The notes beneath the pieces are model-generated. The model ran no database searches. It was not told the DNA's origin and saw only the letters and a list, made by a program, of their open reading frames with translations. A DNA stretch of 60,740 bases, counting the filler. It is 4 parts of 4 records of this genome, joined end to end, with 100 filler letters (N's around TTAATTAATTAA, not from the genome) between each part and the next. Parts side by side here need not be neighbours in the genome. Positions count along the whole stretch, not along the records: positions 15,130 to 46,618 come from SRR20825019_2812; 3 more parts are not named here. One strand, 5' to 3'. Shown here piece by piece: positions 1 through 60,740 of the stretch. Both the position numbers and the translations under genes were made by a program. Each line of letters begins with the position of its first letter. Positions within the stretch are counted from its first letter, which is position 1.

Positions 1-1385
1 GAGTCACTCAAGGAGTCTTCCACTGTTACACTTCACGAAACGGACTTCGAGCGCATAACCCCCGTAGCAACAAATTATTTGGGAGAGCAACTCAGCTCAA
101 GGCGGGAACCTGTGCCTAGCCAAGTCTAGGCAGACATGGTTGGCATTTCCGGTGAGATCAATATGACTCTTGTGGCAGTTAGGTCTCAGTCGGTCCTCAC
201 CCTGCGAGGCCGCCTAGCTGGCCCCTAGCTGGGCCGAAAACAAAAGGATCTCCAAGAGTGTAAAGTGTGTATGGATACGCACCCTAGCTTAAGCCGTGCC
301 ACGGCAATATGTACGTGATTCTTATGTGTCAAAATACACTCCTGTGAATAAATGTACAGGCCCCAGGCCACGGAAGACAGACTGACCTTCCCAGACCTCT
401 TCGATCTTCAACAACTCTCGTCTCATCGCAGACACCATGTGACACAGACCGGCAATTCACACTCACTGTCAGCCATCAACACCGCACAAGGGCGGGCTGG
501 CCAGGCCGGCATCTGGTAAAATCTGAGCCGGTACTGGTGTGATCCGGTCACCGTGCCGTCCGGTCTCCGGGAGGTCCGCCGCCGGAGGCTGGGCGCGGGC
601 CGAACCGTGGGGCCCACGCACCGCGGCCGGGCTGGCCCCTTGGAGCTCGCTCAGGGCTCGACCGGCACCGCCCCGGGGCCCGGCCGGGCCTGCCCGCGTG
701 ACTCCAGTTAGTCGGGTCCGGGGGGGACCGGACGGAGGACGGGAAATTCAATTGAATTTCACGGTTTTGCAAGTTTTGGTTTCAGTTTCAGGTTCCGTTC
801 GCCGGCAATGACGCAGCCAACCAAGACTGAATGACCCCGGGCGCGGGGCGGCCCGCCGCACCCGGTCGGCGCGCCGGCGCCGACCGGGATCCGGAGTCAG
901 TCGGCGCCGGGCTCGGACGCGCGGTGCGCGGCGCCGGGCGGGTGCCGGCGGTGAGTGACGGGGAGTCGGCCACCTTAACCAGCGAGTGGGCCGGGCCCCG
1001 TCGCACCCGGCCGCCCCGCTCCGGCGGCCGGGCCGGCCCCGCCCGCCGGGGCCGGTCACGGGCCGGCCGAGGCTCCGACTGGGTGGACCACTCCTGGCCC
1101 GCGGCCATGCACACTCACTTGTGACGTCGTTCAGCCGGCCATCACAACGCGTTGCAGCGACCGGACCGGACTCGGGACACCCGGCACCCCCCGGGCCGCC
1201 GCGGGACTGGGCACCTAGAGAGCCTCCGCAGGGAGTAGGGCCACAGGCATGGCCAGTGGCTGGTGTCGTGACGCTGTGGAACTCCCTGAGCCGACCAAGA
1301 GTAAGACCAGTCCTATAAGTGTCCACACGTGGTCAGCGGGCTCTTCCCTCAGGGCGCTGGGGGAGGTTCCGGCCTCACGCTAGAC

Positions 1386-4300
1386 ATGGAGTCCAGCTCC
1401 TCAGAGCCGGCGTCACAAAACACGGGCTTCACCTTATCAACCAAGCCCGCGACTCGGTCCGTTGTGTCGTTTCAAGAGCCGACCAAACCTGGGAAGGAGC
1501 GGCATGGCAGTGCAAGTGTGGTGGAGATATCGAGCGAGGTGGTTAAGTCACTGAGGGAGGTGGAGGGGAAGAGCATCGGTGGACTGCTGCGGGAACTGGA
1601 GTATGCACGCTCGGCTGAGGTGGGCAATGGTGTTCACAGAAGTGTGTGGTTGCCTTGGGCTGACGTCTTGAGGACAGGCGGAGGAGGACGCGGCCAGTGT
1701 CATTGAAGAAGAGTACAAGACGACAACGAGGTGCCTCGGCATGTGCTTCAAAAGTATTGGCCTGGAGCGCGGGTACCAGCAGTTCTCACTGAGGCTCTCC
1801 ACTGTGGGCGTCCGTGCTGCACTCCCCGTGGCAATCGTCTGCGCCGCCCTGTGGTGGCTGTTCAATGCCTCGATGCTATTTGAGGGCAGCATGTGTGTTG
1901 ACTTGTCGTGTCGATTTGAAGGCGGATCTAATGGTGGCTCTTATGCAGAATCAAGATCGTGCTCTGGGCCAACTATTCCATTTCTATATCTGTGTTAATC
2001 GCCACTTATATTTACAGTTGGTCCCCCCTCGCAAAGGTTCCCCTGCTGACCTATGCTGTGTACATGGGGTCCGTACTGTACCTGGCAGTCTCACATCTGT
2101 TGATACGATGGTGCGTGTGTGTGTGTGTGCGGAGTGGCGAATGTTCTTACGCGAAGAACAGGCAAGAGGACGACAATGAAAGAAGGGGAATGGTGATGCT
2201 AGAGTTGACTGTCTTTTATATGATCGTGCAGTTCCGCCTACCTATGGTGTATGTGATATTACGCTTGGTAACGAGTGGACCTAACCCTACAACGCATCAG
2301 GATAGCAGGCCCTGGTGTTCTACTATTTTTCCTGTTCGCGGCCATACTGGCGGTGGAGCCAGGTAAGAGACTGCTCTGCTCTGCTGTCGCGATTCATGAC
2401 CTTAGCATCGTCCATATAGTGACGGGCATGCCCCCGCCTATGAGCTCATATGTCTTGCTGGGGGCTAAGGTGTTCTTCCTGGGCCTGACGACCACGACTT
2501 TGGGGGTGACCATGGACAGTTTAGAAAGGAAAATGTTCTTCTACATTGAAAGTGTCAGGGACGCTTCAAGCCGAACTGCGGAACAAGACTTGTTGCTCCA
2601 TCGTATCATGTCATCACAGATCCCCGAGTCTGTGCTGAACATGATTTTCAAGAGGAATGCCAGTATAGATGCGGAGCCGTCCGAAACGCCCAAGCCGAGT
2701 CTGGACGAGGTAACTCCCATGGGGTGCCAGGTGTTGAGAACTGACGAGTATTGTGTTGTAGGGTAACCAAGGGAAGAGCATGTCACCGATAACGATGGAC
2801 GATCACGATCACCGGTTCAATCCCTCCTCCTATGGCACCGTTGTCTTTGTGAACTGGGTTGACATGCACGAGGCGTTGGAGAACAATACCGTCCGGTCGG
2901 CTGACATCGTGAAGGACTTGAATGCGCTGGTCAATGCTCTGGAAGACATTGCGGCCGACTTCAATATGGAGAGGGTAGGTCTCCCCAATCTGAGTCGAGT
3001 CTGGTTGCCTAAGTGCATTCCTAACGATTCCCACCAGATCAAAGTCACTCACTCTATGATTATTTACGCCAGCATGCACGGAGAAAATGACTATATGATG
3101 GTACGTAGGCTGTCCCATGCGGGTGCTCCGCAACATCCGCAAGTGTCTCATGCACGAAGCAGCCAATCAACGCCGCGGGTTTTGCGATGTCAGCAATAGC
3201 TCAGAGGGACGCGATTGAGCACCACGTGCTTCTCTCGGTCAATATGAAGATTGGAGTGGCGACCGGATGGCTCGTATCGGGCATCCTCGGGGCGACGATG
3301 TGGTGCTATGATATCTGGGGCGGTGTTGTCAATAAGGCTTCAAGACTTAGCAATGTGTGTGGCACAAATGAGGTTGCCATATGTTCAGACTCGTATAAGG
3401 GCCTCTCCGTGAATATTCAAAAGTGTTTTGAGCTTCGCACTGTCGAGCTGAAGGGCCTGGGATCGACACCGATGTATATATGCTCGAGCGTGCCCGGGGG
3501 GGCTTCAGTTCGCGACCGGATTATGAACGATTTCTTCCCCGGCGGGGCAAACATCAGCGATATGGCCAAGAAGGTTGCGATGACAAAGAGGGGGCATGAG
3601 AAGGCGCTGTTGAATCCGTAAGTATGTTGCCATCAATCGGGGTATGGTCTGCTGATGCCGCATGATCACAGAGGGGACTCTTCCAGGCTGTGTTGGCGTG
3701 AAAGGTGATATTGCTGTGGTTCGCGCTGGTGCCTTTACTGATTCCAAGACGAAGGCCAATCTTTGGGATTGCCTTTCAAAACCCAAAGCAGATGTGGCCT
3801 ATCAGCTGGGTAAGGTTCTGGCCTCTAGTCTTCTCCTACAAGACTCGCGATATTATGCTGGAGTTTGGATGCAGGCTGTGGACTATGAGATTTACAAGTG
3901 TCCACCATGAAAAGGAGTATAGACGATCGTTGTTCAAGTCGCGGGCATCGACGGTTTTGTCGCGCGTGATGGCCCTTCTGGCCGGGGTGGTGATTGTGTC
4001 GATTGTCTGGGGAATCATTCTAGAGAAGGATTTCGGTAGGCCTCATCGTGTGGTGGGACGATGGGATGCTAATCATGCTATACGGCGCAGAGTGCTTTGA
4101 AACCACCGGCTGCTGGGCCCCGGCCGCCTCCATGTCCGTTGTATTCCTGGCGCTTCTTGTGGTTCCCGCGGTGGGCGTCACTATTGATGCTCGCTTCTAT
4201 GAGTCACTGACGCTTCTGAGCATCGCGATTGTGGTGTTATACTTTGGGGGGATCATGGCGGTTGTCCCCAGCGATCTAACAAGGATTATCCTGTCCCGGG

Positions 4301-5724
4301 TCCTTCTCGTCTGCATTCTAAGTAGCGCCTTCCTCTCCGGCGTTAGGTTCCCATTCAGTGTGCTGATCATAGCTTTTGGAGTATTTGCTGTTTTTGTGGT
4401 ATGGTGATGTAGCTGCAGTCTCGAATTCACATTGACGTAGGCTGCGTAGGTGCAAGCTGCAGATGGTCTGTTTGAGTTCGGGTCGTACCTAGGGGCCTTC
4501 CTGTACCTTCTGCTTAATGTCAACGGCGCCTACCAGCTAGACCTACTGGGGAGGAGGTACGTTCGTGCAGTTTAAGTTTCATGGCAGACAGAGTTCTAAG
4601 CTCGGGGGCTTTGGCAGGCTTTACATGTTTGGTGTTCTTCGGAAGAAAGAAAACGTGTTCCTCACCGCCCGCAAGCGGTTGTACAGTAGTGTGCTGTTGC
4701 AGATATATTCACCAAGGGTTGCCAAGTACATATTCAGGATACATCAAGGTGAAGGTGCCGATGATGAGCTGGCACAACTTGTCAAGTCTAAATTGGAGGC
4801 GGAATCGGTATGCGCGTCGGAGACGACTGTATCACGAGGCGGCCCGAAGAAGATCCGGGCTGTTAGTGGTGAGAGCTTGGACAGTGACGGTGAATTGAGA
4901 GGCGCAGGTGTTGATAATCGCGTCGGAATCGTGGAGACAATGCAATCGTGTTTTGTTTTGCAGACGGATATCGTCGGCTTCACATCGTAAGTTGGCTCAG
5001 GGCCCGGAGTTCGCCCAAGTAGACTCATGGTATTGCAGGTATTGCAATGGCGCATCAGCAAAAATGGTCGTGCGGCACTTGGGCCACCTCCTGGAGGGCT
5101 TTGACAGGGAAACCCAAAAACTGAAAGCGTTCAAAGTGAAAACGGTCGGCGATGCCTACATTGCCATGCAGCCGGGCGGCGCAGGCAAGAGTGTGATAGA
5201 AGCAGTGACGACGATCATCTCACTGGCCCTCAAGATCCGCAAGGCGTGCCGAAGGACAAACAAGGCAATGGGGACTAAGTTCGCACTGCGATTGGGGATT
5301 GGTTGCGGTGAGAGCACGCTGTGCCTCATAGGGGAGAAGCGGATGACGATGGATCTGATCGGGAGGGGGTATGTGGCTACGGGGGCAATGGATGTGCAAG
5401 GTTGTCGGCTGACATGTTGTGGGCAGGGTGCATGAGGCGTCGCTGATGGAGCAGGGCGGCATGGCAGACATGGTGAATCTGTCCAGCACCGTAGTGGATA
5501 TCATTGTTGCCCACGCGAACACAGCAGGAAAAGTCAAGATCAACAACCGCAAGAGGTTCAAGCTGGCCCTTGAATGGATTGTGGAGCACGTTCTTCTCCG
5601 AGAAACCCCCGGTCGGATACCCCCGCACCTGCTGGGGATCTTCTTGGTGGAAGGGAAGGCGTTCCCCCCCTCTGCGCTGAAGGCTGTGCGGAGCACATAT
5701 AAGGAACAACTGACTGATGTATGA
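1386..5724 (+). CDS. Multi-exon membrane class III nucleotide cyclase (two TM clusters, two cyclase domains)
   Basis: ORF fragments join across GT-AG introns (e.g. 1620-1677, 1893-1948, 2111-2161, 2975-3037). Domain 1 motifs: ERIKVTHS, MKIGVATG, YDIWGGVVNKASRL. Domain 2 motifs: QTDIVGFT, KVKTVGDAY, LRLGIGCG. Hydrophobic exons precede each domain. Confidence 0.85.
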
Positions 5725-5913
5725 AGTGCAGAGTCGTTTGGCTTCACCCCCAATGTAAATCTATTCTTTAGTAAGCGCAAGTGTAGCGGGGCAACGCTCC
5801 GAGGACGCCTCAGACCGTCTTCCGGCGGCGCGGGTATTCACAGGCACATGGCCATGGCCATCACGCTGAGGTATACACCTCTATATATACAGGGGGCACT
5901 CGCCTAACAGTGC

Positions 5914-7192
5914 TTACTGGATGGGGCGGAGAATATCGTGTGCGCCATATACGCGCTCCTTCATGATATCTTCGGCGGCCTGCATCACCTCCACGAATAC
6001 CGGACTTGTCCTCAGGGAGCACAACAGGTCCGCCAGCGAGCGGCACGCCACCTCCACTGACCGCACTGTGGACACGTCGACGGCCGCGCCGCTGAGAGCA
6101 GCCTCGATGGTTCGCTCCACATCACTCCGCTTGGTATCGTCGAGGCGGGAGAGGGTAAGGTCGTACGCATCTTTCAGCAGGGCCGTGGAGGCCACGCGGG
6201 CGACACCACCCTGGGAGCCCACGGCCATCACCTCTGAGACGGCATCACAAGCCGAGACAAAGAGCTGCGGGGCTGGTCAGACAATCGCACAAACGCCAAG
6301 GAATGATAATACACACCTGAGAGCCAATGTTTTCCTTTCCATAACGATGGAGCATGTCACGCACCAGGGTCTGTGCGCGGGGATACGAGTCCTTGCCATT
6401 GGCCTGCTTGGCCACAGGGCCAGTGTTGCTCATTTCTCCAAGGATGACGTTGTTGGACGAGCTCCTCTTCGACGGAGACAGTACAGAAAGTGTGGTGTTG
6501 GTGGGGCTCCCTTCCGGGGTCTGGGTAGCAGCCATGTGGGCGAGCAACTGGTCAAGACCGCTCACAAACTTGGCGATAAGATACGGCTCGCAGTTGGCAA
6601 GGCGGGCCGTGCTGAACAGGGAAGCACACGCCTTAAGGGTGGAAGAGGATACGCCAGGCGCGAGTCTCTCAAGGAAGCTGACGGTTTCAGCGACGTTGCT
6701 GCGCTGGCGGAAGGTAATACGGACAAGGATCTGATATCAGAACGTAAAATTAGTGGTGTACTACAGCTCGCAGTGGTGCGCATACCTCAGCCAAACAGAT
6801 GCTGAGACGCTCCAAGTCGCCTTGGTCAACATCGGCAAGGCGGACGCGAGCCACGCGGGAGAATAGAGGGCCCAGCGTCGTCTCAACACGGTCCAGCTTG
6901 CAGTCCATACCGGCGCCCGGTCCGAACTTCTTGGCCTGCGTCATCTGCTTCAGTGCAGCTGGCATTTGGGTCACTGGGCTCGCGAACATGACGACGATTT
7001 TATGTTGTATAGTTGTGTCTGTAGACAACATATATGAACTAGAGGCAGCAAGGAGAACCCTGACCTGCAAGTCAGCGGTCATCAGGTGGTTGGATGGTTG
7101 GTGTCTGGGTCGGCCCTTGTTGACTGGCACGGAAGCCCGGTCGTTGTCACGTTCATCAAAGGAACTTCCAAAACCTTCAGTGACGACAGCAT
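5914..7192 (-). CDS. Multi-exon hypothetical protein (start uncertain)
   Basis: Minus-strand ORF pieces 6750-7220, 6245-6565 and 5914-6231 read as protein-like sequence and are separated by short GT..CTGAC..AG segments. No family recognised. Confidence 0.45.
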
Positions 7193-8488
7193 CCGGAACA
7201 GCAGCGTGCCTGCCCGGCACTCGGTCGTCGCGGGCCGGCTTGGGGCCGCGCCGGCGTCGTAGGCCCTTGCTGATGGCCCCCGGCGGGACCGGCAGCCGCC
7301 TGCGGGACCGGCAGCCGCCTGCGGGGCCGGCGGAGTCAGTGACCGGGTGCCCGGCGTGGCGCGCAGGACGTTGGCCGGCCTTGCTGGCTGGCGGGGCGAT
7401 GGAGGCATGGGATCAGCGGCCGGGTGGACCCGAGTGGTGGGGGTGCGTCGTTGGGACTTCACGATCATGATAAGCCGTTAGTAGTATCGCCACTGATCCT
7501 CGGGTGGCGGATTGGCATCGGGCCTGATGCCACTGTTGGTTGCAAAGGCATTTCAAATGGATTCACAGTCACTCACCGGATAGCCTTGGCCTGGTTGAAA
7601 CAGGCGTTGCGAACGGGAACTTTCATTTCACCCAAGCACAACGTATAGAAAGCTGCCTACCCTCGATAATACATTTATTGATTGCCACATGACAACTGTA
7701 CTTCTGTAACGTTTTGTACCCCCAGGTGCACAGTGCGGGCCCTTGCGCACCCGGCCCGCCGCCCGGCCGGAGTCATCAGTCAGTGCGCGCCGGGCCCGGC
7801 CGCCGGCCGCGGCGCCCGCCCCGGTCGCGGCGCGGGCAACGCCGACTCGCGGGGCCACGGCGAGCCCGGGGCCCGACCGGACGGCCCGCCGCGCCGGCCC
7901 GGGCCGGGGCGAGCAGGGCGGGCCGCACGGGGCTCAGGCGAGCGGGCACGCTCTGCATGACCCGCCCGGCCGAGCCGAGTCCCCCGGGGCCGGGCCGACT
8001 GGGTGGCTCCGCATCAACCGAACCGGTGTCACAGGCCTCGCGCGCGGCGGCCGGCAGTCCGGTCCGGCCGGCTCGCGCCGATCGGCTCGCGCGGCCCACT
8101 GCCTCGCCGTCCGCGGGCGAGGCGACTCGCCGGCCGCCCGCCCCCCCGGTCGGGCGAGCCAACAGTTTGACGGCCGCCACTAAGTGTCATGCCGTCATGG
8201 CCGCCCGTGAGTATGCCCGTCCAGCGGCCCGGTCGCCGCGCTCGTCACTGATGAGTGCATCGGTCGCCCGGGCGGGGCACCAGGCGTCCCGGGCCACAGG
8301 CCGGGGTTCCGCCGGCCCGACAGGAATCAGGAATTCTGGAGGTTCTGGAGCCCCGCCGGTGGCCCGACGGATAACCACTGGTACCAGTGAGCGGCATCGA
8401 ACCGCTTACACCATTCTTCATGTGTAAATAGCGGTGCTGAGCGTGGTTAGCGACGGTGATAGCTCTGCAGGTCTGGAGGCTCACGGAG

Positions 8489-11400
8489 ATGAAGTCCACG
8501 ACGCTGGGCTCGGCCTGGGAGGTTCTCGAGCGACTCCGGCAGGAGAGTGACGTCTCGTTCCCTCCGCGCCATGAGTACAGCATTCGTCACGCCAAGGTAC
8601 ACTGTCGACGTCATGGCTGTGATAGTATGGTAACGTGTGTGTGCAGCACCGCAGCTTTGAGGCCTTGGCCGACAGGTCGGAGTCGGGGATGACGTCACGA
8701 ATGCAGGCACCCGCTGCCACGGTGAACATGCCTTCAGTGCATGGGTACGTCACAGAGGCACGGGAGTCGATGGATGAGTTAGGCCAGTGGGACCAAGTGA
8801 GTGATGGTGGCTCCACTCGCGAGCCCCCCCTGGTGACCTACTTGGGGATGGAGGCCATCCAGAGCACCAGCGGGGAGGCGAAGCCAAGGACGAGCCGGCC
8901 ATCGTCTGCCAGCACCGGCGCGGGGGGGACGGGAGCTGTGCGGCAGGGCGCTCAGAACACGGCGGTGGCGCCGGGCGGGGTGATGACGATCGAAGTGGGT
9001 AACCGAGCCCACACAGATGTTCAGGTGATGTGGAGGCGTAGGGATCGGAACCTCATTCTCACTTTGTCACCTGATAGGTGCGGGAGATGCGGGCGATGGA
9101 AGGCGTGGTGCAGATAGCGAATGAGCTCGGTGCGCTGCCCGTGGCGACGTCACAGGTATCAGTCGGAGCAAAGTTCTCCTACTTGGTCCAGCAGTCGGTG
9201 CTTCCGCGGCTGTTTGACCTCGTTCGTTTACGGAACGATATGTATATGAACGACGAGATACGTGTGTACGCGCTAAAGATGTGGCTCCGCCTTGTCAAGA
9301 CCGATGGGAGCGGGATCCCCAAGGCGCGGTACATCGCCATTTGTGAGTCTCTGCAGCAGTCATTGCTGCCGTCACAGTCGGACAAGGAAAGGCGAATTGC
9401 CGCCAAGGTACTGCGCCGGCATTGCCTGACTCGGGTCCAACAACTGATTCAAACCGCAGAACGACTGGCTCGTAGACTCGCAAGGTACCTCCACAGTGGA
9501 GTTCGAGGCGTTTTTCCTTTCGATATTCCAACTGCTGTCGGTGTGGAACTCCAACAACAATCCCACGGCCATTATCGAGGTAGCGCCCCCGCCCGGCGTG
9601 CACTGGCATCACTGACCCTGATTGGTGCTGCACAGAGCCTGGGGGCTATTGAGGATGTTCTCAAAAGCGAAGGCTTTCTAGACCACGTCCCTCCATCAGG
9701 GGCCCCCTCACCAGCTGAGCCGGCACATCTCATTCGGCCCGTTTTTCACAAGGTGACCCGACTCCTCGGCGCCAGTCTTGTCCGCTGACTAGCGCTGCCG
9801 CAGGTGCTTGTGCGCAAGACCCGGGAAGGGATGGCAATAACAGCACCCCGAATCACCCAGCGTCCCACCAGTGCACGCTCTGTCGCGAGCAGTCCCGGGC
9901 GCCTGGGCACCGGTGGACTTATGAACGTGTTGGTATCCAAGGTAACGGCGTGCGGTATGTTGTATTGTTAGGATATATTCCTGATGTGAGTCCAGTCCCG
10001 GAACAACACAACGATGAAGAAGTTTACCACTTCATTCCACCGCGTTGCCTATGGCACGGACCCTGCCCCGAATGACCACCCTGCGGCGGCCCAATACGAC
10101 GGGGGTCCCTCGGCCAGGGCGTATTCCCGTCCGCTGTCCGCCACGGAAGTCCGTCCGGTGCGACATCAGCCGTCCATCCCTCACCGCAAGTCCCCGTCGC
10201 AGGCGCAACAGCGCGCGCTGGTAGTATTGGTGAGTGGCGATGTGATCTGACGGCCAGCCCCGCTAAGATGATTTGTACTAAGGGTCCCAAACAAACGTGC
10301 TCCCGTGTCGCGCGCCCGACGGCTCCCGCCCATCGAAAGCCCGGGCGCGCCTCCGGCACACCGCGCGCGCCAGCCCGGGACCTCATTCGGCCTGCCAGTG
10401 CGGCACCGCGGCAGGCACGACCAGGGTCTGGTGTGAACAAGAGCAAGGGCAGGACTAAGCCCATCCGGCGGCCGGTGAGCGCGGGCGCGGTACTGGGCCC
10501 TGGGCGAGCGAAGACTGGAAGGAAGAAAAAGACCCCCACGGCTCCAATAGTAGAGGGTGGTCCGGCCTCGGTTCCGCCCATAGACGGAGATGACGACGAG
10601 ATCATTCCAAGTGACGACGAGTTATCTGTTGGCGGCGACATGCTCAATGCTCTGGAGAATGGCCGCCTTCTGCCGCTGGAGCTGCGGAAGCGAGGCGAGG
10701 CGATGTTCCATGATAAGGTGGTCACCCTTACTCATGCCGAAGCCGCACGTGCGGGAGAGGTGGTGCCCCTGAGTCTGTCGGGACCCATTCCGGGGTCTGG
10801 TCTGGTGGGACGGGCGGTCAAGATGGGCGACTCAGTTGTCAACACGTTGTTGGTCGGGGTTGAGGGCGAAGCATTAGTGGGAAGAATGGACAGCAATGGG
10901 CATCTGTGCCTGGAGGGCGCTTACTCGGGATGGTCGCTGGACCTCCACGGCGACCCCCACGGTCGGATACAAGTGAACATCAGTTGCGATGGGGCCACCC
11001 AGGCTTTTGTCATCGGTGACGACGGCAGTATTTCGCCTGCACACCATCCGGACATGGTCTTTGTGTGCGGCGCAGAGTTTGTGGATCTTGGTGTCCAATC
11101 ACCGAGTCGTTTCTCCATTCCCAAGGGCCATATCCCCGGCCCTGCCGGCCAGGAAGTTATCGTGTACCCTGAGGTGTCCGACGACAGCCTCACCTATGTC
11201 TCCTCGGAGGCCGGGCCGCGGAGTGGTCACGTAAGTGTGCAGGGGAGTGTGGACAGTCGGCCGCGCACAACCGCACAAATGGTTGCGGGATATGAGCGGT
11301 TCATCACCAAGCAGAGTGGAGCCAAGGTCATTCCATTGAAGGTAGCTGTGCTAAGGCGCGGACATATCTGTGTGGCACTGATTGATTGCACTTGCAGGAG

Positions 11401-13917
11401 ACGCACGCCCTTGAACGACTGATAGAGCTGCGGTCGCAGCAACGCAAAGACCTCGATGACATCCGTCAACCGGCGGCACGGGATGTGGACTTGGTTGTTG
11501 ACCCAATCGAGCTCCCCGACCAGTACAGCCCCCACAAGGACTTGCCTGCGCCTGACAAGCTCGTCTCTGAGAGTAGCACCGAAGGGGTCGTCGACGACAT
11601 CCGCGAGCGCCCATTGAACACTCTCACTGGTTTGTTGGCTCGGGTTCTGCACGACCTTGCGTGACACTCACATGCTTGCACAGATCATGAAAGAGAGTGG
11701 CGGAGGAAGACTGAATTCGAGGAGCACTGGGCGTCCACGCCGTACTTCAAGCCAATAACGACCGCTGCCGGCCGTGTGATGCCAGAGCACCCGCTCACTC
11801 AGCTCGGTGAGCACAATCTCAACTATGATCTCGAGGCACAAGCCCTTGCCGCCGCCAAGACTGATGCCGAGGTATTCCGGTTCGAATGAGGTATTCCCTG
11901 ACGGTGGCTGACCTTGCTTGCAGCTTCGGATGAAACTACGAATGCAGGGGGAGGCGGAAAACGTAACGCGAGCTAATAAGACGGTGGCATCGAGCCCCAA
12001 GAAAAAGGTCTCGGGTATTCTGGCAGGTAAGTTATGGTTGAACCCTGAAGTACTCCCAAGCGGGGGGGTGGAGGGAGGGGGGATTTGAGTGGATTTTATG
12101 ACACATGCATGCAGACCCGAGTGAGAAGCACCGACAAGCCAGGAAGGCTTCGATGAAGGAAGCGGCCAACGCCGAGGCAGATGTAGGGACTCTTATCCCG
12201 TGCACTTTCCACGGTGTTACTGATGCTGATGGGTTAGGTTGCTGCCACGGGGGAAGCGGGCGCAGGGAGTGTCACTGCCGGGGCTTTCTCCTCCCTTCTG
12301 GCTAAGGGATGGGGTTATGAGAAGATGGACTACAAAGTTATCAATGTGGGCACCGGTGATGCCAGGCACAAGTTCAAGTACAGGGTAAGTACTACTGCAC
12401 CTTTGACGAGGGCATTCTGACGAAGACCAGTTTGATGATGGTGTTATGGGCCCGGCGCGTGCCTCGGTGGCTGAAAGGATCAGCAACATCAATGAACTGA
12501 CGAGGCCATCCACCGCCCCGTCATCAAGGTCTCCTCAGTACAAGGTTCATGGGACAAGCCTTCATCAGGCCGTGCAGTCGCCTGTGGAGACTGATGCCGA
12601 CAAAGATAGTGAGGAAGGCAGCCCCAAAAAGGTGGCGCGGCCACCCACGGGGTCGGTGCGCCGCATCAATGCGGGACCGCGGGCGATGCAGATCAGAGCC
12701 CAGGTAAGGATGATGACTTCTCCGGTGCCGAGGTGGCTCATGTGCTCATGCAGGAGGCTATTGAGCACGCCAAGGCCAAGTACACAGCACAACACCCCGA
12801 GATGGATACCTTTGTCAATCGTGTTTTCAAGGCCGGAGGGCGTCAGCCGTGTGAGGCATGTGTACACGACGATGTGCCGGGATTCCTTGAAGATCCGGAG
12901 GTACTGCGAGAACATAAACCTGTGGTACGTAATCGGATGTGATCCGGTGTATCTATCGTGACCCTGGTGGGCAGGAGCGCGATGATGGATGGGTCTTCAA
13001 GCCCAAGATCAACGGCGTCCGCCATTCACTGGAAGACTTTGATGGTAATAATGCCGCAAAGATGGCGAGTACGTTCAGGTAAGAACGTCTCAGTCGCTGA
13101 TGCAACGCTGCTCATCCATGGCTGCATAGGTCGTGTGAGATCTTTTTCTTGTATGTTTTGCGCAAGGGGACAACGGACCAGCGCCTCTGTGCCGCGGAGT
13201 GCATGCGGCGGCTGGATATATCCTCCTTCTACAAGGACTTGATTGCGACGCTCCGCGACCCCGAGCCCGCACTACGCTGCAAGATACTGGAGTGTTTGCG
13301 CGATATTCGCCAACCCAGTGACATCCGTTTCATGATAGCTGAGGTGGGCATTCTTTCAAGCTCTGTGATAATTTCTTCTGACGAAAACGAATCCAGGCTA
13401 GCGTACCTCTATTGAACGACGAGGAACCCACGGTGAGGGCGGTGGCTGCTGAGTGCCTGGCGGCGTGCGGATTCCCGGAATACGCCAAGGATATAGCCGC
13501 CCTCTTGACCACAGAGAGCAACTCGCGGGTGGTGCGTGGGGTCGTGGATGCGTTGTCCGTCCTAGGATGCGAGCAAGAGGACATTGCCAAGGCAATTCCT
13601 CTCTTGACGCGGCCGGCGTGCGGTGTGAGTGGCGCCGTAGAGAAGATGCTGGTGCGACTGGCGCCCAAGAACTTCCCTCTCTTCTATGATGAGGTAGTGG
13701 CTGAGTGCAAGGCGGCCATGGCGGCCAAGACGGTGGCACCGTGGAAGGTGGGTGTAACGAAGTGGAGGTGGGCCCGCGAACTGACACCACAGTGGTGCTT
13801 GGTGTCTAGGTGCAGGGAATTTTAGACCAGGTCCAAGAGGCAACGGTCAAGCTGCGCATCGGAAGCAGGACTCATCAGTACACACGCCAGGATTACGCCT
13901 CACAGGTCAAAGGGTGA
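8489..13917 (+). CDS. Large multi-exon protein (possibly two genes): low-complexity middle, C-terminal HEAT/ARM-like repeats
   Basis: Successive + strand ORFs are linked by short introns. HEAT-like segments include LRDPEPALRCKILECL, LNDEEPTVRAVAAECL and TESNSRVVRGVVDAL. Last exon GILDQVQ...SQVKG ends at TGA 13915-13917. Confidence 0.55.
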
Positions 13918-14101
13918 CAACACAAGATAAACAAGCACTAACAGGAGATAACACCGGCGAATGGCTGACAAAATTGTTATTAATCCTCCCTTGCATTCAG
14001 CAGCGTCTCAACCAGCTTCATCTTCTATCAATCGTTCCATCAGCTCCAGTCATGCGGCTCCACCAAATTCGAGATCTATAAGGTTGCGAAGGCGGGGCCT
14101 C

Positions 14102-14870
14102 TTACATGGTAAGCTCCATGATGGCGTTGACAATATCACCGTTGTTAGCCTTGATGGCCTTGACGGCCTTGGCGCGGGTGACACCGGACTGGGACATGAC
14201 GAGCTCAATGTCCTTGGCCTCAACACCGGTCTCATCAACCTCGCCATCATCACCCTCATCAGCCTTGGCCTTGGCACCGTCGGCGGCGGCCTTGGGGGCC
14301 TCGTCGCCAGCGGCGGCGGCAAGCTTGGAGGCGGCCTCCTGGGCGGCACGCTGGTTCATGTCCTCGATCTTGGCCTCACCGAAGATGACGTAGGTGTCAG
14401 AGGCAGGGGACTTGTACACCTCGGGGTTCTCGATGTTGAACAAGAGCTGCAGACGACCCCGTCAGCCCCAGTCACAACGCGGATCCTTACAAACACATAT
14501 CTCCCCCAGCCCTCCTCTCATAATTAATCTCATAATTCTCCCCGCTCCGTAAAGCATAACCAAGACAACTAACACGCCATATGCAAAGTCACTTACACCG
14601 CGGCCCTTCTTGATGGAGACACGGAGAACACCAGGGTAGGACTTCATGCCAAGCTTGAGGAGGGCCTTGCGGGCCTTCTTCTCACCACGGCTCTGCACGC
14701 GACCAGTCAGCACACGCACGCCTCCTGTGGGACGATACTAAATCACACACCTGCTTGGATCCGTCCTCACCCTCGGCACCAGCCTCGGGGGCACCCTCCT
14801 CCAATCCGGGCATCTCGTCGTCAGAGGAAGACTCCTCGTGCTCCTCAACCTTGGGGTTCTTGTCGGCCAT
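14102..14870 (-). CDS. NACA: Nascent polypeptide-associated complex alpha subunit (3 coding exons: 14870-14751, 14692-14597, 14446-14102)
   Basis: Motifs QSRGEKKARKALLKLGMK and NPEVYKSPASDTYVIFGEAKIED, plus the UBA tail DIELVMSQ...DIVNAIMELTM. Introns at 14693-14750 and 14447-14596; a further 5'UTR intron at 14882-14938. Confidence 0.95.
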
Positions 14871-15000
14871 TTTTTAACTATCTATTGCTTCAGGTTAGGA
14901 CAACCACAAAATAGCGCACTGAGTATAGAGTGACTCACCTGGGAGTATTACACTGACGAATACAAATTGTAGCTGTTCATATATAAAATTGAAACGCTGG

Positions 15001-15029
15001 TCCATCCATCCGTCCATCCATCCATCCAT
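15001..15029. repeat. (TCCA)n microsatellite at contig end
   Basis: tccatccatccgtccatccatccatccat runs directly into the N linker. Confidence 0.9.
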
Positions 15030-15129
15030 NNNNNNNNNNNNNNNNNNNNNNNNNNNNNNNNNNNNNNNNNNNNTTAATTAATTAANNNNNNNNNNNNNNN
15101 NNNNNNNNNNNNNNNNNNNNNNNNNNNNN
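15030..15129. other. Artificial contig linker
   Basis: N44-TTAATTAATTAA-N44 (stops in all six frames). Composition switches from eukaryotic GC-rich to bacterial AT-rich. Confidence 0.98.
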
Positions 15130-15188
15130 CACGCTAGACTTAGGATCTAGTGCCGCGAGGTGTGTGGGTTCGAGTCCCTCCATCCGCA
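15130..15188 (+). tRNA. tRNA-Leu(TAG), 5'-truncated
   Basis: Anticodon arm CTAGA-CTTAGGA-TCTAG, long variable arm, T arm GGGTTCGAGTCCC, acceptor 3' strand CATCCGCA. Confidence 0.9.
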
Positions 15189-15257
15189 CAAAAAAAAGAA
15201 TGGTGTAAGATGACTTATGCCATTTTTTGTTTGGAATTAACGTAAAACAAAAGTAAA

Positions 15258-16610
15258 ATGAATGTTGTTCGTGAAGACGTGGATGCTTTAAATGCATTGT
15301 TGAAAGTTCAGGTTCAGCCTGAGGATTACCAAGTTAAGGTAAAAGAAACGCTAAATAAATACAGAAAGACGGCTAAAATTCCTGGATTCCGTCCTGGAAA
15401 TGTTCCTTTCGGTTTAATCGAAAAGCAGTACGGTAAGTCTGTGTTGGTTGAAGAGCTTAACAAAGTGATCAACGAAGGTATTCAAGCGTATCTTTCAGAA
15501 AACAAGGTAGAAGTTCTAGGAAATCCTATTCCAAAAGAAGGAGTAGAGGTAGAAGGTGACTTCAACAAACCTGCTGAGTTCAAATTTACGTACGAAATTG
15601 GATTGGCTCCGAAAGTAGAAGTTAAATTGTCTAACAAAGACAAATACGATTATTTAAAAGTAAAAGTTGACGGAGACTTAATCGGAAAGCAAATTGAAGA
15701 TCTTAGACGTCGTTACGGGAAATTAGTTTCTAGTGATGCAGTTGGAGAAAGCGACATGATTATGGCGCAATTTGTTGAGTTAAACGACGACGAATCAATC
15801 AAAGAAGGAGGAATTCTTCATTCATCAACAGTTTCAATGGAATTGGTGAAAGATGAGGCAACAAAGAAAAGCTTCCTTGGTAAAAAGATTGGCGATAAAG
15901 TAATTGCTTCTCCTTTAAATGTTTCTCGTGGTGGAAAAGATACGGCTTCAATGCTAGGAATCGACGAAGCTATTCTTGAAACTGTTTCGGATAAATTCCA
16001 ACTGACAATCAATGAGATCAAAGCAATGGAATTGGCTGAGTTGAACCAAGAATTGTTTGACAAATTATTCGGTGAAGGAACAATTTCTTCAGAAAAAGAA
16101 TTGAAAGATCGCGTGAAAACGGATTTGGAAGGAATGTTTGTGAACGATTCAGACCGTATTTTAACAAGAGACGTTTACGAAAATCTTGTTGAAAACACGA
16201 AAGTCGATCTACCAGATGGTTTCTTGAAGCGTTGGATTAAAATCTCGAATGAGAAAGAAGTCACAATGGAGCAAATCGAAGCGGATTACGATAATTATGC
16301 GAAAAGCTTGAAATGGCAATTGATCCAAGGAAATATTTTCAAAGCGAACGAAATTAAATTGGAGAACGAAGAAGTAATCGACTTCACAAAAGGATTGTTG
16401 GTAAGCAATTATGCACAATACGGAATGCCAGCACCAGAAGATGCTGAGTTAACAGCTTCTGCAATGCAAGTGTTGCAAAACCGTGAAGAAGCAAATCGTG
16501 TGTACGATATGTTGGCTGAACGCAAATTGACGAACTTCTTCAAAAGCACAGTTAAATTAAACGAAAAAGAAATTTCTTACGATGATTTCGTTGCTATTGC
16601 TTCGAAGTAG
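15258..16610 (+). CDS. tig: Trigger factor
   Basis: Ribosome-binding signature IPGFRPGNVP; 450 aa; follows tRNA-Leu. Confidence 0.95.
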   Translation: MNVVREDVDALNALLKVQVQPEDYQVKVKETLNKYRKTAKIPGFRPGNVPFGLIEKQYGKSVLVEELNKVINEGIQAYLSENKVEVLGNPIPKEGVEVEGDFNKPAEFKFTYEIGLAPKVEVKLSNKDKYDYLKVKVDGDLIGKQIEDLRRRYGKLVSSDAVGESDMIMAQFVELNDDESIKEGGILHSSTVSMELVKDEATKKSFLGKKIGDKVIASPLNVSRGGKDTASMLGIDEAILETVSDKFQLTINEIKAMELAELNQELFDKLFGEGTISSEKELKDRVKTDLEGMFVNDSDRILTRDVYENLVENTKVDLPDGFLKRWIKISNEKEVTMEQIEADYDNYAKSLKWQLIQGNIFKANEIKLENEEVIDFTKGLLVSNYAQYGMPAPEDAELTASAMQVLQNREEANRVYDMLAERKLTNFFKSTVKLNEKEISYDDFVAIASK

Positions 16611-16633
16611 AACAGAAATTTTTCAATGATATG

Positions 16634-16666
16634 AAATCCCATTCGAGCTTCGAGTGGGATTTTTTT
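16634..16666 (+). terminator. Rho-independent terminator after tig
   Basis: AAATCCCATTCGA-GCT-TCGAGTGGGATTT followed by a T run. Confidence 0.85.
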
Positions 16667-16697
16667 GTGGGGTAGATCGTCATCCAAACAAAATAGC

Positions 16698-16729
16698 TAA
16701 CTTTGATAGTATCAAATGATAGTATCAAA
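16698..16729 (+). promoter_or_regulatory. Bacteroidota -7 promoter (TAACTTTG) overlapped by tandem palindromic operator TGATAGTATCA x2
   Basis: Copies at 16704-16714 and 16717-16727, immediately before ATG 16730. Confidence 0.7.
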
Positions 16730-17692
16730 ATGACACCTCCATACGAAGTCACTCATCAAATTCTAAAATTGATTAGCTCAATATCTGAGAAAATCGGACA
16801 AATAAATGCCAAGTTTTTAAATAGACCATCTCCAAAACTTAGAAAGGAAAACCGAATTAAAACCATTCATTCATCGCTGAGCATAGAAGGTAATACGCTC
16901 ACAGAAGAGCAAATAACCGCTTTATTGGATAATAAAAGAATCGTTGGTCCTATTAGAGATGTCACGGAGGTTATGAACGCCATAAAAGTTTATAGCAACT
17001 TGAGTTCTTATGATCCATTCTCTCAAAGTTCATTTTTAGAAGCGCATAAAGAAATGATGGAAGGATTAATCAATTCCGCTGGAGAGTATAGAAGAAAGGG
17101 AGTTGGGATCGTAAAAGGGGATAAAGTAGTGCACATGTCGCCTCCTGCAGACAGGGTGGCATTCCTTATGTCGGATTTGTTCGACTATCTTCAGAATTCA
17201 GAAGAAATCGAGCTCATAAAAAGTTGTGTTTTTCACTACGAGATGGAATTTATTCACCCATTTGACGACGGAAACGGTCGAATGGGAAGACTTTGGCAAT
17301 CGTTAATACTCATGGAATCTTTTCCTGTGTTTGAATTTATTCCATTTGAAAGTCTTATTAGTAGTGGACAAAGTGAGTATTATGCCGCCTTAGCTGAAAG
17401 TGATAAACAAGGAAAATCAACACCTTTCATTACCTACATGCTGGCAACTATTGATCAATCGCTGTATGAAATGTTGAATTTCAAGAGTAGAATAATGACA
17501 TCTGAGGATAGAATTATGTATTTCTCGGAGATTACTAGCGATTTTTTTACGCGTAAGAATTATATGTTCACTTTCACAGATATCTCTTCGGCAACAGCTA
17601 GTAGAGACCTAAAACTTGGAGTGCAACTTGGAATCTTTGTAAAAGAGGGCGACAAGAAAAATACTACTTATTCTTTGAGAGGTAAATCATAG
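16730..17692 (+). CDS. Fic family protein with C-terminal winged HTH
   Basis: Fic motif HPFDDGNGRMGR, inhibitory motif SLSIEGN, C-terminal ISSATASRDL HTH. Confidence 0.92.
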   Translation: MTPPYEVTHQILKLISSISEKIGQINAKFLNRPSPKLRKENRIKTIHSSLSIEGNTLTEEQITALLDNKRIVGPIRDVTEVMNAIKVYSNLSSYDPFSQSSFLEAHKEMMEGLINSAGEYRRKGVGIVKGDKVVHMSPPADRVAFLMSDLFDYLQNSEEIELIKSCVFHYEMEFIHPFDDGNGRMGRLWQSLILMESFPVFEFIPFESLISSGQSEYYAALAESDKQGKSTPFITYMLATIDQSLYEMLNFKSRIMTSEDRIMYFSEITSDFFTRKNYMFTFTDISSATASRDLKLGVQLGIFVKEGDKKNTTYSLRGKS

Positions 17693-17719
17693 TCGTTTTC
17701 GAGAAAGTGGTCATAGAAT

Positions 17720-17752
17720 AAAAAAGGCCTTGACAGTAATCGTCAAGGCTTT
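17720..17752. terminator. Hairpin terminator between convergent genes
   Basis: AAAAAAGGCCTTGAC-AGTAATC-GTCAAGGCTTT. Confidence 0.75.
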
Positions 17753-17773
17753 AAATTGCTGATAATCAACGAA

Positions 17774-18055
17774 CTATTCTACTGTAATGCAACCATCTTT
17801 GATTGTTACCTTCGCTCCGTCTTTAACTTTAACCCATCCGCAAGAAGTTTTAATTTCCACTACAGATGCGCTCGTTTGGATAGAAGTAGACCCAGACGTA
17901 GAACTATTAAATTCTACTTTTTGAGTAGAGCCGTTCGATCTAACTTCCATTGTATGTTTTTTAGAATCTTTGTTGTAGTACTTGATTGTGAATGCACTTG
18001 CTACGTTCGCTAGAAAAATAAAAGCCAACGATAAAAACATCATTTTTAATTTCAT
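17774..18055 (-). CDS. Small secreted hypothetical protein (93 aa)
   Basis: Signal peptide ending ASA; beta-rich mature part with two Cys. Confidence 0.75.
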   Translation of the reverse strand: MKLKMMFLSLAFIFLANVASAFTIKYYNKDSKKHTMEVRSNGSTQKVEFNSSTSGSTSIQTSASVVEIKTSCGWVKVKDGAKVTIKDGCITVE

Positions 18056-18260
18056 AATTTTTGATTTATAGGTGTGTTGATTGAATGTAAATATATGAAT
18101 ATTACACTCTTCTTCATTGTTTTCATGAAATGAATAACTATAATTGATTCCTACTTTAGAAGAAGTGTTGCCAATTTACAAAGGGAGATGTAAACGTCTC
18201 ATTTTAGTCCGTTTATAGTATAGGGTTTTGTGCTGAGGTCAACATGTTTTAAGGAAAACA

Positions 18261-19067
18261 ATGAACAAACTAGAAACAGGCGAATTTTACGGAACGCATT
18301 ACCAAAAGTCAAGTTATGATAATATCATTCTGACGGATACCATGTACACCGAGAGCCGAGTTGATTGGCACTATCACGAAAATGCCTATTTCACATACCT
18401 TCTTCAAGGGAAATTATTTGAGTATGATAAGAAAAAAACGCACCTTTTAGCACCTGGAAGTTTATTATTTCATAATTGGCAAGACGCTCATTACAACATC
18501 AAACCGCCAGAAACAACACGAGGTTTTCATATTGAGATTAAAGAAGATTGGTTTTCAAAATATGACGTTTCGACAGCAGTTGCAGAAGGCAGCGTTGACT
18601 TAAAAAGCCCGTTGGTGAAGAGTTTAATGAATAAACTATTCGTTGAATCTAAAACGAATGATCAGTACTCAAAAATGAGCATAGAAACACTTTTGTTAGA
18701 TGTTTTCGGAACGATTCAGGAAGAGGGAGAGATGTCTGCGAAGAAACCTTTCTGGGTGAGTAAGCTTCAAGCACTAATTTTAGAGGAAGAAATCGATTAC
18801 TCGCTGAAAAATTTAAGCGCCATTTTAGAAATCCACCCAATTCATTTGTCCAGAGAATTTAGCAGGTATTTTGGGACCAGTCTTGGAAACTACATTCGAT
18901 TGCTAAAACTCAATAAGGCATTCCACTTGCTGACAACCAAGCAATTTTCCATGACAGAAATTTGCTATCGATGCGGTTTTTATGATCAAAGCCATTTTAT
19001 CTCCAATTTTAAACGAGTATATCATAGAACTCCAACAAAACTGCTCCGCGAAATAGAGGGACGTTAA
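18261..19067 (+). CDS. AraC family transcriptional regulator
   Basis: Cupin N-terminus (WHYHENAYF) and C-terminal CGFYDQSHFISNFKR. Confidence 0.92.
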   Translation: MNKLETGEFYGTHYQKSSYDNIILTDTMYTESRVDWHYHENAYFTYLLQGKLFEYDKKKTHLLAPGSLLFHNWQDAHYNIKPPETTRGFHIEIKEDWFSKYDVSTAVAEGSVDLKSPLVKSLMNKLFVESKTNDQYSKMSIETLLLDVFGTIQEEGEMSAKKPFWVSKLQALILEEEIDYSLKNLSAILEIHPIHLSREFSRYFGTSLGNYIRLLKLNKAFHLLTTKQFSMTEICYRCGFYDQSHFISNFKRVYHRTPTKLLREIEGR

Positions 19068-19128
19068 TTTTATACAATTCTCGTAAGAGTTAAAACCTAA
19101 ACTTTACCGTTTCTCTAAAATCAGTTAA

Positions 19129-20784
19129 ATGAGACTTCAATACATTCTATTTTGCTTTTTCACAGTTGTCACTTTTGGCTTTTACGCCCAAGATATGGAG
19201 ACCTACACGGACGGTTGGGAAGGAACGATTCACAACTCAAGAATATTCAGTTTAAACATCGAAATAGAAAACTTCGGAGAAGAGAATGCAAGTTTAACGA
19301 TCTCAAATGCGGAGAATACTACGAGTTATCCGATTCAACAGATTGAAAAAGATGAAATTAATGCAGTGTTTGGAGGTGATTTACTTTTTGAAGGGGTTCT
19401 ATCAGAAACAGGAAGTGAAGTCAACGGATTCATAAAATCTGGATTGCTTCTTTATCACGTAAAATTGCTAAAATCAACGACAAATTCGTTTGTTGGAACG
19501 TGGAATTTGCTAATGGTTGACGAACTGAAATCGCCCCGCTTTTATTTAAGTGTTGAGAACGGTTCGAAAGATAATTACGAAGCGTATCCCATTTTTGGAG
19601 ATGACCGATTTACAGGAACGTGGTGCGATAATTTTCAAAAAGAGAATGAACAAATCTCATTTACAGATTTCAAAACGGGACTGCAGTTCAAAGGCAAATT
19701 GCTTTCTGAGAAAATTCAATTGGAGATGTATGCAGGTGATTTTTTGATTACTCAACTTGTGTTAAAAAGATCAGAAGTAGATTGGGAAATTGGTGGTTTT
19801 AGTTCGTCGAACGAGGCGTTTGAACTTCAGTTGAGTGAAATGGAATTACTCATTTCTAACAAATCACTTCCCAATACACATTCCGTTTTGATTTCGAGAA
19901 AAGGGGAGTTGATTTATGAGAAATACTTTGACGGTTACCAAGTAAATCTCCCACATGACATGCGCTCCGCATCTAAAAGTATTTCGTCAGCAATTGTCGG
20001 AATAGCAAAGGACAATGCGCTGTTTAGCAATGTTGAGCAGTCCATTTTTGATTTTCTTCCAGAGAAATACCTCGTTTACAAGGATAGCATGAAGTCGAAA
20101 ATTGACATTCAAAGTCTGTTGACAATGAGTTCAGGATTGGACGCCATTGATTACGGAATTAACGCGAATCCCAAATCTCCCGCGGTGGAAGATAATTATC
20201 AACGAACAAAAGACTGGACAGAAACGATCTTAAATTCTCCGATGATTCACGCTCCGAACACAAAGGCGAATTATGGCTCTGCGAATCCATATTTACTGGG
20301 AATTGCTGTCGATTCAATGGTAACCGAGCCGTTGGAGTTATTCATGGACGAAAAATTGTTTCAAAAACTGGAAATCACGAATTATATTATCCAAACAGAT
20401 TTGAAAGGGAGTCCATATTTTGGCGGAGGAATGTATTTGACGCCAAGAGATATGTTGAAATTTGGAGAACTCTATTTGAACAAGGGAAAGCATGGAAAGA
20501 AGCGCGTTTTATCCAAGAAATGGATTAAAGCGTCATTAAAAAATTACCGTGTTCTGGAGAATACAAAAGATAAGAATGGCTACGGATATCTTTGGTGGCA
20601 TGGCTCTTATCAGGTTGGTAAGAAAACCATTGAAACGCTTGAAGCTCGAGGCGCAGGAGGACAATACATTTTTGTAGTTCCCAGTCTCAACATAGTAGCT
20701 GTGATTACTTCAGGAAATTTTCAGAACGGAAAGACGCAGCAACCAGAGGCTATTTTTCAGAAATACATTTTACCTCATCTGTAG
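19129..20784 (+). CDS. Exported serine hydrolase (beta-lactamase class C-like) with extra N-terminal domain
   Basis: Signal peptide; SxxK motif (SASK), LLTMSSG, ARGAGGQY. Confidence 0.88.
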   Translation: MRLQYILFCFFTVVTFGFYAQDMETYTDGWEGTIHNSRIFSLNIEIENFGEENASLTISNAENTTSYPIQQIEKDEINAVFGGDLLFEGVLSETGSEVNGFIKSGLLLYHVKLLKSTTNSFVGTWNLLMVDELKSPRFYLSVENGSKDNYEAYPIFGDDRFTGTWCDNFQKENEQISFTDFKTGLQFKGKLLSEKIQLEMYAGDFLITQLVLKRSEVDWEIGGFSSSNEAFELQLSEMELLISNKSLPNTHSVLISRKGELIYEKYFDGYQVNLPHDMRSASKSISSAIVGIAKDNALFSNVEQSIFDFLPEKYLVYKDSMKSKIDIQSLLTMSSGLDAIDYGINANPKSPAVEDNYQRTKDWTETILNSPMIHAPNTKANYGSANPYLLGIAVDSMVTEPLELFMDEKLFQKLEITNYIIQTDLKGSPYFGGGMYLTPRDMLKFGELYLNKGKHGKKRVLSKKWIKASLKNYRVLENTKDKNGYGYLWWHGSYQVGKKTIETLEARGAGGQYIFVVPSLNIVAVITSGNFQNGKTQQPEAIFQKYILPHL

Positions 20785-20828
20785 ACTAGAAACCGACGGA
20801 TTTTAGAAAAAAAATCAATTTTAATTTG

Positions 20829-20872
20829 TGCAGTTAAATGATTGCGTATATATTTGCAGTCAAATAACTGCA
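20829..20872 (+). promoter_or_regulatory. Paired imperfect inverted-repeat operators flanking -7 promoter TATATTTG
   Basis: TGCAGTTAAATGATTGCG (20829-20846) and TGCAGTCAAATAACTGCA (20855-20872) lie directly upstream of the ArsR gene. Confidence 0.65.
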
Positions 20873-20874
20873 TA

Positions 20875-21198
20875 ATGAAATTACGAAGAGATGTATTTCA
20901 AGCCATTGCCGATCCAACGCGAAGAATGATTATTTCGCTGGTTGCGCTTCAGGCTATGACTCCAACAGCAATTGCCGAGAATTTTGATTCTTCCAGACAA
21001 ACCATTTCAAAACATATTCAGATTCTTACGGAGTGCGACATTCTGGTACAAGAGCAAACTGGCCGAGAAATTTATTATCAGCTTAATCCGAACGGAATGA
21101 AAGAAATAGCTGATTTTATTGAGCCGTTCAGAAAAATGTGGGATGACCGATTTGATAAATTGGAAGAAGCCATGAAAAAACATCAATCGAAAAAATAG
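20875..21198 (+). CDS. ArsR/SmtB family regulator
   Basis: [12 protein letters not shown]...[12 protein letters not shown]. Confidence 0.92.
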
Positions 21199-21202
21199 CC
21201 AG

Positions 21203-21661
21203 ATGGAACAAAAAACAAAAGTCAACGCGGAAGACGGGAAGCAAGAGGTGCTGATCACCCGAGAATTTAATTTACCCGTAGAATTACTTTTTACAGCCTA
21301 CGTAGAACCAGAAATTGTGGAACAATGGATGGGAACGAAAGTGGTGAAACTAGAAAGCAGACGTCACGGAAGTTACCAATTCGTAACCACTGATCCGATG
21401 GGAAACAAGCACGGATTCAATGGCGTTATTCATGAGTTCTTAGTAAATCAAAGAATAACGAGAACGTTTGAAATGGAGAATGCACCTTACCCAGTTCAAT
21501 TGGAATACCTCGAATTTGAACCACTCACGGAAACTACGAGTAGACTCAATATGAAAGTGATCTATAAATCCGTTGCCGATCGCGACGAAATCCTAAAATT
21601 GCCTTTCGCATTTGGAATAAATAGAGCACACGACAAATTAGAAGAAGTTTTAACCAGATAA
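21203..21661 (+). CDS. SRPBCC (AHSA1-like) domain protein
   Basis: ITREFNLPVELLFTAY..PEIVEQW; usual ArsR partner. Confidence 0.88.
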   Translation: MEQKTKVNAEDGKQEVLITREFNLPVELLFTAYVEPEIVEQWMGTKVVKLESRRHGSYQFVTTDPMGNKHGFNGVIHEFLVNQRITRTFEMENAPYPVQLEYLEFEPLTETTSRLNMKVIYKSVADRDEILKLPFAFGINRAHDKLEEVLTR

Positions 21662-21672
21662 ATCAACGTAAT

Positions 21673-22077
21673 ATGACAAAGGAAATCTCAAATACTGGAC
21701 GAACAGGCAAAATCATTTATTGGATCACCACAGCACTTTTGTCTTTTGGAATGCTCGGGAGTGGAATCTCACAAATCCTTCATTTGGAAGAGATGAACGA
21801 ACTGATCACTCATGTTGGTTACCCACTTTACTTCATGTACATCATTGGCGTTTGGAAAGTACTTGGCGTAATAGCGATATTAATTCCAAAGAATGCGTTG
21901 CTAAAAGAATGGGCTTACGCAGGTTTCTTCTTTTTACTGACGGGTGCTTTATTTTCACATTTGGCGATCGGAGATGTTGGAAGTGCAATCTTTGGACCTG
22001 TTTTTCAAACAATTTTCTTAGTGTCATCTTGGTATTTTAGACCATCTAACCGAAAACTTAAGCTCGCTAAAAACTAG
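21673..22077 (+). CDS. DoxX-like membrane protein
   Basis: GYPLYF...GVWKVLG...LKEWAYAGF. Confidence 0.88.
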   Translation: MTKEISNTGRTGKIIYWITTALLSFGMLGSGISQILHLEEMNELITHVGYPLYFMYIIGVWKVLGVIAILIPKNALLKEWAYAGFFFLLTGALFSHLAIGDVGSAIFGPVFQTIFLVSSWYFRPSNRKLKLAKN

Positions 22078-22082
22078 ATTAT

Positions 22083-22664
22083 ATGAAATCAGAAGAGGTA
22101 GATCGATTTTTAGGGAAAGTAAAAAAGTGGAAAGAAGAAATGAGCGTTTTGCGGAAAATCTGTCTGGACTGTGGATTGACCGAAGAATTCAAATGGATGC
22201 ATCCATGCTACACCTTGCAAGGAAAGAACATCGTTTTAATTCACCAGTTTAAAGATTATTGTGCGCTGCTCTTCCACAAAGGTGTCTTGATGAACGATAC
22301 AGAGAACATATTAATCCAACAAACGGAAAATGTTCAATCCGCACGTCAAATTCGATTTACAAACGTTACCGAAATTGTGGAACTCGAAGCGATCATAAAA
22401 ACATACATTTTCGAAGCTGTCGAGATCGAAAAAGCAGGGCTAGAGGTGAAAATGAAAAAAACATCAGAGTTCAATGTACCGGAGGAACTTCAGCTAAAAT
22501 TTCAAGAAATTCAGGGCTTAGAAGCTGCGTTTAAAGCCTTAACCCCTGGACGACAAAAAGGCTATCTACTTTATTTTTCGCAGGCAAAACAGTCCAAAAC
22601 GCGGGAATCTAGGATTGAAAAATACATTCCAAGAATCTACGAAGGAAAAGGGTTGAACGATTAA
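22083..22664 (+). CDS. YdeI/OmpD-associated family protein
   Basis: KWMHPCY, LLFHKGVL, ALTPGRQKGY, AKQSKTRESRIEK. Confidence 0.9.
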   Translation: MKSEEVDRFLGKVKKWKEEMSVLRKICLDCGLTEEFKWMHPCYTLQGKNIVLIHQFKDYCALLFHKGVLMNDTENILIQQTENVQSARQIRFTNVTEIVELEAIIKTYIFEAVEIEKAGLEVKMKKTSEFNVPEELQLKFQEIQGLEAAFKALTPGRQKGYLLYFSQAKQSKTRESRIEKYIPRIYEGKGLND

Positions 22665-22698
22665 TAGTGACCAATTAATAGGGTTCATTCATTGCCAC

Positions 22699-22735
22699 AA
22701 AAAAGAAAGACTGTCCTCTCAGACAGCCTTTCTTC
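22699..22735. terminator. Bidirectional terminator
   Basis: AAGAAAGACTGTC-CTCTCA-GACAGCCTTTCTT between convergent genes. Confidence 0.7.
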
Positions 22736-22757
22736 TCTTAATAATCGAACTATTCGG

Positions 22758-23234
22758 TTACTTCTTTTTATTTCTCAGTCCATCACTCACGCCGAGTAAA
22801 AAGATCAAGCCATAAACAATCGGAATTATTGGAATTGCTTGTATTGCGCCAGGTCCTGAGTTTGGTGAACAACCGACGTCTGTTTTAATGGCATTCATTG
22901 CGAATTTAGCTTCTGGAAGTGCTGCATAAACGTCTTTCAACGAAGTGTGTATCGCATCGAAATCCTCCATTCTTTTAACCGAAGGAATGATCTTTTCGGT
23001 CAGACTTTTTTGCAAATCAACAGCGGTATAGGGATAGTCTGTACTAAAATCTTTTGATCCTATGCTTGACCCCTTCATGTAGTAGTTGAACAAAAATGGA
23101 AGGAGTTCAATCCACCAATCAGGAGTTGAGATACATTCCGTATTTGTCAATAACTGTTTTGTCTGAAGACTTCCGCTTGAAGACTTTCCGCGAAGGAAAA
23201 GTTCAACATTTCCAAGTGATAATATTTCATTCAT
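22758..23234 (-). CDS. Hypothetical protein (~158 aa) with C-terminal hydrophobic GxxxG tail; paralog of next gene
   Basis: Start MNEILSLG; tail IPIIPIVYGLIFLLGVSDGLRNKKK. Confidence 0.8.
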   Translation of the reverse strand: MNEILSLGNVELFLRGKSSSGSLQTKQLLTNTECISTPDWWIELLPFLFNYYMKGSSIGSKDFSTDYPYTAVDLQKSLTEKIIPSVKRMEDFDAIHTSLKDVYAALPEAKFAMNAIKTDVGCSPNSGPGAIQAIPIIPIVYGLIFLLGVSDGLRNKKK

Positions 23235-23253
23235 GATTTCTGTTTTTAATGTC

Positions 23254-23724
23254 TTACTTACCACCAAAAAAGTAGCCTATACCATATCCAATTGCGTACA
23301 CCGCTACAGCTCTAACTACAATTACAGCAATCACCGGCGGAATCATCATAAGTGTTGGATCACTGCTGTTTCCAAGACTTTCTTTCACTTTGTCACTGTA
23401 TTCAGCAACAAGCATTTTCATCTCTGGGTATTCGTAAAAAATTTCCTTGACGATCGTATCTGCTTCTTCAACGCTGGTCGCTTGTTTCAATTTTGGGATA
23501 AGTTGATTTTCAATACGGAAACCCAACTCTTTCACGGAATCAGGAGTTTGATTGACGCTCGCATTTTTAACCAATTCATTTGAACGCGCAAATAGGTCGA
23601 ACATTGGAGGAAAGAAGAAATCAAAAATCGGTGGCCATTTGATGCAGCCGTCTGTTCTGAAGTCGTTAGGAGATTGTTTCTTTAAGATCAATTCAAATTC
23701 TCCAAGTGATAATAAATTACTCAT
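23254..23724 (-). CDS. Hypothetical protein (~156 aa) with C-terminal hydrophobic GxxxG tail
   Basis: Start MSNLLSLG aligns with the paralog; tail IPPVIAVIVVRAVAVYAIGYGIGYFFGGK. Confidence 0.8.
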   Translation of the reverse strand: MSNLLSLGEFELILKKQSPNDFRTDGCIKWPPIFDFFFPPMFDLFARSNELVKNASVNQTPDSVKELGFRIENQLIPKLKQATSVEEADTIVKEIFYEYPEMKMLVAEYSDKVKESLGNSSDPTLMMIPPVIAVIVVRAVAVYAIGYGIGYFFGGK

Positions 23725-23803
23725 ATTAGTTTTTTTTAAGTTGCCTACTCTATGAAGGACTTTTCGGCTTTCGTCCTGATGAATTTGCATCCAATCATTG
23801 ATG

Positions 23804-23831
23804 AGTGCCGTTCAGTTCAAGAACCTAACCA
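23804..23831 (-). promoter_or_regulatory. Putative ECF-sigma promoter TGGTTAG-N17-CACT
   Basis: Same motif and spacing as the sites at 28346-28373 and 28397-28424. Confidence 0.75.
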
Positions 23832-24014
23832 TGAATGTGTTTTTAAAAAAAATATTTTTTTAATAGGCTGTGAGTCAGTTGTTTATAATAGTGAGAAATA
23901 CTTCTATCCGCCACTATTTTATCATTGAAATGGGAATTATTGTTGAACTTACTTAGATTCGAACTTGTGAAAACAGTACATTAGATAATGGAAAATCGCG
24001 CAACGGAAGATTTC

Positions 24015-26783
24015 CTACTTGGACAATTGTGCTCTTCGTTTCAGTTTAATTAGGACGATCAGCAGAAAAATTCCAACCGTGGAGCCACCAAGTATCCACC
24101 AATTCCCCCAAGAAATATGGGTGTTGAGCGAAAGTTGATTCGAGCCTACCAATACCATGCTTGACCAATAATGTGGGTGCGCGCTAAATTCGTCGACGTT
24201 TTCGTTGCTCAAATACTGGCGCTTCGCGAAGGTCAGCGCTTTACTTGGGTTGTTTGCAGGTAATCTTTTATAAAAATCACTTAGAATTTCACTGTTCGCT
24301 GCGTGATTTACTTTCCAGAGCGATCCCATAATATTTCGACTCCCCGTTTGCGCAAAACTTTTAGACAAACTCATTACTCCTTCGCCTTTCATATAATCGC
24401 CCGAGCCAGTTTCGCATGCGCTTAGAACGATTAATTCAGGTGCACAATCGAGCGTCGCTAACTCGGAAGTCAATAGGTGACGTTTATTGATTGGGTCTTT
24501 ACCAGAAAAAGCGATGGAAGCTTGATGGAAGCGCTCGTCCCACGTTGTCGCATGTGTTGAAAGGTGAAGGATACGATAATAGGCTGCGTTCGCAATGAAT
24601 TTTTTCTTCGTCGCATCTTTCCCCAACAAGGAAATTCCACCCAATTTCAATCCTGCGTTGATTTCACTTTCCGAATACGGCAATTCAGCGTACTCTGAAC
24701 CATTTTTAAAGAGTGGAGCAATGCCTAAAAAATTTTCTTTGAATTGATTTTGGTGATGAGGCTTCATCAAACGCTTCATAGAATAAGCATACCTGATTTC
24801 ATAATTTCTGACGAGGTAATCTAGTTTCTTGAAATTGGTTCCTTTTCCTTTCGCAAATGCTTCAAACGGCAAAAGTGCGAGCGGTCCGTCGGGAATAATG
24901 AGTAGCTCGTGTTGTGAAAGATACGTTTCAAAAGGCTTTATAAAAGCTGAATAACAGCCAACAGCAGCACGTTTGTAGGAAGTGAATGCACCGTAATCAG
25001 GTGTCGCTAATTGTGTTCTAAGTATGTTTAAGCGGTTACTTAAGGTCTCCGAAACGGACTCAATATGTAGGTAAATTTTTCCCTTAATAATTCCAAAGCA
25101 ATACACATCTTGACTGCCGAAATAGTAGGTGATGGTGTTGACGGGAAATTTACGAATGAAACGGTCAAAATCACGCGTGTCAAAGGAGTTTGTTGTCGCC
25201 ATATTTCTATAAATGGCGGGATATTTCTTCTTTACAATCTCCGTAAGAAGCAATAGTTCTTGACTTAATTGAAAGTCCTGCTCTTTCAGAAATTTCATGG
25301 AAGCACCTTCGTTGTTAAGTCCCGCTTTGGACAATTGCGCTTGAATGGATTCTGAATAACTTCTGTATCGAATCAACTCTTGGATTTCCTTTGGTAATGA
25401 TTGCCGATTTTTCAGTGCACTGTCAAAGTTTGACTCGGATAAAAGAATCCCTTTCGTCTTTTCTGTCAATAAAACACCTTTCAGCAACCAGGATTCATCT
25501 TTTGAAAGCGCATAAAGTGATGTGATTACTTGAAGTGCCTCCTCACCAGTATCGTGTAATTCTCGAATGAATGACAGCTTTGAATCGAGATTCGTATATT
25601 CTCTTCTGTAAAGTCCCTCAGCCAAAAAGTAATATTCGTAATGTCTATAAGAATGTTCTAAATGGCCCTTCATCTTCTCTTTCTCGCCAAAAACACGGTA
25701 GGCTTCTGCTTTCTTCAGCAGCGCTTCCAAAATAATTACCTCGGGATATAATTGAGAAATGTTCGGAAGTTCATGATCCGATGTTGGATGGAAGCGAATA
25801 ATGACAGATTTAAGTGCCGATTGATAATGTGCAAGCGCTTCACTTGGATTTCCCTGTTTCAAAAGATTCTCTCCGCGGGCTAAACATAATTTACCCCAAG
25901 TTCTGTGTTGCCTTTCCGGTAGACACACCGTTAATTTGTTCTCGGCGAGCATGAAGTTGCGCTGGGCTTCTACAAAGTCACCTTTTTTGGTTAGAATCAT
26001 TCCAAGTGAAATATACGCACCAGCCTGATATCCCATGATTCGATAATCTCCTTCGATGCGTGAAAAATAAGCAAGACTGCTCATCGCGAAGCGGATTCCG
26101 GTGTCATATTCTTCGGTGTTCAGTGATGCAGCGGCAGCATTTGAAGCGAGTAATCCTTTCGCTTCATTGGATTCTCCAGAAAGTTGTAAGCCCTTGTTGT
26201 AACAATCAAGCGCACTTATAAAATCTCCTTTATTCGCGAATGCTAATCCTAAATCATTATAGCCTAAACCGATGAAATGTTTGTTGTCGACAGTAACGTT
26301 TGCTTCAATAAACTTAGTCAACAATCGAATGGCTTGCTCATTTTCTCCCAATCGAGTGTAAATATTTCCCAATGGGTGATATACGTGATTAATTACATTG
26401 AGGTCCAAATAATTGAATGCTTCAAAATCAATTAATACGTTTAGATAATCTTCTTTTGCTCCGAAATAATCGCCTCCTTCTGATTTGACATAACCTCTGT
26501 TCGTAATTGCCCAACACCAGGCTATTTTTTCTGCTTGAGTTGAAGGTTTGCGCCAGTTCGTGCGCTCCATTTCATCAATAATAGAGATTGCTTTTTTATA
26601 TTCCAACGACGCCAAGTGCTGCTTCGCAATTGCTTTGTGCGCATTGATCCAAAGCTCTAGTTTCTTTTGCTTCCGATAGGTCTGAATTTCATGCTTTAGT
26701 GCATCAATGGGGGCATTCGCATGTGCAACACTTGTCGCTAACGAAACAAAGACTAAAGCGACAAGAATCAGGGATTTCAACAA
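24015..26783 (-). CDS. Exported TPR-CHAT (caspase-like) protease with C-terminal membrane anchor
   Basis: Signal peptide ending AHA; TPR repeats; CHAT motifs LIIPDGPL, ILHLSTHA (His), VLSACETG (Cys), SLWKVN, HPHYWS; C-terminal TM followed by KLKRR. Confidence 0.93.
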   Translation of the reverse strand: MLKSLILVALVFVSLATSVAHANAPIDALKHEIQTYRKQKKLELWINAHKAIAKQHLASLEYKKAISIIDEMERTNWRKPSTQAEKIAWCWAITNRGYVKSEGGDYFGAKEDYLNVLIDFEAFNYLDLNVINHVYHPLGNIYTRLGENEQAIRLLTKFIEANVTVDNKHFIGLGYNDLGLAFANKGDFISALDCYNKGLQLSGESNEAKGLLASNAAAASLNTEEYDTGIRFAMSSLAYFSRIEGDYRIMGYQAGAYISLGMILTKKGDFVEAQRNFMLAENKLTVCLPERQHRTWGKLCLARGENLLKQGNPSEALAHYQSALKSVIIRFHPTSDHELPNISQLYPEVIILEALLKKAEAYRVFGEKEKMKGHLEHSYRHYEYYFLAEGLYRREYTNLDSKLSFIRELHDTGEEALQVITSLYALSKDESWLLKGVLLTEKTKGILLSESNFDSALKNRQSLPKEIQELIRYRSYSESIQAQLSKAGLNNEGASMKFLKEQDFQLSQELLLLTEIVKKKYPAIYRNMATTNSFDTRDFDRFIRKFPVNTITYYFGSQDVYCFGIIKGKIYLHIESVSETLSNRLNILRTQLATPDYGAFTSYKRAAVGCYSAFIKPFETYLSQHELLIIPDGPLALLPFEAFAKGKGTNFKKLDYLVRNYEIRYAYSMKRLMKPHHQNQFKENFLGIAPLFKNGSEYAELPYSESEINAGLKLGGISLLGKDATKKKFIANAAYYRILHLSTHATTWDERFHQASIAFSGKDPINKRHLLTSELATLDCAPELIVLSACETGSGDYMKGEGVMSLSKSFAQTGSRNIMGSLWKVNHAANSEILSDFYKRLPANNPSKALTFAKRQYLSNENVDEFSAHPHYWSSMVLVGSNQLSLNTHISWGNWWILGGSTVGIFLLIVLIKLKRRAQLSK

Positions 26784-26841
26784 CCAAACACCGTTTTAAA
26801 TGCACTGCGAAAATAAACAATTAGTTTGTACAACTCAACGC

Positions 26842-26872
26842 AAAAAAAGGACCTCACATCAATGAAGTCCTT
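26842..26872 (-). terminator. Rho-independent terminator between the 478-aa gene and CHAT
   Basis: Minus strand AAGGACTTCA-TTGATG-TGAGGTCCTTTTTTT. Confidence 0.75.
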
Positions 26873-26891
26873 CTAAAAAGTGTTTTTTAGG

Positions 26892-28328
26892 CTATTTTTT
26901 TTGCTTTTTTCGACTCAAGAACAGGAGTAAAAGTAAGAGTACAATAATTCCTAATAGAATATATACAATCCAACAGCCGCACCATTTTGACGGCTTTTCA
27001 TTAGTCAAAACAGGGTTGGGACACGTCGAAACAGCAATATTGGTGATTACAGGATCGTTTTCATCGAAAATAATGGCTGCTTTTGCCGTTATATCTTCAC
27101 CAATCACGTAATTATTTTTCACTTTCACTTCAAACGAAAACATATCTCTCGTTGTAGCGGGATCGTTTAAGAGCGTATCAGACAGTCCACTGAGGACTAG
27201 GTTGTGAAACTCGAAAATCACTTTGTGATTGCTCTGATCGATCCAATAATTTGCTTGGGTATTTGAAATAGTTGAAGGAAATCCAACAAGCGCATTGGAT
27301 TGATTTAAGGACATACCGTGCGGAAGTCGTGTTAAATGAATCGTTGACAAATCATGCATTTCATCAAGGCTTACTTCCACTTTTACATAACGTGTTTCCT
27401 TCTCACCCACATTTTGAAAGTGAATATTGTAGTTGAGGGTTTTACCGCCAACGACACAGTCGGTGTTTTCGGGAGTTACTTCAATTCTATTCGGATCGTG
27501 GGACCCGCTAAATTTCATTGCGATCGATGCCGTTTCTTCCGTGAAAATAGGAGAAGGAACTAAATCCGAACGGTGAAAGGTTATCGCAACGGGAAAACTT
27601 CCCGACTTTTCTGAACCTTTGTATCTAAATGGAAGTAACATTGACCGCTCTTCACCTGGATTAATTGGCGATCCGATATTCCATTTCAATTCGTGCGTGT
27701 TTCCTGCAAATGATTCGCAATGTGCCAAAAATGAGGGACGTGTGTTGTCATTCATCGCGTACTCAAAATCAGCGGAGTGCTCCCCAAAATCAAGGGTGAT
27801 ATAGCTTTCAGGATTCAGAACATTCCCACCTTCAGGATTTCCGTAAGTCACAATAAAATATACAATGTCACCTAAAACAGCATCACGGTAGTTGCGAATG
27901 TCGATATAATTTGAATTCGTTACGCCGTTCAGTATTTTCGGCAAACTTGGAACAAATGGCTGACTTAAATTTCCGTAGTTAATGTCTACACCAACCACAG
28001 GTGGAGGTCCCGTATTTCCATAATTTTCGGTAACAATTCCGAAAATTTTGTAGGACGAGGGAGGGAAGTTGGTTTTGATTTGACTAGGATTATGGAATGA
28101 ATGGGCTGCAGCCTGCCCCTGAATTATTCGGTAACCACCATCGCCGAACCACCATAAAGTGGTAAATACCGACCGTGGATTTGTGGGTTGAAATGCCGGA
28201 GTAATTTGAAATCTATCGCGATTTCCTGGAGTGTGTTGCACGGACTGCTGACTGAGCGTGAAACCGCTAAAAATCAGTAAAAATGCGGTTATCAAAGATG
28301 TAATTAAACGTTTAAACATAGGATTCAT
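26892..28328 (-). CDS. Exported, C-terminally anchored protein with PKD-like and DUF7619-like domains
   Basis: Signal peptide; WWFGDG; SHDPN...YNIHFQNVG...AAIIFDENDPVITN; C-terminal TM followed by RKKQKK. Confidence 0.8.
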   Translation of the reverse strand: MNPMFKRLITSLITAFLLIFSGFTLSQQSVQHTPGNRDRFQITPAFQPTNPRSVFTTLWWFGDGGYRIIQGQAAAHSFHNPSQIKTNFPPSSYKIFGIVTENYGNTGPPPVVGVDINYGNLSQPFVPSLPKILNGVTNSNYIDIRNYRDAVLGDIVYFIVTYGNPEGGNVLNPESYITLDFGEHSADFEYAMNDNTRPSFLAHCESFAGNTHELKWNIGSPINPGEERSMLLPFRYKGSEKSGSFPVAITFHRSDLVPSPIFTEETASIAMKFSGSHDPNRIEVTPENTDCVVGGKTLNYNIHFQNVGEKETRYVKVEVSLDEMHDLSTIHLTRLPHGMSLNQSNALVGFPSTISNTQANYWIDQSNHKVIFEFHNLVLSGLSDTLLNDPATTRDMFSFEVKVKNNYVIGEDITAKAAIIFDENDPVITNIAVSTCPNPVLTNEKPSKWCGCWIVYILLGIIVLLLLLLFLSRKKQKK

Positions 28329-28345
28329 TTTTATTATCCATCGTT

Positions 28346-28373
28346 AGTGCAATTCGACGGCTAAATCTAACCA
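28346..28373 (-). promoter_or_regulatory. Putative ECF-sigma promoter TGGTTAG-N17-CACT
   Basis: Located just upstream of the 478-aa gene start (28328). Confidence 0.75.
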
Positions 28374-28396
28374 AAAACAAATTATTTTTTTCTAAT

Positions 28397-28424
28397 TGGT
28401 TAGGGTTTCTTTCTTCGAGAGACT
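28397..28424 (+). promoter_or_regulatory. Putative autoregulatory ECF promoter TGGTTAG-N17-GACT
   Basis: Upstream of the sigma gene. Housekeeping-type TAnnTTTG boxes also occur at 28425-28432 and 28465-28472. Confidence 0.72.
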
Positions 28425-28479
28425 TACCTTTGAAATCAAAAAAAAGTCTGCGCACGGAAACGCGTATATTTGTCAAACT

Positions 28480-29073
28480 ATGCCAAGATTATTTAGAACA
28501 TATTCTGATCAGGAAGTTATAGAAGGAATCAAACAAGGAGGCGCGTCGGAAGACAAGGTGATTTCGTTCTTACTTAAAAAGAATGAATCTCCCATTTATG
28601 GCTATGTATTGAAGAATAGTGGTAATCGAGAAATGGCTTCGAGTATTTTGATCGAGGGAATTATGGAATTGTTGTTCAATGTGAGAAAAGGAGCATTTCG
28701 CGGTGAAAGCAGCTTGAATACCTATCTTTTTTCCATCTGCAAAGGACTTTGGCTCAAACACCTGCGTAAAGAAAAGAAACACGCGGATTGGAATGATCAG
28801 TTGGATGAAGCTTCGGAAGAAGATACGATCAAGGAACTTTACGGCGATTTAAAATTGAGCTTAGAAGCGGTTCTATCACATATCGGAGCAAGCTGTAAAA
28901 AAGTACTGGAATTGTGGAGTATGCATTATTCCATGACCGAAATTGCTCTACACATGTCCTATAAGAATGCGCAAATAGCTATGAATAAGAAAAATAAGTG
29001 TTTGACTGCACTTAAATCGCATGTCGCGTCGAATCAATCGTTGAAGGAGCACTTATTAAATTATCTGCAATGA
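28480..29073 (+). CDS. ECF-type RNA polymerase sigma factor
   Basis: Region 2: SSLNTYLFSICKGLW. Region 4: CKKVLELW...SMTEIA...KKNKC. Confidence 0.9.
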   Translation: MPRLFRTYSDQEVIEGIKQGGASEDKVISFLLKKNESPIYGYVLKNSGNREMASSILIEGIMELLFNVRKGAFRGESSLNTYLFSICKGLWLKHLRKEKKHADWNDQLDEASEEDTIKELYGDLKLSLEAVLSHIGASCKKVLELWSMHYSMTEIALHMSYKNAQIAMNKKNKCLTALKSHVASNQSLKEHLLNYLQ

Positions 29074-29801
29074 TGGAGACGGAAAAGAGAACGGAAGTAA
29101 TCGAAAATTATCTAAGTGGGAGGTTATCGGATGTCGAACGAATGGCATTTGAGAAGACACTTTCCGAAGATCCGCTTCTGCAGGAAGAAGTGAAAATTCA
29201 GCGCGGTTTAGGTCTTTTACTCGAAGCACGTGCGAAAGATCTGGAACGCCAACGGATTCATCAACTGCATCGTGGTGCAACTACTTCTTTTCCGTGGAGA
29301 AAAGTTATCGCTGCTGTTTTCATCTTAGCGTTGATCTCTGTGCCGGCTTATCTCTGGTTACAAACGTCGAATTCTACCAATTCTGTTGAGTTAGCCGCAG
29401 AATACTTCGCTCCGTATCCTGATAGAATTACACAAATGAGTCAAGGCGATAATGGTGATTTAGAAATAGCAATGAAACAGTACAATGCTGGAAATTATGC
29501 CTTGGCAATACCTTATTTTGAACAAGTTTCAAGCGATTCTTTGCCGATAGTGACCATCTACCTTGCCGTTTGCTATGTCGAAAATAATCAACCCGAAAAA
29601 TCAGTAGTACTGCTCCAATCTACTCTTGATTCGGGAGTGGAAAGCGCGTATATTCCTACGATCAATTGGTACTTGATACTTGCGCAGTTGAAAAATGATG
29701 ATGCTAAAAGTGCACAAAAACTCCTAGAGCACTATGTGAAGTCAGGTTATTCCTACAACCGTGAAAAAGCCATTGTGCTGAAGGAAGCGCTCAATCCCTA
29801 A
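29070..29801 (+). CDS. Putative anti-sigma factor (cytoplasmic N-domain, TM, periplasmic TPR)
   Basis: IENYLSGRLSDVERMAFE; TM KVIAAVFILALISVPAYLWL; TPR-like C-terminus; ATGA overlap with sigma. Confidence 0.8.
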   Translation: MMETEKRTEVIENYLSGRLSDVERMAFEKTLSEDPLLQEEVKIQRGLGLLLEARAKDLERQRIHQLHRGATTSFPWRKVIAAVFILALISVPAYLWLQTSNSTNSVELAAEYFAPYPDRITQMSQGDNGDLEIAMKQYNAGNYALAIPYFEQVSSDSLPIVTIYLAVCYVENNQPEKSVVLLQSTLDSGVESAYIPTINWYLILAQLKNDDAKSAQKLLEHYVKSGYSYNREKAIVLKEALNP

Positions 29802-29872
29802 AATTCTATCATCCTTACTCAAATGCGACCAAGTTCCTTCGTACTTAGTTGAAGCAAACAACGCTGAACGAC

Positions 29873-32155
29873 TCAATACAATTTCAATGTTTTTAAAGTT
29901 TCGAATGCATCCACATATTCAGTAAGCTTCGTCACCAACGCAAGTATTTCTTCCGATTTCGCCTTTGGAAATAGTTTATTGATCTGATCGAGTGACTGTC
30001 TAACTGCTTCTTCCGCTTCGGTTTTGTTTCCTTTCTCATAGTTTTCCGCCATCACTTTCATAGATTGATTGGCGATGGCAACTGCGAGAATTTTTTTGTG
30101 TTCTTTGTCGAGGCTCATGTCCAATTCACCTGTGGCGTCTGTCCATTCTGGATGAATTTTCTTCTCCATTCGAACTTCTTTTTTCGTGTCTGGATCGATG
30201 TAACTGAGGGTAACAACCACTTTTTCATTGATAATTTCTCTCGTTGGATTAATTAAATCAAACTTTATCAGCGCCATTTCATTCAGTCCAGGGAAGAGAT
30301 GAGGAATCGCAACGGTCATCTTGCCAGAAGTCACTTTCTCTTGCGAATAACCGAACAATTGACGATACACAATTTGGTCATTGTATTTCACTTCGAGCAT
30401 TGCCTTTTCTGCGATAGGATAAAGAATGGATTGAAGCTCGTTCATGAATGCTGATTGAATATTGCTTCCAGTTCCTGCGAAATGCATTAATCCTCCACCC
30501 GCAGAGGCCAATTGCGACAATAATTCCTGATTGTAGTCCGTGCCAACACCGACAGCCGACAGTTCAATTCCTTTACTTATGTTAGATTTCGCCATGGCGA
30601 TGACTTCTAATGGTGGTCGAGAACCATAACCGTCTGTGAGTAGAATTACACGATCCACATAACCTTTTGAAGCGTTCTTCGCAACCTCCTTGAACCCAAG
30701 TTCCAAGCCATCGTAAATAACCGTTCCACCACCAGCTTCTATGGCGTAAATGATATCAATGACCTTCTTTTTATCTCCAATTGGAGCTGCAGGAACCGCA
30801 ACGGTACTTTGATCGTCGAATACAATCACAGAAACGATGTCATTTTCTTCTAATTGTTGAACAAAAAGAATCATCGCTTTTTTCAATTCATCTATTCGAT
30901 CTTCGCCCATCATGGAACCGCTTTTATCCACCACAAAACAGATGTTCAGCGGAGTTGGATTTTTCCTTCCGAGTTTAGATTTAACTTTCAAGCCAATTTC
31001 GAGCAAGGCTTCTTTAGATTGACTATTGAATTTATTTCCCCAGTTCAAATAGAAATCAATATTGCCATTCACAGGCTCCGGATATTGCTTATCTACAAAA
31101 TTTTGAACGTCGTAAGCGACGAGGTCTTTTACTTTTGGAATAAAGTTCTCGATGTTTTGTAAGCGGGGATCAGGAGTATACAAAACAGAAATCGTTTGTT
31201 CCGCGATTCCTTTTACCTGAGAAAGATCTATTTGACTCGCATCGCGTTGGTAAGTAAAATCGATGAAATACTTTTGTTTGATAGGAAGCATGAGTATCGC
31301 TTCACCTTGATCGTTCGTTTTCACTTTATACACGTCGTTCGATTTCAGCATGCGAACGTAAACGTCTTCATTAATTCCGCCATTTTCTCCACCCCGCACT
31401 TTTAGTTTTATTTTCGCGTGCGAAGAACTAGGCTTGATATCTTTCGTGGCATTTTGAACAATAAATTTATCCTCTTTTTTCTCCTTGAAATCGCGCGGTT
31501 GATACAACATGCTCATCGTTGTATTCATCGGAAGGGGAGAAAGCGCAAGTCTTCGGATAGATTCTACGCCATCAATGTCTATTTCGTATTCTAATCCAAC
31601 GGGAATTTTAAACATTGCCGCCCCACTGTTGTTGGTGCGAGAAGTATAAATTGTTTTTGTCGCAAAATTACAGAGTTTGACTTCTACGCCTGGATATACT
31701 TTTTTCGATCGATCTTGTAAAACAATGTTGAGGATCGTCTCCTTCGCCGTTGGTTCTTCCATCGGGCTAATTCTATCCTGAGCTACTTCGAGAAAATCGA
31801 TGGTTCTACGATCGGGGACAGATTTATTTTGCAACGCATAATTTTCAGGGTCATACGTAAAAACATCATTCGCCGAACCTCTTCGCGTCCCTTCAATTTT
31901 TATACAATTTCGCATGTCTCCAATAGATCCAACCCAACTTCCGTAGGTGAAAGTGTGCGTTAATTTCCCTTGATTATCCGTTTTAAGCGGTAAATGCTCG
32001 TAAGAAGTAGTTTCAATGAATACTACGTCCCGATTCACGTCAGGAGTTCCCTTGGTTGTTTTTACAGCAAGGGAGTATAGAAATTCGCGATCTTGAGCAT
32101 ACGAGAAACCAGAAATAATAAAACAGAGGAAAAGAGTAGAGAGTAATGCTTTCAT
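29873..32155 (-). CDS. Exported vWA-domain protein (YfbK-like) with N-terminal beta-sandwich repeats
   Basis: MIDAS motif VDKSGSM, GGTVIYDGL, LLTDG; signal peptide. Confidence 0.85.
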   Translation of the reverse strand: MKALLSTLFLCFIISGFSYAQDREFLYSLAVKTTKGTPDVNRDVVFIETTSYEHLPLKTDNQGKLTHTFTYGSWVGSIGDMRNCIKIEGTRRGSANDVFTYDPENYALQNKSVPDRRTIDFLEVAQDRISPMEEPTAKETILNIVLQDRSKKVYPGVEVKLCNFATKTIYTSRTNNSGAAMFKIPVGLEYEIDIDGVESIRRLALSPLPMNTTMSMLYQPRDFKEKKEDKFIVQNATKDIKPSSSHAKIKLKVRGGENGGINEDVYVRMLKSNDVYKVKTNDQGEAILMLPIKQKYFIDFTYQRDASQIDLSQVKGIAEQTISVLYTPDPRLQNIENFIPKVKDLVAYDVQNFVDKQYPEPVNGNIDFYLNWGNKFNSQSKEALLEIGLKVKSKLGRKNPTPLNICFVVDKSGSMMGEDRIDELKKAMILFVQQLEENDIVSVIVFDDQSTVAVPAAPIGDKKKVIDIIYAIEAGGGTVIYDGLELGFKEVAKNASKGYVDRVILLTDGYGSRPPLEVIAMAKSNISKGIELSAVGVGTDYNQELLSQLASAGGGLMHFAGTGSNIQSAFMNELQSILYPIAEKAMLEVKYNDQIVYRQLFGYSQEKVTSGKMTVAIPHLFPGLNEMALIKFDLINPTREIINEKVVVTLSYIDPDTKKEVRMEKKIHPEWTDATGELDMSLDKEHKKILAVAIANQSMKVMAENYEKGNKTEAEEAVRQSLDQINKLFPKAKSEEILALVTKLTEYVDAFETLKTLKLY

Positions 32156-32209
32156 AGAAGAGAATTAAGGTCTGTACCGAATATAAGTAATTCGACGATA
32201 AATCGTTAC

Positions 32210-32246
32210 AAAAAAATCCCGCTACGAAAATTTCGCAGCAGGATTT
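32210..32246 (-). terminator. Terminator after sppA
   Basis: AAAAAAATCCCGCTACGAA-AAT-TTCGCAGCAGGATTT. Confidence 0.7.
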
Positions 32247-32272
32247 CTGATTGATTTATTTAAACTGAAAGT

Positions 32273-34066
32273 CTAGTTGATTGATACCTCGTAAGGCAAG
32301 CGCATTTGAATTCCTGTCAATGATTCAATGTGCTTCAATCGCTCGTAGTATTTAACTAATTCCTCTGGAAGTGCAGGAGAAGAAGATTTTACAGAAACAT
32401 TTTCTTGCTCTTCTAATTGCTCGAAGAATTCTCCAAGCTTATCTTCTTTCACGAAAGGATAATAAACCACTTTTGGCTTCTTGATTCCTGCTTTTTCCGC
32501 TGCGAAAGCGATCGCATCTTTTAATCCTCCGAGTTCATCTACCAAGCCGATTTTTTTCGCATCTGCACCTGTCCAAACTCGACCACGTGCAATCACGTTT
32601 ACTTCTTCTTTCGACATTCCTCTTCCTTCGGCTACAACGCCTTTAAATTGATCGTATATTTCGTCAACGCTTTTTTGGATCATCAACAATTCTTCAGGAG
32701 TTAATCGACGGTTTGTTGTTAGAATTGAATGCTTATTTGTCTGAGCACGATCGAAGGTGATTCCCAATTTGTTTTCGAGCATTTTTCCTGTGTAGGGAAT
32801 TACTCCGAAAACTCCGATTGAACCAGTGATAGTTGTTGGCTCCGCAAATATTGTACTTGCAGGTGCAGCGATGTAGTATCCACCTGAAGCTGCTACATCT
32901 CCCATAGAAACGACAACTTTTTTCACAGCGTTGGTGAGTTTTACTTCTCTCCAAATCTCGTCACTCGCAAGTGCGCTTCCACCTGGGCTGTTAATTCTGA
33001 ATACTACTGTTTTCACAGAAGGATTGTTTCTCGCCTTTCTGAACAATTCACAAATGTCATCCGAAGTAAGTCCATCTCCTGATTTGGAAACACCACCTTC
33101 TGCCAAAATAACGGCAATGTTCGGTTGATCCGCTTGCGTTAAAACTTGTGCTTGATAGAATTTCTTTTTTGCGTATTTCTCGAAATCATAAAACTGAACA
33201 TCCTCCGATTTTTTCACGTTGACTTTACCAGCAATAATCTTTACCACTTCATCACGGTATTTCGCAGCATCAATCAATTTTGATTTCACGGCATCTTTAA
33301 CACTAATGATTTCAGCATTTTCAGCAAGTTGATCTAATTTTTGAGGTGTTAATTTTCGATCCTTAGCGATGTCATTTCTCATTTCCTCCCAAAGTGAAGA
33401 AAGGTAGCGTTCAATTTGAACACGAGAAGAATCACTCATTTCCGTTCTGAAAAATGGTTCTACCGCACTCTTGAAATCGTTGTCTGATCCACGAATAACT
33501 TGCATTTCAACATCCAATTTATCCAATGTGTTTTTGAAGAAACTCAATTCAGCTCCCAATCCTAAAAATTCCATATTCGAAGAAGGAAAACCGTAATTCT
33601 CATTCGCCGCAGATGATACATAGTATTCTTTAAGTGAAATTGCTTCGCCTGAATTGTAGGCAATGACGAATTTCCCAGAAGATTCAAAATCATTGATTGC
33701 TTTTCTAATTTCTCGGGCTGTGGCAACACCGCATTGAAGCTGATCAATTTCAATGAAAATACCTTTTACTTTTTTATCTGTCTTTGCATTCTCTAGTCCA
33801 TAAAGGATATCAGCAAGACCAATCTTCTTATCAATATCAAAGCTCATCGGATTAAATTTGCTTTGGCCACGCTCAGCGATCATTCCTTTCAACTGCATGT
33901 GAAGCACAGACTTCTCTTTGATTTGACCAGAATCGGTATTGTTAAAGCTACTTACGAAGCTTCCGATTACCACCAGCCAAATGATTATTCCAACAACCGA
34001 TACCGTTAAGGCAGCCCAGAGGCTCGGCCAAAATATTCTTCCAAATGTTACTTTTCTTTCTGACAT
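32273..34066 (-). CDS. sppA: Signal peptide peptidase SppA (67K type)
   Basis: RINSPGGSALAS, SMGDVAASGGY, TITGSIGV, GRVWTG. Confidence 0.95.
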   Translation of the reverse strand: MSERKVTFGRIFWPSLWAALTVSVVGIIIWLVVIGSFVSSFNNTDSGQIKEKSVLHMQLKGMIAERGQSKFNPMSFDIDKKIGLADILYGLENAKTDKKVKGIFIEIDQLQCGVATAREIRKAINDFESSGKFVIAYNSGEAISLKEYYVSSAANENYGFPSSNMEFLGLGAELSFFKNTLDKLDVEMQVIRGSDNDFKSAVEPFFRTEMSDSSRVQIERYLSSLWEEMRNDIAKDRKLTPQKLDQLAENAEIISVKDAVKSKLIDAAKYRDEVVKIIAGKVNVKKSEDVQFYDFEKYAKKKFYQAQVLTQADQPNIAVILAEGGVSKSGDGLTSDDICELFRKARNNPSVKTVVFRINSPGGSALASDEIWREVKLTNAVKKVVVSMGDVAASGGYYIAAPASTIFAEPTTITGSIGVFGVIPYTGKMLENKLGITFDRAQTNKHSILTTNRRLTPEELLMIQKSVDEIYDQFKGVVAEGRGMSKEEVNVIARGRVWTGADAKKIGLVDELGGLKDAIAFAAEKAGIKKPKVVYYPFVKEDKLGEFFEQLEEQENVSVKSSSPALPEELVKYYERLKHIESLTGIQMRLPYEVSIN

Positions 34067-34253
34067 GTATATTTTTTTTTGCAAGGTTCTATGCGTAAAG
34101 TTAACAAGAGAAGAGATCAAAAAAATAGCGAAATAGTATAGGTGGCTTGATTGGCTACTTAACGGGACTAATTCACTTGATGAACGAAATTAGGTAGGCG
34201 AGTTAACCCGAAAACTGGAAAAAAGTCACTAAATTGCGTAGAACTATAGAACT

Positions 34254-36635
34254 ATGAAAATGAAAACTACACTCTCGCTTTTAGCGTTTGTTTCGTTGGC
34301 TGGACTCTCCTTTGGTCAATTGAAATACTCCAAAGTAAAAATCTATGCAGATGCAGATGGATTGCAGCATTTAGCCGAATTAGGCGTTGCAGTTGATCAC
34401 GGAATCTCTAAGAAAAACACCTTTTTTATTAGTGATTTCTCTTCGGATGAAATTGCAACAATGTCGTCCAACGGCTATTCCTTTGAAATTTTAATTGATG
34501 ATGTAAAGGCATATTATGCTGAGCATTCGAAAGATGCGCCAGCAAAAAATGTCAACTGCTCTCAAGCGACGAGTGGTGGATTCAATCCTACCGTTCCAGC
34601 GGGACACTTTGAGAATAGCTCTTACGCTGGATTTTATCGTTATCAGGATATGCTTGATGCGCTAGATGATATGGCAGCTCAGTATCCGAACCTTATTTCA
34701 GCAAGAGCACCGATTGGTCCAAATGGAAACACGTTTTTAACTAATGAAAACAGACCTATTTACTACGTAAAGATTTCTGACAATCCTTCAACGGCCGAGA
34801 CAGAACCAAAAGTATTGTATACGGCTGTTCATCACGCACGTGAGCCTCTATCAATGAGCCAAACGATTTTCTACATGTGGTATTTGTTAGAAAACTATTC
34901 TACAAGTGATGAGGTGAAATTTTTGGTCGATAACACAGAAATGTTCTTCGTGCCATGTATTAATCCTGATGGATATTTAGAAAACGAAGCAAATGATCCG
35001 AATGGTTTCGGAATGCACAGAAAGAATAAGCGTAATGTCGGCACAACGAATCCAGGTGTTGATTTAAACAGAAATTACTCTTACGGATGGAATACAACTG
35101 GGGTTAGTGGTAATGTAAATAATGATACATATCCTGGAACTTCTGCTTTCTCTGAGCCAGAGACACAAGCGATGAAATGGATGTATGAGACTTATGGATT
35201 CAAATTAGCATCGAACTCACATACTTATGGAGATTTGTTGCTTCATCCAATTGGAACGACAGTTGGCGAATTTGCAGATCATCACGATTACTTTCAAGAT
35301 TTTACCGCACACATGGCAATGTATAACAATTATGTGTATCAAAAGAGCTCTGGGCTTTACGCAGCATCTGGAGATTCTGATGATTATGCCTACAAAGTAG
35401 ATATTGGCGTTGGAATTAAAGACACTGTCTTCGCCATTACACCTGAAGTAGGTGATGCATTTTGGCCAGCACAAGGATTAATTGTTCCAACATGTCTAGA
35501 AATGGTTCACCCAAACTTGGTATTGTCGCATTTGGCACATAAATATCTCATAATTAAAGATACTGATCCTTCTTCGGTTTCTTCAATGACAGGAAATTTC
35601 AATCATGAAGCACATCGTCTAGGTTTACAATCTGGGGCGATTACTGTTTCTTGCGAACCATTAACGGGAATTCAATCTGTTGGGACATCAATTTCTTACG
35701 ATCTTGGAATTAGCCAAACAACAAACGGATCGTTTTCTTACGTACTTGATCCAGCAATTCAGTTTGGGGATGAAATCAAATACGTTCTAAACACAGAATA
35801 TGGTGCATGGACACACAGAGATACAATAACAAAAACATTTGGATTATTGACCTTGCAAGCATCAGATGATGCCGAATCAGGAACGTCTAACTGGTCAGGA
35901 AACTGGGGGATTACTGGTTCTGAGTTTTACTCACCATCCAAAAGTTTTGCAGATAGTCCTTCTGGAAATTACTCAAACAACACAACTAAAACTTATGAGT
36001 ATAACCAAGCGATCGATTTAACAGCGGCTACTGGAGCTCAAATTACCTACTACGCGAAGTGGAATATTGAGCCAGATTACGATTATTGTCAATTTCAAGT
36101 GTCTACAAATGGAGGTACTTCTTGGATTGGTCAATGTGGCAACTATACTGTTCTTGGAAATGGTAGTGTAGGCGGTGTTCAACCAGATGGAGAGCCTGTA
36201 TATGAATCAGTACAGAACAATTGGGTTCTAGAGCAAATTAATTTGAGCGATTATCTTGGACAGTCAATTAAAGTGAGATTTATTCTTGAGTCGGATGGTG
36301 GATTAACAGAAAATGGATTCTTCTTTGACGACTTCAAAATTAGTTACGATGCTCAAGATACGTCTTCGAATAGCATTGATGAATATTCATTTGATGTGAA
36401 AACAATTCCAAACCCAGCAAACGGACAAGCAATAGTTAGCTTTTCAAAAGTTGTTTCGAATGGCGCGCTTAAAGTATATAATCAAGCTGGACAGCTAGTC
36501 GTTTTCCAAGAAATCACGGAACAAACGAATATGTTAACGGTGAATACATCTAAACTTCCAGAAGGAATGTATTTAGTGTATATTGAAGAACTTGGTGCAG
36601 CGGTAAAACCAGTAAAATTGGTGGTGATTCACTAA
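34254..36635 (+). CDS. M14 zinc carboxypeptidase (carboxypeptidase T-like), T9SS cargo
   Basis: HHAREP, NPDG, GVDLNRNY, FSEPET; C-terminal PNPA...LPEGMYLV sorting domain. Confidence 0.9.
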   Translation: MKMKTTLSLLAFVSLAGLSFGQLKYSKVKIYADADGLQHLAELGVAVDHGISKKNTFFISDFSSDEIATMSSNGYSFEILIDDVKAYYAEHSKDAPAKNVNCSQATSGGFNPTVPAGHFENSSYAGFYRYQDMLDALDDMAAQYPNLISARAPIGPNGNTFLTNENRPIYYVKISDNPSTAETEPKVLYTAVHHAREPLSMSQTIFYMWYLLENYSTSDEVKFLVDNTEMFFVPCINPDGYLENEANDPNGFGMHRKNKRNVGTTNPGVDLNRNYSYGWNTTGVSGNVNNDTYPGTSAFSEPETQAMKWMYETYGFKLASNSHTYGDLLLHPIGTTVGEFADHHDYFQDFTAHMAMYNNYVYQKSSGLYAASGDSDDYAYKVDIGVGIKDTVFAITPEVGDAFWPAQGLIVPTCLEMVHPNLVLSHLAHKYLIIKDTDPSSVSSMTGNFNHEAHRLGLQSGAITVSCEPLTGIQSVGTSISYDLGISQTTNGSFSYVLDPAIQFGDEIKYVLNTEYGAWTHRDTITKTFGLLTLQASDDAESGTSNWSGNWGITGSEFYSPSKSFADSPSGNYSNNTTKTYEYNQAIDLTAATGAQITYYAKWNIEPDYDYCQFQVSTNGGTSWIGQCGNYTVLGNGSVGGVQPDGEPVYESVQNNWVLEQINLSDYLGQSIKVRFILESDGGLTENGFFFDDFKISYDAQDTSSNSIDEYSFDVKTIPNPANGQAIVSFSKVVSNGALKVYNQAGQLVVFQEITEQTNMLTVNTSKLPEGMYLVYIEELGAAVKPVKLVVIH

Positions 36636-36654
36636 AATCAATATTTTTAGAATT

Positions 36655-36689
36655 GAAATCCTCTCTTGGCAACAGGAGGGGATTTTTTT
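36655..36689 (+). terminator. Rho-independent terminator
   Basis: AAATCCTCTCTTG-GCAA-CAGGAGGGGATTT followed by a T run. Confidence 0.75.
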
Positions 36690-36933
36690 GTGGGCTTCGG
36701 CTCCGCTAAGCCCACTTTAGAGAACTTCAGTCACGATTGGTTTTGTTTTACAGGGAAATAATGGGTGGGCTTCGACTTCGCTCAGCCCACTTTTTAGAAC
36801 TTCAGCCCACTTTCGAGAGTCTCAGCACGCAGTTAGCTTTGGTTGAAAAGAAAAGAATTTGAAGTGGGCTGAGCGGAGTCGAAGCCCACGTAATATGAAT
36901 TAACGAAAACGGCAGCTGAGCGAAGTCGAAGCT
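36690..36933. repeat. Cluster of REP-like palindromic repeats
   Basis: GTGGGCTTCG(G/A)CT(C/T)CGCT(A/C)AGCCCAC at 36690-36715 and 36765-36790; inverted copies at 36864-36889 and 36914-36933. Confidence 0.85.
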
Positions 36934-37522
36934 AGCCGTGCATCGTTTCAGACTTCCCGTATTTCTCCATCAAGGTCGCTTCGAATGCCAGAAATGCTTC
37001 CCAACGAGCGTTTACATCTATTTTACCGCCATATTTTCTAGCCAAACCTAGAAATGTAGTATAATGACGAGCTTCGCTTTCCATTAAACTCCAATAAAAT
37101 TCTTTTAGGTCTGGGTCGGTCATTTCTTCAGAGAGAATCTTAAAACGCTCGCAACTTCTCGCTTCTACCATGGCAGAAAAGAGCATTTTGTTCACAAAGC
37201 GACTCACATGCGAATCTCCACCGTAATTTACATTGAGGTGTTTGATCAAATCACCCACATACGGATCAGCTCTTTCTTCCCCAAGCTCAAAACCGCGTTC
37301 TACAATTTTTGCATGAACCATCCCAAAATGTTCCATTTCTTCCACTGCAATTTCAGTCATTGCTTGCACAACTTCCGGATGTTCAGGGAATTTTACAATC
37401 GTTGAAATAGCATTGCTCGCGGCTTTTTGTTCACAGTAGGCATGATCTGTTAGAATTTCAGAAACATTTTTTTCTACAATATTCACCCATCTTGGGTCGG
37501 TAGGAAGTTTTAATCCGAGCAT
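36932..37522 (-). CDS. miaE: tRNA-(ms2io6A)-hydroxylase
   Basis: LTDHAYCEQKAA, EEMEHF, EARSCERF, SEARHY di-iron motifs. Confidence 0.92.
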   Translation of the reverse strand: MLGLKLPTDPRWVNIVEKNVSEILTDHAYCEQKAASNAISTIVKFPEHPEVVQAMTEIAVEEMEHFGMVHAKIVERGFELGEERADPYVGDLIKHLNVNYGGDSHVSRFVNKMLFSAMVEARSCERFKILSEEMTDPDLKEFYWSLMESEARHYTTFLGLARKYGGKIDVNARWEAFLAFEATLMEKYGKSETMHG

Positions 37523-37608
37523 AATCGACTATTTCATGTAAAGTTAATGCATGGATCGCTTTACAAGGAAGGATTATTTAATAATTTTAAGGAATCTAAA
37601 TTGAATCA

Positions 37609-39246
37609 ATGAAACAACTCAGCATTCTTACTCTCATATTCCTCAGTTTTACTGGAAAGGCTCAACAACTTGAATCTCCTAAATTGGTGGTCGGAATTGT
37701 TGTAGATCAAATGTGCTACGAATATTTGTATCGCTACCATGATAAATTTTGCGAAGGCGGTTTCCGTAAATTAATGACGGAAGGAACGAATTGCAGAAAT
37801 ACGGCATACAACTACATTCCGACTTATACTGGACCTGGGCATGCCTCTATTTATACAGGAACAACTCCGAACAATCACGGAATTGTTGCCAACGATTGGT
37901 TTGATCGAGAGTCTAATGCTGAGGTGAATTGCGTCGAAGATACAACGGTGAAAACAGTAGGTTCTGCATCTACTTATGGTGTGTTTTCTCCAAATCGACT
38001 AAAAGCTAATACAATTACCGATCAGCTAAAGTTAACGTATCCTGAAGCAAAGGTGATTTCAATGTCAATTAAAAACCGTGGGGCGATTCTGCCTGGCGGT
38101 CACCTGAGCGATGGTTCTTATTGGTATGATTACAAAACGGGGGATTTTATTACGAGTACCTTCTATGAGAATACTTTGCCGGCATGGGTAAACGATTTCA
38201 ATCAAAAGGATTACGTAGAAAAAATCTTAGAAGGAGAGTGGAATACAATTATGGACATAGGCCTCTATGCAGAGAGCGACATTGATAATAGTCCTTACGA
38301 ACATTTACTTCCAGGGAAAGAAACCCCGACTTTTCCCTACAATTTGAAGGAAATGACCAAAGATTCGTTGAACTATGGTTTGTTTACGTACACACCTTTC
38401 GCGAATACATATTTGACGGATTTTGCACTTGCATCCATTGACCCAAATGCTCTCGGGGAGGATGATCAAACGGATATGCTTTGTATCAGTTATTCAACAC
38501 CGGATATTATTGGTCACGCGTTTGGACCTTACTCAATTGAAATTGAAGACACATACTTGCGCCTTGACTTGGAGATTAAAAAGTTAATTAAGCAACTAGA
38601 AGCGAAAGTAGGAAAGGATGAGTTTGTTATCTTTTTGACAGCCGATCACGCGGTTGTTCCTGTTCCACAGTACTTAATCGATAAAAAGTTACCTGGAGGA
38701 TATTTCTTTTTAGAGGAACATTTGGCGCAATTGAAAACAGATTTAACAAGCGAGTACGGAAAGGATTTACTGTTGTATGAAGACAATTTGAATATTTATT
38801 TAAATCATGACAGAATTGATTCACTTGGGGTGAATTTATCGGAGGTTCAAACGTTCGTTTCTAGAAAAATTCAACACTGGAAAGGTGTAAAACGCTCATT
38901 CACTGCGGATCAATTATATGAAACGGGATTTGATGACGAGTGGAGAGATATGGTAACAAAAGGATTCCATCATGAAGAAAGTGGTGACGTATTGTTCATT
39001 CTCGAAGCGGGTTACTTACCGAAATCGGCTGATTCTGAATTGGCGCGTAAAGGAACAAGTCATGGTTCTGCGTTCAGTTATGATACGCACGTTCCATTGC
39101 TTTGGTACGGTAAAGGAATTCCATCGAAAGAAGTAATTCGTCCAATAAACATTACGGATATCACGGCTACGTTAACGCACATGCTTTATTTGCAACGACC
39201 AAATATGTCAACGGGGAAACCTATTTTGGAAGTTCTTCAGAAATAG
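37609..39246 (+). CDS. pafA: Alkaline phosphatase, PafA type
   Basis: PKLVVGIVVDQM, PTYTGPGHASIYTG, LTADH, HGSAFSYDTHVPL. Confidence 0.88.
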   Translation: MKQLSILTLIFLSFTGKAQQLESPKLVVGIVVDQMCYEYLYRYHDKFCEGGFRKLMTEGTNCRNTAYNYIPTYTGPGHASIYTGTTPNNHGIVANDWFDRESNAEVNCVEDTTVKTVGSASTYGVFSPNRLKANTITDQLKLTYPEAKVISMSIKNRGAILPGGHLSDGSYWYDYKTGDFITSTFYENTLPAWVNDFNQKDYVEKILEGEWNTIMDIGLYAESDIDNSPYEHLLPGKETPTFPYNLKEMTKDSLNYGLFTYTPFANTYLTDFALASIDPNALGEDDQTDMLCISYSTPDIIGHAFGPYSIEIEDTYLRLDLEIKKLIKQLEAKVGKDEFVIFLTADHAVVPVPQYLIDKKLPGGYFFLEEHLAQLKTDLTSEYGKDLLLYEDNLNIYLNHDRIDSLGVNLSEVQTFVSRKIQHWKGVKRSFTADQLYETGFDDEWRDMVTKGFHHEESGDVLFILEAGYLPKSADSELARKGTSHGSAFSYDTHVPLLWYGKGIPSKEVIRPINITDITATLTHMLYLQRPNMSTGKPILEVLQK

Positions 39247-40474
39247 AACATTTCACTATTTGTGAACTGGATGTGTTTGCGAGTGCAATTCGACCAACTT
39301 TATGTCCTACGAGCCAATGAACGGTCGTTTCATCGCACAAAACAAGTGCATTCGACTTTTCATTCGCGTTGAGTTTGGCATCTTTTAGAATGTCAGAGAT
39401 GAGCTGAGTTCCTTTCATTCCAATGGGAGAAATACGATCGCCTTCAATTGGAGCACGCAAGAAAAGTTTTCCTTGAATGAACGAATTGTCTAGATAAATC
39501 TCATGCTTACTGAATGAAGTTGGCAGTTCATTGACTTCTTGAACTAAAAGCGAAACTGTTGGTTGTTCCAATCTTAGGAAGGTGAAACTATTTTCATCAT
39601 TCACAATCGCCAAGAATTTATCGTTTCGAAGTTCCAAGCGCTTTCCACGTGTTGAGTTTCTCAGTTTATCCAGTTCGCTCAGTTCATTTCCGCTGACTCC
39701 AAAATGTCTGAATAACTCAAATTTTTCTTCGCTAGAAAGTTGATCGAAGATTTCGAAGGTTAGTTGATTTTGTGCTTCAATTTTCTCTAAGAATGGAGCA
39801 ATAGATTTTTCAATCTCCTGTTGAGTGCGTTGAAATGCCGAGACCAATTCCAAGACGTGTGATTTCAAATCGGGTTGTTGCGCGTAAAGAGCAGGAAGTA
39901 TTTCGTTACGAAGGAAATTGCGGCGATACTTCGTTGTTGCATTCGATGCATCTTCACGCCAGGAAAGTTCTTTTTCTATGGCATATTCTTTTAGTTCATG
40001 CTTTGAAAACGAAAGGAGCGGACGGAGAAAATTTCCATTCTCTGAAGGCATACACGCCATTCCTAAAATCCCCGATTTTCGAGCCAAGTGGAGGAAAAAA
40101 GTTTCTACTTGATCATCCGCATGATGCGCAAGGAGCGTTTTTGAGCCATCGGAGCCTTTCATTTTCGCTTCAAACCAAGAATATCGAATCTCACGTGCGG
40201 ATTCTTGTAGGTTCTGAGTGGGATCAATCGACCCAAAAATATGTTCAAAGGGAATGTTCTTTTCTTGACAATACATTACCACACTTTGATGATCTAACTC
40301 TGAATCTTCTCCTCTGAGCTGGTAATTCACATGAAGAGCGGTTACATTAAACCCAAGTGAATAAAAGCTGTGCAAAAGAACCATTGAATCCAATCCACCG
40401 CTACAGGCAACAAAAAGCTGAATGTTTTTCAGGTGAGACCAGTGTTCAATAATATGCCGTTCAATTCTATGCAT
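39221..40474 (-). CDS. tilS: tRNA(Ile)-lysidine synthase
   Basis: SGGLDS, AHHADDQVET, RPLL, RRNFLR. Confidence 0.95.
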   Translation of the reverse strand: MHRIERHIIEHWSHLKNIQLFVACSGGLDSMVLLHSFYSLGFNVTALHVNYQLRGEDSELDHQSVVMYCQEKNIPFEHIFGSIDPTQNLQESAREIRYSWFEAKMKGSDGSKTLLAHHADDQVETFFLHLARKSGILGMACMPSENGNFLRPLLSFSKHELKEYAIEKELSWREDASNATTKYRRNFLRNEILPALYAQQPDLKSHVLELVSAFQRTQQEIEKSIAPFLEKIEAQNQLTFEIFDQLSSEEKFELFRHFGVSGNELSELDKLRNSTRGKRLELRNDKFLAIVNDENSFTFLRLEQPTVSLLVQEVNELPTSFSKHEIYLDNSFIQGKLFLRAPIEGDRISPIGMKGTQLISDILKDAKLNANEKSNALVLCDETTVHWLVGHKVGRIALANTSSSQIVKCSISEELPK

Positions 40475-41669
40475 TCATTCCGTCGAGAATCCGCTTCACC
40501 TTAACCAAACACTCTTCATATTCTTTTTCAGGATCGGATTGATTCGTAATTGCGCCACCAACTGAGCAGGAGAGATTGAGGTTTGTTTTATTATAAATCA
40601 ACGTCCTAATGACAACGTTCAGGTCAAAATCTCCGTTGGGTTTGATATAGCCGATAGATCCTGAGTATAATCCTCGTTTAAAACTTTCGTGCTCTTCGAT
40701 CAAGTTCATCGCGCTAATTTTCGGAGCACCAGTCATTGAACCCATAGGAAATGAAGCCTTCAAAATATCTTTAAATTGAATATCCGGTTCAACTTCACAT
40801 GAAACTCTCGAAATCATTTGATGCACAGTTTCAAACGTATAAATTCCAAAAAGTTCCTCTACTTTAACAGAATTAGGAATAGCAACCCGCGATAAATCGT
40901 TTCGCACAAGATCCACAATCATAACATTTTCTGCCCGCTCTTTTGGATCGTTGAGTAATTGTTCTTTCAAGACCTCATCTTCTTCAGGTGTTTCTCCACG
41001 CTTCGAAGTGCCTTTGATTGGTTCAGAAACCAGTTTGTTTTCTTGTCGCAACAAATAACGCTCTGGACTTCCGCAGAAAATCATGAAATCGTCAATTGAA
41101 AAGAACGAAGAAAATGGAGCGCGCGTAAGCTGATTTAGTTTGAAGTATGAATCTAAAGGATATTTAATTTCCACATTTTCAGCAAAAAATTCTTGACAGA
41201 AATTCACTTCGTAAATGTTTCCTTGCTGAATTTCTTCTTTTAGTGCAACAACATGAGACAAGTACTCTTCCTTCGAAATTCGTGGCTTGAACTCATAGGG
41301 AAACGGATGGAAATTCTGATCGATTTCCTCTTCCATGAAATAATCGATAAAACTAATGCTCGTGCGATCGCTTTGTCCCTGAACAAAATGCAAGTGTTCT
41401 TTGTTAAGATCAACTAAGTATTTAGGAACCCATAAAATTCCCAAAGGAAATCCGATTCGATCGTCGTTGGAAGATTCGAGGTTTTCAATCGCATTCTTTA
41501 AGTCGTAAGACAAATTCATAAGGATGTAAGACCCTTTGTTTTCATCGACAAATTGTTGAATTTGAGATAAAGGATCTTCGTCCGTTAATTTTAGAAGTGC
41601 TCCTTCGCCAAATGCTAAGCGCGAAGTGCCGTCGTTACTATTGAAATACGCTACTGGAAAATCATACAT
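40467..41669 (-). CDS. pabB: Aminodeoxychorismate synthase component I
   Basis: PIKGT, ENVMIVDLVRNDL, FPMGSMTGAPK, GLYSGSIGY. Confidence 0.88.
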   Translation of the reverse strand: MYDFPVAYFNSNDGTSRLAFGEGALLKLTDEDPLSQIQQFVDENKGSYILMNLSYDLKNAIENLESSNDDRIGFPLGILWVPKYLVDLNKEHLHFVQGQSDRTSISFIDYFMEEEIDQNFHPFPYEFKPRISKEEYLSHVVALKEEIQQGNIYEVNFCQEFFAENVEIKYPLDSYFKLNQLTRAPFSSFFSIDDFMIFCGSPERYLLRQENKLVSEPIKGTSKRGETPEEDEVLKEQLLNDPKERAENVMIVDLVRNDLSRVAIPNSVKVEELFGIYTFETVHQMISRVSCEVEPDIQFKDILKASFPMGSMTGAPKISAMNLIEEHESFKRGLYSGSIGYIKPNGDFDLNVVIRTLIYNKTNLNLSCSVGGAITNQSDPEKEYEECLVKVKRILDGMNA

Positions 41670-41880
41670 ATCTACAAATGTAACGAGCTTTTTGAGATAT
41701 TCTTGCTGAAAATGGAATTCTTAAGGGCCTCATAAATAGATTCATTCTTTCCTAATGAGTGAGTGGCTCATTTTCTATAGGATTGATCCGAGAGGTGTAT
41801 CAAAGTAAGGAGCTATTAGCTTGTTGTTAGGCTTCAAAATGTTATATTACGGAAAAGTAAGAAGCCTAAACTTAATTATT

Positions 41881-43335
41881 ATGAGAAATTTAAAACGAGC
41901 AGCGTTTTTAACCTGCTTAACAATTGCGTCGACCAGTTATGGTCAAGATTGCAATAACAATCCTTCCACATTTACAAATTATGTTGTTACAGGACAATTT
42001 GCCATTATGGGTTCTGCAGATGATGAGTATAATGATGTAGTTATGTTGCATCAAGCGGGATCATATACATATATAGATGTGCTCAAAGGAGATGTCTTCG
42101 ATAATCGAGTCCTTGATAAAAATGTTAGTTCATTTGTATACGATCTTTCAAAGGTAAATGGAAGAATGGTATCTGGAGACTTCAATCGAGATGGTTGGAA
42201 CAATGATTTTGCTTTGATCTATGAAGTAAATTCATCGACGATGAGGATAGACGTTTTTGTAAGTAACAATTCGTCGAATCCAAGCTTTACAATGTCTACT
42301 TTTCTTACGCAAACAGGCTATAATGCAAGTAACGTAACTGGAAGAGTCGTTGCTGGTGATTTCGATCGTGATGGATACCGTGATGATATTGCAATGTTCT
42401 ATGATTACGGCAATGGTGAAACAAGAATTCATGTTTTTCAGTCTAATGGGTCGGCGTTCTCTTACAGTGGATATAATGGCTGGTGGAGTACTCAGGGTTA
42501 TACTGCTGGACAAATAACGGATCGTGTTATTTCTGGGGATTTTGATCAAGATGGAAAAACAGATGATATTGCTGCCTTTTACGATTATGGAGGAGGACAA
42601 ACTCGCATTCATGTATGGTTATCAAATGGCAGTTCTTTCACTTATCAAGGTGGAAATGGATGGTGGAGTTCTTACGGATATTCAGCAAGTCAAGTTACTG
42701 GTAGAGTTGTAGCCGTGAACATCGATCGGAGTTCAAAGATATTTGATGACATAGCGGTATTTTATGATTATGGCGGAGGCTTAACGAAAATGCACGTTTT
42801 TGAATCCACAGGTAGTGGTTTCAATTATTCAGGAGGAAACGGTTGGTGGAGCGCTACTGGCTACAGCGCTTCTCAAATAACAGGGAAAGTAGCGACAATT
42901 GATACGCGTGCTGGAGCTGATGGAGGAAAAATTGGTGATATCATAGCGTTCTATGACTATGGCTCAACTACAACAAAATACCATATTTGGAGATCATTCA
43001 ACCCTCTTTTTTCGGGACCATACGTAACATATTCTCATCATAATTATTGCGGTAAGAGTTTAGATTCCGCCGTTGAAGAACCATTAGAAACAACGGTGAA
43101 CGTCCAAGAGTTAAGCGCATATCCTAATCCGACAGAAGGGATTGTTTACATCAAATCTGGCAGTAATGACGACGTTATTCACGTAACAGCATTTAACATA
43201 ATAGGTGAAAAAGTAGCTGAAAGCTCAGTATCATCAGGAAGTTCGTTTGACCTTTCAGAACAGGTTAGTGGAATTTATATACTCAAAGCTGAGATAAACG
43301 GAGTTGTTTCAACTTTTAGAGTGACCAAGAAATAA
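41881..43335 (+). CDS. T9SS cargo protein with ~6 FG-GAP-like 60-aa repeats
   Basis: Repeats GDFDxDG..DDIAxFYDYG.G.TRIHV; C-terminal YPNPT...SGIYILK sorting domain. Confidence 0.85.
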   Translation: MRNLKRAAFLTCLTIASTSYGQDCNNNPSTFTNYVVTGQFAIMGSADDEYNDVVMLHQAGSYTYIDVLKGDVFDNRVLDKNVSSFVYDLSKVNGRMVSGDFNRDGWNNDFALIYEVNSSTMRIDVFVSNNSSNPSFTMSTFLTQTGYNASNVTGRVVAGDFDRDGYRDDIAMFYDYGNGETRIHVFQSNGSAFSYSGYNGWWSTQGYTAGQITDRVISGDFDQDGKTDDIAAFYDYGGGQTRIHVWLSNGSSFTYQGGNGWWSSYGYSASQVTGRVVAVNIDRSSKIFDDIAVFYDYGGGLTKMHVFESTGSGFNYSGGNGWWSATGYSASQITGKVATIDTRAGADGGKIGDIIAFYDYGSTTTKYHIWRSFNPLFSGPYVTYSHHNYCGKSLDSAVEEPLETTVNVQELSAYPNPTEGIVYIKSGSNDDVIHVTAFNIIGEKVAESSVSSGSSFDLSEQVSGIYILKAEINGVVSTFRVTKK

Positions 43336-43514
43336 ACAATAATTTGCTTCTTACTGTGCAGGGCTATTCTTTTGAATGGTCCTGCTTTTATGTTATGGAT
43401 TTTGTATTTTTCAATTGAGTTTGTCTTCTTTTGCGTTTTCCACAACTACTAAAGTTTGGCTTGCGTACTTTCCTAACTTGATAGCGCGAGGAAGTTCTTA
43501 TCTTGGTCCTCGTT

Positions 43515-44849
43515 ATGCTATATCGTTTTCTAAAAATAATTTTGGGTATTGGAATTCGCCTCTACTACAGAGAAGTTCGAATCAAAGATAAAGAGCGTCT
43601 TTCTCAAAAGGGCGCGAAAATAATTATTGCCAATCACCCAAACACCTTAATGGATGCATGGATTATTGGCCAGCTCTGTAAAGAACCTATTTACTTTCTA
43701 ACAAAGGGAACTTTTTTCAATTCTAAGTGGAAAACAAAGCTCCTGATGAGTTTAGGAATGATTCCTATAAATCGCGCAACAGATGGAAAAACGAGTGGAG
43801 TTTCTAATATGTCTTCGTTTGAACAATGCTATCAAGTCCTCGAGCAAGGTAAAACATTAGTGGTTTTTCCAGAAGGAAATAGTTTTTTGGAACGACAACT
43901 GAGAGAATTGAAATCAGGAACGGCTAGAATTGCGCTTGAATTGTTGATGCGAGGTAAACTAAAAGATGTAACGATAATTCCCGTTGGATTAATTTACACC
44001 AAAGGAGAAAAATTTAGAAGCTCTGTACTTGGTTTTGTTGGTGAAAACATCGACCCAAAACCATTCCTAGAAGAATACAAGACCGATTCAATTAAAGCGT
44101 CCAAGAAACTCACGGAGGTTTTTAGAAGTTCGTTAGAGAAAATGCTGATTCATTCGGCTTCCATCGAACAGGAGCAATTGGTAGATCAAATAGTGGAAGT
44201 ACTCGCAATAGACATCACAGGAGCCGCAGGGAAGAAGTTAGAGGAAAACATAGATTCGGTTAAACATGCTCACGACTCGTTGAATCACATGTATGCGCAT
44301 GAGCCGTGGAAAATCGTGCGCGTTGAAAATCTTGTCCGAAGCATCCGTTGGAGGTTAAATCAATTGGAAATAGATCCTGAATTATTTGATCAAAAGAAAA
44401 AACCAGCGCGGTTTCTCATTCAACTCTTGGAATCACTATTGATCATGCTTTTTGGTTTTCCCTTATTTTTCTTCGGAGCAATTCACAATATTCTACAATT
44501 TCAATTTACAAGTCTACTCATGCCTAAATTGGTACGCGATATTGAGTACTACGCGCCTATTGCAATTTTAATCGGCATCATCATTTATCCATTAACCTAT
44601 GCTGGATTTCTGTATTTGGGTGCTTACTTTTTTGATATTCATGGATGGTGGAAAATAGCCTATTTGATCGCTATGCCACTTTCAGGATTGTTCGCTTTTT
44701 ACTTCATAAGAGAAGTACAGAACATCGCTTTTCACTGGAATTATAGGGCAATATCTCGCTCGGAAAAGGACAAAATCCAGTTATTAGCGTCAGATATTAA
44801 AGAACTAAAATCACTCATTTTTGAAGTCATTTCGACCAATGGCAAATAA
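43515..44849 (+). CDS. Membrane glycerophospholipid acyltransferase (PlsC-like)
   Basis: NHPNTLMD (HX4D), FPEG, C-terminal TM helices. Confidence 0.88.
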   Translation: MLYRFLKIILGIGIRLYYREVRIKDKERLSQKGAKIIIANHPNTLMDAWIIGQLCKEPIYFLTKGTFFNSKWKTKLLMSLGMIPINRATDGKTSGVSNMSSFEQCYQVLEQGKTLVVFPEGNSFLERQLRELKSGTARIALELLMRGKLKDVTIIPVGLIYTKGEKFRSSVLGFVGENIDPKPFLEEYKTDSIKASKKLTEVFRSSLEKMLIHSASIEQEQLVDQIVEVLAIDITGAAGKKLEENIDSVKHAHDSLNHMYAHEPWKIVRVENLVRSIRWRLNQLEIDPELFDQKKKPARFLIQLLESLLIMLFGFPLFFFGAIHNILQFQFTSLLMPKLVRDIEYYAPIAILIGIIIYPLTYAGFLYLGAYFFDIHGWWKIAYLIAMPLSGLFAFYFIREVQNIAFHWNYRAISRSEKDKIQLLASDIKELKSLIFEVISTNGK

Positions 44850-45094
44850 TCGTAGATGAAAATAATAACCCATTTCTTGGGTTTATTCATTCTTCGCCTA
44901 TTTATATTCGATGGTAGCTTATTTAGCTGTGCGCGCATACTACCTAATTTCTTAGATTGAAGTCAGATTCCTTTGGTTAAAGACATTTATTTTGTCGTTA
45001 AACGAGTTTTTTTGCAGCTAAATTCTCGAAAGTCGCATTTTTTTTTATTCCAATCTAATTGGTTTAAATTGTCTTCAACCCCAAAACAAAGGCT

Positions 45095-46618
45095 ATGAAA
45101 ACTTCTACACTATTGGCTGTAGTTGGCTGCTTTGTTTCATTTGCAGCTTTTACTCAGCACGACCACCACGCTATTGAAAGTTTATTCATTGAAAAAGGCC
45201 TGTATGATTTTGAAGTCCAACTAGGAATCACTAACCAAGATTACCTAAACGGACCCAAGATCGAATTTATTGATCAACAGTATCAAAATTTTCAAGATTC
45301 AATCGATATTCGACTAGATCAGGGAGAAGAGATTACTGAAGCTCAATTTGCAACTGAGTATGCTAACCTTATCGCAAGCGTTCAACAGAGCCTTTCGGTA
45401 TTTCAACCAGTTGCGCCCGTACCTAGTTCACCAAGAGCACCAGACGGACCATGTGAGAACATGGACTTTGAGCAAGGTGATGTGAGTGGCTGGACATTAA
45501 GTCGAGGAGACGTTAATGGATCCGCACCTTACAGCTATGTAAACGAAATTCCTGCAGTTGCAGGTGCCTATCACCAAATTTTAGGTGGAGGAAATGATCC
45601 CGTAACTGGTATCCCATGCGTCAACCCCTTGAATGGAAATTTTTCTGTTCGACTGGGGAACGGAACGGGAACAGGAGCGAGAGCGGCTAGGATGACTCAA
45701 ACATTCTTAGTCGACAACACGAACTTTATGTTCACCTATAGTTATGCGGTAATCTTTCAATCTCCTGGAGGACACACCCTAAATCAGTTACCGTATTTTA
45801 CGGTGCGTGTTACAGATGCCAATGGTGTAAATGTACCTTGTGGAGAATATTCTGTTATTGCAGATGGTGCAAATGCACAGAATTATCAAACAACCAATTG
45901 GGGAGGAGATGTAGTTCTTTTCCAAGACTGGCAAACGGTTTTCACAAATCTAAGTGCCTTCATTGGGCAAAATGTTACGATTGAGTTTACCGCAGGTGAT
46001 TGTTCGCTCACAGGACACTTTGGATATGCCTATATCGACGCATCCTGTAGTATGCAAGAAGTTATTGCGACTCAGAATACTATTTGTTCTGGAGATCCAA
46101 CAACTTTAATCGCCCCACCAGGAGCGGCAAGTTACCTTTGGAGCAACGGTGCAACTACTCAGTCAATTACAGTTACGGCGGGAGGAACGTATACTTGTAC
46201 ACTAACACCATTTCAAGGCGGAGGCTGCTCGATAGATTTAGACATAACGATTATTGAATATCCTGAACCTATCGCGAATTTCATTAGTAACACAAATGTT
46301 ATTTGTCCAGGTGATGCGATTACGTTTACTGATCAATCGACCATTCCACCACCCGGTGTTATCTCGACATATCAATGGAATTTTGGAGACGGTATTATTA
46401 CTCCCCCGTCTTCTGGCACTATCACCGGAGTTCAAAATACTTCGGGAACATATTTACAACCCTCGCATATTTACGCTGCAGGTGGAACTTACACAGTTGA
46501 GTTAACAGTAGCAACCGCAGATGGTTGTACTGACACCTACACTTCTGTAATAACTGTTAATCCACTGCCAGTAGTTGTTGCTGGACCTGATCAAACAGTG
46601 TGTGACGGTGGTTTGGTA
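45095..46618 (+). CDS. Large secreted PKD-domain / gliding-motility-associated surface protein, 3'-truncated
   Basis: Signal peptide; YLWSNGATTQSITV; WNFGDG PKD motif; runs into the linker. Confidence 0.8.
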
Positions 46619-46718
46619 NNNNNNNNNNNNNNNNNNNNNNNNNNNNNNNNNNNNNNNNNNNNTTAATTAATTAANNNNNNNNNNNNNNNNNNNNNNNNNN
46701 NNNNNNNNNNNNNNNNNN
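46619..46718. other. Artificial contig linker
   Basis: N44-TTAATTAATTAA-N44. Confidence 0.98.
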
Positions 46719-46719
46719 G

Positions 46720-46887
46720 GCTGAGGAGGCCGCGCCTGTAGAGGAAGGCGAGGAGAAGAAGAAGAAGAAGAAGAAGAAGAACGATTATCGCGAGGAAGGC
46801 GAGAAAATGACTCAGTATGGAGTGAAACAATCGCGCCTTGAAACCTATAAGAATGCGACCGGCGCAGGGAAGAAAAACAAGAAGTAA
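46720..46887 (+). CDS. 3' end of a Lys/Glu-rich eukaryotic protein (partial)
   Basis: Open frame AEEAAPVEEGEEKKKKKKKKNDYREEGEKMTQYGVKQSRLETYKNATGAGKKNKK*; not in the ORF track. Confidence 0.55.
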   Translation, partial: AEEAAPVEEGEEKKKKKKKKNDYREEGEKMTQYGVKQSRLETYKNATGAGKKNKK

Positions 46888-47090
46888 ACCCGTCATGACA
46901 TCTGTACATCCTTGTGTGTTTCAGTTTCATTCTAGGAGTGCAACCCGAAAAATCAAACGGCGGTTCCACCATCATGGCGTCCAGGCCTGATCACAAGGCC
47001 TGCGGGCATCTCGCCAGAGCAATGACACGGGCGGCCCCGTCTCCCACGATCACCCACACAAGACAGGCACCTCAACCAAGCCGTGGTCCA

Positions 47091-48555
47091 TCATCGCCGG
47101 CGATACTCGCTGTTGACAAGCTTCGTGACGCGGTGCCACTCATCGCACGATTTCAGCTTGTAGCCCTTCGCCTGCAGTCCGAACATAACGTAAGTTCAGG
47201 CACAAAAAATTGGGTCAAAAAATATATTCCCACCTTCTTCATCAGGATACCGTGCTGCTCAGTTCCTTTCTTATACCTGTTTGCATTCTGTTCCAGGTAT
47301 TCCTTCTCTTTCCGTTCTCGGTGGCATTTCACTTCCATGTCTTTCCGGTAGGTTCGCAAAACCTGCCGCTCGAGATCCTCCCAGCCCCCGCTATAGTCGA
47401 CCCCTGCCTTCAAGTAGTATGGTACCTTAGCCAGTTTCGTTGTTCTTGGAATAGGGAACTCTCGCGTCCTCTCTAGTGCGAACACGGGTTCGTTTCCACC
47501 AGAGGTGAATATGAAACTGGGAAGACATGCTTGTTAGACCACACCACTCACCATAAGCATAGCGAGAAAAAGCTACCCACCTGGAGAAGAGGAACAAAAA
47601 CTGGAGAAGAAGAATAAGAGGGAGAACATTTCCAAAGAGGCTTTCGCTTTGCTGCTGGCCCTCTTGCCGCGGCCCTTGTTGACGCCGCCGAGGCATCTGA
47701 TGAGTCCTCACGTTGAAAGCCCCAAACGGCCCATTGTAGCGGTGAACATTCGCTACAAAAGGGAGAAGATGAGAATCAGGGAAGAATCAACTGGCAACTC
47801 CTTTCACCTACCCCCAAAGAACTCACGGAAGAACATTTCTTCCGGTGACATTCCCTGCCATGGGTCACCATTGTATCCTCCCTGGCGTGATCTCGCCCGT
47901 GAACGCATATTCTCTGCATATGCAGCTGCTGCGCCGTCCTCATGGCCATGGGTATCGTAGTCATGACGCTTCTGCTCGTCACTAAGGCACTGGAAGGCGC
48001 GCGTAACACCTGAAACATCGTCAGTCCGGCTCAACGATTGACGAGGGACGACATACTCTTGAAAGCATCTTCCGCACCAGGTGCAGTGCACTTGTCGGGG
48101 TGAACCTGGAGGGCAAGCTAGAAAGGTCGAAAATCAATATCTCGCCACATCTGCTTTGACCAGCAGCATACCTTTCTATACGCTTTCTTGATTTCGCTGT
48201 CGTCAGCAGACTTGTCCACACCAAGCGTCTCGTAGTAGTTCTTGGCCGCCTTAATTTTGCGAACTAGCGCAACCTGTACAGGGTTGTGGTTCTCCTCCCT
48301 CTTGGGCGGAGCATGCGGCTGTTCTGACGCCCTCCGCGGGGCAGGCTTGCCTTCAGCCGACGCCGAAGGAGCCGCGGTAGCCTTGCCGCCCTTCATTTGA
48401 TTCTGAACGGCTTTAATTCTTGCCGCCAAATCAGGGGTGGAGTGGATTCTATTGGCTTTTTCATAAAAATACAGTGCCTTTTCCAGGTTTCCCGCCGCAC
48501 GATACTGCTCGGCCTTCTGAACGCACTGTTGCGAAACAGCCCTATCGTCCTCCAT
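47091..48555 (-). CDS. DnaJ protein, DNAJB12/14-like (multi-exon)
   Basis: N-terminal EKALYFYEKANR; spliced J-domain YYETLGV...KKAYRK|LALQVHPDK; PEEMFFREFFG; single TM; last exon AKGYKLKSCDEW...RRR*. Confidence 0.88.
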
Positions 48556-49832
48556 GTTGGCTTGCATACCTTTCACGAACCAAGGTGCAATATAAGTGTG
48601 ATCATAGCCGGTTTAGAGGTGATCAAAGCACAAGTAACATGGTGGCCGGCTTGGAGGGACTAGCCGCCCCCCGCGAGTTGCTTAAGGGTGGACGTGTGCA
48701 CGAACCGGCAGGCCTTGGCATGGTTCGCCCCCAAGTCAGGGCAACTTGGCAAAGCCACTTTCCAATCCGATGGCGCGCTCCGGGCCGAACGAGACTGATG
48801 ACGCCGCGCCAGGGCTCAAGCCGCCGCTTGCCGGCGGGATCAATCATCAGTGGCCGCGTGCCGCCGGCCGCTTGTCGGGACTTCGGGACGCCCGGCCGGT
48901 CCAGGCGCCCGGATGCGGCTGCCGCACCGGCGTGACGCGCTGCCCCCGGCCCGGGCTAGCCGCGTGGCGCGGCTGGGCCTGCACCCCTACCGCCGGTTGT
49001 CGGCGAGGATTAGTCGATCGACATTGCTACTCGGGGATGGCTCATCTATTCATATGTTTTATCGTAATTTGCATGTACCCTAATATGCCCTAATTGGTTC
49101 AGGATGAGACCTAAGGGCACGTGTAAACACGTGACTCGGGACGCAGATCATTCCCGGATCGGCGGCAGCGCGCCGCCCGCACCGACGGTTCCCGCCCGGC
49201 CTCCCGGCCTCATAAGTTGCAGCCGGGGCACCGGCGAAGTTCATGAGTTAGTTAGCCAGAGGACGGTCGGTTCGGAACCCCCGCGGGCAGCGGCGACCGG
49301 TGGCCCCGAAGGAGGCCAACTCATCAGATGAGTTGCACGGGGTTGGGGCCTGCCGCACTCCTAGGAGCGCCGGACCGGGGAGGCGGCCGCGCGGGCCCGC
49401 CGCGACCGAGTCGGAGCGGCCGTGGGAGCCGGCTGCCAGGCCGGCAGTGAGGCGCTCGCCTGCTGCTCACCAGTTACCGGTACGGCTCGCGTTTGGGAGG
49501 ACTCATCGCCTCAGCCGGCGGTGCCGCTCACAAACGGTTCTCTTCAAGCCCCGGCTGGGGCCGGCCGGCCGCGCCGGCTCCGTCTCAAGAAACAAGCCCG
49601 CGCGGGTCAGCTACAGGCTACACTGATGCTGATCATGACGACACCATACATTCTTGTCTCCAGCCTCAAAGCCCCACCAATGAGTCACACATTGCCGAGA
49701 GTTCATGGAGTCGTCCTCTTGCATCTGCCAAAACGGGCACGTTGCCGCTGCTCCGACAAATTTCGCACCGATGTGAACTGACATAAGTGGTAGTGGACGC
49801 TTCCGAACTGGGGTTTGGGAGCCTTCTCTCTA

Positions 49833-51573
49833 ATGCTTCAGCTTTTTGCTCGAGCGGTAGCAGGGCACAGCCGGGTGAGACCTCAGTTTTTCTGCGCCAC
49901 GCACGTGAGACCGCTTGCCAAGATATCTAGCCCCAGTCCAGGAACGCTTGAGAGGGATAGGATAGCTTTAAGGTCGCTGGTGGATTCGTCTCTTCGGAAG
50001 AGCTTGGGGGGGTTCCAGCAGGAACTAGCAGGACTTGATAATATGTGGAAGCGAAAGCATACGCGGTTTGATGACGAGTATCTGACCTTGGGTGAAGAAG
50101 TTGAGAGGTCCGTGAAACCACGTAAGGGTGGTAAGGGATCAACAGGTGCGGTGGCAGAGGTGCCTCCTGTTGGAGCTGTACGAAATTCTGAGGAGGATGT
50201 ATATGATGATGAGCAGCTGGAGGACCGCCTTGCCAGCCAGTCCAGAACCTGGAAGGAGGTGGGCTTTGCTTCAAGTCTTTGTGATATTACGACTTACTTG
50301 GAGGGTGCAGGCTGTGGATATGGAAGCTGCAAGATTTAACAGCAAGGGCGGTCGACCCAAGCTTGAAGTCTTTTCACAGGACTATCCCGCAACAGTTATT
50401 CAAATGGAAAAGGTAACGAAAGAGTATCGATTGTTTCCTTCGAGTCCTGAGTGTTCTGCAGGAGGAGATCAATACGCTGCCTCATCATAGCTTTTCTGGC
50501 CAAATTGTGGAGGTGTCCACAGCAGCTCAAGTACCTGCTGCAATGCGACTTCTGGGCAGGGAGAAAGTGATCGGCTTCGACACAGAGACCCGGCCTGTTT
50601 TCTCCAAGGGACACCCCCAGCGCCCTATCTGCTTATTACAGATGGCGACAGCGTCGCATTGTGTGCTCTTTCGCGTGAACAAGCTAAAGCGGATTCCGAA
50701 AGCACTTCAGCTCCTGCTGGAAGATCCGTCCGTGACAAAGGTCGCGCACAGCTCGGTTGCGGAAATTCGGGAGATGTCTCGGCAGTACAACATTCAGTGC
50801 AGAAACTTTGTGGATATTTTTGAGATGGGAAAGGATATGGGGGCTCGGCCGCTGAACTTGCGTGCATTGTGTGGTCTGTTTTTGGGATATCGCATCTCGA
50901 AGGATTGTCAGGTCAGCAACTGGGAAAGGGACGTGTTGGAGCCGCGGCAGCAGGTGTATGCGGCAACTGATGCTTGGGTATCACGCGAGGTAAGCCCTAA
51001 CTAACTCGGAGGGGTGGTTGGATATTAAGTTGTGCTCAGGTGTTCTTTGCAATGTTGCGGCATTTGAGCCGGAAGAAGTATCAGCAGTACAGCATGAGCG
51101 AGATTACCACCAGCGATGAAGAGACTGTTGCGGACGCCGCGGTCCAAACCGACTCAATGCGACCAGCGGAGGGTGGTGACACGAAGGCCATGATGGACCA
51201 TGCGGTGATGTGTACGTGATGTTGCTGGAAGGGAGGAGCTTGCCTTATGCTGACTGCGATCTCGTTCTAGTGCAACAACTCAAGAAGCAGCCCAAGTTTC
51301 TGTATCAACCGGGCTGTGCTCTATGGATGTACTGCAGTCTGACGGGGACTGGGGGCCCTGTGTATGAGGTGTCTGGGACTAGTGCGGATGCCGTGGCCAA
51401 ACTTTACGTGCCTATCTTGGAGAAAACGTTTGAAGCATCAGGTTGCAAGGTGAGAGTTCTGTGCTCCTTGGGTGTGGTGGGCTAATGGGATTGGGCAGTC
51501 CATCAGAGCAGCAAAGACGCATGCGGCGTCCCTTGCCATTGGAGAGATCTTGCATCAGGCCGGGCTGGAGTGA
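49833..51573 (+). CDS. DEDDy 3'-5' exonuclease (WRN/EXD2-like) with C-terminal dsRBD-like domain (multi-exon)
   Basis: ExoI IGFDTETRP, SNWE, ExoIII YAATDAW. Introns e.g. 50259-50310, 50990-51039, 51450-51498. Arg-rich, acid-free N-terminus. Confidence 0.82.
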
Positions 51574-51751
51574 GACCGTGGATTTGGAAAAATGGAGTCT
51601 GGGTTGGAGTCTGGAACCTATCTATCCTTACGCCGAAACTGTTATCGTGATTCGGTGCCGCGGTGTGACCACTTTCTGGGAATACCTGCTGGCCTGACGG
51701 TGATGTAGACCACATACTCTCCTCTAGAAAAAGTACATCACACCTCACACG

Positions 51752-51779
51752 AAAAAAAAAAAAAAAAAAAAAAAAAAAA
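51752..51779. repeat. Poly(A) tract at contig end
   Basis: Uninterrupted A run into the linker. Confidence 0.9.
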
Positions 51780-51879
51780 NNNNNNNNNNNNNNNNNNNNN
51801 NNNNNNNNNNNNNNNNNNNNNNNTTAATTAATTAANNNNNNNNNNNNNNNNNNNNNNNNNNNNNNNNNNNNNNNNNNNN
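51780..51879. other. Artificial contig linker
   Basis: N44-TTAATTAATTAA-N44. Confidence 0.98.
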
Positions 51880-52344
51880 CCCGAAGACGAACCTGATCAC
51901 TACGAGTTCATGTCTAAACTCACCCCGGAAGACATTCACTTTCGGTTCTTTGGCTCTGTACGGGAGTTACCGCATTCCGAAATGGCGCGCCAAACTCAGC
52001 TTGACTATGACCGCGACATGGCCTTCCTCGCGATTGTGCCAAATGGACCGGAAGAAGGCCAAATTCACGGCATGGTGCAGGTTGTCATCGACCCCAATAA
52101 CGAACATGCAGAATATGCCATCATGGTGCGCTCCGACATCAAGGGACGTGGTCTTGGTCGGGTTCTGATGGAACAGATGATCGACTATTGTCGCAAAAAA
52201 GGTACTGAAACCTTTATTGGTCAGGTCCTGCCGAACAATCGACGTATGCTGACCCTTTGCGAAAAACTTGGCTTTAGCCGCAAGTTCATTCCCGACGAAG
52301 ACGTCTTTGAAGTGACCTTGCCACTTCAACGTGATCCGCATTGA
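51880..52344 (+). CDS. GNAT acetyltransferase domain, 5'-truncated (likely C-terminus of a Pat-type acyl-CoA ligase/GNAT fusion)
   Basis: RFFG..RELPH, LDYDRDMAF, AEYAIMVRSDIKGRGLG, NRRMLTLCEKLGF. Confidence 0.85.
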   Translation, partial: PEDEPDHYEFMSKLTPEDIHFRFFGSVRELPHSEMARQTQLDYDRDMAFLAIVPNGPEEGQIHGMVQVVIDPNNEHAEYAIMVRSDIKGRGLGRVLMEQMIDYCRKKGTETFIGQVLPNNRRMLTLCEKLGFSRKFIPDEDVFEVTLPLQRDPH

Positions 52345-52367
52345 TAGCGCACATTGCCCGATATGCG

Positions 52368-52398
52368 AAAAAGCCCGGCGCAATGCCGGGCCATTTCT
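52368..52398. terminator. Hairpin terminator between convergent genes
   Basis: AAAAAGCCCGGC-GCAAT-GCCGGGCCATTT. Confidence 0.75.
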
Positions 52399-52425
52399 TG
52401 GCATCAGGTTTTGTTGCCTACGCGA

Positions 52426-52863
52426 TCAAACGCCTTCTGCAACCAATCTGGCCCGGATATCGGCAACTGCCTTTTCAGGATCAATGCCGCTTTCACGCAG
52501 ACTAACCGCGGCTTCGTTCTCGATTTTTCGAAGCTCCCCCAAAGTGGTCTGAACATCCTCAAGCTGCTGTTCAAGCTCTGCGATCCTGCGACGACCAACC
52601 ACCATCAAATGTGCCAATTGTTCGGTACGCGTACGGTCCGCATCGTAAAGGTCGATATATTCTTTTATGTCTTCGAGTGAAAAGCCAAGCCGCTTGCCGC
52701 GCAACACCAGCATCAGGCGCGCACGGTCACGATAGTTGTAAACGCGCGTTGCACCGGCACGCTGCGGGGCAAGAAGGTTTTTGGTCTCATAGAACCGGAT
52801 TGCACGCGGCGTGATATCGAATTCTTCGGCCAACTCGGTGATACTGTAAAGCTTGTCGTTCAT
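52426..52863 (-). CDS. MerR family regulator, LiuR-like
   Basis: YSITELAEEFDITPRAIRFYE...RARLMLVLRGKRLGFSL. Confidence 0.88.
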   Translation of the reverse strand: MNDKLYSITELAEEFDITPRAIRFYETKNLLAPQRAGATRVYNYRDRARLMLVLRGKRLGFSLEDIKEYIDLYDADRTRTEQLAHLMVVGRRRIAELEQQLEDVQTTLGELRKIENEAAVSLRESGIDPEKAVADIRARLVAEGV

Positions 52864-52928
52864 GGTTTTTCTTGTTTGATGACGATAATGGAACAACATC
52901 GCAACATTCGGACATTTCAGTCAACATA

Positions 52929-52943
52929 TTTACGCTTACGTCA
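52929..52943. promoter_or_regulatory. LiuR-like operator
   Basis: TTTACGCTTACGTCA resembles the TTTACGTwwACGTAAA palindrome and lies upstream of the MerR gene. Confidence 0.6.
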
Positions 52944-52983
52944 CCTTAAAACACCCAACTAGCAATATTACGATCACGTCGTT

Positions 52984-54483
52984 TCAATCCGTTGGCACGG
53001 GCAACGACCGGACATAATCAAGGTCAACGGGAACGTAATCCGGTCCGTCAATAACTCGCCCATTTGTAATCGCGCCGGGCCAATAACAAGCAGGACTTAC
53101 CCATACATTGCCATCGGGCATTGGTATGATGATATCATTTTCATAACCCACTTGATATTCCATCCGCAGATCAAAATTCCCGGCTAATCCATCAACGAAC
53201 ACTGGACCATGCGCCCGGCGTGGGTCGATTAAGACATCATCATATCGATCAAACACCGCAGGATATGTATCGTGATTGGCAAGATCACCGGTAAAATTCA
53301 TTGGCAATGGCGGTGTCGCAGATAGATCCAACCCGTTCTCGTCGCCAAAGAAAGTCTGGTCTAACGGCATTAAATCTTCTGGCAAGGTTTCTGGATTTGC
53401 GTGTTCAATAACATTGCGTGCATTGGTCAAGCCACGCGTTGTCCCCTTCTTTATGTATTTCTGACGCAAGAAAAAGCTATTGTGCATACAAACCGATATG
53501 TAATCGGGTTGTGCAACAACACCGCCCTTCCCCAATTTGAAAACGGCTCCGCCGTTATTTTCATCGCCTTCCGGTCCAGGTCGGCTATCAAACCAGCAAA
53601 TATTTGAAAAATAATACCAAAACCCACCGCGCACACCGTCCTGTGAAAACAGCTTGTGGCAATTATAGAACCGGTTCCGGCCAATCCACCAACCAACAGC
53701 CGTGGCTTCGGGCTCGACTGGATTGTCCCGGATATAGCTGAAATGATTGTCAAAAATTCTCACATCACGGTTATAGGTCCCGACCGGCGCATCAAGGTTA
53801 TCTGCTGAGACATCCATCCGCACCCCGTTATAGCAATCCCGGATCTCGTTCCGTGCTATTTCGACGTCACCGGCAATATCATCCGCGCCAAAGAATGCAC
53901 CATTAAGATAACGGTATTTGACCTTGATGACGTTGCCATCATTGTCTTTTCCGTCATGGATTTCGTCCCACCGGATTGTGCGCCACATACTCTGATCCTG
54001 AACCCAGCGACATTCCACAATGGAAATCCGTTCACTTCGCAAACCGTTTGCGTAAAACGCATAAGTGCCGTCGGTAATGCCAAGTCCCTTGAAGGCTAAG
54101 CTGTGGCTGTTCGCGATATATATTGCACTTGGCCATGCGCGGGTGATGCTGAGCTGCTCTATCCGGACATGGGCGACATCAATCAATTGAAATACGGCAA
54201 AACTGTCGCGTCCCGGATTACTTGCAGACACAGTCGCGTCAGGTTGTTTTGCCGCATCAATCACGACCCCCGTTTCGCCACGAACAATAATCGGGTTCTC
54301 AAGAGTTCCGTCTCGGGGGAACCTCAAAGGATGCTCAAAGCTATATTCACCGGCGATCATGCGGATGATCTGCCCCGGTTGGCTTTGCGCAATTGCTTTA
54401 TCCAGCGTGGTTGTTGACCTTAGTCGAGCATCAATCCAGTGATCTGCTCCATCCTCCGAGACGTAAACAATGTCCATACCCAT
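52984..54483 (-). CDS. Right-handed parallel beta-helix (pectate-lyase-like) protein
   Basis: TLDKAI...PGQIIRMIAGEY...GTLENPIIVRGE; repeated I/V-x-x-N-x-F/I rungs; RBS AGGGAG. Confidence 0.75.
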   Translation of the reverse strand: MGMDIVYVSEDGADHWIDARLRSTTTLDKAIAQSQPGQIIRMIAGEYSFEHPLRFPRDGTLENPIIVRGETGVVIDAAKQPDATVSASNPGRDSFAVFQLIDVAHVRIEQLSITRAWPSAIYIANSHSLAFKGLGITDGTYAFYANGLRSERISIVECRWVQDQSMWRTIRWDEIHDGKDNDGNVIKVKYRYLNGAFFGADDIAGDVEIARNEIRDCYNGVRMDVSADNLDAPVGTYNRDVRIFDNHFSYIRDNPVEPEATAVGWWIGRNRFYNCHKLFSQDGVRGGFWYYFSNICWFDSRPGPEGDENNGGAVFKLGKGGVVAQPDYISVCMHNSFFLRQKYIKKGTTRGLTNARNVIEHANPETLPEDLMPLDQTFFGDENGLDLSATPPLPMNFTGDLANHDTYPAVFDRYDDVLIDPRRAHGPVFVDGLAGNFDLRMEYQVGYENDIIIPMPDGNVWVSPACYWPGAITNGRVIDGPDYVPVDLDYVRSLPVPTD

Positions 54484-54672
54484 ACACTCCCTATTTTTGT
54501 GCCTACTTCCCTGAACGATAACGCAAAACAATTTCATCCGTCATCAATTTGAGTAACGGATGAAATTATCAGTCATACTTTTTGATTTTTTGTATGAAAC
54601 CATTTAGATCATTAATGTGCTTTGGGCAAACCTCAGCTTCCATGCAGAAAAATCCAGAATAAAGGACCATCA

Positions 54673-55458
54673 ATGTCCCTCGTCACCGGACTAGTTTCAA
54701 AGGTAGCGTTGTCTCTTCTGATCGCCGCATCCTTCACGGCAACGGCACAGGCCCATTTTCAGAAATTGATCCCATCAACCAATGTGGTCGATCAGGACAC
54801 AGGGCGACAGATCACCTTTGATGTGACATTCACCCATCCAACGACCAATGGACCGGCGATGGACATGGCCGCGCCGCTTCAATTTGGCATGCAACATGAT
54901 GGTGTGAAGACTGATCTTTTGGGCGCGCTTACCCCAAAGACGGTTGATGATCATGCCGCCTTTGATGCCGAAGTCACCGTGAAGGCGCCGGGTGGTTATG
55001 CCTTTTATATCGAACCGGTTCCTTACTTCGAACCGGCTGAAGGCAAGTATATTATCCAGTACACCAAGACCATTATCGATGCCTATGACTCGGGTGAAGA
55101 CTGGGATCAGATGGTTGGTTTCCCAGTTGAAATTGAACCACTTACCCGTCCATACGGCATTTGGACCGGCAATGTGTTTTCGGGAATGGTGCGTCACAAC
55201 GGTACAGCTGTTCCGTTCGCCGAGATTGAAATTGAGTATGCCAATGACGGCAGCATCACCCTTCCCAATGCGACCTTTGCAACACAGGTCATTAAGGCCG
55301 ATGCCAATGGCATCTTCCACTATGCAATGCCCAAGGACGGCTGGTGGGTTTTTGCCGCCCTGATCGAAGACGGCACCATGGCTGCACCAAATACAGACAA
55401 ACAGGTTCCCGTCGAACGTGGCGGCGTTTTATGGGTGAAGACCGACCCGATGAATTGA
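54673..55458 (+). CDS. DUF4198 periplasmic Ni/Co-transport accessory protein
   Basis: Signal peptide ending AQA-HF; EIEPLTRPYG; VPFAEIEIEY; GWWVFAAL. Confidence 0.85.
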   Translation: MSLVTGLVSKVALSLLIAASFTATAQAHFQKLIPSTNVVDQDTGRQITFDVTFTHPTTNGPAMDMAAPLQFGMQHDGVKTDLLGALTPKTVDDHAAFDAEVTVKAPGGYAFYIEPVPYFEPAEGKYIIQYTKTIIDAYDSGEDWDQMVGFPVEIEPLTRPYGIWTGNVFSGMVRHNGTAVPFAEIEIEYANDGSITLPNATFATQVIKADANGIFHYAMPKDGWWVFAALIEDGTMAAPNTDKQVPVERGGVLWVKTDPMN

Positions 55459-55548
55459 TTTCAACGGACGGGTGCGAACGCCACCTGCCCGTCCTTATCC
55501 GTCCCAAAGATCCCGTCACTTTGCTGTCAACCAAACTGGCTTAAAACC

Positions 55549-56202
55549 ATGGCTGTGCTTCCCCACAGAATTCTGATGTTTCTGATCCTGTTATGTGCCG
55601 CATCAATTGGCACTGCACAGGCGCACAACCTTAATGTCTTTGCGATGAGTGACGGCGACACCATTGAAGGCTATGCCTATTTCACTGGCGGCACCCGCGC
55701 ACAGAATGCCAATATCGAATTACGGGACAAAACGGGTCAAACGATTTTCGCGTCAACCGCAGATGAACAGGGAAGCTTTGCCCTGCGCGTTAGTCACCGA
55801 ACAGACTATGTTGTCTTTACCGACACCCACGATGGTCATGTCGCAAAATTCAAACTCTATGAGAACGAATTTTCTGAAAACCTGCCTCGCCCGGGGCCTA
55901 ATGATACGATTACGGTGAGCACACTTGAAACAACCCTTCCTGATCAGGGTTCAAAAAGTCCTGCTAACACCACCCCCAAACCACTCGTCAGCACTGAATT
56001 GGACCTGAATAGCCTTTCAAAAGACGAGCTGACAGGCTTGATCAACCGTGCGGTTGCAAGGCAGATCGGCCCATTGCGTCAGGAAGTAAATTCCTATCGA
56101 AATGATGTGCGAATGTCAGATGTTCTGGGCGGAATTGGCGTGATTATTGGTATTTTCGGCGTTTGCGCCTGGGTGGTTGCTCGGCGGCAAGCCGCCCGCT
56201 GA
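55549..56202 (+). CDS. CbiL/NikL-like accessory membrane protein
   Basis: AQA-HNLNVFA, DGHVA, C-terminal DVLGGIGVIIGIFG. Confidence 0.75.
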   Translation: MAVLPHRILMFLILLCAASIGTAQAHNLNVFAMSDGDTIEGYAYFTGGTRAQNANIELRDKTGQTIFASTADEQGSFALRVSHRTDYVVFTDTHDGHVAKFKLYENEFSENLPRPGPNDTITVSTLETTLPDQGSKSPANTTPKPLVSTELDLNSLSKDELTGLINRAVARQIGPLRQEVNSYRNDVRMSDVLGGIGVIIGIFGVCAWVVARRQAAR

Positions 56203-56241
56203 CAGCGCCCCATCCGTCAAGACGGACAGAATAGAAACAGC

Positions 56242-57705
56242 TCAGACCTTTTCACTGCCTTCTACCGGCCATCTTGTATGATGGCTATCAATCACAAACC
56301 GATGCTTATGTTCGACCGGCGGGTGATAGTGCTGATGGCGATGTTTGTGATCTCCGTGATCGTGGTTATGGTCTTTACCACTCTCTTGCGCAGGTTCCGT
56401 ACCAGCCTGTCCATCATGGACATGAACATGGTGCGGATCATCATGCCCATGGGGATGGTCATGCCAAATTCCCGGATGGCTATGACGAATTTCCAGCGGG
56501 TCTTGCCGCGGCCACATGAAATGGGCAGCAATCAAACCAACAAACGCCAACCCACCTGATGCCATAAATGCATAGGAAAGCCCGGCCAAACTTCCCAACC
56601 AACCTACAATGCCATAGGCAATCAACCACCCCGCATGCGAAAGCGCGAAGTTCGCCGCAAAGAACGCTGACCGATCTCCAGCCCCGGCAGATCTTTGAAC
56701 CAAACGACCACCAGGTGTTTGCGCAAATGTACTTCCGGCACCGGCAATCGCCCACAACACACCAAACGCAGCAACATGGTGCCATTCAGCACCCATTAGC
56801 ACCGCACCAAGCACCATTGCCATCGCCGCACTGACAATCCCCATCATCATCAGGTGCCGTTCCCCAATCCTGTCAATCACACGTGGGATCAGAAAAGCTG
56901 CCAACATCGACCCGCCACCAGCGCACGCCAAAAACGCCGTCGTCATAAGTGCACTGCCGCCCAGCACCCCACGAGTCAAAACCACTGTATTGACGATGAT
57001 CATCGCCCCGACACATGACACAGCAAAGTAGACCGCCAACAATCCGCGAAGCCGTGGTGTTTTCAGATACGCCACCACGCCAAATAACGTGTTGGCATAA
57101 ATCCCGCCATCCCTGTCGATCAGAGCTGCCTTGGGTAAAATGGCTGTCACAATCAAAATCGCGGACAGCACAAATGTCGCACTATTTGCCAAGAACAAAC
57201 TGTCAAATGACCAGACGAAAAGAAGTCCTGCCGCCAATGCCGGACTGACAAGGTTTTCCAGATCATAGGCCAACCGGGCATAAGAAAGCCCCTTGGTATA
57301 TGCCTTTTCGTCTTCGAGAATCTCGGGAATGATGGCCTGAAAGACCGGCGTGAAGGCCGCTGACGCAGCATTCACAACAAACACTAAAACAAAGATCTGC
57401 CATGTCTGGTCAACGAATGGCAGACACAGAACAATCACAGCCCGCAAGACATCAAGCCCAACCAACCATACCCGTCTTGGCAGCAAATGTGCCATCCCGC
57501 CCGCAACCGGTGCTATGACAAGATAGGCCACCATTTTTAGAACCAGCACAGAACCCAGAACCAGCCCCGCATCCTCGCCGGCAAGGTCATAGGCCAGCAG
57601 CGACAAGGCAACGGTCGTCAAACCAGTCCCGATCAGGGATGTGATCTGGGCGGCAAATAAATGGCGAAAGGCTGATATGGAAAACGGTGACATGTCTGAC
57701 GTCAT
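56242..57705 (-). CDS. MFS transporter with His-rich C-terminus (NreB-like Ni/Co efflux)
   Basis: FRHLFAAQITSLIGTGLTTVAL, FAANFALSHAGWL, tail HSH...HDHPHGHDDPHHVHVH...HHTRWP. Confidence 0.85.
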   Translation of the reverse strand: MTSDMSPFSISAFRHLFAAQITSLIGTGLTTVALSLLAYDLAGEDAGLVLGSVLVLKMVAYLVIAPVAGGMAHLLPRRVWLVGLDVLRAVIVLCLPFVDQTWQIFVLVFVVNAASAAFTPVFQAIIPEILEDEKAYTKGLSYARLAYDLENLVSPALAAGLLFVWSFDSLFLANSATFVLSAILIVTAILPKAALIDRDGGIYANTLFGVVAYLKTPRLRGLLAVYFAVSCVGAMIIVNTVVLTRGVLGGSALMTTAFLACAGGGSMLAAFLIPRVIDRIGERHLMMMGIVSAAMAMVLGAVLMGAEWHHVAAFGVLWAIAGAGSTFAQTPGGRLVQRSAGAGDRSAFFAANFALSHAGWLIAYGIVGWLGSLAGLSYAFMASGGLAFVGLIAAHFMWPRQDPLEIRHSHPGIWHDHPHGHDDPHHVHVHDGQAGTEPAQESGKDHNHDHGDHKHRHQHYHPPVEHKHRFVIDSHHTRWPVEGSEKV

Positions 57706-57745
57706 CCGGGCTGCGTTTCAGAGGTATGACTGAATGTACGAACGA

Positions 57746-58474
57746 TCAAAGTGAAGCAAGAGATTGCGCATGCTTTTCTGATCCGTGTTTGGAATTATCA
57801 GAGGCAGGAGATTTTTTCATCTCAACCTCATTAATCTTGCCGCCACGCAATTCAATTGTTCTGGTTGCCAGTTTACGCCGGAAATGTGGATCATGAGAAA
57901 TCAGGATCATGGCTTGCGGTAGTTCGAGCAAAATCTCTTCAAGCCGCTGCATGTTTTCTTCATCAAGTGCATTCGTCGGTTCATCAAGCAACAAAACATC
58001 CGGCTTCATCGCAAGAACGGCTGCTACTGATACTAACCGTTTTTCACCACCGGACAATTCGTGGGTGATGCGTTCGCGAAGGTGTTTTAGATGAAGTTGA
58101 TCAAGAACTTCATCGACAATCGCCAATGCTTCTTCACGGCTGGCCCCCAAGTTCAGCGGGCCAAATGCAATGTCTTCGACAACTGTCGGGCAGAAAAGCT
58201 GATCATCCGGGTCCTGAACAATAAACCCCACCCTACACCGCAAATCATGAAAATCTGCATCCGTGACGCAAGATTTTCCAAATGCCGTTATCTCGCCGCC
58301 ATGTGGCTTAATCAGACCAACAAGGATGCGCAGCAAAGTACTTTTACCTGCGCCATTCGGGCCGGTAACAAACAGGCGTTCTTGTTGATCAAGCGTCAAG
58401 CTGACACGATCAAGAACGCTTTGCCCTGCACGGTATCCATAGTAAATATCGTTTAATTCAATAAGCGAAGACAT
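57746..58474 (-). CDS. cbiO: ECF transporter ATPase
   Basis: GPNGAGKST, QDPDDQLF, LSGGEKR, LLLDEP. Confidence 0.9.
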   Translation of the reverse strand: MSSLIELNDIYYGYRAGQSVLDRVSLTLDQQERLFVTGPNGAGKSTLLRILVGLIKPHGGEITAFGKSCVTDADFHDLRCRVGFIVQDPDDQLFCPTVVEDIAFGPLNLGASREEALAIVDEVLDQLHLKHLRERITHELSGGEKRLVSVAAVLAMKPDVLLLDEPTNALDEENMQRLEEILLELPQAMILISHDPHFRRKLATRTIELRGGKINEVEMKKSPASDNSKHGSEKHAQSLASL

Positions 58475-59255
58475 AAGAACGATCCATCACGACAAGCATG
58501 GTTACCAGCAGGAAAAAGGCCACGGCAAGCACACCGTCGCGCGGGCGGAAAATCAAATGGTCAATCATCGGGAAATGGCCACTAAAGCCACGACATTTCA
58601 TCGCTTCAAGCACGCGTTCAGCACGTTCGAGTGACCGCACCAGCAACATTCCAAACAAATAACCGAACGAGCGATAGGTATGAATAGTATTGCGCGCCTT
58701 AAAGCCACGCAGCTTCATTGCCATACGCAAACGATGATATTCGTCATGCAGAACTGAAATATAGCGCACCGTAAACATCATCAAATGCACAAGAGCTGCC
58801 GGGCAACGCAGCCGATACAACGTATGGCCTAATGCCACAGGTGTCAGGCCCGAAAGCAGGCTTAGCATCATCAGCACAACAGCATTGGCCCGAATGCCGA
58901 TCAGAATGGCGTGATGAAGCCCCTCTTGGCTGGCATCCGCCCCGAAAATCGAAAACATCGGTGTTCCGGGCGTTGTAAAGGGCAACATCACCAGCATGAC
59001 AATGATAAAGCCATCCATCGCCGCCATGCGCTTTAACGTCAAACGCAGCGGAAGATCGGTCAAAAACACGGTCCCGATGGCCAGCACAAAAGCACCCAGC
59101 GCAAATTCAAGCTGATGAAGGCTTACCACCATGATGGCAAACAGGCCTGCTGCAACCACGCGCACACGCGGATCAAATGATCCGACAAAGGATGAAGCGT
59201 GATCGCCACCTCCCTGGACGCTTAATGGTTGGTCATGCCCGAATAGATGGCTCAT
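58458..59255 (-). CDS. cbiQ: ECF transporter T component
   Basis: DPRVR, RYISVL, AMKLRGF, AMKCRGF. Confidence 0.9.
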   Translation of the reverse strand: MSHLFGHDQPLSVQGGGDHASSFVGSFDPRVRVVAAGLFAIMVVSLHQLEFALGAFVLAIGTVFLTDLPLRLTLKRMAAMDGFIIVMLVMLPFTTPGTPMFSIFGADASQEGLHHAILIGIRANAVVLMMLSLLSGLTPVALGHTLYRLRCPAALVHLMMFTVRYISVLHDEYHRLRMAMKLRGFKARNTIHTYRSFGYLFGMLLVRSLERAERVLEAMKCRGFSGHFPMIDHLIFRPRDGVLAVAFFLLVTMLVVMDRSYVFAY

Positions 59256-59863
59256 GGCTTGGTTGCTTTGGCTCTCAAACGTCGTGCGGCAATGTAATAC
59301 GCTATCCCGAAGAACCCGAATATATAGCCAATACCCCCAAGAATCGATTGAAGATCGTTCTTTTCTTTATAGGCGGTGATTTCACGGCGAAGTGGCCGCA
59401 ATTCGTCCCGGACAATTGCAGCGATCAGTTCTTCCTGTTCTTGCGTAATCGCTTTGCTGCCACTGCTATTTCCATTGGTCGCCACAGCAGCCTGTGCACC
59501 ACTACTCGAAGGTTGCGATACACTTTCGTCAAGCGTGTCTAAGTTCGAAAGATCAGCAATGGCAAATGTCGTCTCGGCCACATGTCCCGCCCCAAGATCA
59601 GCACGAAATACCAAATCGATCTTCTGATTTGGCGTGTAAACGAAAAAGCCGTCTGCATCGGTTTTGACTTCATCGATTTTATTGCCCTGAGGATCAAAAA
59701 CCTCGACCAGCGTATCTGCGGCCATGTCGCCGTTGGAAAAGCCAACCTCACCTTCAACGCTTGAACCACTTGGAAAGACCGACGCAATGACCTTGTGGGC
59801 ATGCGCATGCCCTGCCCCAAGCACCAGCCCGGCCAGAAGGACACTTGCGAACAACCTAGCCAT
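59252..59863 (-). CDS. CbiL/NikL-like accessory membrane protein (paralog of 55549-56202)
   Basis: AHA-HKVIASVF, GAGHVA, LRPLRREI, ILGGIGYIFGFFG. Confidence 0.78.
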   Translation of the reverse strand: MARLFASVLLAGLVLGAGHAHAHKVIASVFPSGSSVEGEVGFSNGDMAADTLVEVFDPQGNKIDEVKTDADGFFVYTPNQKIDLVFRADLGAGHVAETTFAIADLSNLDTLDESVSQPSSSGAQAAVATNGNSSGSKAITQEQEELIAAIVRDELRPLRREITAYKEKNDLQSILGGIGYIFGFFGIAYYIAARRLRAKATKP

Positions 59864-60530
59864 TATTGACCTCGCTTGCCTGCTTTGCACCTGCAGTCGA
59901 GGTTGCCAATGTGAATTCCGACGTTTGATCAGCAGGCATCAGTAGTTCCGGTTTTACCTTGACGATCAAATAGACCGCAGCTGCCGAAATCAGGCCTTCG
60001 ACAATCATGACCGGGATATGGGCAAAGAATACAAGTTTGGCAGCAGGAATGAACGCATCACCGCTTAGCATCAGTGAAATCGCCACAAACAGCGTGGTTA
60101 ACGCGATCGAAGATGCACCGGCCAAACCACCCCAAATAGCAGCCGATGCCGGATTGCTGCGCGCCACCATCGAACGGAATACAAAACCGGCAATCACCGC
60201 CGGAAAGGCAATGTTGACCGTATTGACGCCAAGCACGGTAAGGCCACCAAACCCGAAGAATATTGCCTGCAACAGCAAGCCAACAAACAAGGCAGGAAAT
60301 GCAGTCCAGCCAAGAACAAGCCCGGCCAGACCGCTCATGATCAAATGCACACTCGATGGACCGACAGGCACATGAATAAGCGAAGCAACAAAGAACGTTG
60401 CCGACAAGACCCCGGTCGCCGGGATCTTGTCGATTGGCAGTTTTCGCAAGCCCAGCCCAAGCCCGGCAACTGCAAGAACACCACCACCAATTAAAACCTC
60501 AGGAGCCAGCGCCCCATCGACGATATGCAT
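59856..60530 (-). CDS. cbiM: Cobalt/nickel ECF substrate component
   Basis: N-terminus MHIVDGAL, SVHLI, FFGFGG, HIPVMIVEG. Confidence 0.92.
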   Translation of the reverse strand: MHIVDGALAPEVLIGGGVLAVAGLGLGLRKLPIDKIPATGVLSATFFVASLIHVPVGPSSVHLIMSGLAGLVLGWTAFPALFVGLLLQAIFFGFGGLTVLGVNTVNIAFPAVIAGFVFRSMVARSNPASAAIWGGLAGASSIALTTLFVAISLMLSGDAFIPAAKLVFFAHIPVMIVEGLISAAAVYLIVKVKPELLMPADQTSEFTLATSTAGAKQASEVNNG

Positions 60531-60548
60531 TTATCTTTGTCCCTAAGC

Positions 60549-60740
60549 CTATTTCACATCATAGGCGCGAACCCACAGGACAGCATCCTGTGAAAGCTCT
60601 TTTCCCTGAAATTCTTTATCAGGGCCACTGCCAAGTGCGGCAAATCCCCAAAATCCTGCTTTGGGAATTCCAAAAGTGAAATAACCGTTTTCATCGGAAA
60701 TTGCGACAATTGCACCACCAAGCATCGGAGATGCCGTCGG
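60549..60740 (-). CDS. C-terminal part of a second DUF4198 protein (truncated by window end)
   Basis: Manual translation ...AISDENGYFTFGIPKAGFWGFAAL...QDAVLWVRAYDVK* matches the end of 54673-55458; absent from the ORF track. Confidence 0.85.
   Translation of the reverse strand, partial: PTASPMLGGAIVAISDENGYFTFGIPKAGFWGFAALGSGPDKEFQGKELSQDAVLWVRAYDVK

Follow-up and report, generated by a model that had tools for sequence, protein, structure and literature searches.

A Bacteroidota contig of 31.5 kb (positions 15130-46618) was found to carry a divergent ECF-type sigma factor, a membrane anti-sigma and a periplasmic TPR-CHAT caspase-like protease, which together probably form an envelope signalling switch; the protease might act in it by cleaving the anti-sigma. 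Gene content, topology and the catalytic dyad are established for this module, as are conserved linkage and conserved promoter-like sites. The contig is one of four, joined by N spacers, that make up the window, i.e. the whole stretch of 60,740 bases analysed. All six genes (6/6) that a preliminary description had grouped into a cluster were recovered as ORFs where it had placed them. Its label 'CRISPR-free' also held: no array-like repeats were found at 15130-46618, no Cas families were detected in the examined ORFs by Pfam, NCBIfam and PADLOC scans, and PADLOC matched 0/6 of the proteins. The features are as follows.

22699..22732, minus strand: terminator-like hairpin downstream of par1, an 11-bp stem followed by T6 (read from the sequence)
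22758..23234, minus strand: par1, a 158-aa tail-anchored helical protein and paralog of par2 (ORF, alignment, hydropathy)
23254..23724, minus strand: par2, 156 aa, of a rare unnamed family of ~150-aa proteins (profile search, alignment, AF2)
23742..23777, minus strand: DUF805b RNA motif (RF02914) in the par2 leader (covariance model)
23802..23831, minus strand: sigma-type promoter-like site upstream of par2-par1 (pattern, PWM 23.2)
24015..26783, minus strand: caspase-like TPR-CHAT protease, exported via a signal peptide and anchored by a C-terminal TM (Pfam, alignments, hydropathy, PDB profile matches)
26845..26874, minus strand: terminator-like hairpin between the DUF7619 and CHAT genes, a 13-pair stem followed by a T run
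26892..28328, minus strand: 478-aa exported, C-anchored protein with tandem Ig-like domains, a degenerate PKD-like motif and DUF7619 (Pfam, hydropathy, alignment, AF2)
28344..28373, minus strand: sigma-type promoter-like site ahead of the 478-aa gene (pattern, PWM 23.6)
28397..28426, plus strand: sigma-type promoter-like site ahead of the sigma gene, suggesting autoregulation (pattern, PWM 17.7)
28480..29073, plus strand: divergent ECF-type sigma factor, 197 aa (orthologue alignment, profiles)
29070..29801, plus strand: anti-sigma, translationally coupled to the sigma gene, with one TM pass and a periplasmic TPR domain (Pfam, NCBIfam, hydropathy, alignments)

The protease has 922 aa. Its CHAT domain (PF12770, residues 611-881) scored 162.2 bits against a gathering score of 24 (E 2.4e-47), and several TPR families were also matched in Pfam. 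The sequence contains both LHLSTHA and LSACETG. H744 and C790 were invariant in a 13-sequence alignment and in a second alignment, and the His/Cys dyad was kept in the CHAT proteins of all loci examined (14/14). By hydropathy only, the N-terminus is hydrophobic (residues 1-19) and a C-terminal TM segment (896-914) is followed by the basic tail KLKRRAQLSK. The predicted signal peptide and C-terminal TM would thus place the protease in the same compartment as the TPR domain of the anti-sigma.

The sigma gene was listed as an ORF at 28396-29073, but its likely start was moved to 28480 because of the orthologue alignment and the promoter-like site at 28397-28426. Judged by its sequence, the sigma is ECF-like but under curated cut-offs. 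It scored 40.2 bits with TIGR02937 (cut-off 42.9) and 16.6-16.9 bits with Pfam Sigma70_r2 (cut-off 24), and no r4 match was obtained. Its profile matched SigW at E 9.7e-4, and its atlas score to Bacteroidota Sigma70_r2 clusters was 0.98. A homologue in locus L015 (E 5.6e-24) passes both r2 (31.1) and r4_2 (32.4). The anti-sigma (243 aa) starts within the sigma gene, overlapping its stop by 4 nt. It has one TM segment (residues 79-97, hydropathy), a TPR_19 match in Pfam (1.8e-5) and a match to NF052375 at residues 12-112 that lies below the cut-off (22.5 bits, cut-off 100, E 9.3e-5). Residues 1-78 contain no Cys, and therefore no CHCC zinc site. Pairs of a ~200-aa sigma and a membrane anti-sigma were also present in L001-L004. 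The preliminary description had proposed a signal-peptide, C-anchored TPR-CHAT with intact dyad and an ECF sigma coupled to a one-TM TPR protein; Pfam, hydropathy and the invariant H744/C790 agree with the former, and the 4-nt overlap, TM 79-97 and TPR_19 with the latter.

In a complex prediction, CHAT residues 30-880 and the anti-sigma ectodomain (98-243) scored 0.67, but 0.52 was reached in a control where the first chain was an unrelated protein; the prediction speaks neither for nor against binding. As a possible cleavage site, the invariant YPDRIT-x-M that follows the TM helix of the anti-sigma is a lead only. Across 13 aligned sequences, no more than an aromatic/acidic pattern is left of it, which may simply open the TPR fold.

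We searched for related loci with a 5-sequence alignment. L006 (an archaeon) and L007 (Spirochaetia) matched in the TPR part only (E 6e-5 and 2e-4) and stand outside all neighbourhood counts. The Cytophagales sample consists of the 8 Bacteroidota among 20 listed of 69 matching records of a plasmid collection; it is small, with 3 species and 5/8 loci from one strain. The counts likewise leave aside the other 12 listed, from cyanobacteria and Burkholderia, which matched in the CHAT domain only, at 30-39% coverage. A sigma and an anti-sigma-like gene adjoined the CHAT gene in 13/14 loci examined, across two taxonomic orders, in agreement with the earlier claim that CHAT+sigma+TPR clusters recur elsewhere. 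The layout anti-sigma<-sigma<- ->DUF7619->CHAT was kept in the window and in 4/4 further Crocinitomicaceae loci with differing flanking genes. A hairpin similar to that between the DUF7619 and CHAT genes lies at the equivalent place in L001.

The Cytophagales plasmid loci had a sigma-70-family gene and a 233-253-aa neighbour beside the CHAT gene in 8/8 cases examined among the matches listed, and the DUF7619 gene was absent from all eight. The window sigma matched all eight of these sigmas (E 1.4e-9 to 5.6e-24), the window anti-sigma matched 5/8 of the 233-253-aa neighbours, and a TM segment above the hydropathy threshold was present in 7/8. Three loci (L012, L013 and L015) have sigma->anti-sigma->CHAT on a single strand, with 4-nt overlaps at both junctions in L015. 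Genes co-transcribed behind sigma/anti-sigma pairs often encode co-regulators, as rseB and rseC do. Linkage in 13/14 loci, with three as one same-strand series, favours CHAT as part of the switch. In L005 (Saprospiraceae), the DUF7619 gene is followed by CHAT, and no sigma was found over 4.2 kb on the upstream side or 5.6 kb on the downstream side.

A predicted promoter-like motif of the form TGGTTAG-N17-ACTnA is associated with the module. The pattern TGGTTAG-N16-18-ACTNA had 3 matches in the window, all upstream of module genes, where shuffles expect 0.02. Since the pattern was derived from these three sites themselves, independent support comes from its recurrence in other genomes. It recurred at equivalent places in four Crocinitomicaceae genomes: the site of the 478-aa gene has an equivalent in L001-L004, and that of the sigma gene in L001 only (2/5 Crocinitomicaceae loci in all), so that the DUF7619 gene alone bears the motif in 5/5. 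In the window plus L001-L005 (158 kb), 12 regex matches were obtained versus 1.1 in Markov simulations, and 9 of the 12 lay at predicted upstream places. With a PWM from 9 sites, an untrained site at 12892 in L002, just past CHAT, ranked first (25.0). Nothing convincing was found with the window motif in the Cytophagales loci. The 'visible regulon' of the preliminary description is thus a locus-specific promoter-like motif that recurs in other genomes.

The 478-aa protein had been described as exported and anchored, and hydrophobic segments at both termini (hydropathy) together with a DUF7619 match (PF24595; 74.2 bits, gathering score 27, E 1.4e-20) bear this out. It shares the invariant motifs SHDPN, FQN-G and FD-N-P-TN with 19 relatives. 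Its AF2 model is all-beta (pLDDT 77.3) and matched integrin alpha legs and the stalk domains of AgI/II and PrgB, at TM 0.2-0.3, as generic Ig-like stalks. Relatives elsewhere are ~650-aa PKD-DUF7619-DUF7849 proteins, which are structural envelope proteins. No literature on DUF7619 function was found.

Past CHAT, unrelated genes that differ in each genome occupy a cargo slot. L001 has LodA/LodB-like L-lysine oxidase genes, L002 a 362-aa TPR, OmpA-like protein and L004 a Cys-rich 417-aa protein. On the 15-kb plasmid of L013, a 49-aa Gly-Gly-type peptide, a peptidase-domain ABC exporter, HlyD and TolC are encoded right past CHAT. The identifiable outputs that had been singled out as the notable part of the cluster are therefore not conserved.

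In the window, the slot holds par2 and par1. Translation of par2 probably starts at 23724 rather than at 23790, and par1 starts 19 nt past the par2 stop. The palindrome of the hairpin downstream of par1 is also listed at 22711-22726 on the plus strand. The two proteins are paralogs (22% identity, E 1e-4), each with a single C-terminal TM (hydropathy). A word-based homologue search for par2 gave nothing, and its atlas look-alikes scored only 0.78. The profile of the pair, however, found 12 representatives (E <= 0.001) among 1.84 billion in a full HMMER scan, so that of 'two orphan paralogs' the paralogy stands and the strict orphan status does not. The par2 AF2 model (pLDDT 77.3) comprises a beta-hairpin, a four-helix bundle and a TM helix; the best hit of a PDB fold search was syntaxin 6 at E 0.6, i.e. 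no usable match. We conclude that par1 and par2 belong to a rare, unnamed family of ~150-aa helical-bundle membrane proteins.

Gly-Gly-leader bacteriocins are made as short precursors whose leader ends in Gly-Gly, with a C39 peptidase ABC exporter encoded close by. The pair had been called bacteriocin-like, but the two proteins have 156-158 aa, no Gly-Gly comes after their conserved N-terminus M-x-x-(I/L)-S-L-G-x-x-E-L, and no C39 peptidase ABC exporter was found among the scanned contig ORFs. The DUF805b RNA before par2 scored 41.6 bits (gathering score 35.6, E 2e-8), and L004 has the motif in the equivalent slot. The gene behind the RNA has no Pfam family and is thus not a DUF805 gene. No literature on DUF805b biology was found. 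As a whole, the preliminary interpretation stands in gene content, topology, dyad, coupling, promoter motif and recurrence, and lacks support in the bacteriocin-like label, in the paralogs as a conserved output and in the nearest system.

We hypothesize that three conserved parts, the divergent ECF-type sigma, the single-pass anti-sigma and the TPR-CHAT caspase-like protease, act in one pathway. The anti-sigma would hold the sigma with a cytoplasmic N-domain and expose, beyond its TM helix, a ~145-aa periplasmic TPR domain. The protease would be exported by its signal peptide and tethered by its C-terminal helix on the periplasmic side of the inner membrane, and Crocinitomicaceae would add a fourth part, the C-anchored stalk of Ig-like domains (DUF7619). 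A periplasmic cue might engage the TPR parts, whereupon CHAT, as site-1 protease, would cut the periplasmic part of the anti-sigma and an intramembrane protease would complete the processing and free the sigma. The sigma would then read TGGTTAG-N17-ACTnA promoters before three units, namely the sigma operon, the DUF7619 gene and the genome-specific cargo operon past CHAT, and read-through or co-transcription from DUF7619 into CHAT could give positive feedback. In the window, the presumed cargo would be the two tail-anchored membrane proteins behind the DUF805b leader RNA. This Bacteroidota envelope module, with its sigma freed by CHAT and then firing these promoters, is the reading that we tentatively favour, at slightly less than even confidence.

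The one site kept in 5/5 Crocinitomicaceae loci drives the DUF7619 gene, with CHAT following closely (after 20-30 nt in L003 and L004), so CHAT could be a mere target of the sigma. The CHAT and DUF7619 proteins would then be outputs, with the anti-sigma TPR domain sensing the cue and the induced protease/stalk pair processing other envelope, surface or cargo proteins. We consider this possible, though not likely. It would account for the promoter-like site before DUF7619, with CHAT next on the same strand, in 5/5 Crocinitomicaceae loci, for the DUF7619-CHAT pair without a nearby sigma in L005, and for the structural envelope role of the DUF7619 relatives. It sits poorly with the Cytophagales loci, where CHAT adjoins sigma/anti-sigma in 8/8 cases despite the absence of DUF7619 and comes third in the series in three, once with overlapping stop/start codons; moreover, a terminator-like hairpin parts CHAT from the sigma-driven gene in the window and L001. 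Compatible with either wiring is a defence or antagonism switch that senses envelope damage by phage or competitors and fires harmful cargo, a role that we think rather improbable. The LodA/LodB-like oxidase genes in L001, the Gly-Gly-type peptide and exporter in L013, the plasmid location of 8/8 Cytophagales copies and the control of a CBASS-CRISPR island by DdvS (PMC11506125) speak for it. Yet PADLOC matched none of the six proteins, searches ahead of LodA and in the plasmid loci yielded no sigma-type site, the L002 and L004 cargo has no evident harmful function, and the plasmid location is a sampling effect, because the search covered a plasmid collection only.

CHAT might also act on the anti-sigma without proteolysis, as an RseB-like periplasmic co-sensor or co-anti-sigma that binds the TPR domain, its protease activity being aimed elsewhere or at itself. 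Both proteins have periplasmic TPR modules, and linkage fits this arrangement equally well, but the dyad strictly kept in 14/14 proteins argues that catalysis matters, and we give the arrangement little credence. Chance adjacency of unrelated genes is hardly credible given linkage in 13/14 loci from two taxonomic orders with changing flanks, and given the shared promoter-like sites. Cleavage of the anti-sigma by CHAT is the reading that we tentatively prefer. Its broadest form is doubtful: that a caspase-gated ECF switch independent of CRISPR is widespread among Bacteroidota, with a trans-acting tethered periplasmic TPR-CHAT as site-1 protease of a TPR anti-sigma and the sigma firing a swappable cargo slot, often with antagonism or membrane-active genes. 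Under that form, the tail-anchored paralogs would count as cargo alongside the LodA oxidase and the Gly-Gly peptides with their exporter.

Much of bacterial envelope signalling centres on ECF sigma factors that are released by a protease. A caspase-gated switch, if true, would be a modular envelope alarm with a logic related to DdvA and craspase. The module itself occurs in cultured Cytophagales and uncultured Crocinitomicaceae. The naturally split protease and anti-sigma (a 243-aa substrate) would permit a clean in-trans test of the cleavage hypothesis. Because its promoter is short and easily recognised and its cargo slot is swappable, the module gives direct access to the regulon and also to families of unknown function, among them the tail-anchored family of ~150 aa, the DUF7619 stalks with their TM anchor and the leader RNA DUF805b.

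In the DegS-RseA-RseP-sigmaE and PrsW-RsiW-sigmaW systems, an extracytoplasmic or periplasmic site-1 protease cuts a single-pass anti-sigma and so starts sigma release; PMC10028731 also cites this regulated proteolysis. The module, in contrast, would use at site 1 a Cys protease of caspase fold that senses through TPRs, not a PDZ serine protease or membrane metalloprotease. To our knowledge, a caspase-fold site-1 protease has so far been proposed solely for the fused Myxococcus DdvA. CalpL-CalpT-CalpS of type III CRISPR resembles the module as a co-encoded triad of protease, anti-sigma and ECF sigma. CalpL, however, works in the cytoplasm as a Lon-SAVED enzyme that cyclic oligoadenylate switches on, and the system has neither CHAT nor a membrane step.

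In the Actinobacteria, ECF54 is conserved beside CHAT-TPR, a subtilase and a beta-sandwich protein with a carboxypeptidase-regulatory-like domain, and proteolytic control has been proposed (PMC8999054, PMC7826278). As summarised in these sources, it differs in phylum, in having no anti-sigma and in its predicted promoter (GTATCAG / CTCC), and is without experimental characterisation. The preliminary description took type III-E as its model, in which the TPR-CHAT Csx29 cleaves Csx30 and thereby controls an ECF-type sigma. This precedent is correct according to the account in PMC10028731, where Craspase comprises Cas7-11/Csx29, Csx30 and CASP-sigma and cleavage relieves sigma inhibition. Both systems encode a TPR-CHAT protease together with an ECF-like sigma and its inhibitor, but Craspase is cytoplasmic, RNA-guided and CRISPR-bound.

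The closest characterised system is instead Myxococcus DdvA/DdvS. A profile of 6 CHAT domains had the DdvA chain 8rot_B as its top, though weak, PDB match (E 9.5e-4, 21.6 bits), Csx29 chains gave E 0.19-0.46, and the NCBIfam Csx29 model scored 18.7 bits on the protease, below its cut-off of 300. As described in PMC11506125, DdvA of Myxococcus xanthus (PDB 8ROT) is an anti-sigma that spans the membrane and carries a periplasmic TPR-CHAT in one polypeptide, and DdvS controls a CBASS-CRISPR island; DdvA-like fusions were found by the authors only in Myxococcota and one Comamonas. For DdvA too, CHAT cleavage followed by RseP is a proposal of its authors (PMC11506125). No literature on the Bacteroidota sigma/anti-sigma/CHAT triad was found. 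The two systems share a TPR-CHAT predicted to be periplasmic, the His/Cys dyad, an ECF-type sigma controlled via a single-pass anti-sigma and encoded near CHAT (1.7 kb away in the window), and a proposed CHAT cut followed by intramembrane proteolysis. In the window, however, the TPR-CHAT (922 aa) and the anti-sigma (243 aa) are separate genes on opposite strands, the former with its own signal peptide and C-terminal anchor, the latter with only a small TPR ectodomain and no CHCC zinc-binding domain. The module also belongs to another phylum, and its predicted regulon is not a CBASS/CRISPR island.

The joins between contigs read N44-TTAATTAATTAA-N44 and lie at 15030-15129, 46619-46718 and 51780-51879; the G+C content shifts sharply at the first two. 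Bases 1-15029 are mostly 45-63% G+C (2-kb windows), with hardly any recognisable bacterial genes and one guanylate-cyclase fragment. Bases 15130-46618 have ~39% G+C and Bacteroidota-type genes (trigger factor, SppA, T9SS-tailed proteins), bases 46719-51779 have ~47-75% G+C, and bases 51880-60740 (G+C ~50%) carry CbiMQ/ABC-ATPase cobalt-transport genes, MFS and MerR. The four parts look like DNA of different organisms. The whole six-gene cluster, of which all six claimed ORFs were found, is inside the 31.5-kb Bacteroidota contig. The nearest relatives of its CHAT protein, from Crocinitomicaceae MAGs, are 30-44% identical, and we therefore conclude that the host branches fairly deeply within this group and represents a lineage not sampled before. 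The same contig encodes a Fic-domain protein (16703-17692, + strand; PADLOC SoFic model match, 2e-44) 5 kb from the cluster.

The preliminary description proposed a TPR-CHAT protease with an intact dyad, and the protein (922 aa) matched Pfam CHAT (E 2.4e-47) and several TPR families. Both dyad residues, H744 of LHLSTHA and C790 of LSACETG, showed no variation across 13 homologues, and the dyad is intact in 14/14 CHAT proteins of the examined loci. The proposed signal peptide and C-terminal anchor also agree with the hydropathy profile, in which the N-terminus is hydrophobic and basic residues follow a C-terminal TM segment.

A genome-contig search seeded with CHAT yielded five usable loci, four from Crocinitomicaceae (L001-L004) and one from Saprospiraceae (L005). 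The layout anti-sigma<-sigma<- ->DUF7619->CHAT was present in all of L001-L004, with unrelated flanks. In L005, a gene for a 717-aa PKD-DUF7619 protein precedes CHAT, and no sigma gene was found on the 12.9-kb contig. A tblastn search of plasmids with the CHAT protein gave 69 records; of the 20 matches listed, every Bacteroidota row was examined, eight in total (Chondrinema litorale, 5; Aureibacter tunicatorum, 2; Emticicia oligotrophica, 1). The CHAT gene was adjoined by a sigma-70-family gene and a 233-253-aa gene in 8/8 of these Cytophagales loci. By hydropathy, seven of the eight 233-253-aa neighbours have one TM segment; in the L012 neighbour no segment reached the threshold. The window sigma matched the plasmid-locus sigmas in 8/8 cases and the window anti-sigma its counterparts in 5/8; all 13 anti-sigma candidates were alignable end to end. 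Three loci (L012, L013 and L015) have all three genes in series on the same strand, as sigma->anti-sigma->CHAT, and both L015 junctions overlap. No homologue of DUF7619 or of the paralogs was detected in any of the eight plasmid loci.

The initial observation holds up, and the linkage is real: the survey found the triad in 13/14 loci, in line with the claim that such clusters occur elsewhere, so the conserved core consists of sigma, anti-sigma and anchored TPR-CHAT. The DUF7619 stalk is a lineage-specific addition, present in 6/6 Flavobacteriales and Saprospirales loci but in 0/8 Cytophagales loci.

The sigma is a divergent two-domain protein. Its likeliest start is 28480 (197 aa), because four orthologues align from there and a longer ORF would cross its own promoter-like site. 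It scored just below the cut-off of TIGR02937 (40.2 versus 42.9 bits), and its profile matched SigW weakly (E 9.7e-4). The protein atlas placed it at 0.98 next to Bacteroidota Sigma70_r2 clusters, and a plasmid homologue (E 5.6e-24) clears Pfam region 2 and region 4. Translational coupling to a one-TM TPR protein was found as described: the anti-sigma gene and the sigma stop share 4 nt, and the 243-aa product combines a single TM helix (79-97) with a TPR ectodomain. Nineteen residues past this helix, YPDRIT-x-M (29415-29438, residues 116-123) does not vary among five anti-sigma orthologues whose overall identity is only 30-44%. It loosens to Y-(E/Q)-(N/D)...R-S in the Cytophagales relatives. 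It may be a contact site for a protease or partner.

The pattern TGGTTAG-N17-(n)ACTnA occurred three times in the 60.7 kb, with 0.02 occurrences expected, and every time at a cluster gene:

23802-23831, - strand, promoter-like site before par2-par1 (the two paralogs)
28344-28373, - strand, promoter-like site before the gene for the 478-aa DUF7619 protein
28397-28426, + strand, promoter-like site before sigma

Since the pattern was derived from these sites, the real test lies in other genomes. It was found ahead of the DUF7619 orthologue in 4/4 Crocinitomicaceae loci. In L002 and L004 it also occurred just 3' of CHAT, ahead of the following gene on that strand. Before sigma it was present only in the window and L001. 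It was found neither ahead of the LodA-like gene of L001 nor before a gene for a 760-aa VWA-domain protein (window 29873-32155, - strand) that is convergent with the anti-sigma gene. A loose regular expression gave 12 matches in 158 kb, compared with 1.1 in Markov simulations; nine were at upstream or after-CHAT places, and the other three, all in the window, were GGTTAT variants within genes. When a matrix was made from nine sites, the untrained L002 site came out at the top, and the best remaining match scored 15.9, after a gap from 17.7. Motif-like sites also occur within the sigma coding regions of L002 (~8008-8040, - strand) and L003 (~7907-7939, - strand), with PWM scores of 13.6 and 15.9, ~160-200 nt ahead of the anti-sigma start. 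These may be promoters inside the gene, or they may arise from the conserved R-L-G-x-S-C...V-L-R-L-W codons. A putative regulon is thus visible in these promoter-like sites, but what is conserved in it is the DUF7619 gene and not the paralogs.

The par2 leader, downstream of its promoter-like site, matches the Rfam motif DUF805b at 41.6 bits. The matches to this RNA (RF02914) were:

window 23742-23777, - strand, leader of par2
L004 12638-12673, in the after-CHAT slot, as in the window
L002 1265-1300
L003 17802-17834

The genes behind these four matches are not DUF805 genes. Two matches stand directly behind a sigma-type site in the after-CHAT slot; the remaining two lack one upstream.

The genes 3' of CHAT are variable cargo:

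window, two paralogs
L001, 12968-16067, LodA-like (LodA_N 2.7e-67, LodA_C 2.6e-34) and flavoprotein LodB-like genes
L002, 362-aa protein, TPR protein and OmpA-like protein
L004, Cys-rich 417-aa protein
L003, no same-strand gene

A DxSGS motif in the L004 cargo protein is VWA-like as well. In L003, the DUF805b motif precedes a 47-aa ORF (~17640-17790, - strand) that has a Cys-rich core behind a Gly-Gly-type leader; genes for two ~750-aa TPR proteins come next, and this operon is convergent with CHAT. Directly 3' of sigma->anti-sigma->CHAT on the 15-kb Aureibacter plasmid pAT7 (L013, 5558-10599) is a gene for a 49-aa Gly-Gly-type peptide, accompanied by genes for HlyD, TolC and an ABC transporter with a peptidase domain.

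The description of an exported, anchored protein holds for the 478-aa product, whose N-terminus is signal-like and which has a DUF7619 domain and a C-terminal TM segment. Its model (pLDDT 77.3, 20-sequence alignment) shows beta-sandwich domains in a row, the last followed by a TM helix. Fold matches were integrin alpha legs and Gram-positive adhesin stalks (AgI/II C123, PrgB), with the low TM-scores expected for multi-domain chains. A published prediction makes DUF7619 a relative of DUF11 and an isopeptide domain of the CnaA-like type (PMC12617251). The invariant SHDPN is followed by Arg in the window protein (SHDPNR, 27486-27503) and the closest relatives of this protein but by Lys in the wider DUF7619 consensus; if this Lys is the predicted isopeptide residue, the 478-aa clade may lack the bond. 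A Cys-x-Cys-Trp motif opens the C-terminal TM helix, and a basic tail follows (26892-26990). The motif reads WCGCW in the window, WCSCW in L001, CWRCW in L004 and CCSICC in L003. This layout recalls tripartite sorting signals, but NCBIfam gave no match. More distant DUF7619 relatives have a C-terminal DUF7849 domain in place of the TM tail.

The two paralogs are 22% identical (E 1e-4), have 19 nt between their genes and carry one C-terminal TM segment each. The par2 start is 23724, as fixed by the conserved N-termini (MSNLLSLGEFEL and MNEILSLGNVEL). Their paralogy stands, but they are not strictly orphans, since 12 family representatives were found at E <= 0.001 among 1.84 billion. The family is real but rare. 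Its members have in common an N-terminal M-x-x-(I/L)-S-L-G-x-F-E-L, a helix with EVYxAYPExK and a C-terminal TM segment rich in Gly. The model (pLDDT 77.3) consists of a beta-hairpin, a four-helix bundle and a TM helix, and a PDB fold search with it gave no significant neighbour. The suggested bacteriocin-like character finds no support: the proteins are ~150 aa in length and lack a cleavable leader, and no exporter appeared among the scanned ORFs of the contig.

We propose that CHAT may cleave the anti-sigma, which would be a trans version of the model put forward for DdvA, the Myxococcus anti-sigma fused to TPR-CHAT. We give this proposal somewhat less than an even chance. CHAT as input is favoured by its strictly conserved dyad, by the compartment that it has in common with the anti-sigma, by its retention beside sigma and anti-sigma while all else changes, and by its position as third gene of the series in three loci. 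CHAT could also be only a target of the sigma, as the sigma-type site ahead of the DUF7619-CHAT pair and the occurrence of this pair without sigma in L005 suggest. We consider this less likely, and the remaining probability goes to the other rival readings. CHAT as input and CHAT as output can hold together, and positive feedback would then result.

Membership of the type III-E craspase system was clearly ruled out by Csx29 model, CHAT profile, PADLOC and array searches; the logic of the two systems is analogous (PMC10028731). A CHAT-TPR context for ECF sigmas, without an anti-sigma, had been noticed earlier for ECF54 of Actinobacteria (PMC8999054, PMC7826278). In the literature searched we found no paper on the Bacteroidota triad; the ECF classification supplement may hold a group description. 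The closest system is DdvA with its ECF sigma DdvS. DdvA, however, is a fusion with a zinc anti-sigma domain, whereas the window CHAT and anti-sigma are unfused and the latter lacks this domain. The distribution of DdvA is described by its authors as Myxococcota-centred (PMC11506125), whereas the window module is in Bacteroidota. The module is a new split form of the TPR-CHAT/anti-sigma/ECF theme, and its main value is that caspase-type site-1 proteolysis could be tested cleanly in it.

Follow-up and report, generated by a model that had tools for sequence, protein, structure and literature searches.

A tandem gene pair encoding predicted C-tail-anchored membrane proteins, possibly induced by a neighbouring ECF sigma factor, in a Bacteroidota genome

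The window analysed here is a stretch of 60,740 nt made up of four parts of one genome, and the locus under study lies on its 31.5-kb contig SRR20825019_2812 (positions 15,130 to 46,618). Two short minus-strand genes, 19 nt apart, are preceded by a leader RNA motif and a promoter-like box and are followed by a hairpin; beside them lies a cluster encoding an ECF sigma factor, an anti-sigma-like protein, a DUF7619 protein and a TPR-CHAT protein. The features are as follows.

22711..22726, no strand assigned: G+C-rich hairpin flanked on either strand by T runs, probably a bidirectional terminator (the terminator score is for the plus strand; on the minus strand the T run is seen in the sequence itself)
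22758..23234, minus strand: gene B (P0002, 158 aa), paralog of gene A, with a class B transmembrane (TM) tail (IPIIPIVYGLIFLLGVSDGLRNKKK)
23254..23724, minus strand: gene A (P0001, 156 aa), with a predicted beta-hairpin, four-helix bundle, G/S/D/P linker and class A TM tail (..VYAIGYGIGYFFGGK)
23742..23777, minus strand: DUF805b leader RNA motif (Rfam RF02914), with 17 nt between its end and the gene A ATG
23800..23831, minus strand: TGGTTAGGTT-N14-CACTCA, a bipartite promoter-like box separated from the leader RNA downstream by about 22 nt
24015..26783, minus strand: TPR-CHAT protein (922 aa; Pfam CHAT, E 2.4e-47, plus TPR families)
26892..28328, minus strand: DUF7619 protein (478 aa); its N-terminus is signal-like and its C-terminus holds a TM segment
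28342..28373, minus strand: promoter-like box TGGTTAGATT-N14-CACTAA, upstream of the DUF7619/CHAT operon
28397..28428, plus strand: promoter-like box TGGTTAGGGT-N14-GACTTA, upstream of the ECF sigma gene
28480..29073, plus strand: ECF sigma factor (NCBIfam sigma70-ECF, E 2.6e-10, and SigY, E 7.7e-13, both below cut-offs)
29070..29801, plus strand: anti-sigma-like protein (243 aa) with an N-terminal anti-sigma region, a TM segment at about residues 73-100 and a C-terminal TPR

The two gene products are 24% identical over 110 aa (BLASTP, single comparison, E 1e-8), and their pairwise alignment has in common M1, L5-S6-L7-G8, E11-L12, L14, C27-I28, P31, I76-P77, K80, P100-E101 and K103, which agrees with the first-pass annotation in its description of tandem paralogs with these motifs and with the tails given above. 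The same annotation called the proteins orphans. A word-index homology search with P0001 was indeed empty, but an exhaustive profile search of 1.84 billion representatives returned 12 relatives, all of 107-161 aa and all with the layout of P0001 and P0002, and the word does not hold in its strict sense. Later genome searches added one cluster (P0021) and genomic copies in genomes G744 and G681, and a literature search did not find this protein family described. Longer or fused forms of the family were sought and none was found at E <=0.01, which is weak evidence; no match came from metagenome scans that used the class-B alignment or P0015/P0003, and for pattern scans the alignments A2 and A5 were too diverse and the narrower A3, A4 and A6 were used. 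The hosts are marine and freshwater Flavobacteria-like bacteria, in which the unnamed family is very rare (carried by 1/401 genomes in a class sample and 4/401 in a family sample). Compared with a related strain from run X7, about 5% diverged, the listed differences comprise 19 synonymous and 14 non-synonymous codon changes, and the three that fall in the tails are all synonymous. On these comparisons, genes A and B are real, constrained genes. Their G+C content is 38.6%, versus 43% for the contig.

The pair appears to carry its own expression signals. The DUF805b motif in the window scored 41.6 bits against a gathering score of 35.6 and covers the full model length (1-35). A motif above the gathering score precedes the first gene in three of the five loci with clear family genes (the window, L042 at 44.1 bits and L043 at 39.3 bits), for which the chance of at least 3/5 is at most 5e-7 under a crude null; L041 has a sub-cut-off copy (28.9 bits) and L001 has none. 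In score and position the window copy matches the known motif, which lies 15-30 nt from the start codon in 29/30 loci, and nothing about the copy is unusual. What is new for the motif is the downstream family, which recurs with it in 3-4/5 loci; the ORFs that follow DUF805b elsewhere belong to many unrelated genes, none of the 30 examined is DUF805, and we found no functional account of the RNA motif in the literature on DUF805b and DUF805. At the other end, the hairpin sits between the pair and a convergent DUF1801/YdeI gene. In the run X7 strain the contig is alignable up to 23836 and replaced beyond that point, and synteny is lost at 22700. We read the pair as, most plausibly, a putative self-contained bicistronic unit consisting of box, DUF805b leader, gene A, gene B and terminator. 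An operon running from the CHAT gene into the pair was considered and rejected as the main route because the 290-nt gap between them holds the pair's own box and leader. No terminator is predicted within this gap, and read-through from CHAT is possible.

The TPR-CHAT protein has an N-terminal signal-like segment (residues 1-24) and a C-terminal TM anchor (893-915) by hydropathy, and carries LSTHA and SACETG dyad motifs. The longest ORF of the sigma gene runs from 28396, but its start codon is probably the ATG at 28480, with its own box upstream of that point, and the start of the anti-sigma-like gene overlaps the sigma stop by 4 nt. This cluster resembles DdvA/DdvS of Myxococcus xanthus, where a periplasmic TPR-CHAT transmembrane anti-sigma is reported to be linked to release of an ECF sigma with a regulon that includes CBASS and CRISPR (PMC11506125). 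The likeness is that ECF sigma release is proposed to run via an extracytoplasmic TPR-CHAT protease-like domain and that the sigma has a dedicated regulon (PMC11506125). Here, however, the anti-sigma, of 243 aa with a short TPR domain, is a protein distinct from the 922-aa TPR-CHAT protein, which bears a signal and a C-terminal anchor of its own. The cluster also includes a DUF7619 protein, the host belongs to another phylum, and the putative regulon consists of secreted proteins and the tail-anchored pair rather than of CBASS or CRISPR. No relatives of the CHAT protein were found among the genome contigs, and CHAT adjoins the pair in the window and in the approximately 95%-identical strain of run X7, with no CHAT match in 5/5 other loci.

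The window has three copies of the promoter-like box, whose general form is TGGTTAGGTT-N-ACTnA: one before the pair, one before the sigma gene and one before the DUF7619/CHAT operon. The candidate promoter of the pair, in the correct orientation, would on this basis belong with those of the adjacent ECF sigma regulon. Orthologs of the sigma factor at 45-58% identity are present in 13/401 genomes overall and in 2/4 of the family carriers in the 401-genome sample (p 0.006). The family genes of G738 and G744 have the box 122 nt ahead of their ATG; the sigma clusters of these two genomes (46% and 50% identity, respectively) lie at other places in the genome. The box also lies upstream of sigma-linked genes in 8 further genomes, and in G761, G763 and G732, as in the window, it occurs near the sigma gene, there preceding a DUF7619-like gene beside it. 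Overall, the box was present in 10/12 sigma-bearing genomes searched versus 0/3 without a close ortholog (Fisher p 0.02), and 13/15 box matches are followed by a same-strand ORF of at least 150 aa within 150 nt, three of these ORFs being the DUF7619-like genes that adjoin the sigma gene. The pattern was derived post hoc from the window, and reversed-pattern controls gave 0-4 matches per genome, so box counts alone are weak; the case for a sigma regulon lies in the position and orientation of the box and in its extra shared bases. A literature search for the box (TGGTTAGG) together with the sigma factor found no description among the matches listed.

The association is not uniform. No box was found before the sigma gene of G738 or G744, where near-matches only precede the DUF7619-like genes. 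Loci L001 and L043 lack the box. Family genes were found in none of 10 further sigma-bearing genomes, and no close sigma ortholog was found in G001 or G681, both of which carry them (best identities 28% and 31%, respectively), indicating that the link to the sigma factor is facultative. These data could be taken to mean that the sigma/CHAT link is coincidental, with the TGGTTAG box serving another regulator or being a non-promoter element, and with a housekeeping-type membrane pair expressed via the DUF805b leader. The short post hoc pattern with its matches in controls, the loci lacking the box, the 10/12 sigma-bearing genomes in which the family was not found, and the placement of DUF805b before many unrelated genes (0/30 DUF805) would all suit such a coincidence. 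However, it would leave unexplained why the box stands beside the sigma gene itself in four genomes, why it tracks sigma presence, and why its orientation and distance to start codons are fixed in 13/15 matches, and we consider it unlikely. Induction of the pair by the ECF sigma, which the first-pass annotation had proposed, fits the evidence: the pair has the putative promoter box in common with both the sigma gene and the DUF7619/CHAT operon, and this box tracks the sigma ortholog across genomes.

We then considered what the two proteins may be. Kyte-Doolittle profiles give one hydrophobic segment per protein, C-terminal in both (residues 122-153 in P0001 and 127-154 in P0002), with none at the N-terminus and no signal peptide in either, and the same single C-terminal TM layout is found in the 12 relatives and in the further genomic copies. 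These predictions support a C-tail-anchored membrane protein architecture for P0001 and P0002. An AF2 model built from 14 sequences, of moderate confidence (mean pLDDT 77, pTM 0.64; a single-sequence model was poor, pLDDT 51), places strands at 3-6 and 11-14, helices at 32-57, 61-80, 85-98 and 100-118, and a TM helix at 130-153. The helical N-domain suggested by the first-pass annotation is thereby modelled as a four-helix bundle after an N-terminal beta-hairpin, the hairpin being formed within the fold by the conserved N-terminus M-x-N-T-I-S-L-G-x-F-E-L. The pair lacks a Pfam, NCBIfam, PADLOC, PHROG or PDB-sequence match (best E 0.66 in a PDB sequence profile search). The Foldseek comparison that the same annotation had favoured for the N-domain matched no known fold (best E 0.6 in PDB and 0.13 in BFVD); a wide VIA-align search gave only generic helical matches, with a best Z of 7.1 that is below the tool's informative level for helical bundles, and the best ESM Atlas score, 0.76, is under the lead threshold. 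The N-domain is predicted to be cytoplasmic and to be followed by a flexible linker and one glycine-zipper TM helix. A lysine run closes the class-B tails and their N-flanks are acidic, so the positive-inside rule would favour the opposite orientation for them.

Among known proteins, the nearest likeness in plan is to the DUF883 proteins ElaB, YqjD and YgaM, which have a glycine-rich TM helix ending in basic residues. They are small paralogs under a stress sigma, with no signal peptide, a helical cytoplasmic N-domain and one C-terminal TM segment; the pair differs in being about 50 aa longer, in its N-terminal beta-hairpin, tandem arrangement and two tail classes, and in its phylum and sigma factor. 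No DUF883 match was obtained for any of 14 family members at E up to 1, nor any meaningful Pfam family. ElaB of E. coli is described as a C-tail-anchored protein of the inner membrane under the control of OxyR and RpoS (PMC6389858). Some features would instead suit latent soluble or peripheral proteins of a Bax-like kind, in which the C-terminal helix stays tucked on the bundle until a trigger frees it: structure alignments span residues 31-156 as one compact five-helix unit, the product of the second G744 gene ends in an amphipathic helix, and the charge flanks are inconsistent, with lysines C-terminal to the helix in class B and N-terminal in the divergent G744 protein. We regard this as very unlikely, since the hydrophobic stretch of 20-28 residues on a flexible linker is typical of anchors, single-chain models often pack a TM helix onto a soluble domain as an artefact, and no Bcl-2-like fold was matched above background (the best Z of 7.1 being generic helical).

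The relatives sort into two conserved tail classes, A and B. GxxxG spacing, which the first-pass annotation had noticed in both tails, is present as G146xxxG150xxxG154 in P0001 and as G148-V-S-D-G152 in P0002, and is kept within each class. The tails are the best conserved part of the proteins, with a within-class identity of 46% (A) and 58% (B) versus 27-28% for the bundle, and the identity between classes is 24%; a conserved I-Q-A-(I/L)-P motif stands directly before the tail. The A-then-B pair recurs in L001 (G001) and L041 (G738), with a divergent pair in L042 (G744) whose second product ends in an amphipathic, non-hydrophobic helix, and P0015 (class A) and P0005 (class B) are both listed with one 9,824-nt contig. 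The neighbours of the family genes in L001, L041, L042 and L043 are mutually unrelated. The CHAT, sigma, anti-sigma, VWA, DUF7619 and YdeI proteins have no tblastn match in 5/5 other loci, bar one fragment at E 0.5, which argues that the pair is autonomous. Preservation of class A and class B helices in A-then-B order suggests that the two tails may work together in the membrane. The tail-anchored heterodimer once suggested for the pair is supported as far as the tail-anchored architecture and the recurring A-then-B order with class-specific tails are concerned, and the heterodimer itself is putative; a complex prediction for A + B, run without alignments (score 0.12, mark 0.34), counts neither way on binding.

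Class IIb two-peptide bacteriocins have a double-glycine leader of about 15-30 aa, a C39-peptidase ABC exporter, an immunity gene and precursors under about 100 aa. The first-pass annotation likened the pair to them and proposed pro-toxins with an inhibitory pro-domain; in this account N-domains of about 125 aa would be cut off by a protease such as CHAT, and the GxxxG tails would pair as a toxin against competitors. The likeness to lactococcin G, plantaricins and lactocin 705 consists of two adjacent genes with GxxxG in a hydrophobic helix of each product. Adjacent paralogs with two different class-conserved GxxxG tails, the constraint on those tails, and the flexible G/S/D/P linker with its I-Q-A-(I/L)-P motif as a possible cleavage site are consistent with it, as are the box shared with the protease gene, which may indicate co-regulation, and, in G738, a box directly after the CHAT gene that would drive a 27-aa hydrophobic micro-ORF with GxxxG. 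However, P0001 and P0002 have neither a double-Gly nor another leader (no GG in the first 30 residues) nor, as already noted, a signal peptide, and class IIb precursors are 3-5 times shorter than these products of about 156 aa, which come from a Gram-negative Bacteroidota host. No C39/ABC exporter or immunity-like gene was found on the 31.5-kb contig or recognised in four other loci: Peptidase_C39, ABC_tran and ABC-transporter domains were absent from the 25 larger ORFs scanned on that contig, and ABC transporter genes occur among the other loci in L043 only, outside the Pfam scan. The lack of a signal peptide, double-Gly leader and adjacent C39 exporter had been observed at first pass, and all three observations hold. 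The tails alone, compared with family models as that annotation had in mind, hit no bacteriocin family and no Pfam family at E up to 10, and among full-length members 1/14 touches the Lactocin 705 family at a non-significant E of 0.21. Hydropathy-based topologies put the CHAT domain and the pair's linker on opposite sides of the membrane, CHAT being predicted extracytoplasmic and the linker cytoplasmic, which upholds an early caveat about direct cleavage, and the family genes of G001 and G681 occur in genomes where no close ortholog of the sigma cluster was found. Beyond GxxxG and adjacency the bacteriocin or pro-toxin reading has no support, nor is cleavage by CHAT supported, and we consider this reading highly improbable.

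The proteins might alternatively permeabilise the membrane of their own cell, in the manner of holins or abortive infection, with A and B oligomerising via glycine zippers on sigma activation and depolarising the producer, by analogy with the DdvS defence island. They are small single-TM proteins with highly conserved glycine-zipper helices; their distribution is patchy and rare (1/401 and 4/401 genomes), they sit at a synteny break and their G+C content is lower than that of the contig. Control by the ECF sigma is apparently tight, and the sensor resembles DdvA, the TPR-CHAT anti-sigma that is reported to govern anti-phage defence genes (PMC11506125). However, the neighbouring genes are housekeeping genes rather than defence islands, PADLOC gave nothing meaningful (one family in 1/14 members at E 0.007), and PHROG matches were all weak (best E 0.006, function unassigned). 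Other box-preceded genes mostly encode ordinary secreted proteins, a putative regulon more in keeping with an envelope or nutrient response than with suicide, and we think self-directed permeabilisation improbable. More doubtful still is a broader scheme in which a DdvA-type periplasmic sensor, split into sigma, anti-sigma, DUF7619 and TPR-CHAT proteins, would have as its output a new two-component membrane-disrupting effector: active class-A and class-B tails, restrained by the 125-aa bundles and freed by oligomerisation or proteolysis, would depolarise the producer (as defence or suicide) or a competitor, and the 27-aa micro-ORF of G738 would be a tail-only version.

Our best reading, to which we give about an even chance, is that of an ECF-sigma-induced pair of C-tail-anchored membrane proteins. 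Here and in two or more other genomes the unit would carry the target promoter of the sigma factor, and the pair would for that reason most likely be produced when the envelope-sensing module releases the sigma. The TPR-CHAT protein would probably take part in signalling, as has been proposed for DdvA, rather than act on the pair. In this reading the promoter, the co-transcription of A and B and the sigma dependence are in silico predictions.

The pair defines an unnamed and extremely rare protein family with a clear conserved two-gene design. The box provides a candidate promoter motif, and hence a first putative regulon, for an uncharacterised Bacteroidota ECF sigma, and the TPR-CHAT protein adjoining that sigma appears to be a split counterpart of DdvA, the only TPR-CHAT anti-sigma known to have been studied. 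If the tails are membrane-active, the pair would represent a new type of sigma-controlled effector; if they are not, it would provide a Bacteroidota example of the little-studied bacterial tail-anchored class.

The window consists of four contigs with N-TTAATTAATTAA-N linkers between them (15030-15129, 46619-46718, 51780-51879), and the pair lies on a 31.5-kb piece of 43% G+C (15130-46618). The first piece (1-15029) has 58% G+C compared to 43% for the rest (15130-60740) and carries ORFs that are for the most part short and GTG-started; it may belong to another organism of the bin. The two genes are arranged head to tail on the minus strand with a gap of 19 nt:

23724-23254, minus strand: gene A, ORF encoding P0001 (156 aa)
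23234-22758, minus strand: gene B, ORF encoding P0002 (158 aa)

The two products share 24% identity across 110 residues (E 1e-8), indicating that they are paralogs, and their pairwise alignment contains all the motifs named in the first-pass annotation. Its further claims that both proteins lack a signal peptide and carry GxxxG in their tails were borne out: the only hydrophobic segment in either protein lies at its very C-terminus, with none at the N-terminus, and GxxxG is found in both tails. Longer versions of the ORFs (178 and 169 aa) were rejected: M-x-N-T-I-S-L-G, the N-terminus typical of the family, falls on the ATGs at 23724 and 23234, and the extra 5' part of the longer first ORF is taken up by an RNA motif.

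Searches of Pfam, NCBIfam, PADLOC and PHROGs gave no meaningful match for P0001, P0002 or 14 family members, and a word-index homology search with P0001 gave no hit. An exhaustive hmmsearch with a two-sequence profile against 1,835,955,588 representatives recovered 12 proteins at E <= 1e-3, six of them at E <= 1e-10, all of 107-161 aa and with the layout seen in the pair; the sole named one is a hypothetical protein from a Crocinitomicaceae MAG. The pair had been described as orphan, a status that in the strict sense fails, since it belongs to a tiny family. Family carriers numbered 1 of 401 in a class-wide genome sample. In a second sample, drawn from the taxonomic family to which the window's nearest genome belongs (66% trigger-factor identity), they numbered 4 of 401, including one weak case. 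The tally that gave this nearest genome and the DUF805b count take in G114 and G198, which are flagged unpublished; no specific claim rests on either. A search for longer, fused family forms found none, which is weak evidence. A wider profile reached a divergent branch, marked by an insert rich in proline and aromatic residues and comprising one further cluster (P0021) and genomic copies already known in G744 and G681. In this branch (L042 8084-9127, minus strand; L043 7882-8403, plus strand; P0021) the insert is long, a run of P-F/W/Y-P repeats that follows the conserved Cys-Pro, and the tails differ from those of the rest of the family; the G744 pair combines a hydrophobic tail with an amphipathic, lysine-rich one.

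An AlphaFold2 model built with a 14-sequence alignment (mean pLDDT 77, pTM 0.64) predicts a beta-hairpin (3-14), four helices (32-118) and, past a short linker, a last helix (130-153). None of the structure searches led to a fold assignment: Foldseek, proposed earlier as a check, had a best E of 0.6 against PDB and 0.13 against BFVD; VIA-align matched only generic helical proteins (best Z 7.1), and the best E in a PDB sequence profile search was 0.66. The family alignment shows two kinds of tail, class A (..V-Y-A-x-G-Y-x-x-G-Y..) and class B (..I-P-I-V-Y-G-L-I-F-L-L-G-V-x-x-G..K-K-K), with some few tails intermediate, and the N-terminal hairpin (43% identity) is conserved across the two classes.

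Sequence identity within and between tail classes
Within class A: tail 46%, bundle 27%
Within class B: tail 58%, bundle 28%
Between classes A and B: tail 24%, bundle 24%

In the contigs of sequencing run X7, a related strain that is about 5% diverged shows 19 synonymous and 14 non-synonymous codon changes among the differences listed (to 23518); the three that fall in the tails are all synonymous. These data support class-specific constraint on the transmembrane helices.

The A-then-B order recurs in L001, a locus of a Flavobacteriales MAG, again with a 19-nt gap, and in L041, from a Crocinitomicaceae MAG, where a class A gene precedes an intermediate-class gene. G744 carries a divergent pair and G681 a single family gene. 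A further pair can be inferred because a 9,824-nt contig is listed for P0015 (class A) as well as for P0005 (class B). Flanking genes at the other loci are unrelated by ORF lists and Pfam scans, and when L001 and L041-L044 were searched by tblastn with the window CHAT, DUF7619, sigma, anti-sigma, VWA and YdeI proteins, the only match was a 22-residue fragment (E 0.5). The pair is an autonomous module whose neighbours are not conserved, and the evidence supports conservation of this module of two genes, whose products have a transmembrane helix at the C-terminus. A comM-like Mg-chelatase gene adjoins the CHAT cluster in G738 and G744 (L060 12197-13732; L061 10-708) and the single family gene in G681 (L043 8871-10460), which suggests an old common insertion site between CHAT and comM.

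Upstream of gene A lies a leader RNA, its end 17 nt from the ATG:

23777-23742, minus strand: DUF805b motif, Rfam RF02914 (41.6 bits; gathering score 35.6)

The motif matched in 88 of 151 genomes of the class sampled, with up to 13 copies per genome, and in none of 14 control genomes, and its stem covaries between copies. An ORF starts 15-30 nt past the motif in 29 of the 30 best loci (L005-L034). None of these 30 encodes DUF805. Twelve of the downstream ORFs have no family assignment; among the others are rhodopsin, YccF, DUF4407, subtilase, T9SS cargo proteins, an outer-membrane beta-barrel protein and TerB. DUF805b is a general leader in the class sampled, without specificity for DUF805 genes. 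At family loci it scores above the cut-off in L042 and L043 and below it in L041, and is absent from L001. Between promoter box and leader (L048 and L047; 23778-23799 in the window), G744 has a perfect 12-nt palindrome (GAATGCGCATTC), and G738 and the window have similar, imperfect versions; the element may act as an operator or as a 5' hairpin.

The 290-nt stretch ahead of gene A, compared with the remaining intergenic regions in the cluster, revealed a promoter-like box, TGGTTAG(G/A)(T/G)T, a spacer, and ACTnA 17 nt past the eighth box base, at three window sites:

23831-23800: before the pair
28397-28428: before the sigma gene
28373-28342: before the DUF7619/CHAT operon

TGGTTAG occurs six times in the window, about the chance expectation, and three of the six copies are at these sites. 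The X7 strain can be aligned from the terminator as far as 23836, which lies five bases ahead of the box; past that point other sequence takes its place. In G738 and G744 the box (18-nt spacing) stands 122 nt upstream of the ATG of the family genes, and an orthologous anti-sigma/sigma/DUF7619-like/CHAT cluster sits elsewhere in each genome (sigma identity 46% and 50%); a search ahead of the sigma gene turned up no exact copy of the box in either. Sigma orthologs at E <= 1e-35 occur in 13 of the 401 genomes of the family sample. The pattern TGGTTAGRKT-N15/16-ACTNA was drawn up post hoc. Among sigma-bearing genomes it was sought in 12 (all but G591) and occurs in 10, and it occurs in none of three genomes without a close sigma ortholog (G681, G001, G195); reversed-pattern controls gave 0-4 hits per genome. 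After 13 of 15 hits a same-strand ORF of at least 150 aa begins within 150 nt, and hits share bases beyond the pattern (GGTTTT after TGGTTA; ACTAA). Among these 13 ORFs are the DUF7619-like gene adjoining the sigma gene (G761, G763, G732), several secreted proteins and family genes. Of the other two hits, one precedes a micro-ORF in G738, described below, and one has nothing recognisable after it. No family genes were found in ten further sigma-bearing genomes, and p-values on the association of box, sigma and leader rest on crude nulls. The evidence supports a pair that carries a DUF805b leader and a box common to the sigma cluster, with the box tracking sigma across genomes.

A terminator-like hairpin with a T run (26845-26874, minus strand) separates the DUF7619 and CHAT genes in what is otherwise one apparent operon, and could be an attenuator. 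In G717 (L073 1523-1984, G717:C42) the box precedes a gene for a 153-aa protein without a signal peptide, whose basic, cysteine-rich tail has three Cys within its last six residues. In G738 (L060 12048-12200, G738:C191) a TGGTTAGGTT...ACTAA box directly follows the CHAT stop and precedes a 27-aa hydrophobic micro-ORF with GxxxG, at the position that the pair occupies in the window; the micro-ORF may represent a tail-only relative or a remnant, or may be due to chance.

The earlier proposal that the products are pro-toxins drew on a likeness to class IIb two-peptide bacteriocins, which holds for adjacency and GxxxG only and fails for size and family match as well as for leader, exporter and immunity gene. 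Membrane-active tails retain a low probability on three observations: that tail-sized micro-ORF in G738, under the box that the pair also has, the strong constraint on the tails, and a conserved I-Q-A-(I/L)-P motif past the flexible linker.

We favor instead a pair of membrane-anchored proteins in which sigma would transcribe the pair unit, the N-domains of A and B would be cytoplasmic, and A and B may pair via their helices. A signal-like N-terminus, a C-terminal anchor and LSTHA/SACETG dyad motifs are present in the TPR-CHAT protein, which probably acts upstream, in signalling, as is proposed for DdvA, a TPR-CHAT anti-sigma (PMC11506125). As a working analogy for the pair, the ElaB/YqjD/YgaM group of tail-anchored proteins induced by stress (PMC6389858) comes nearest; the pair shows no sequence relationship with that group.
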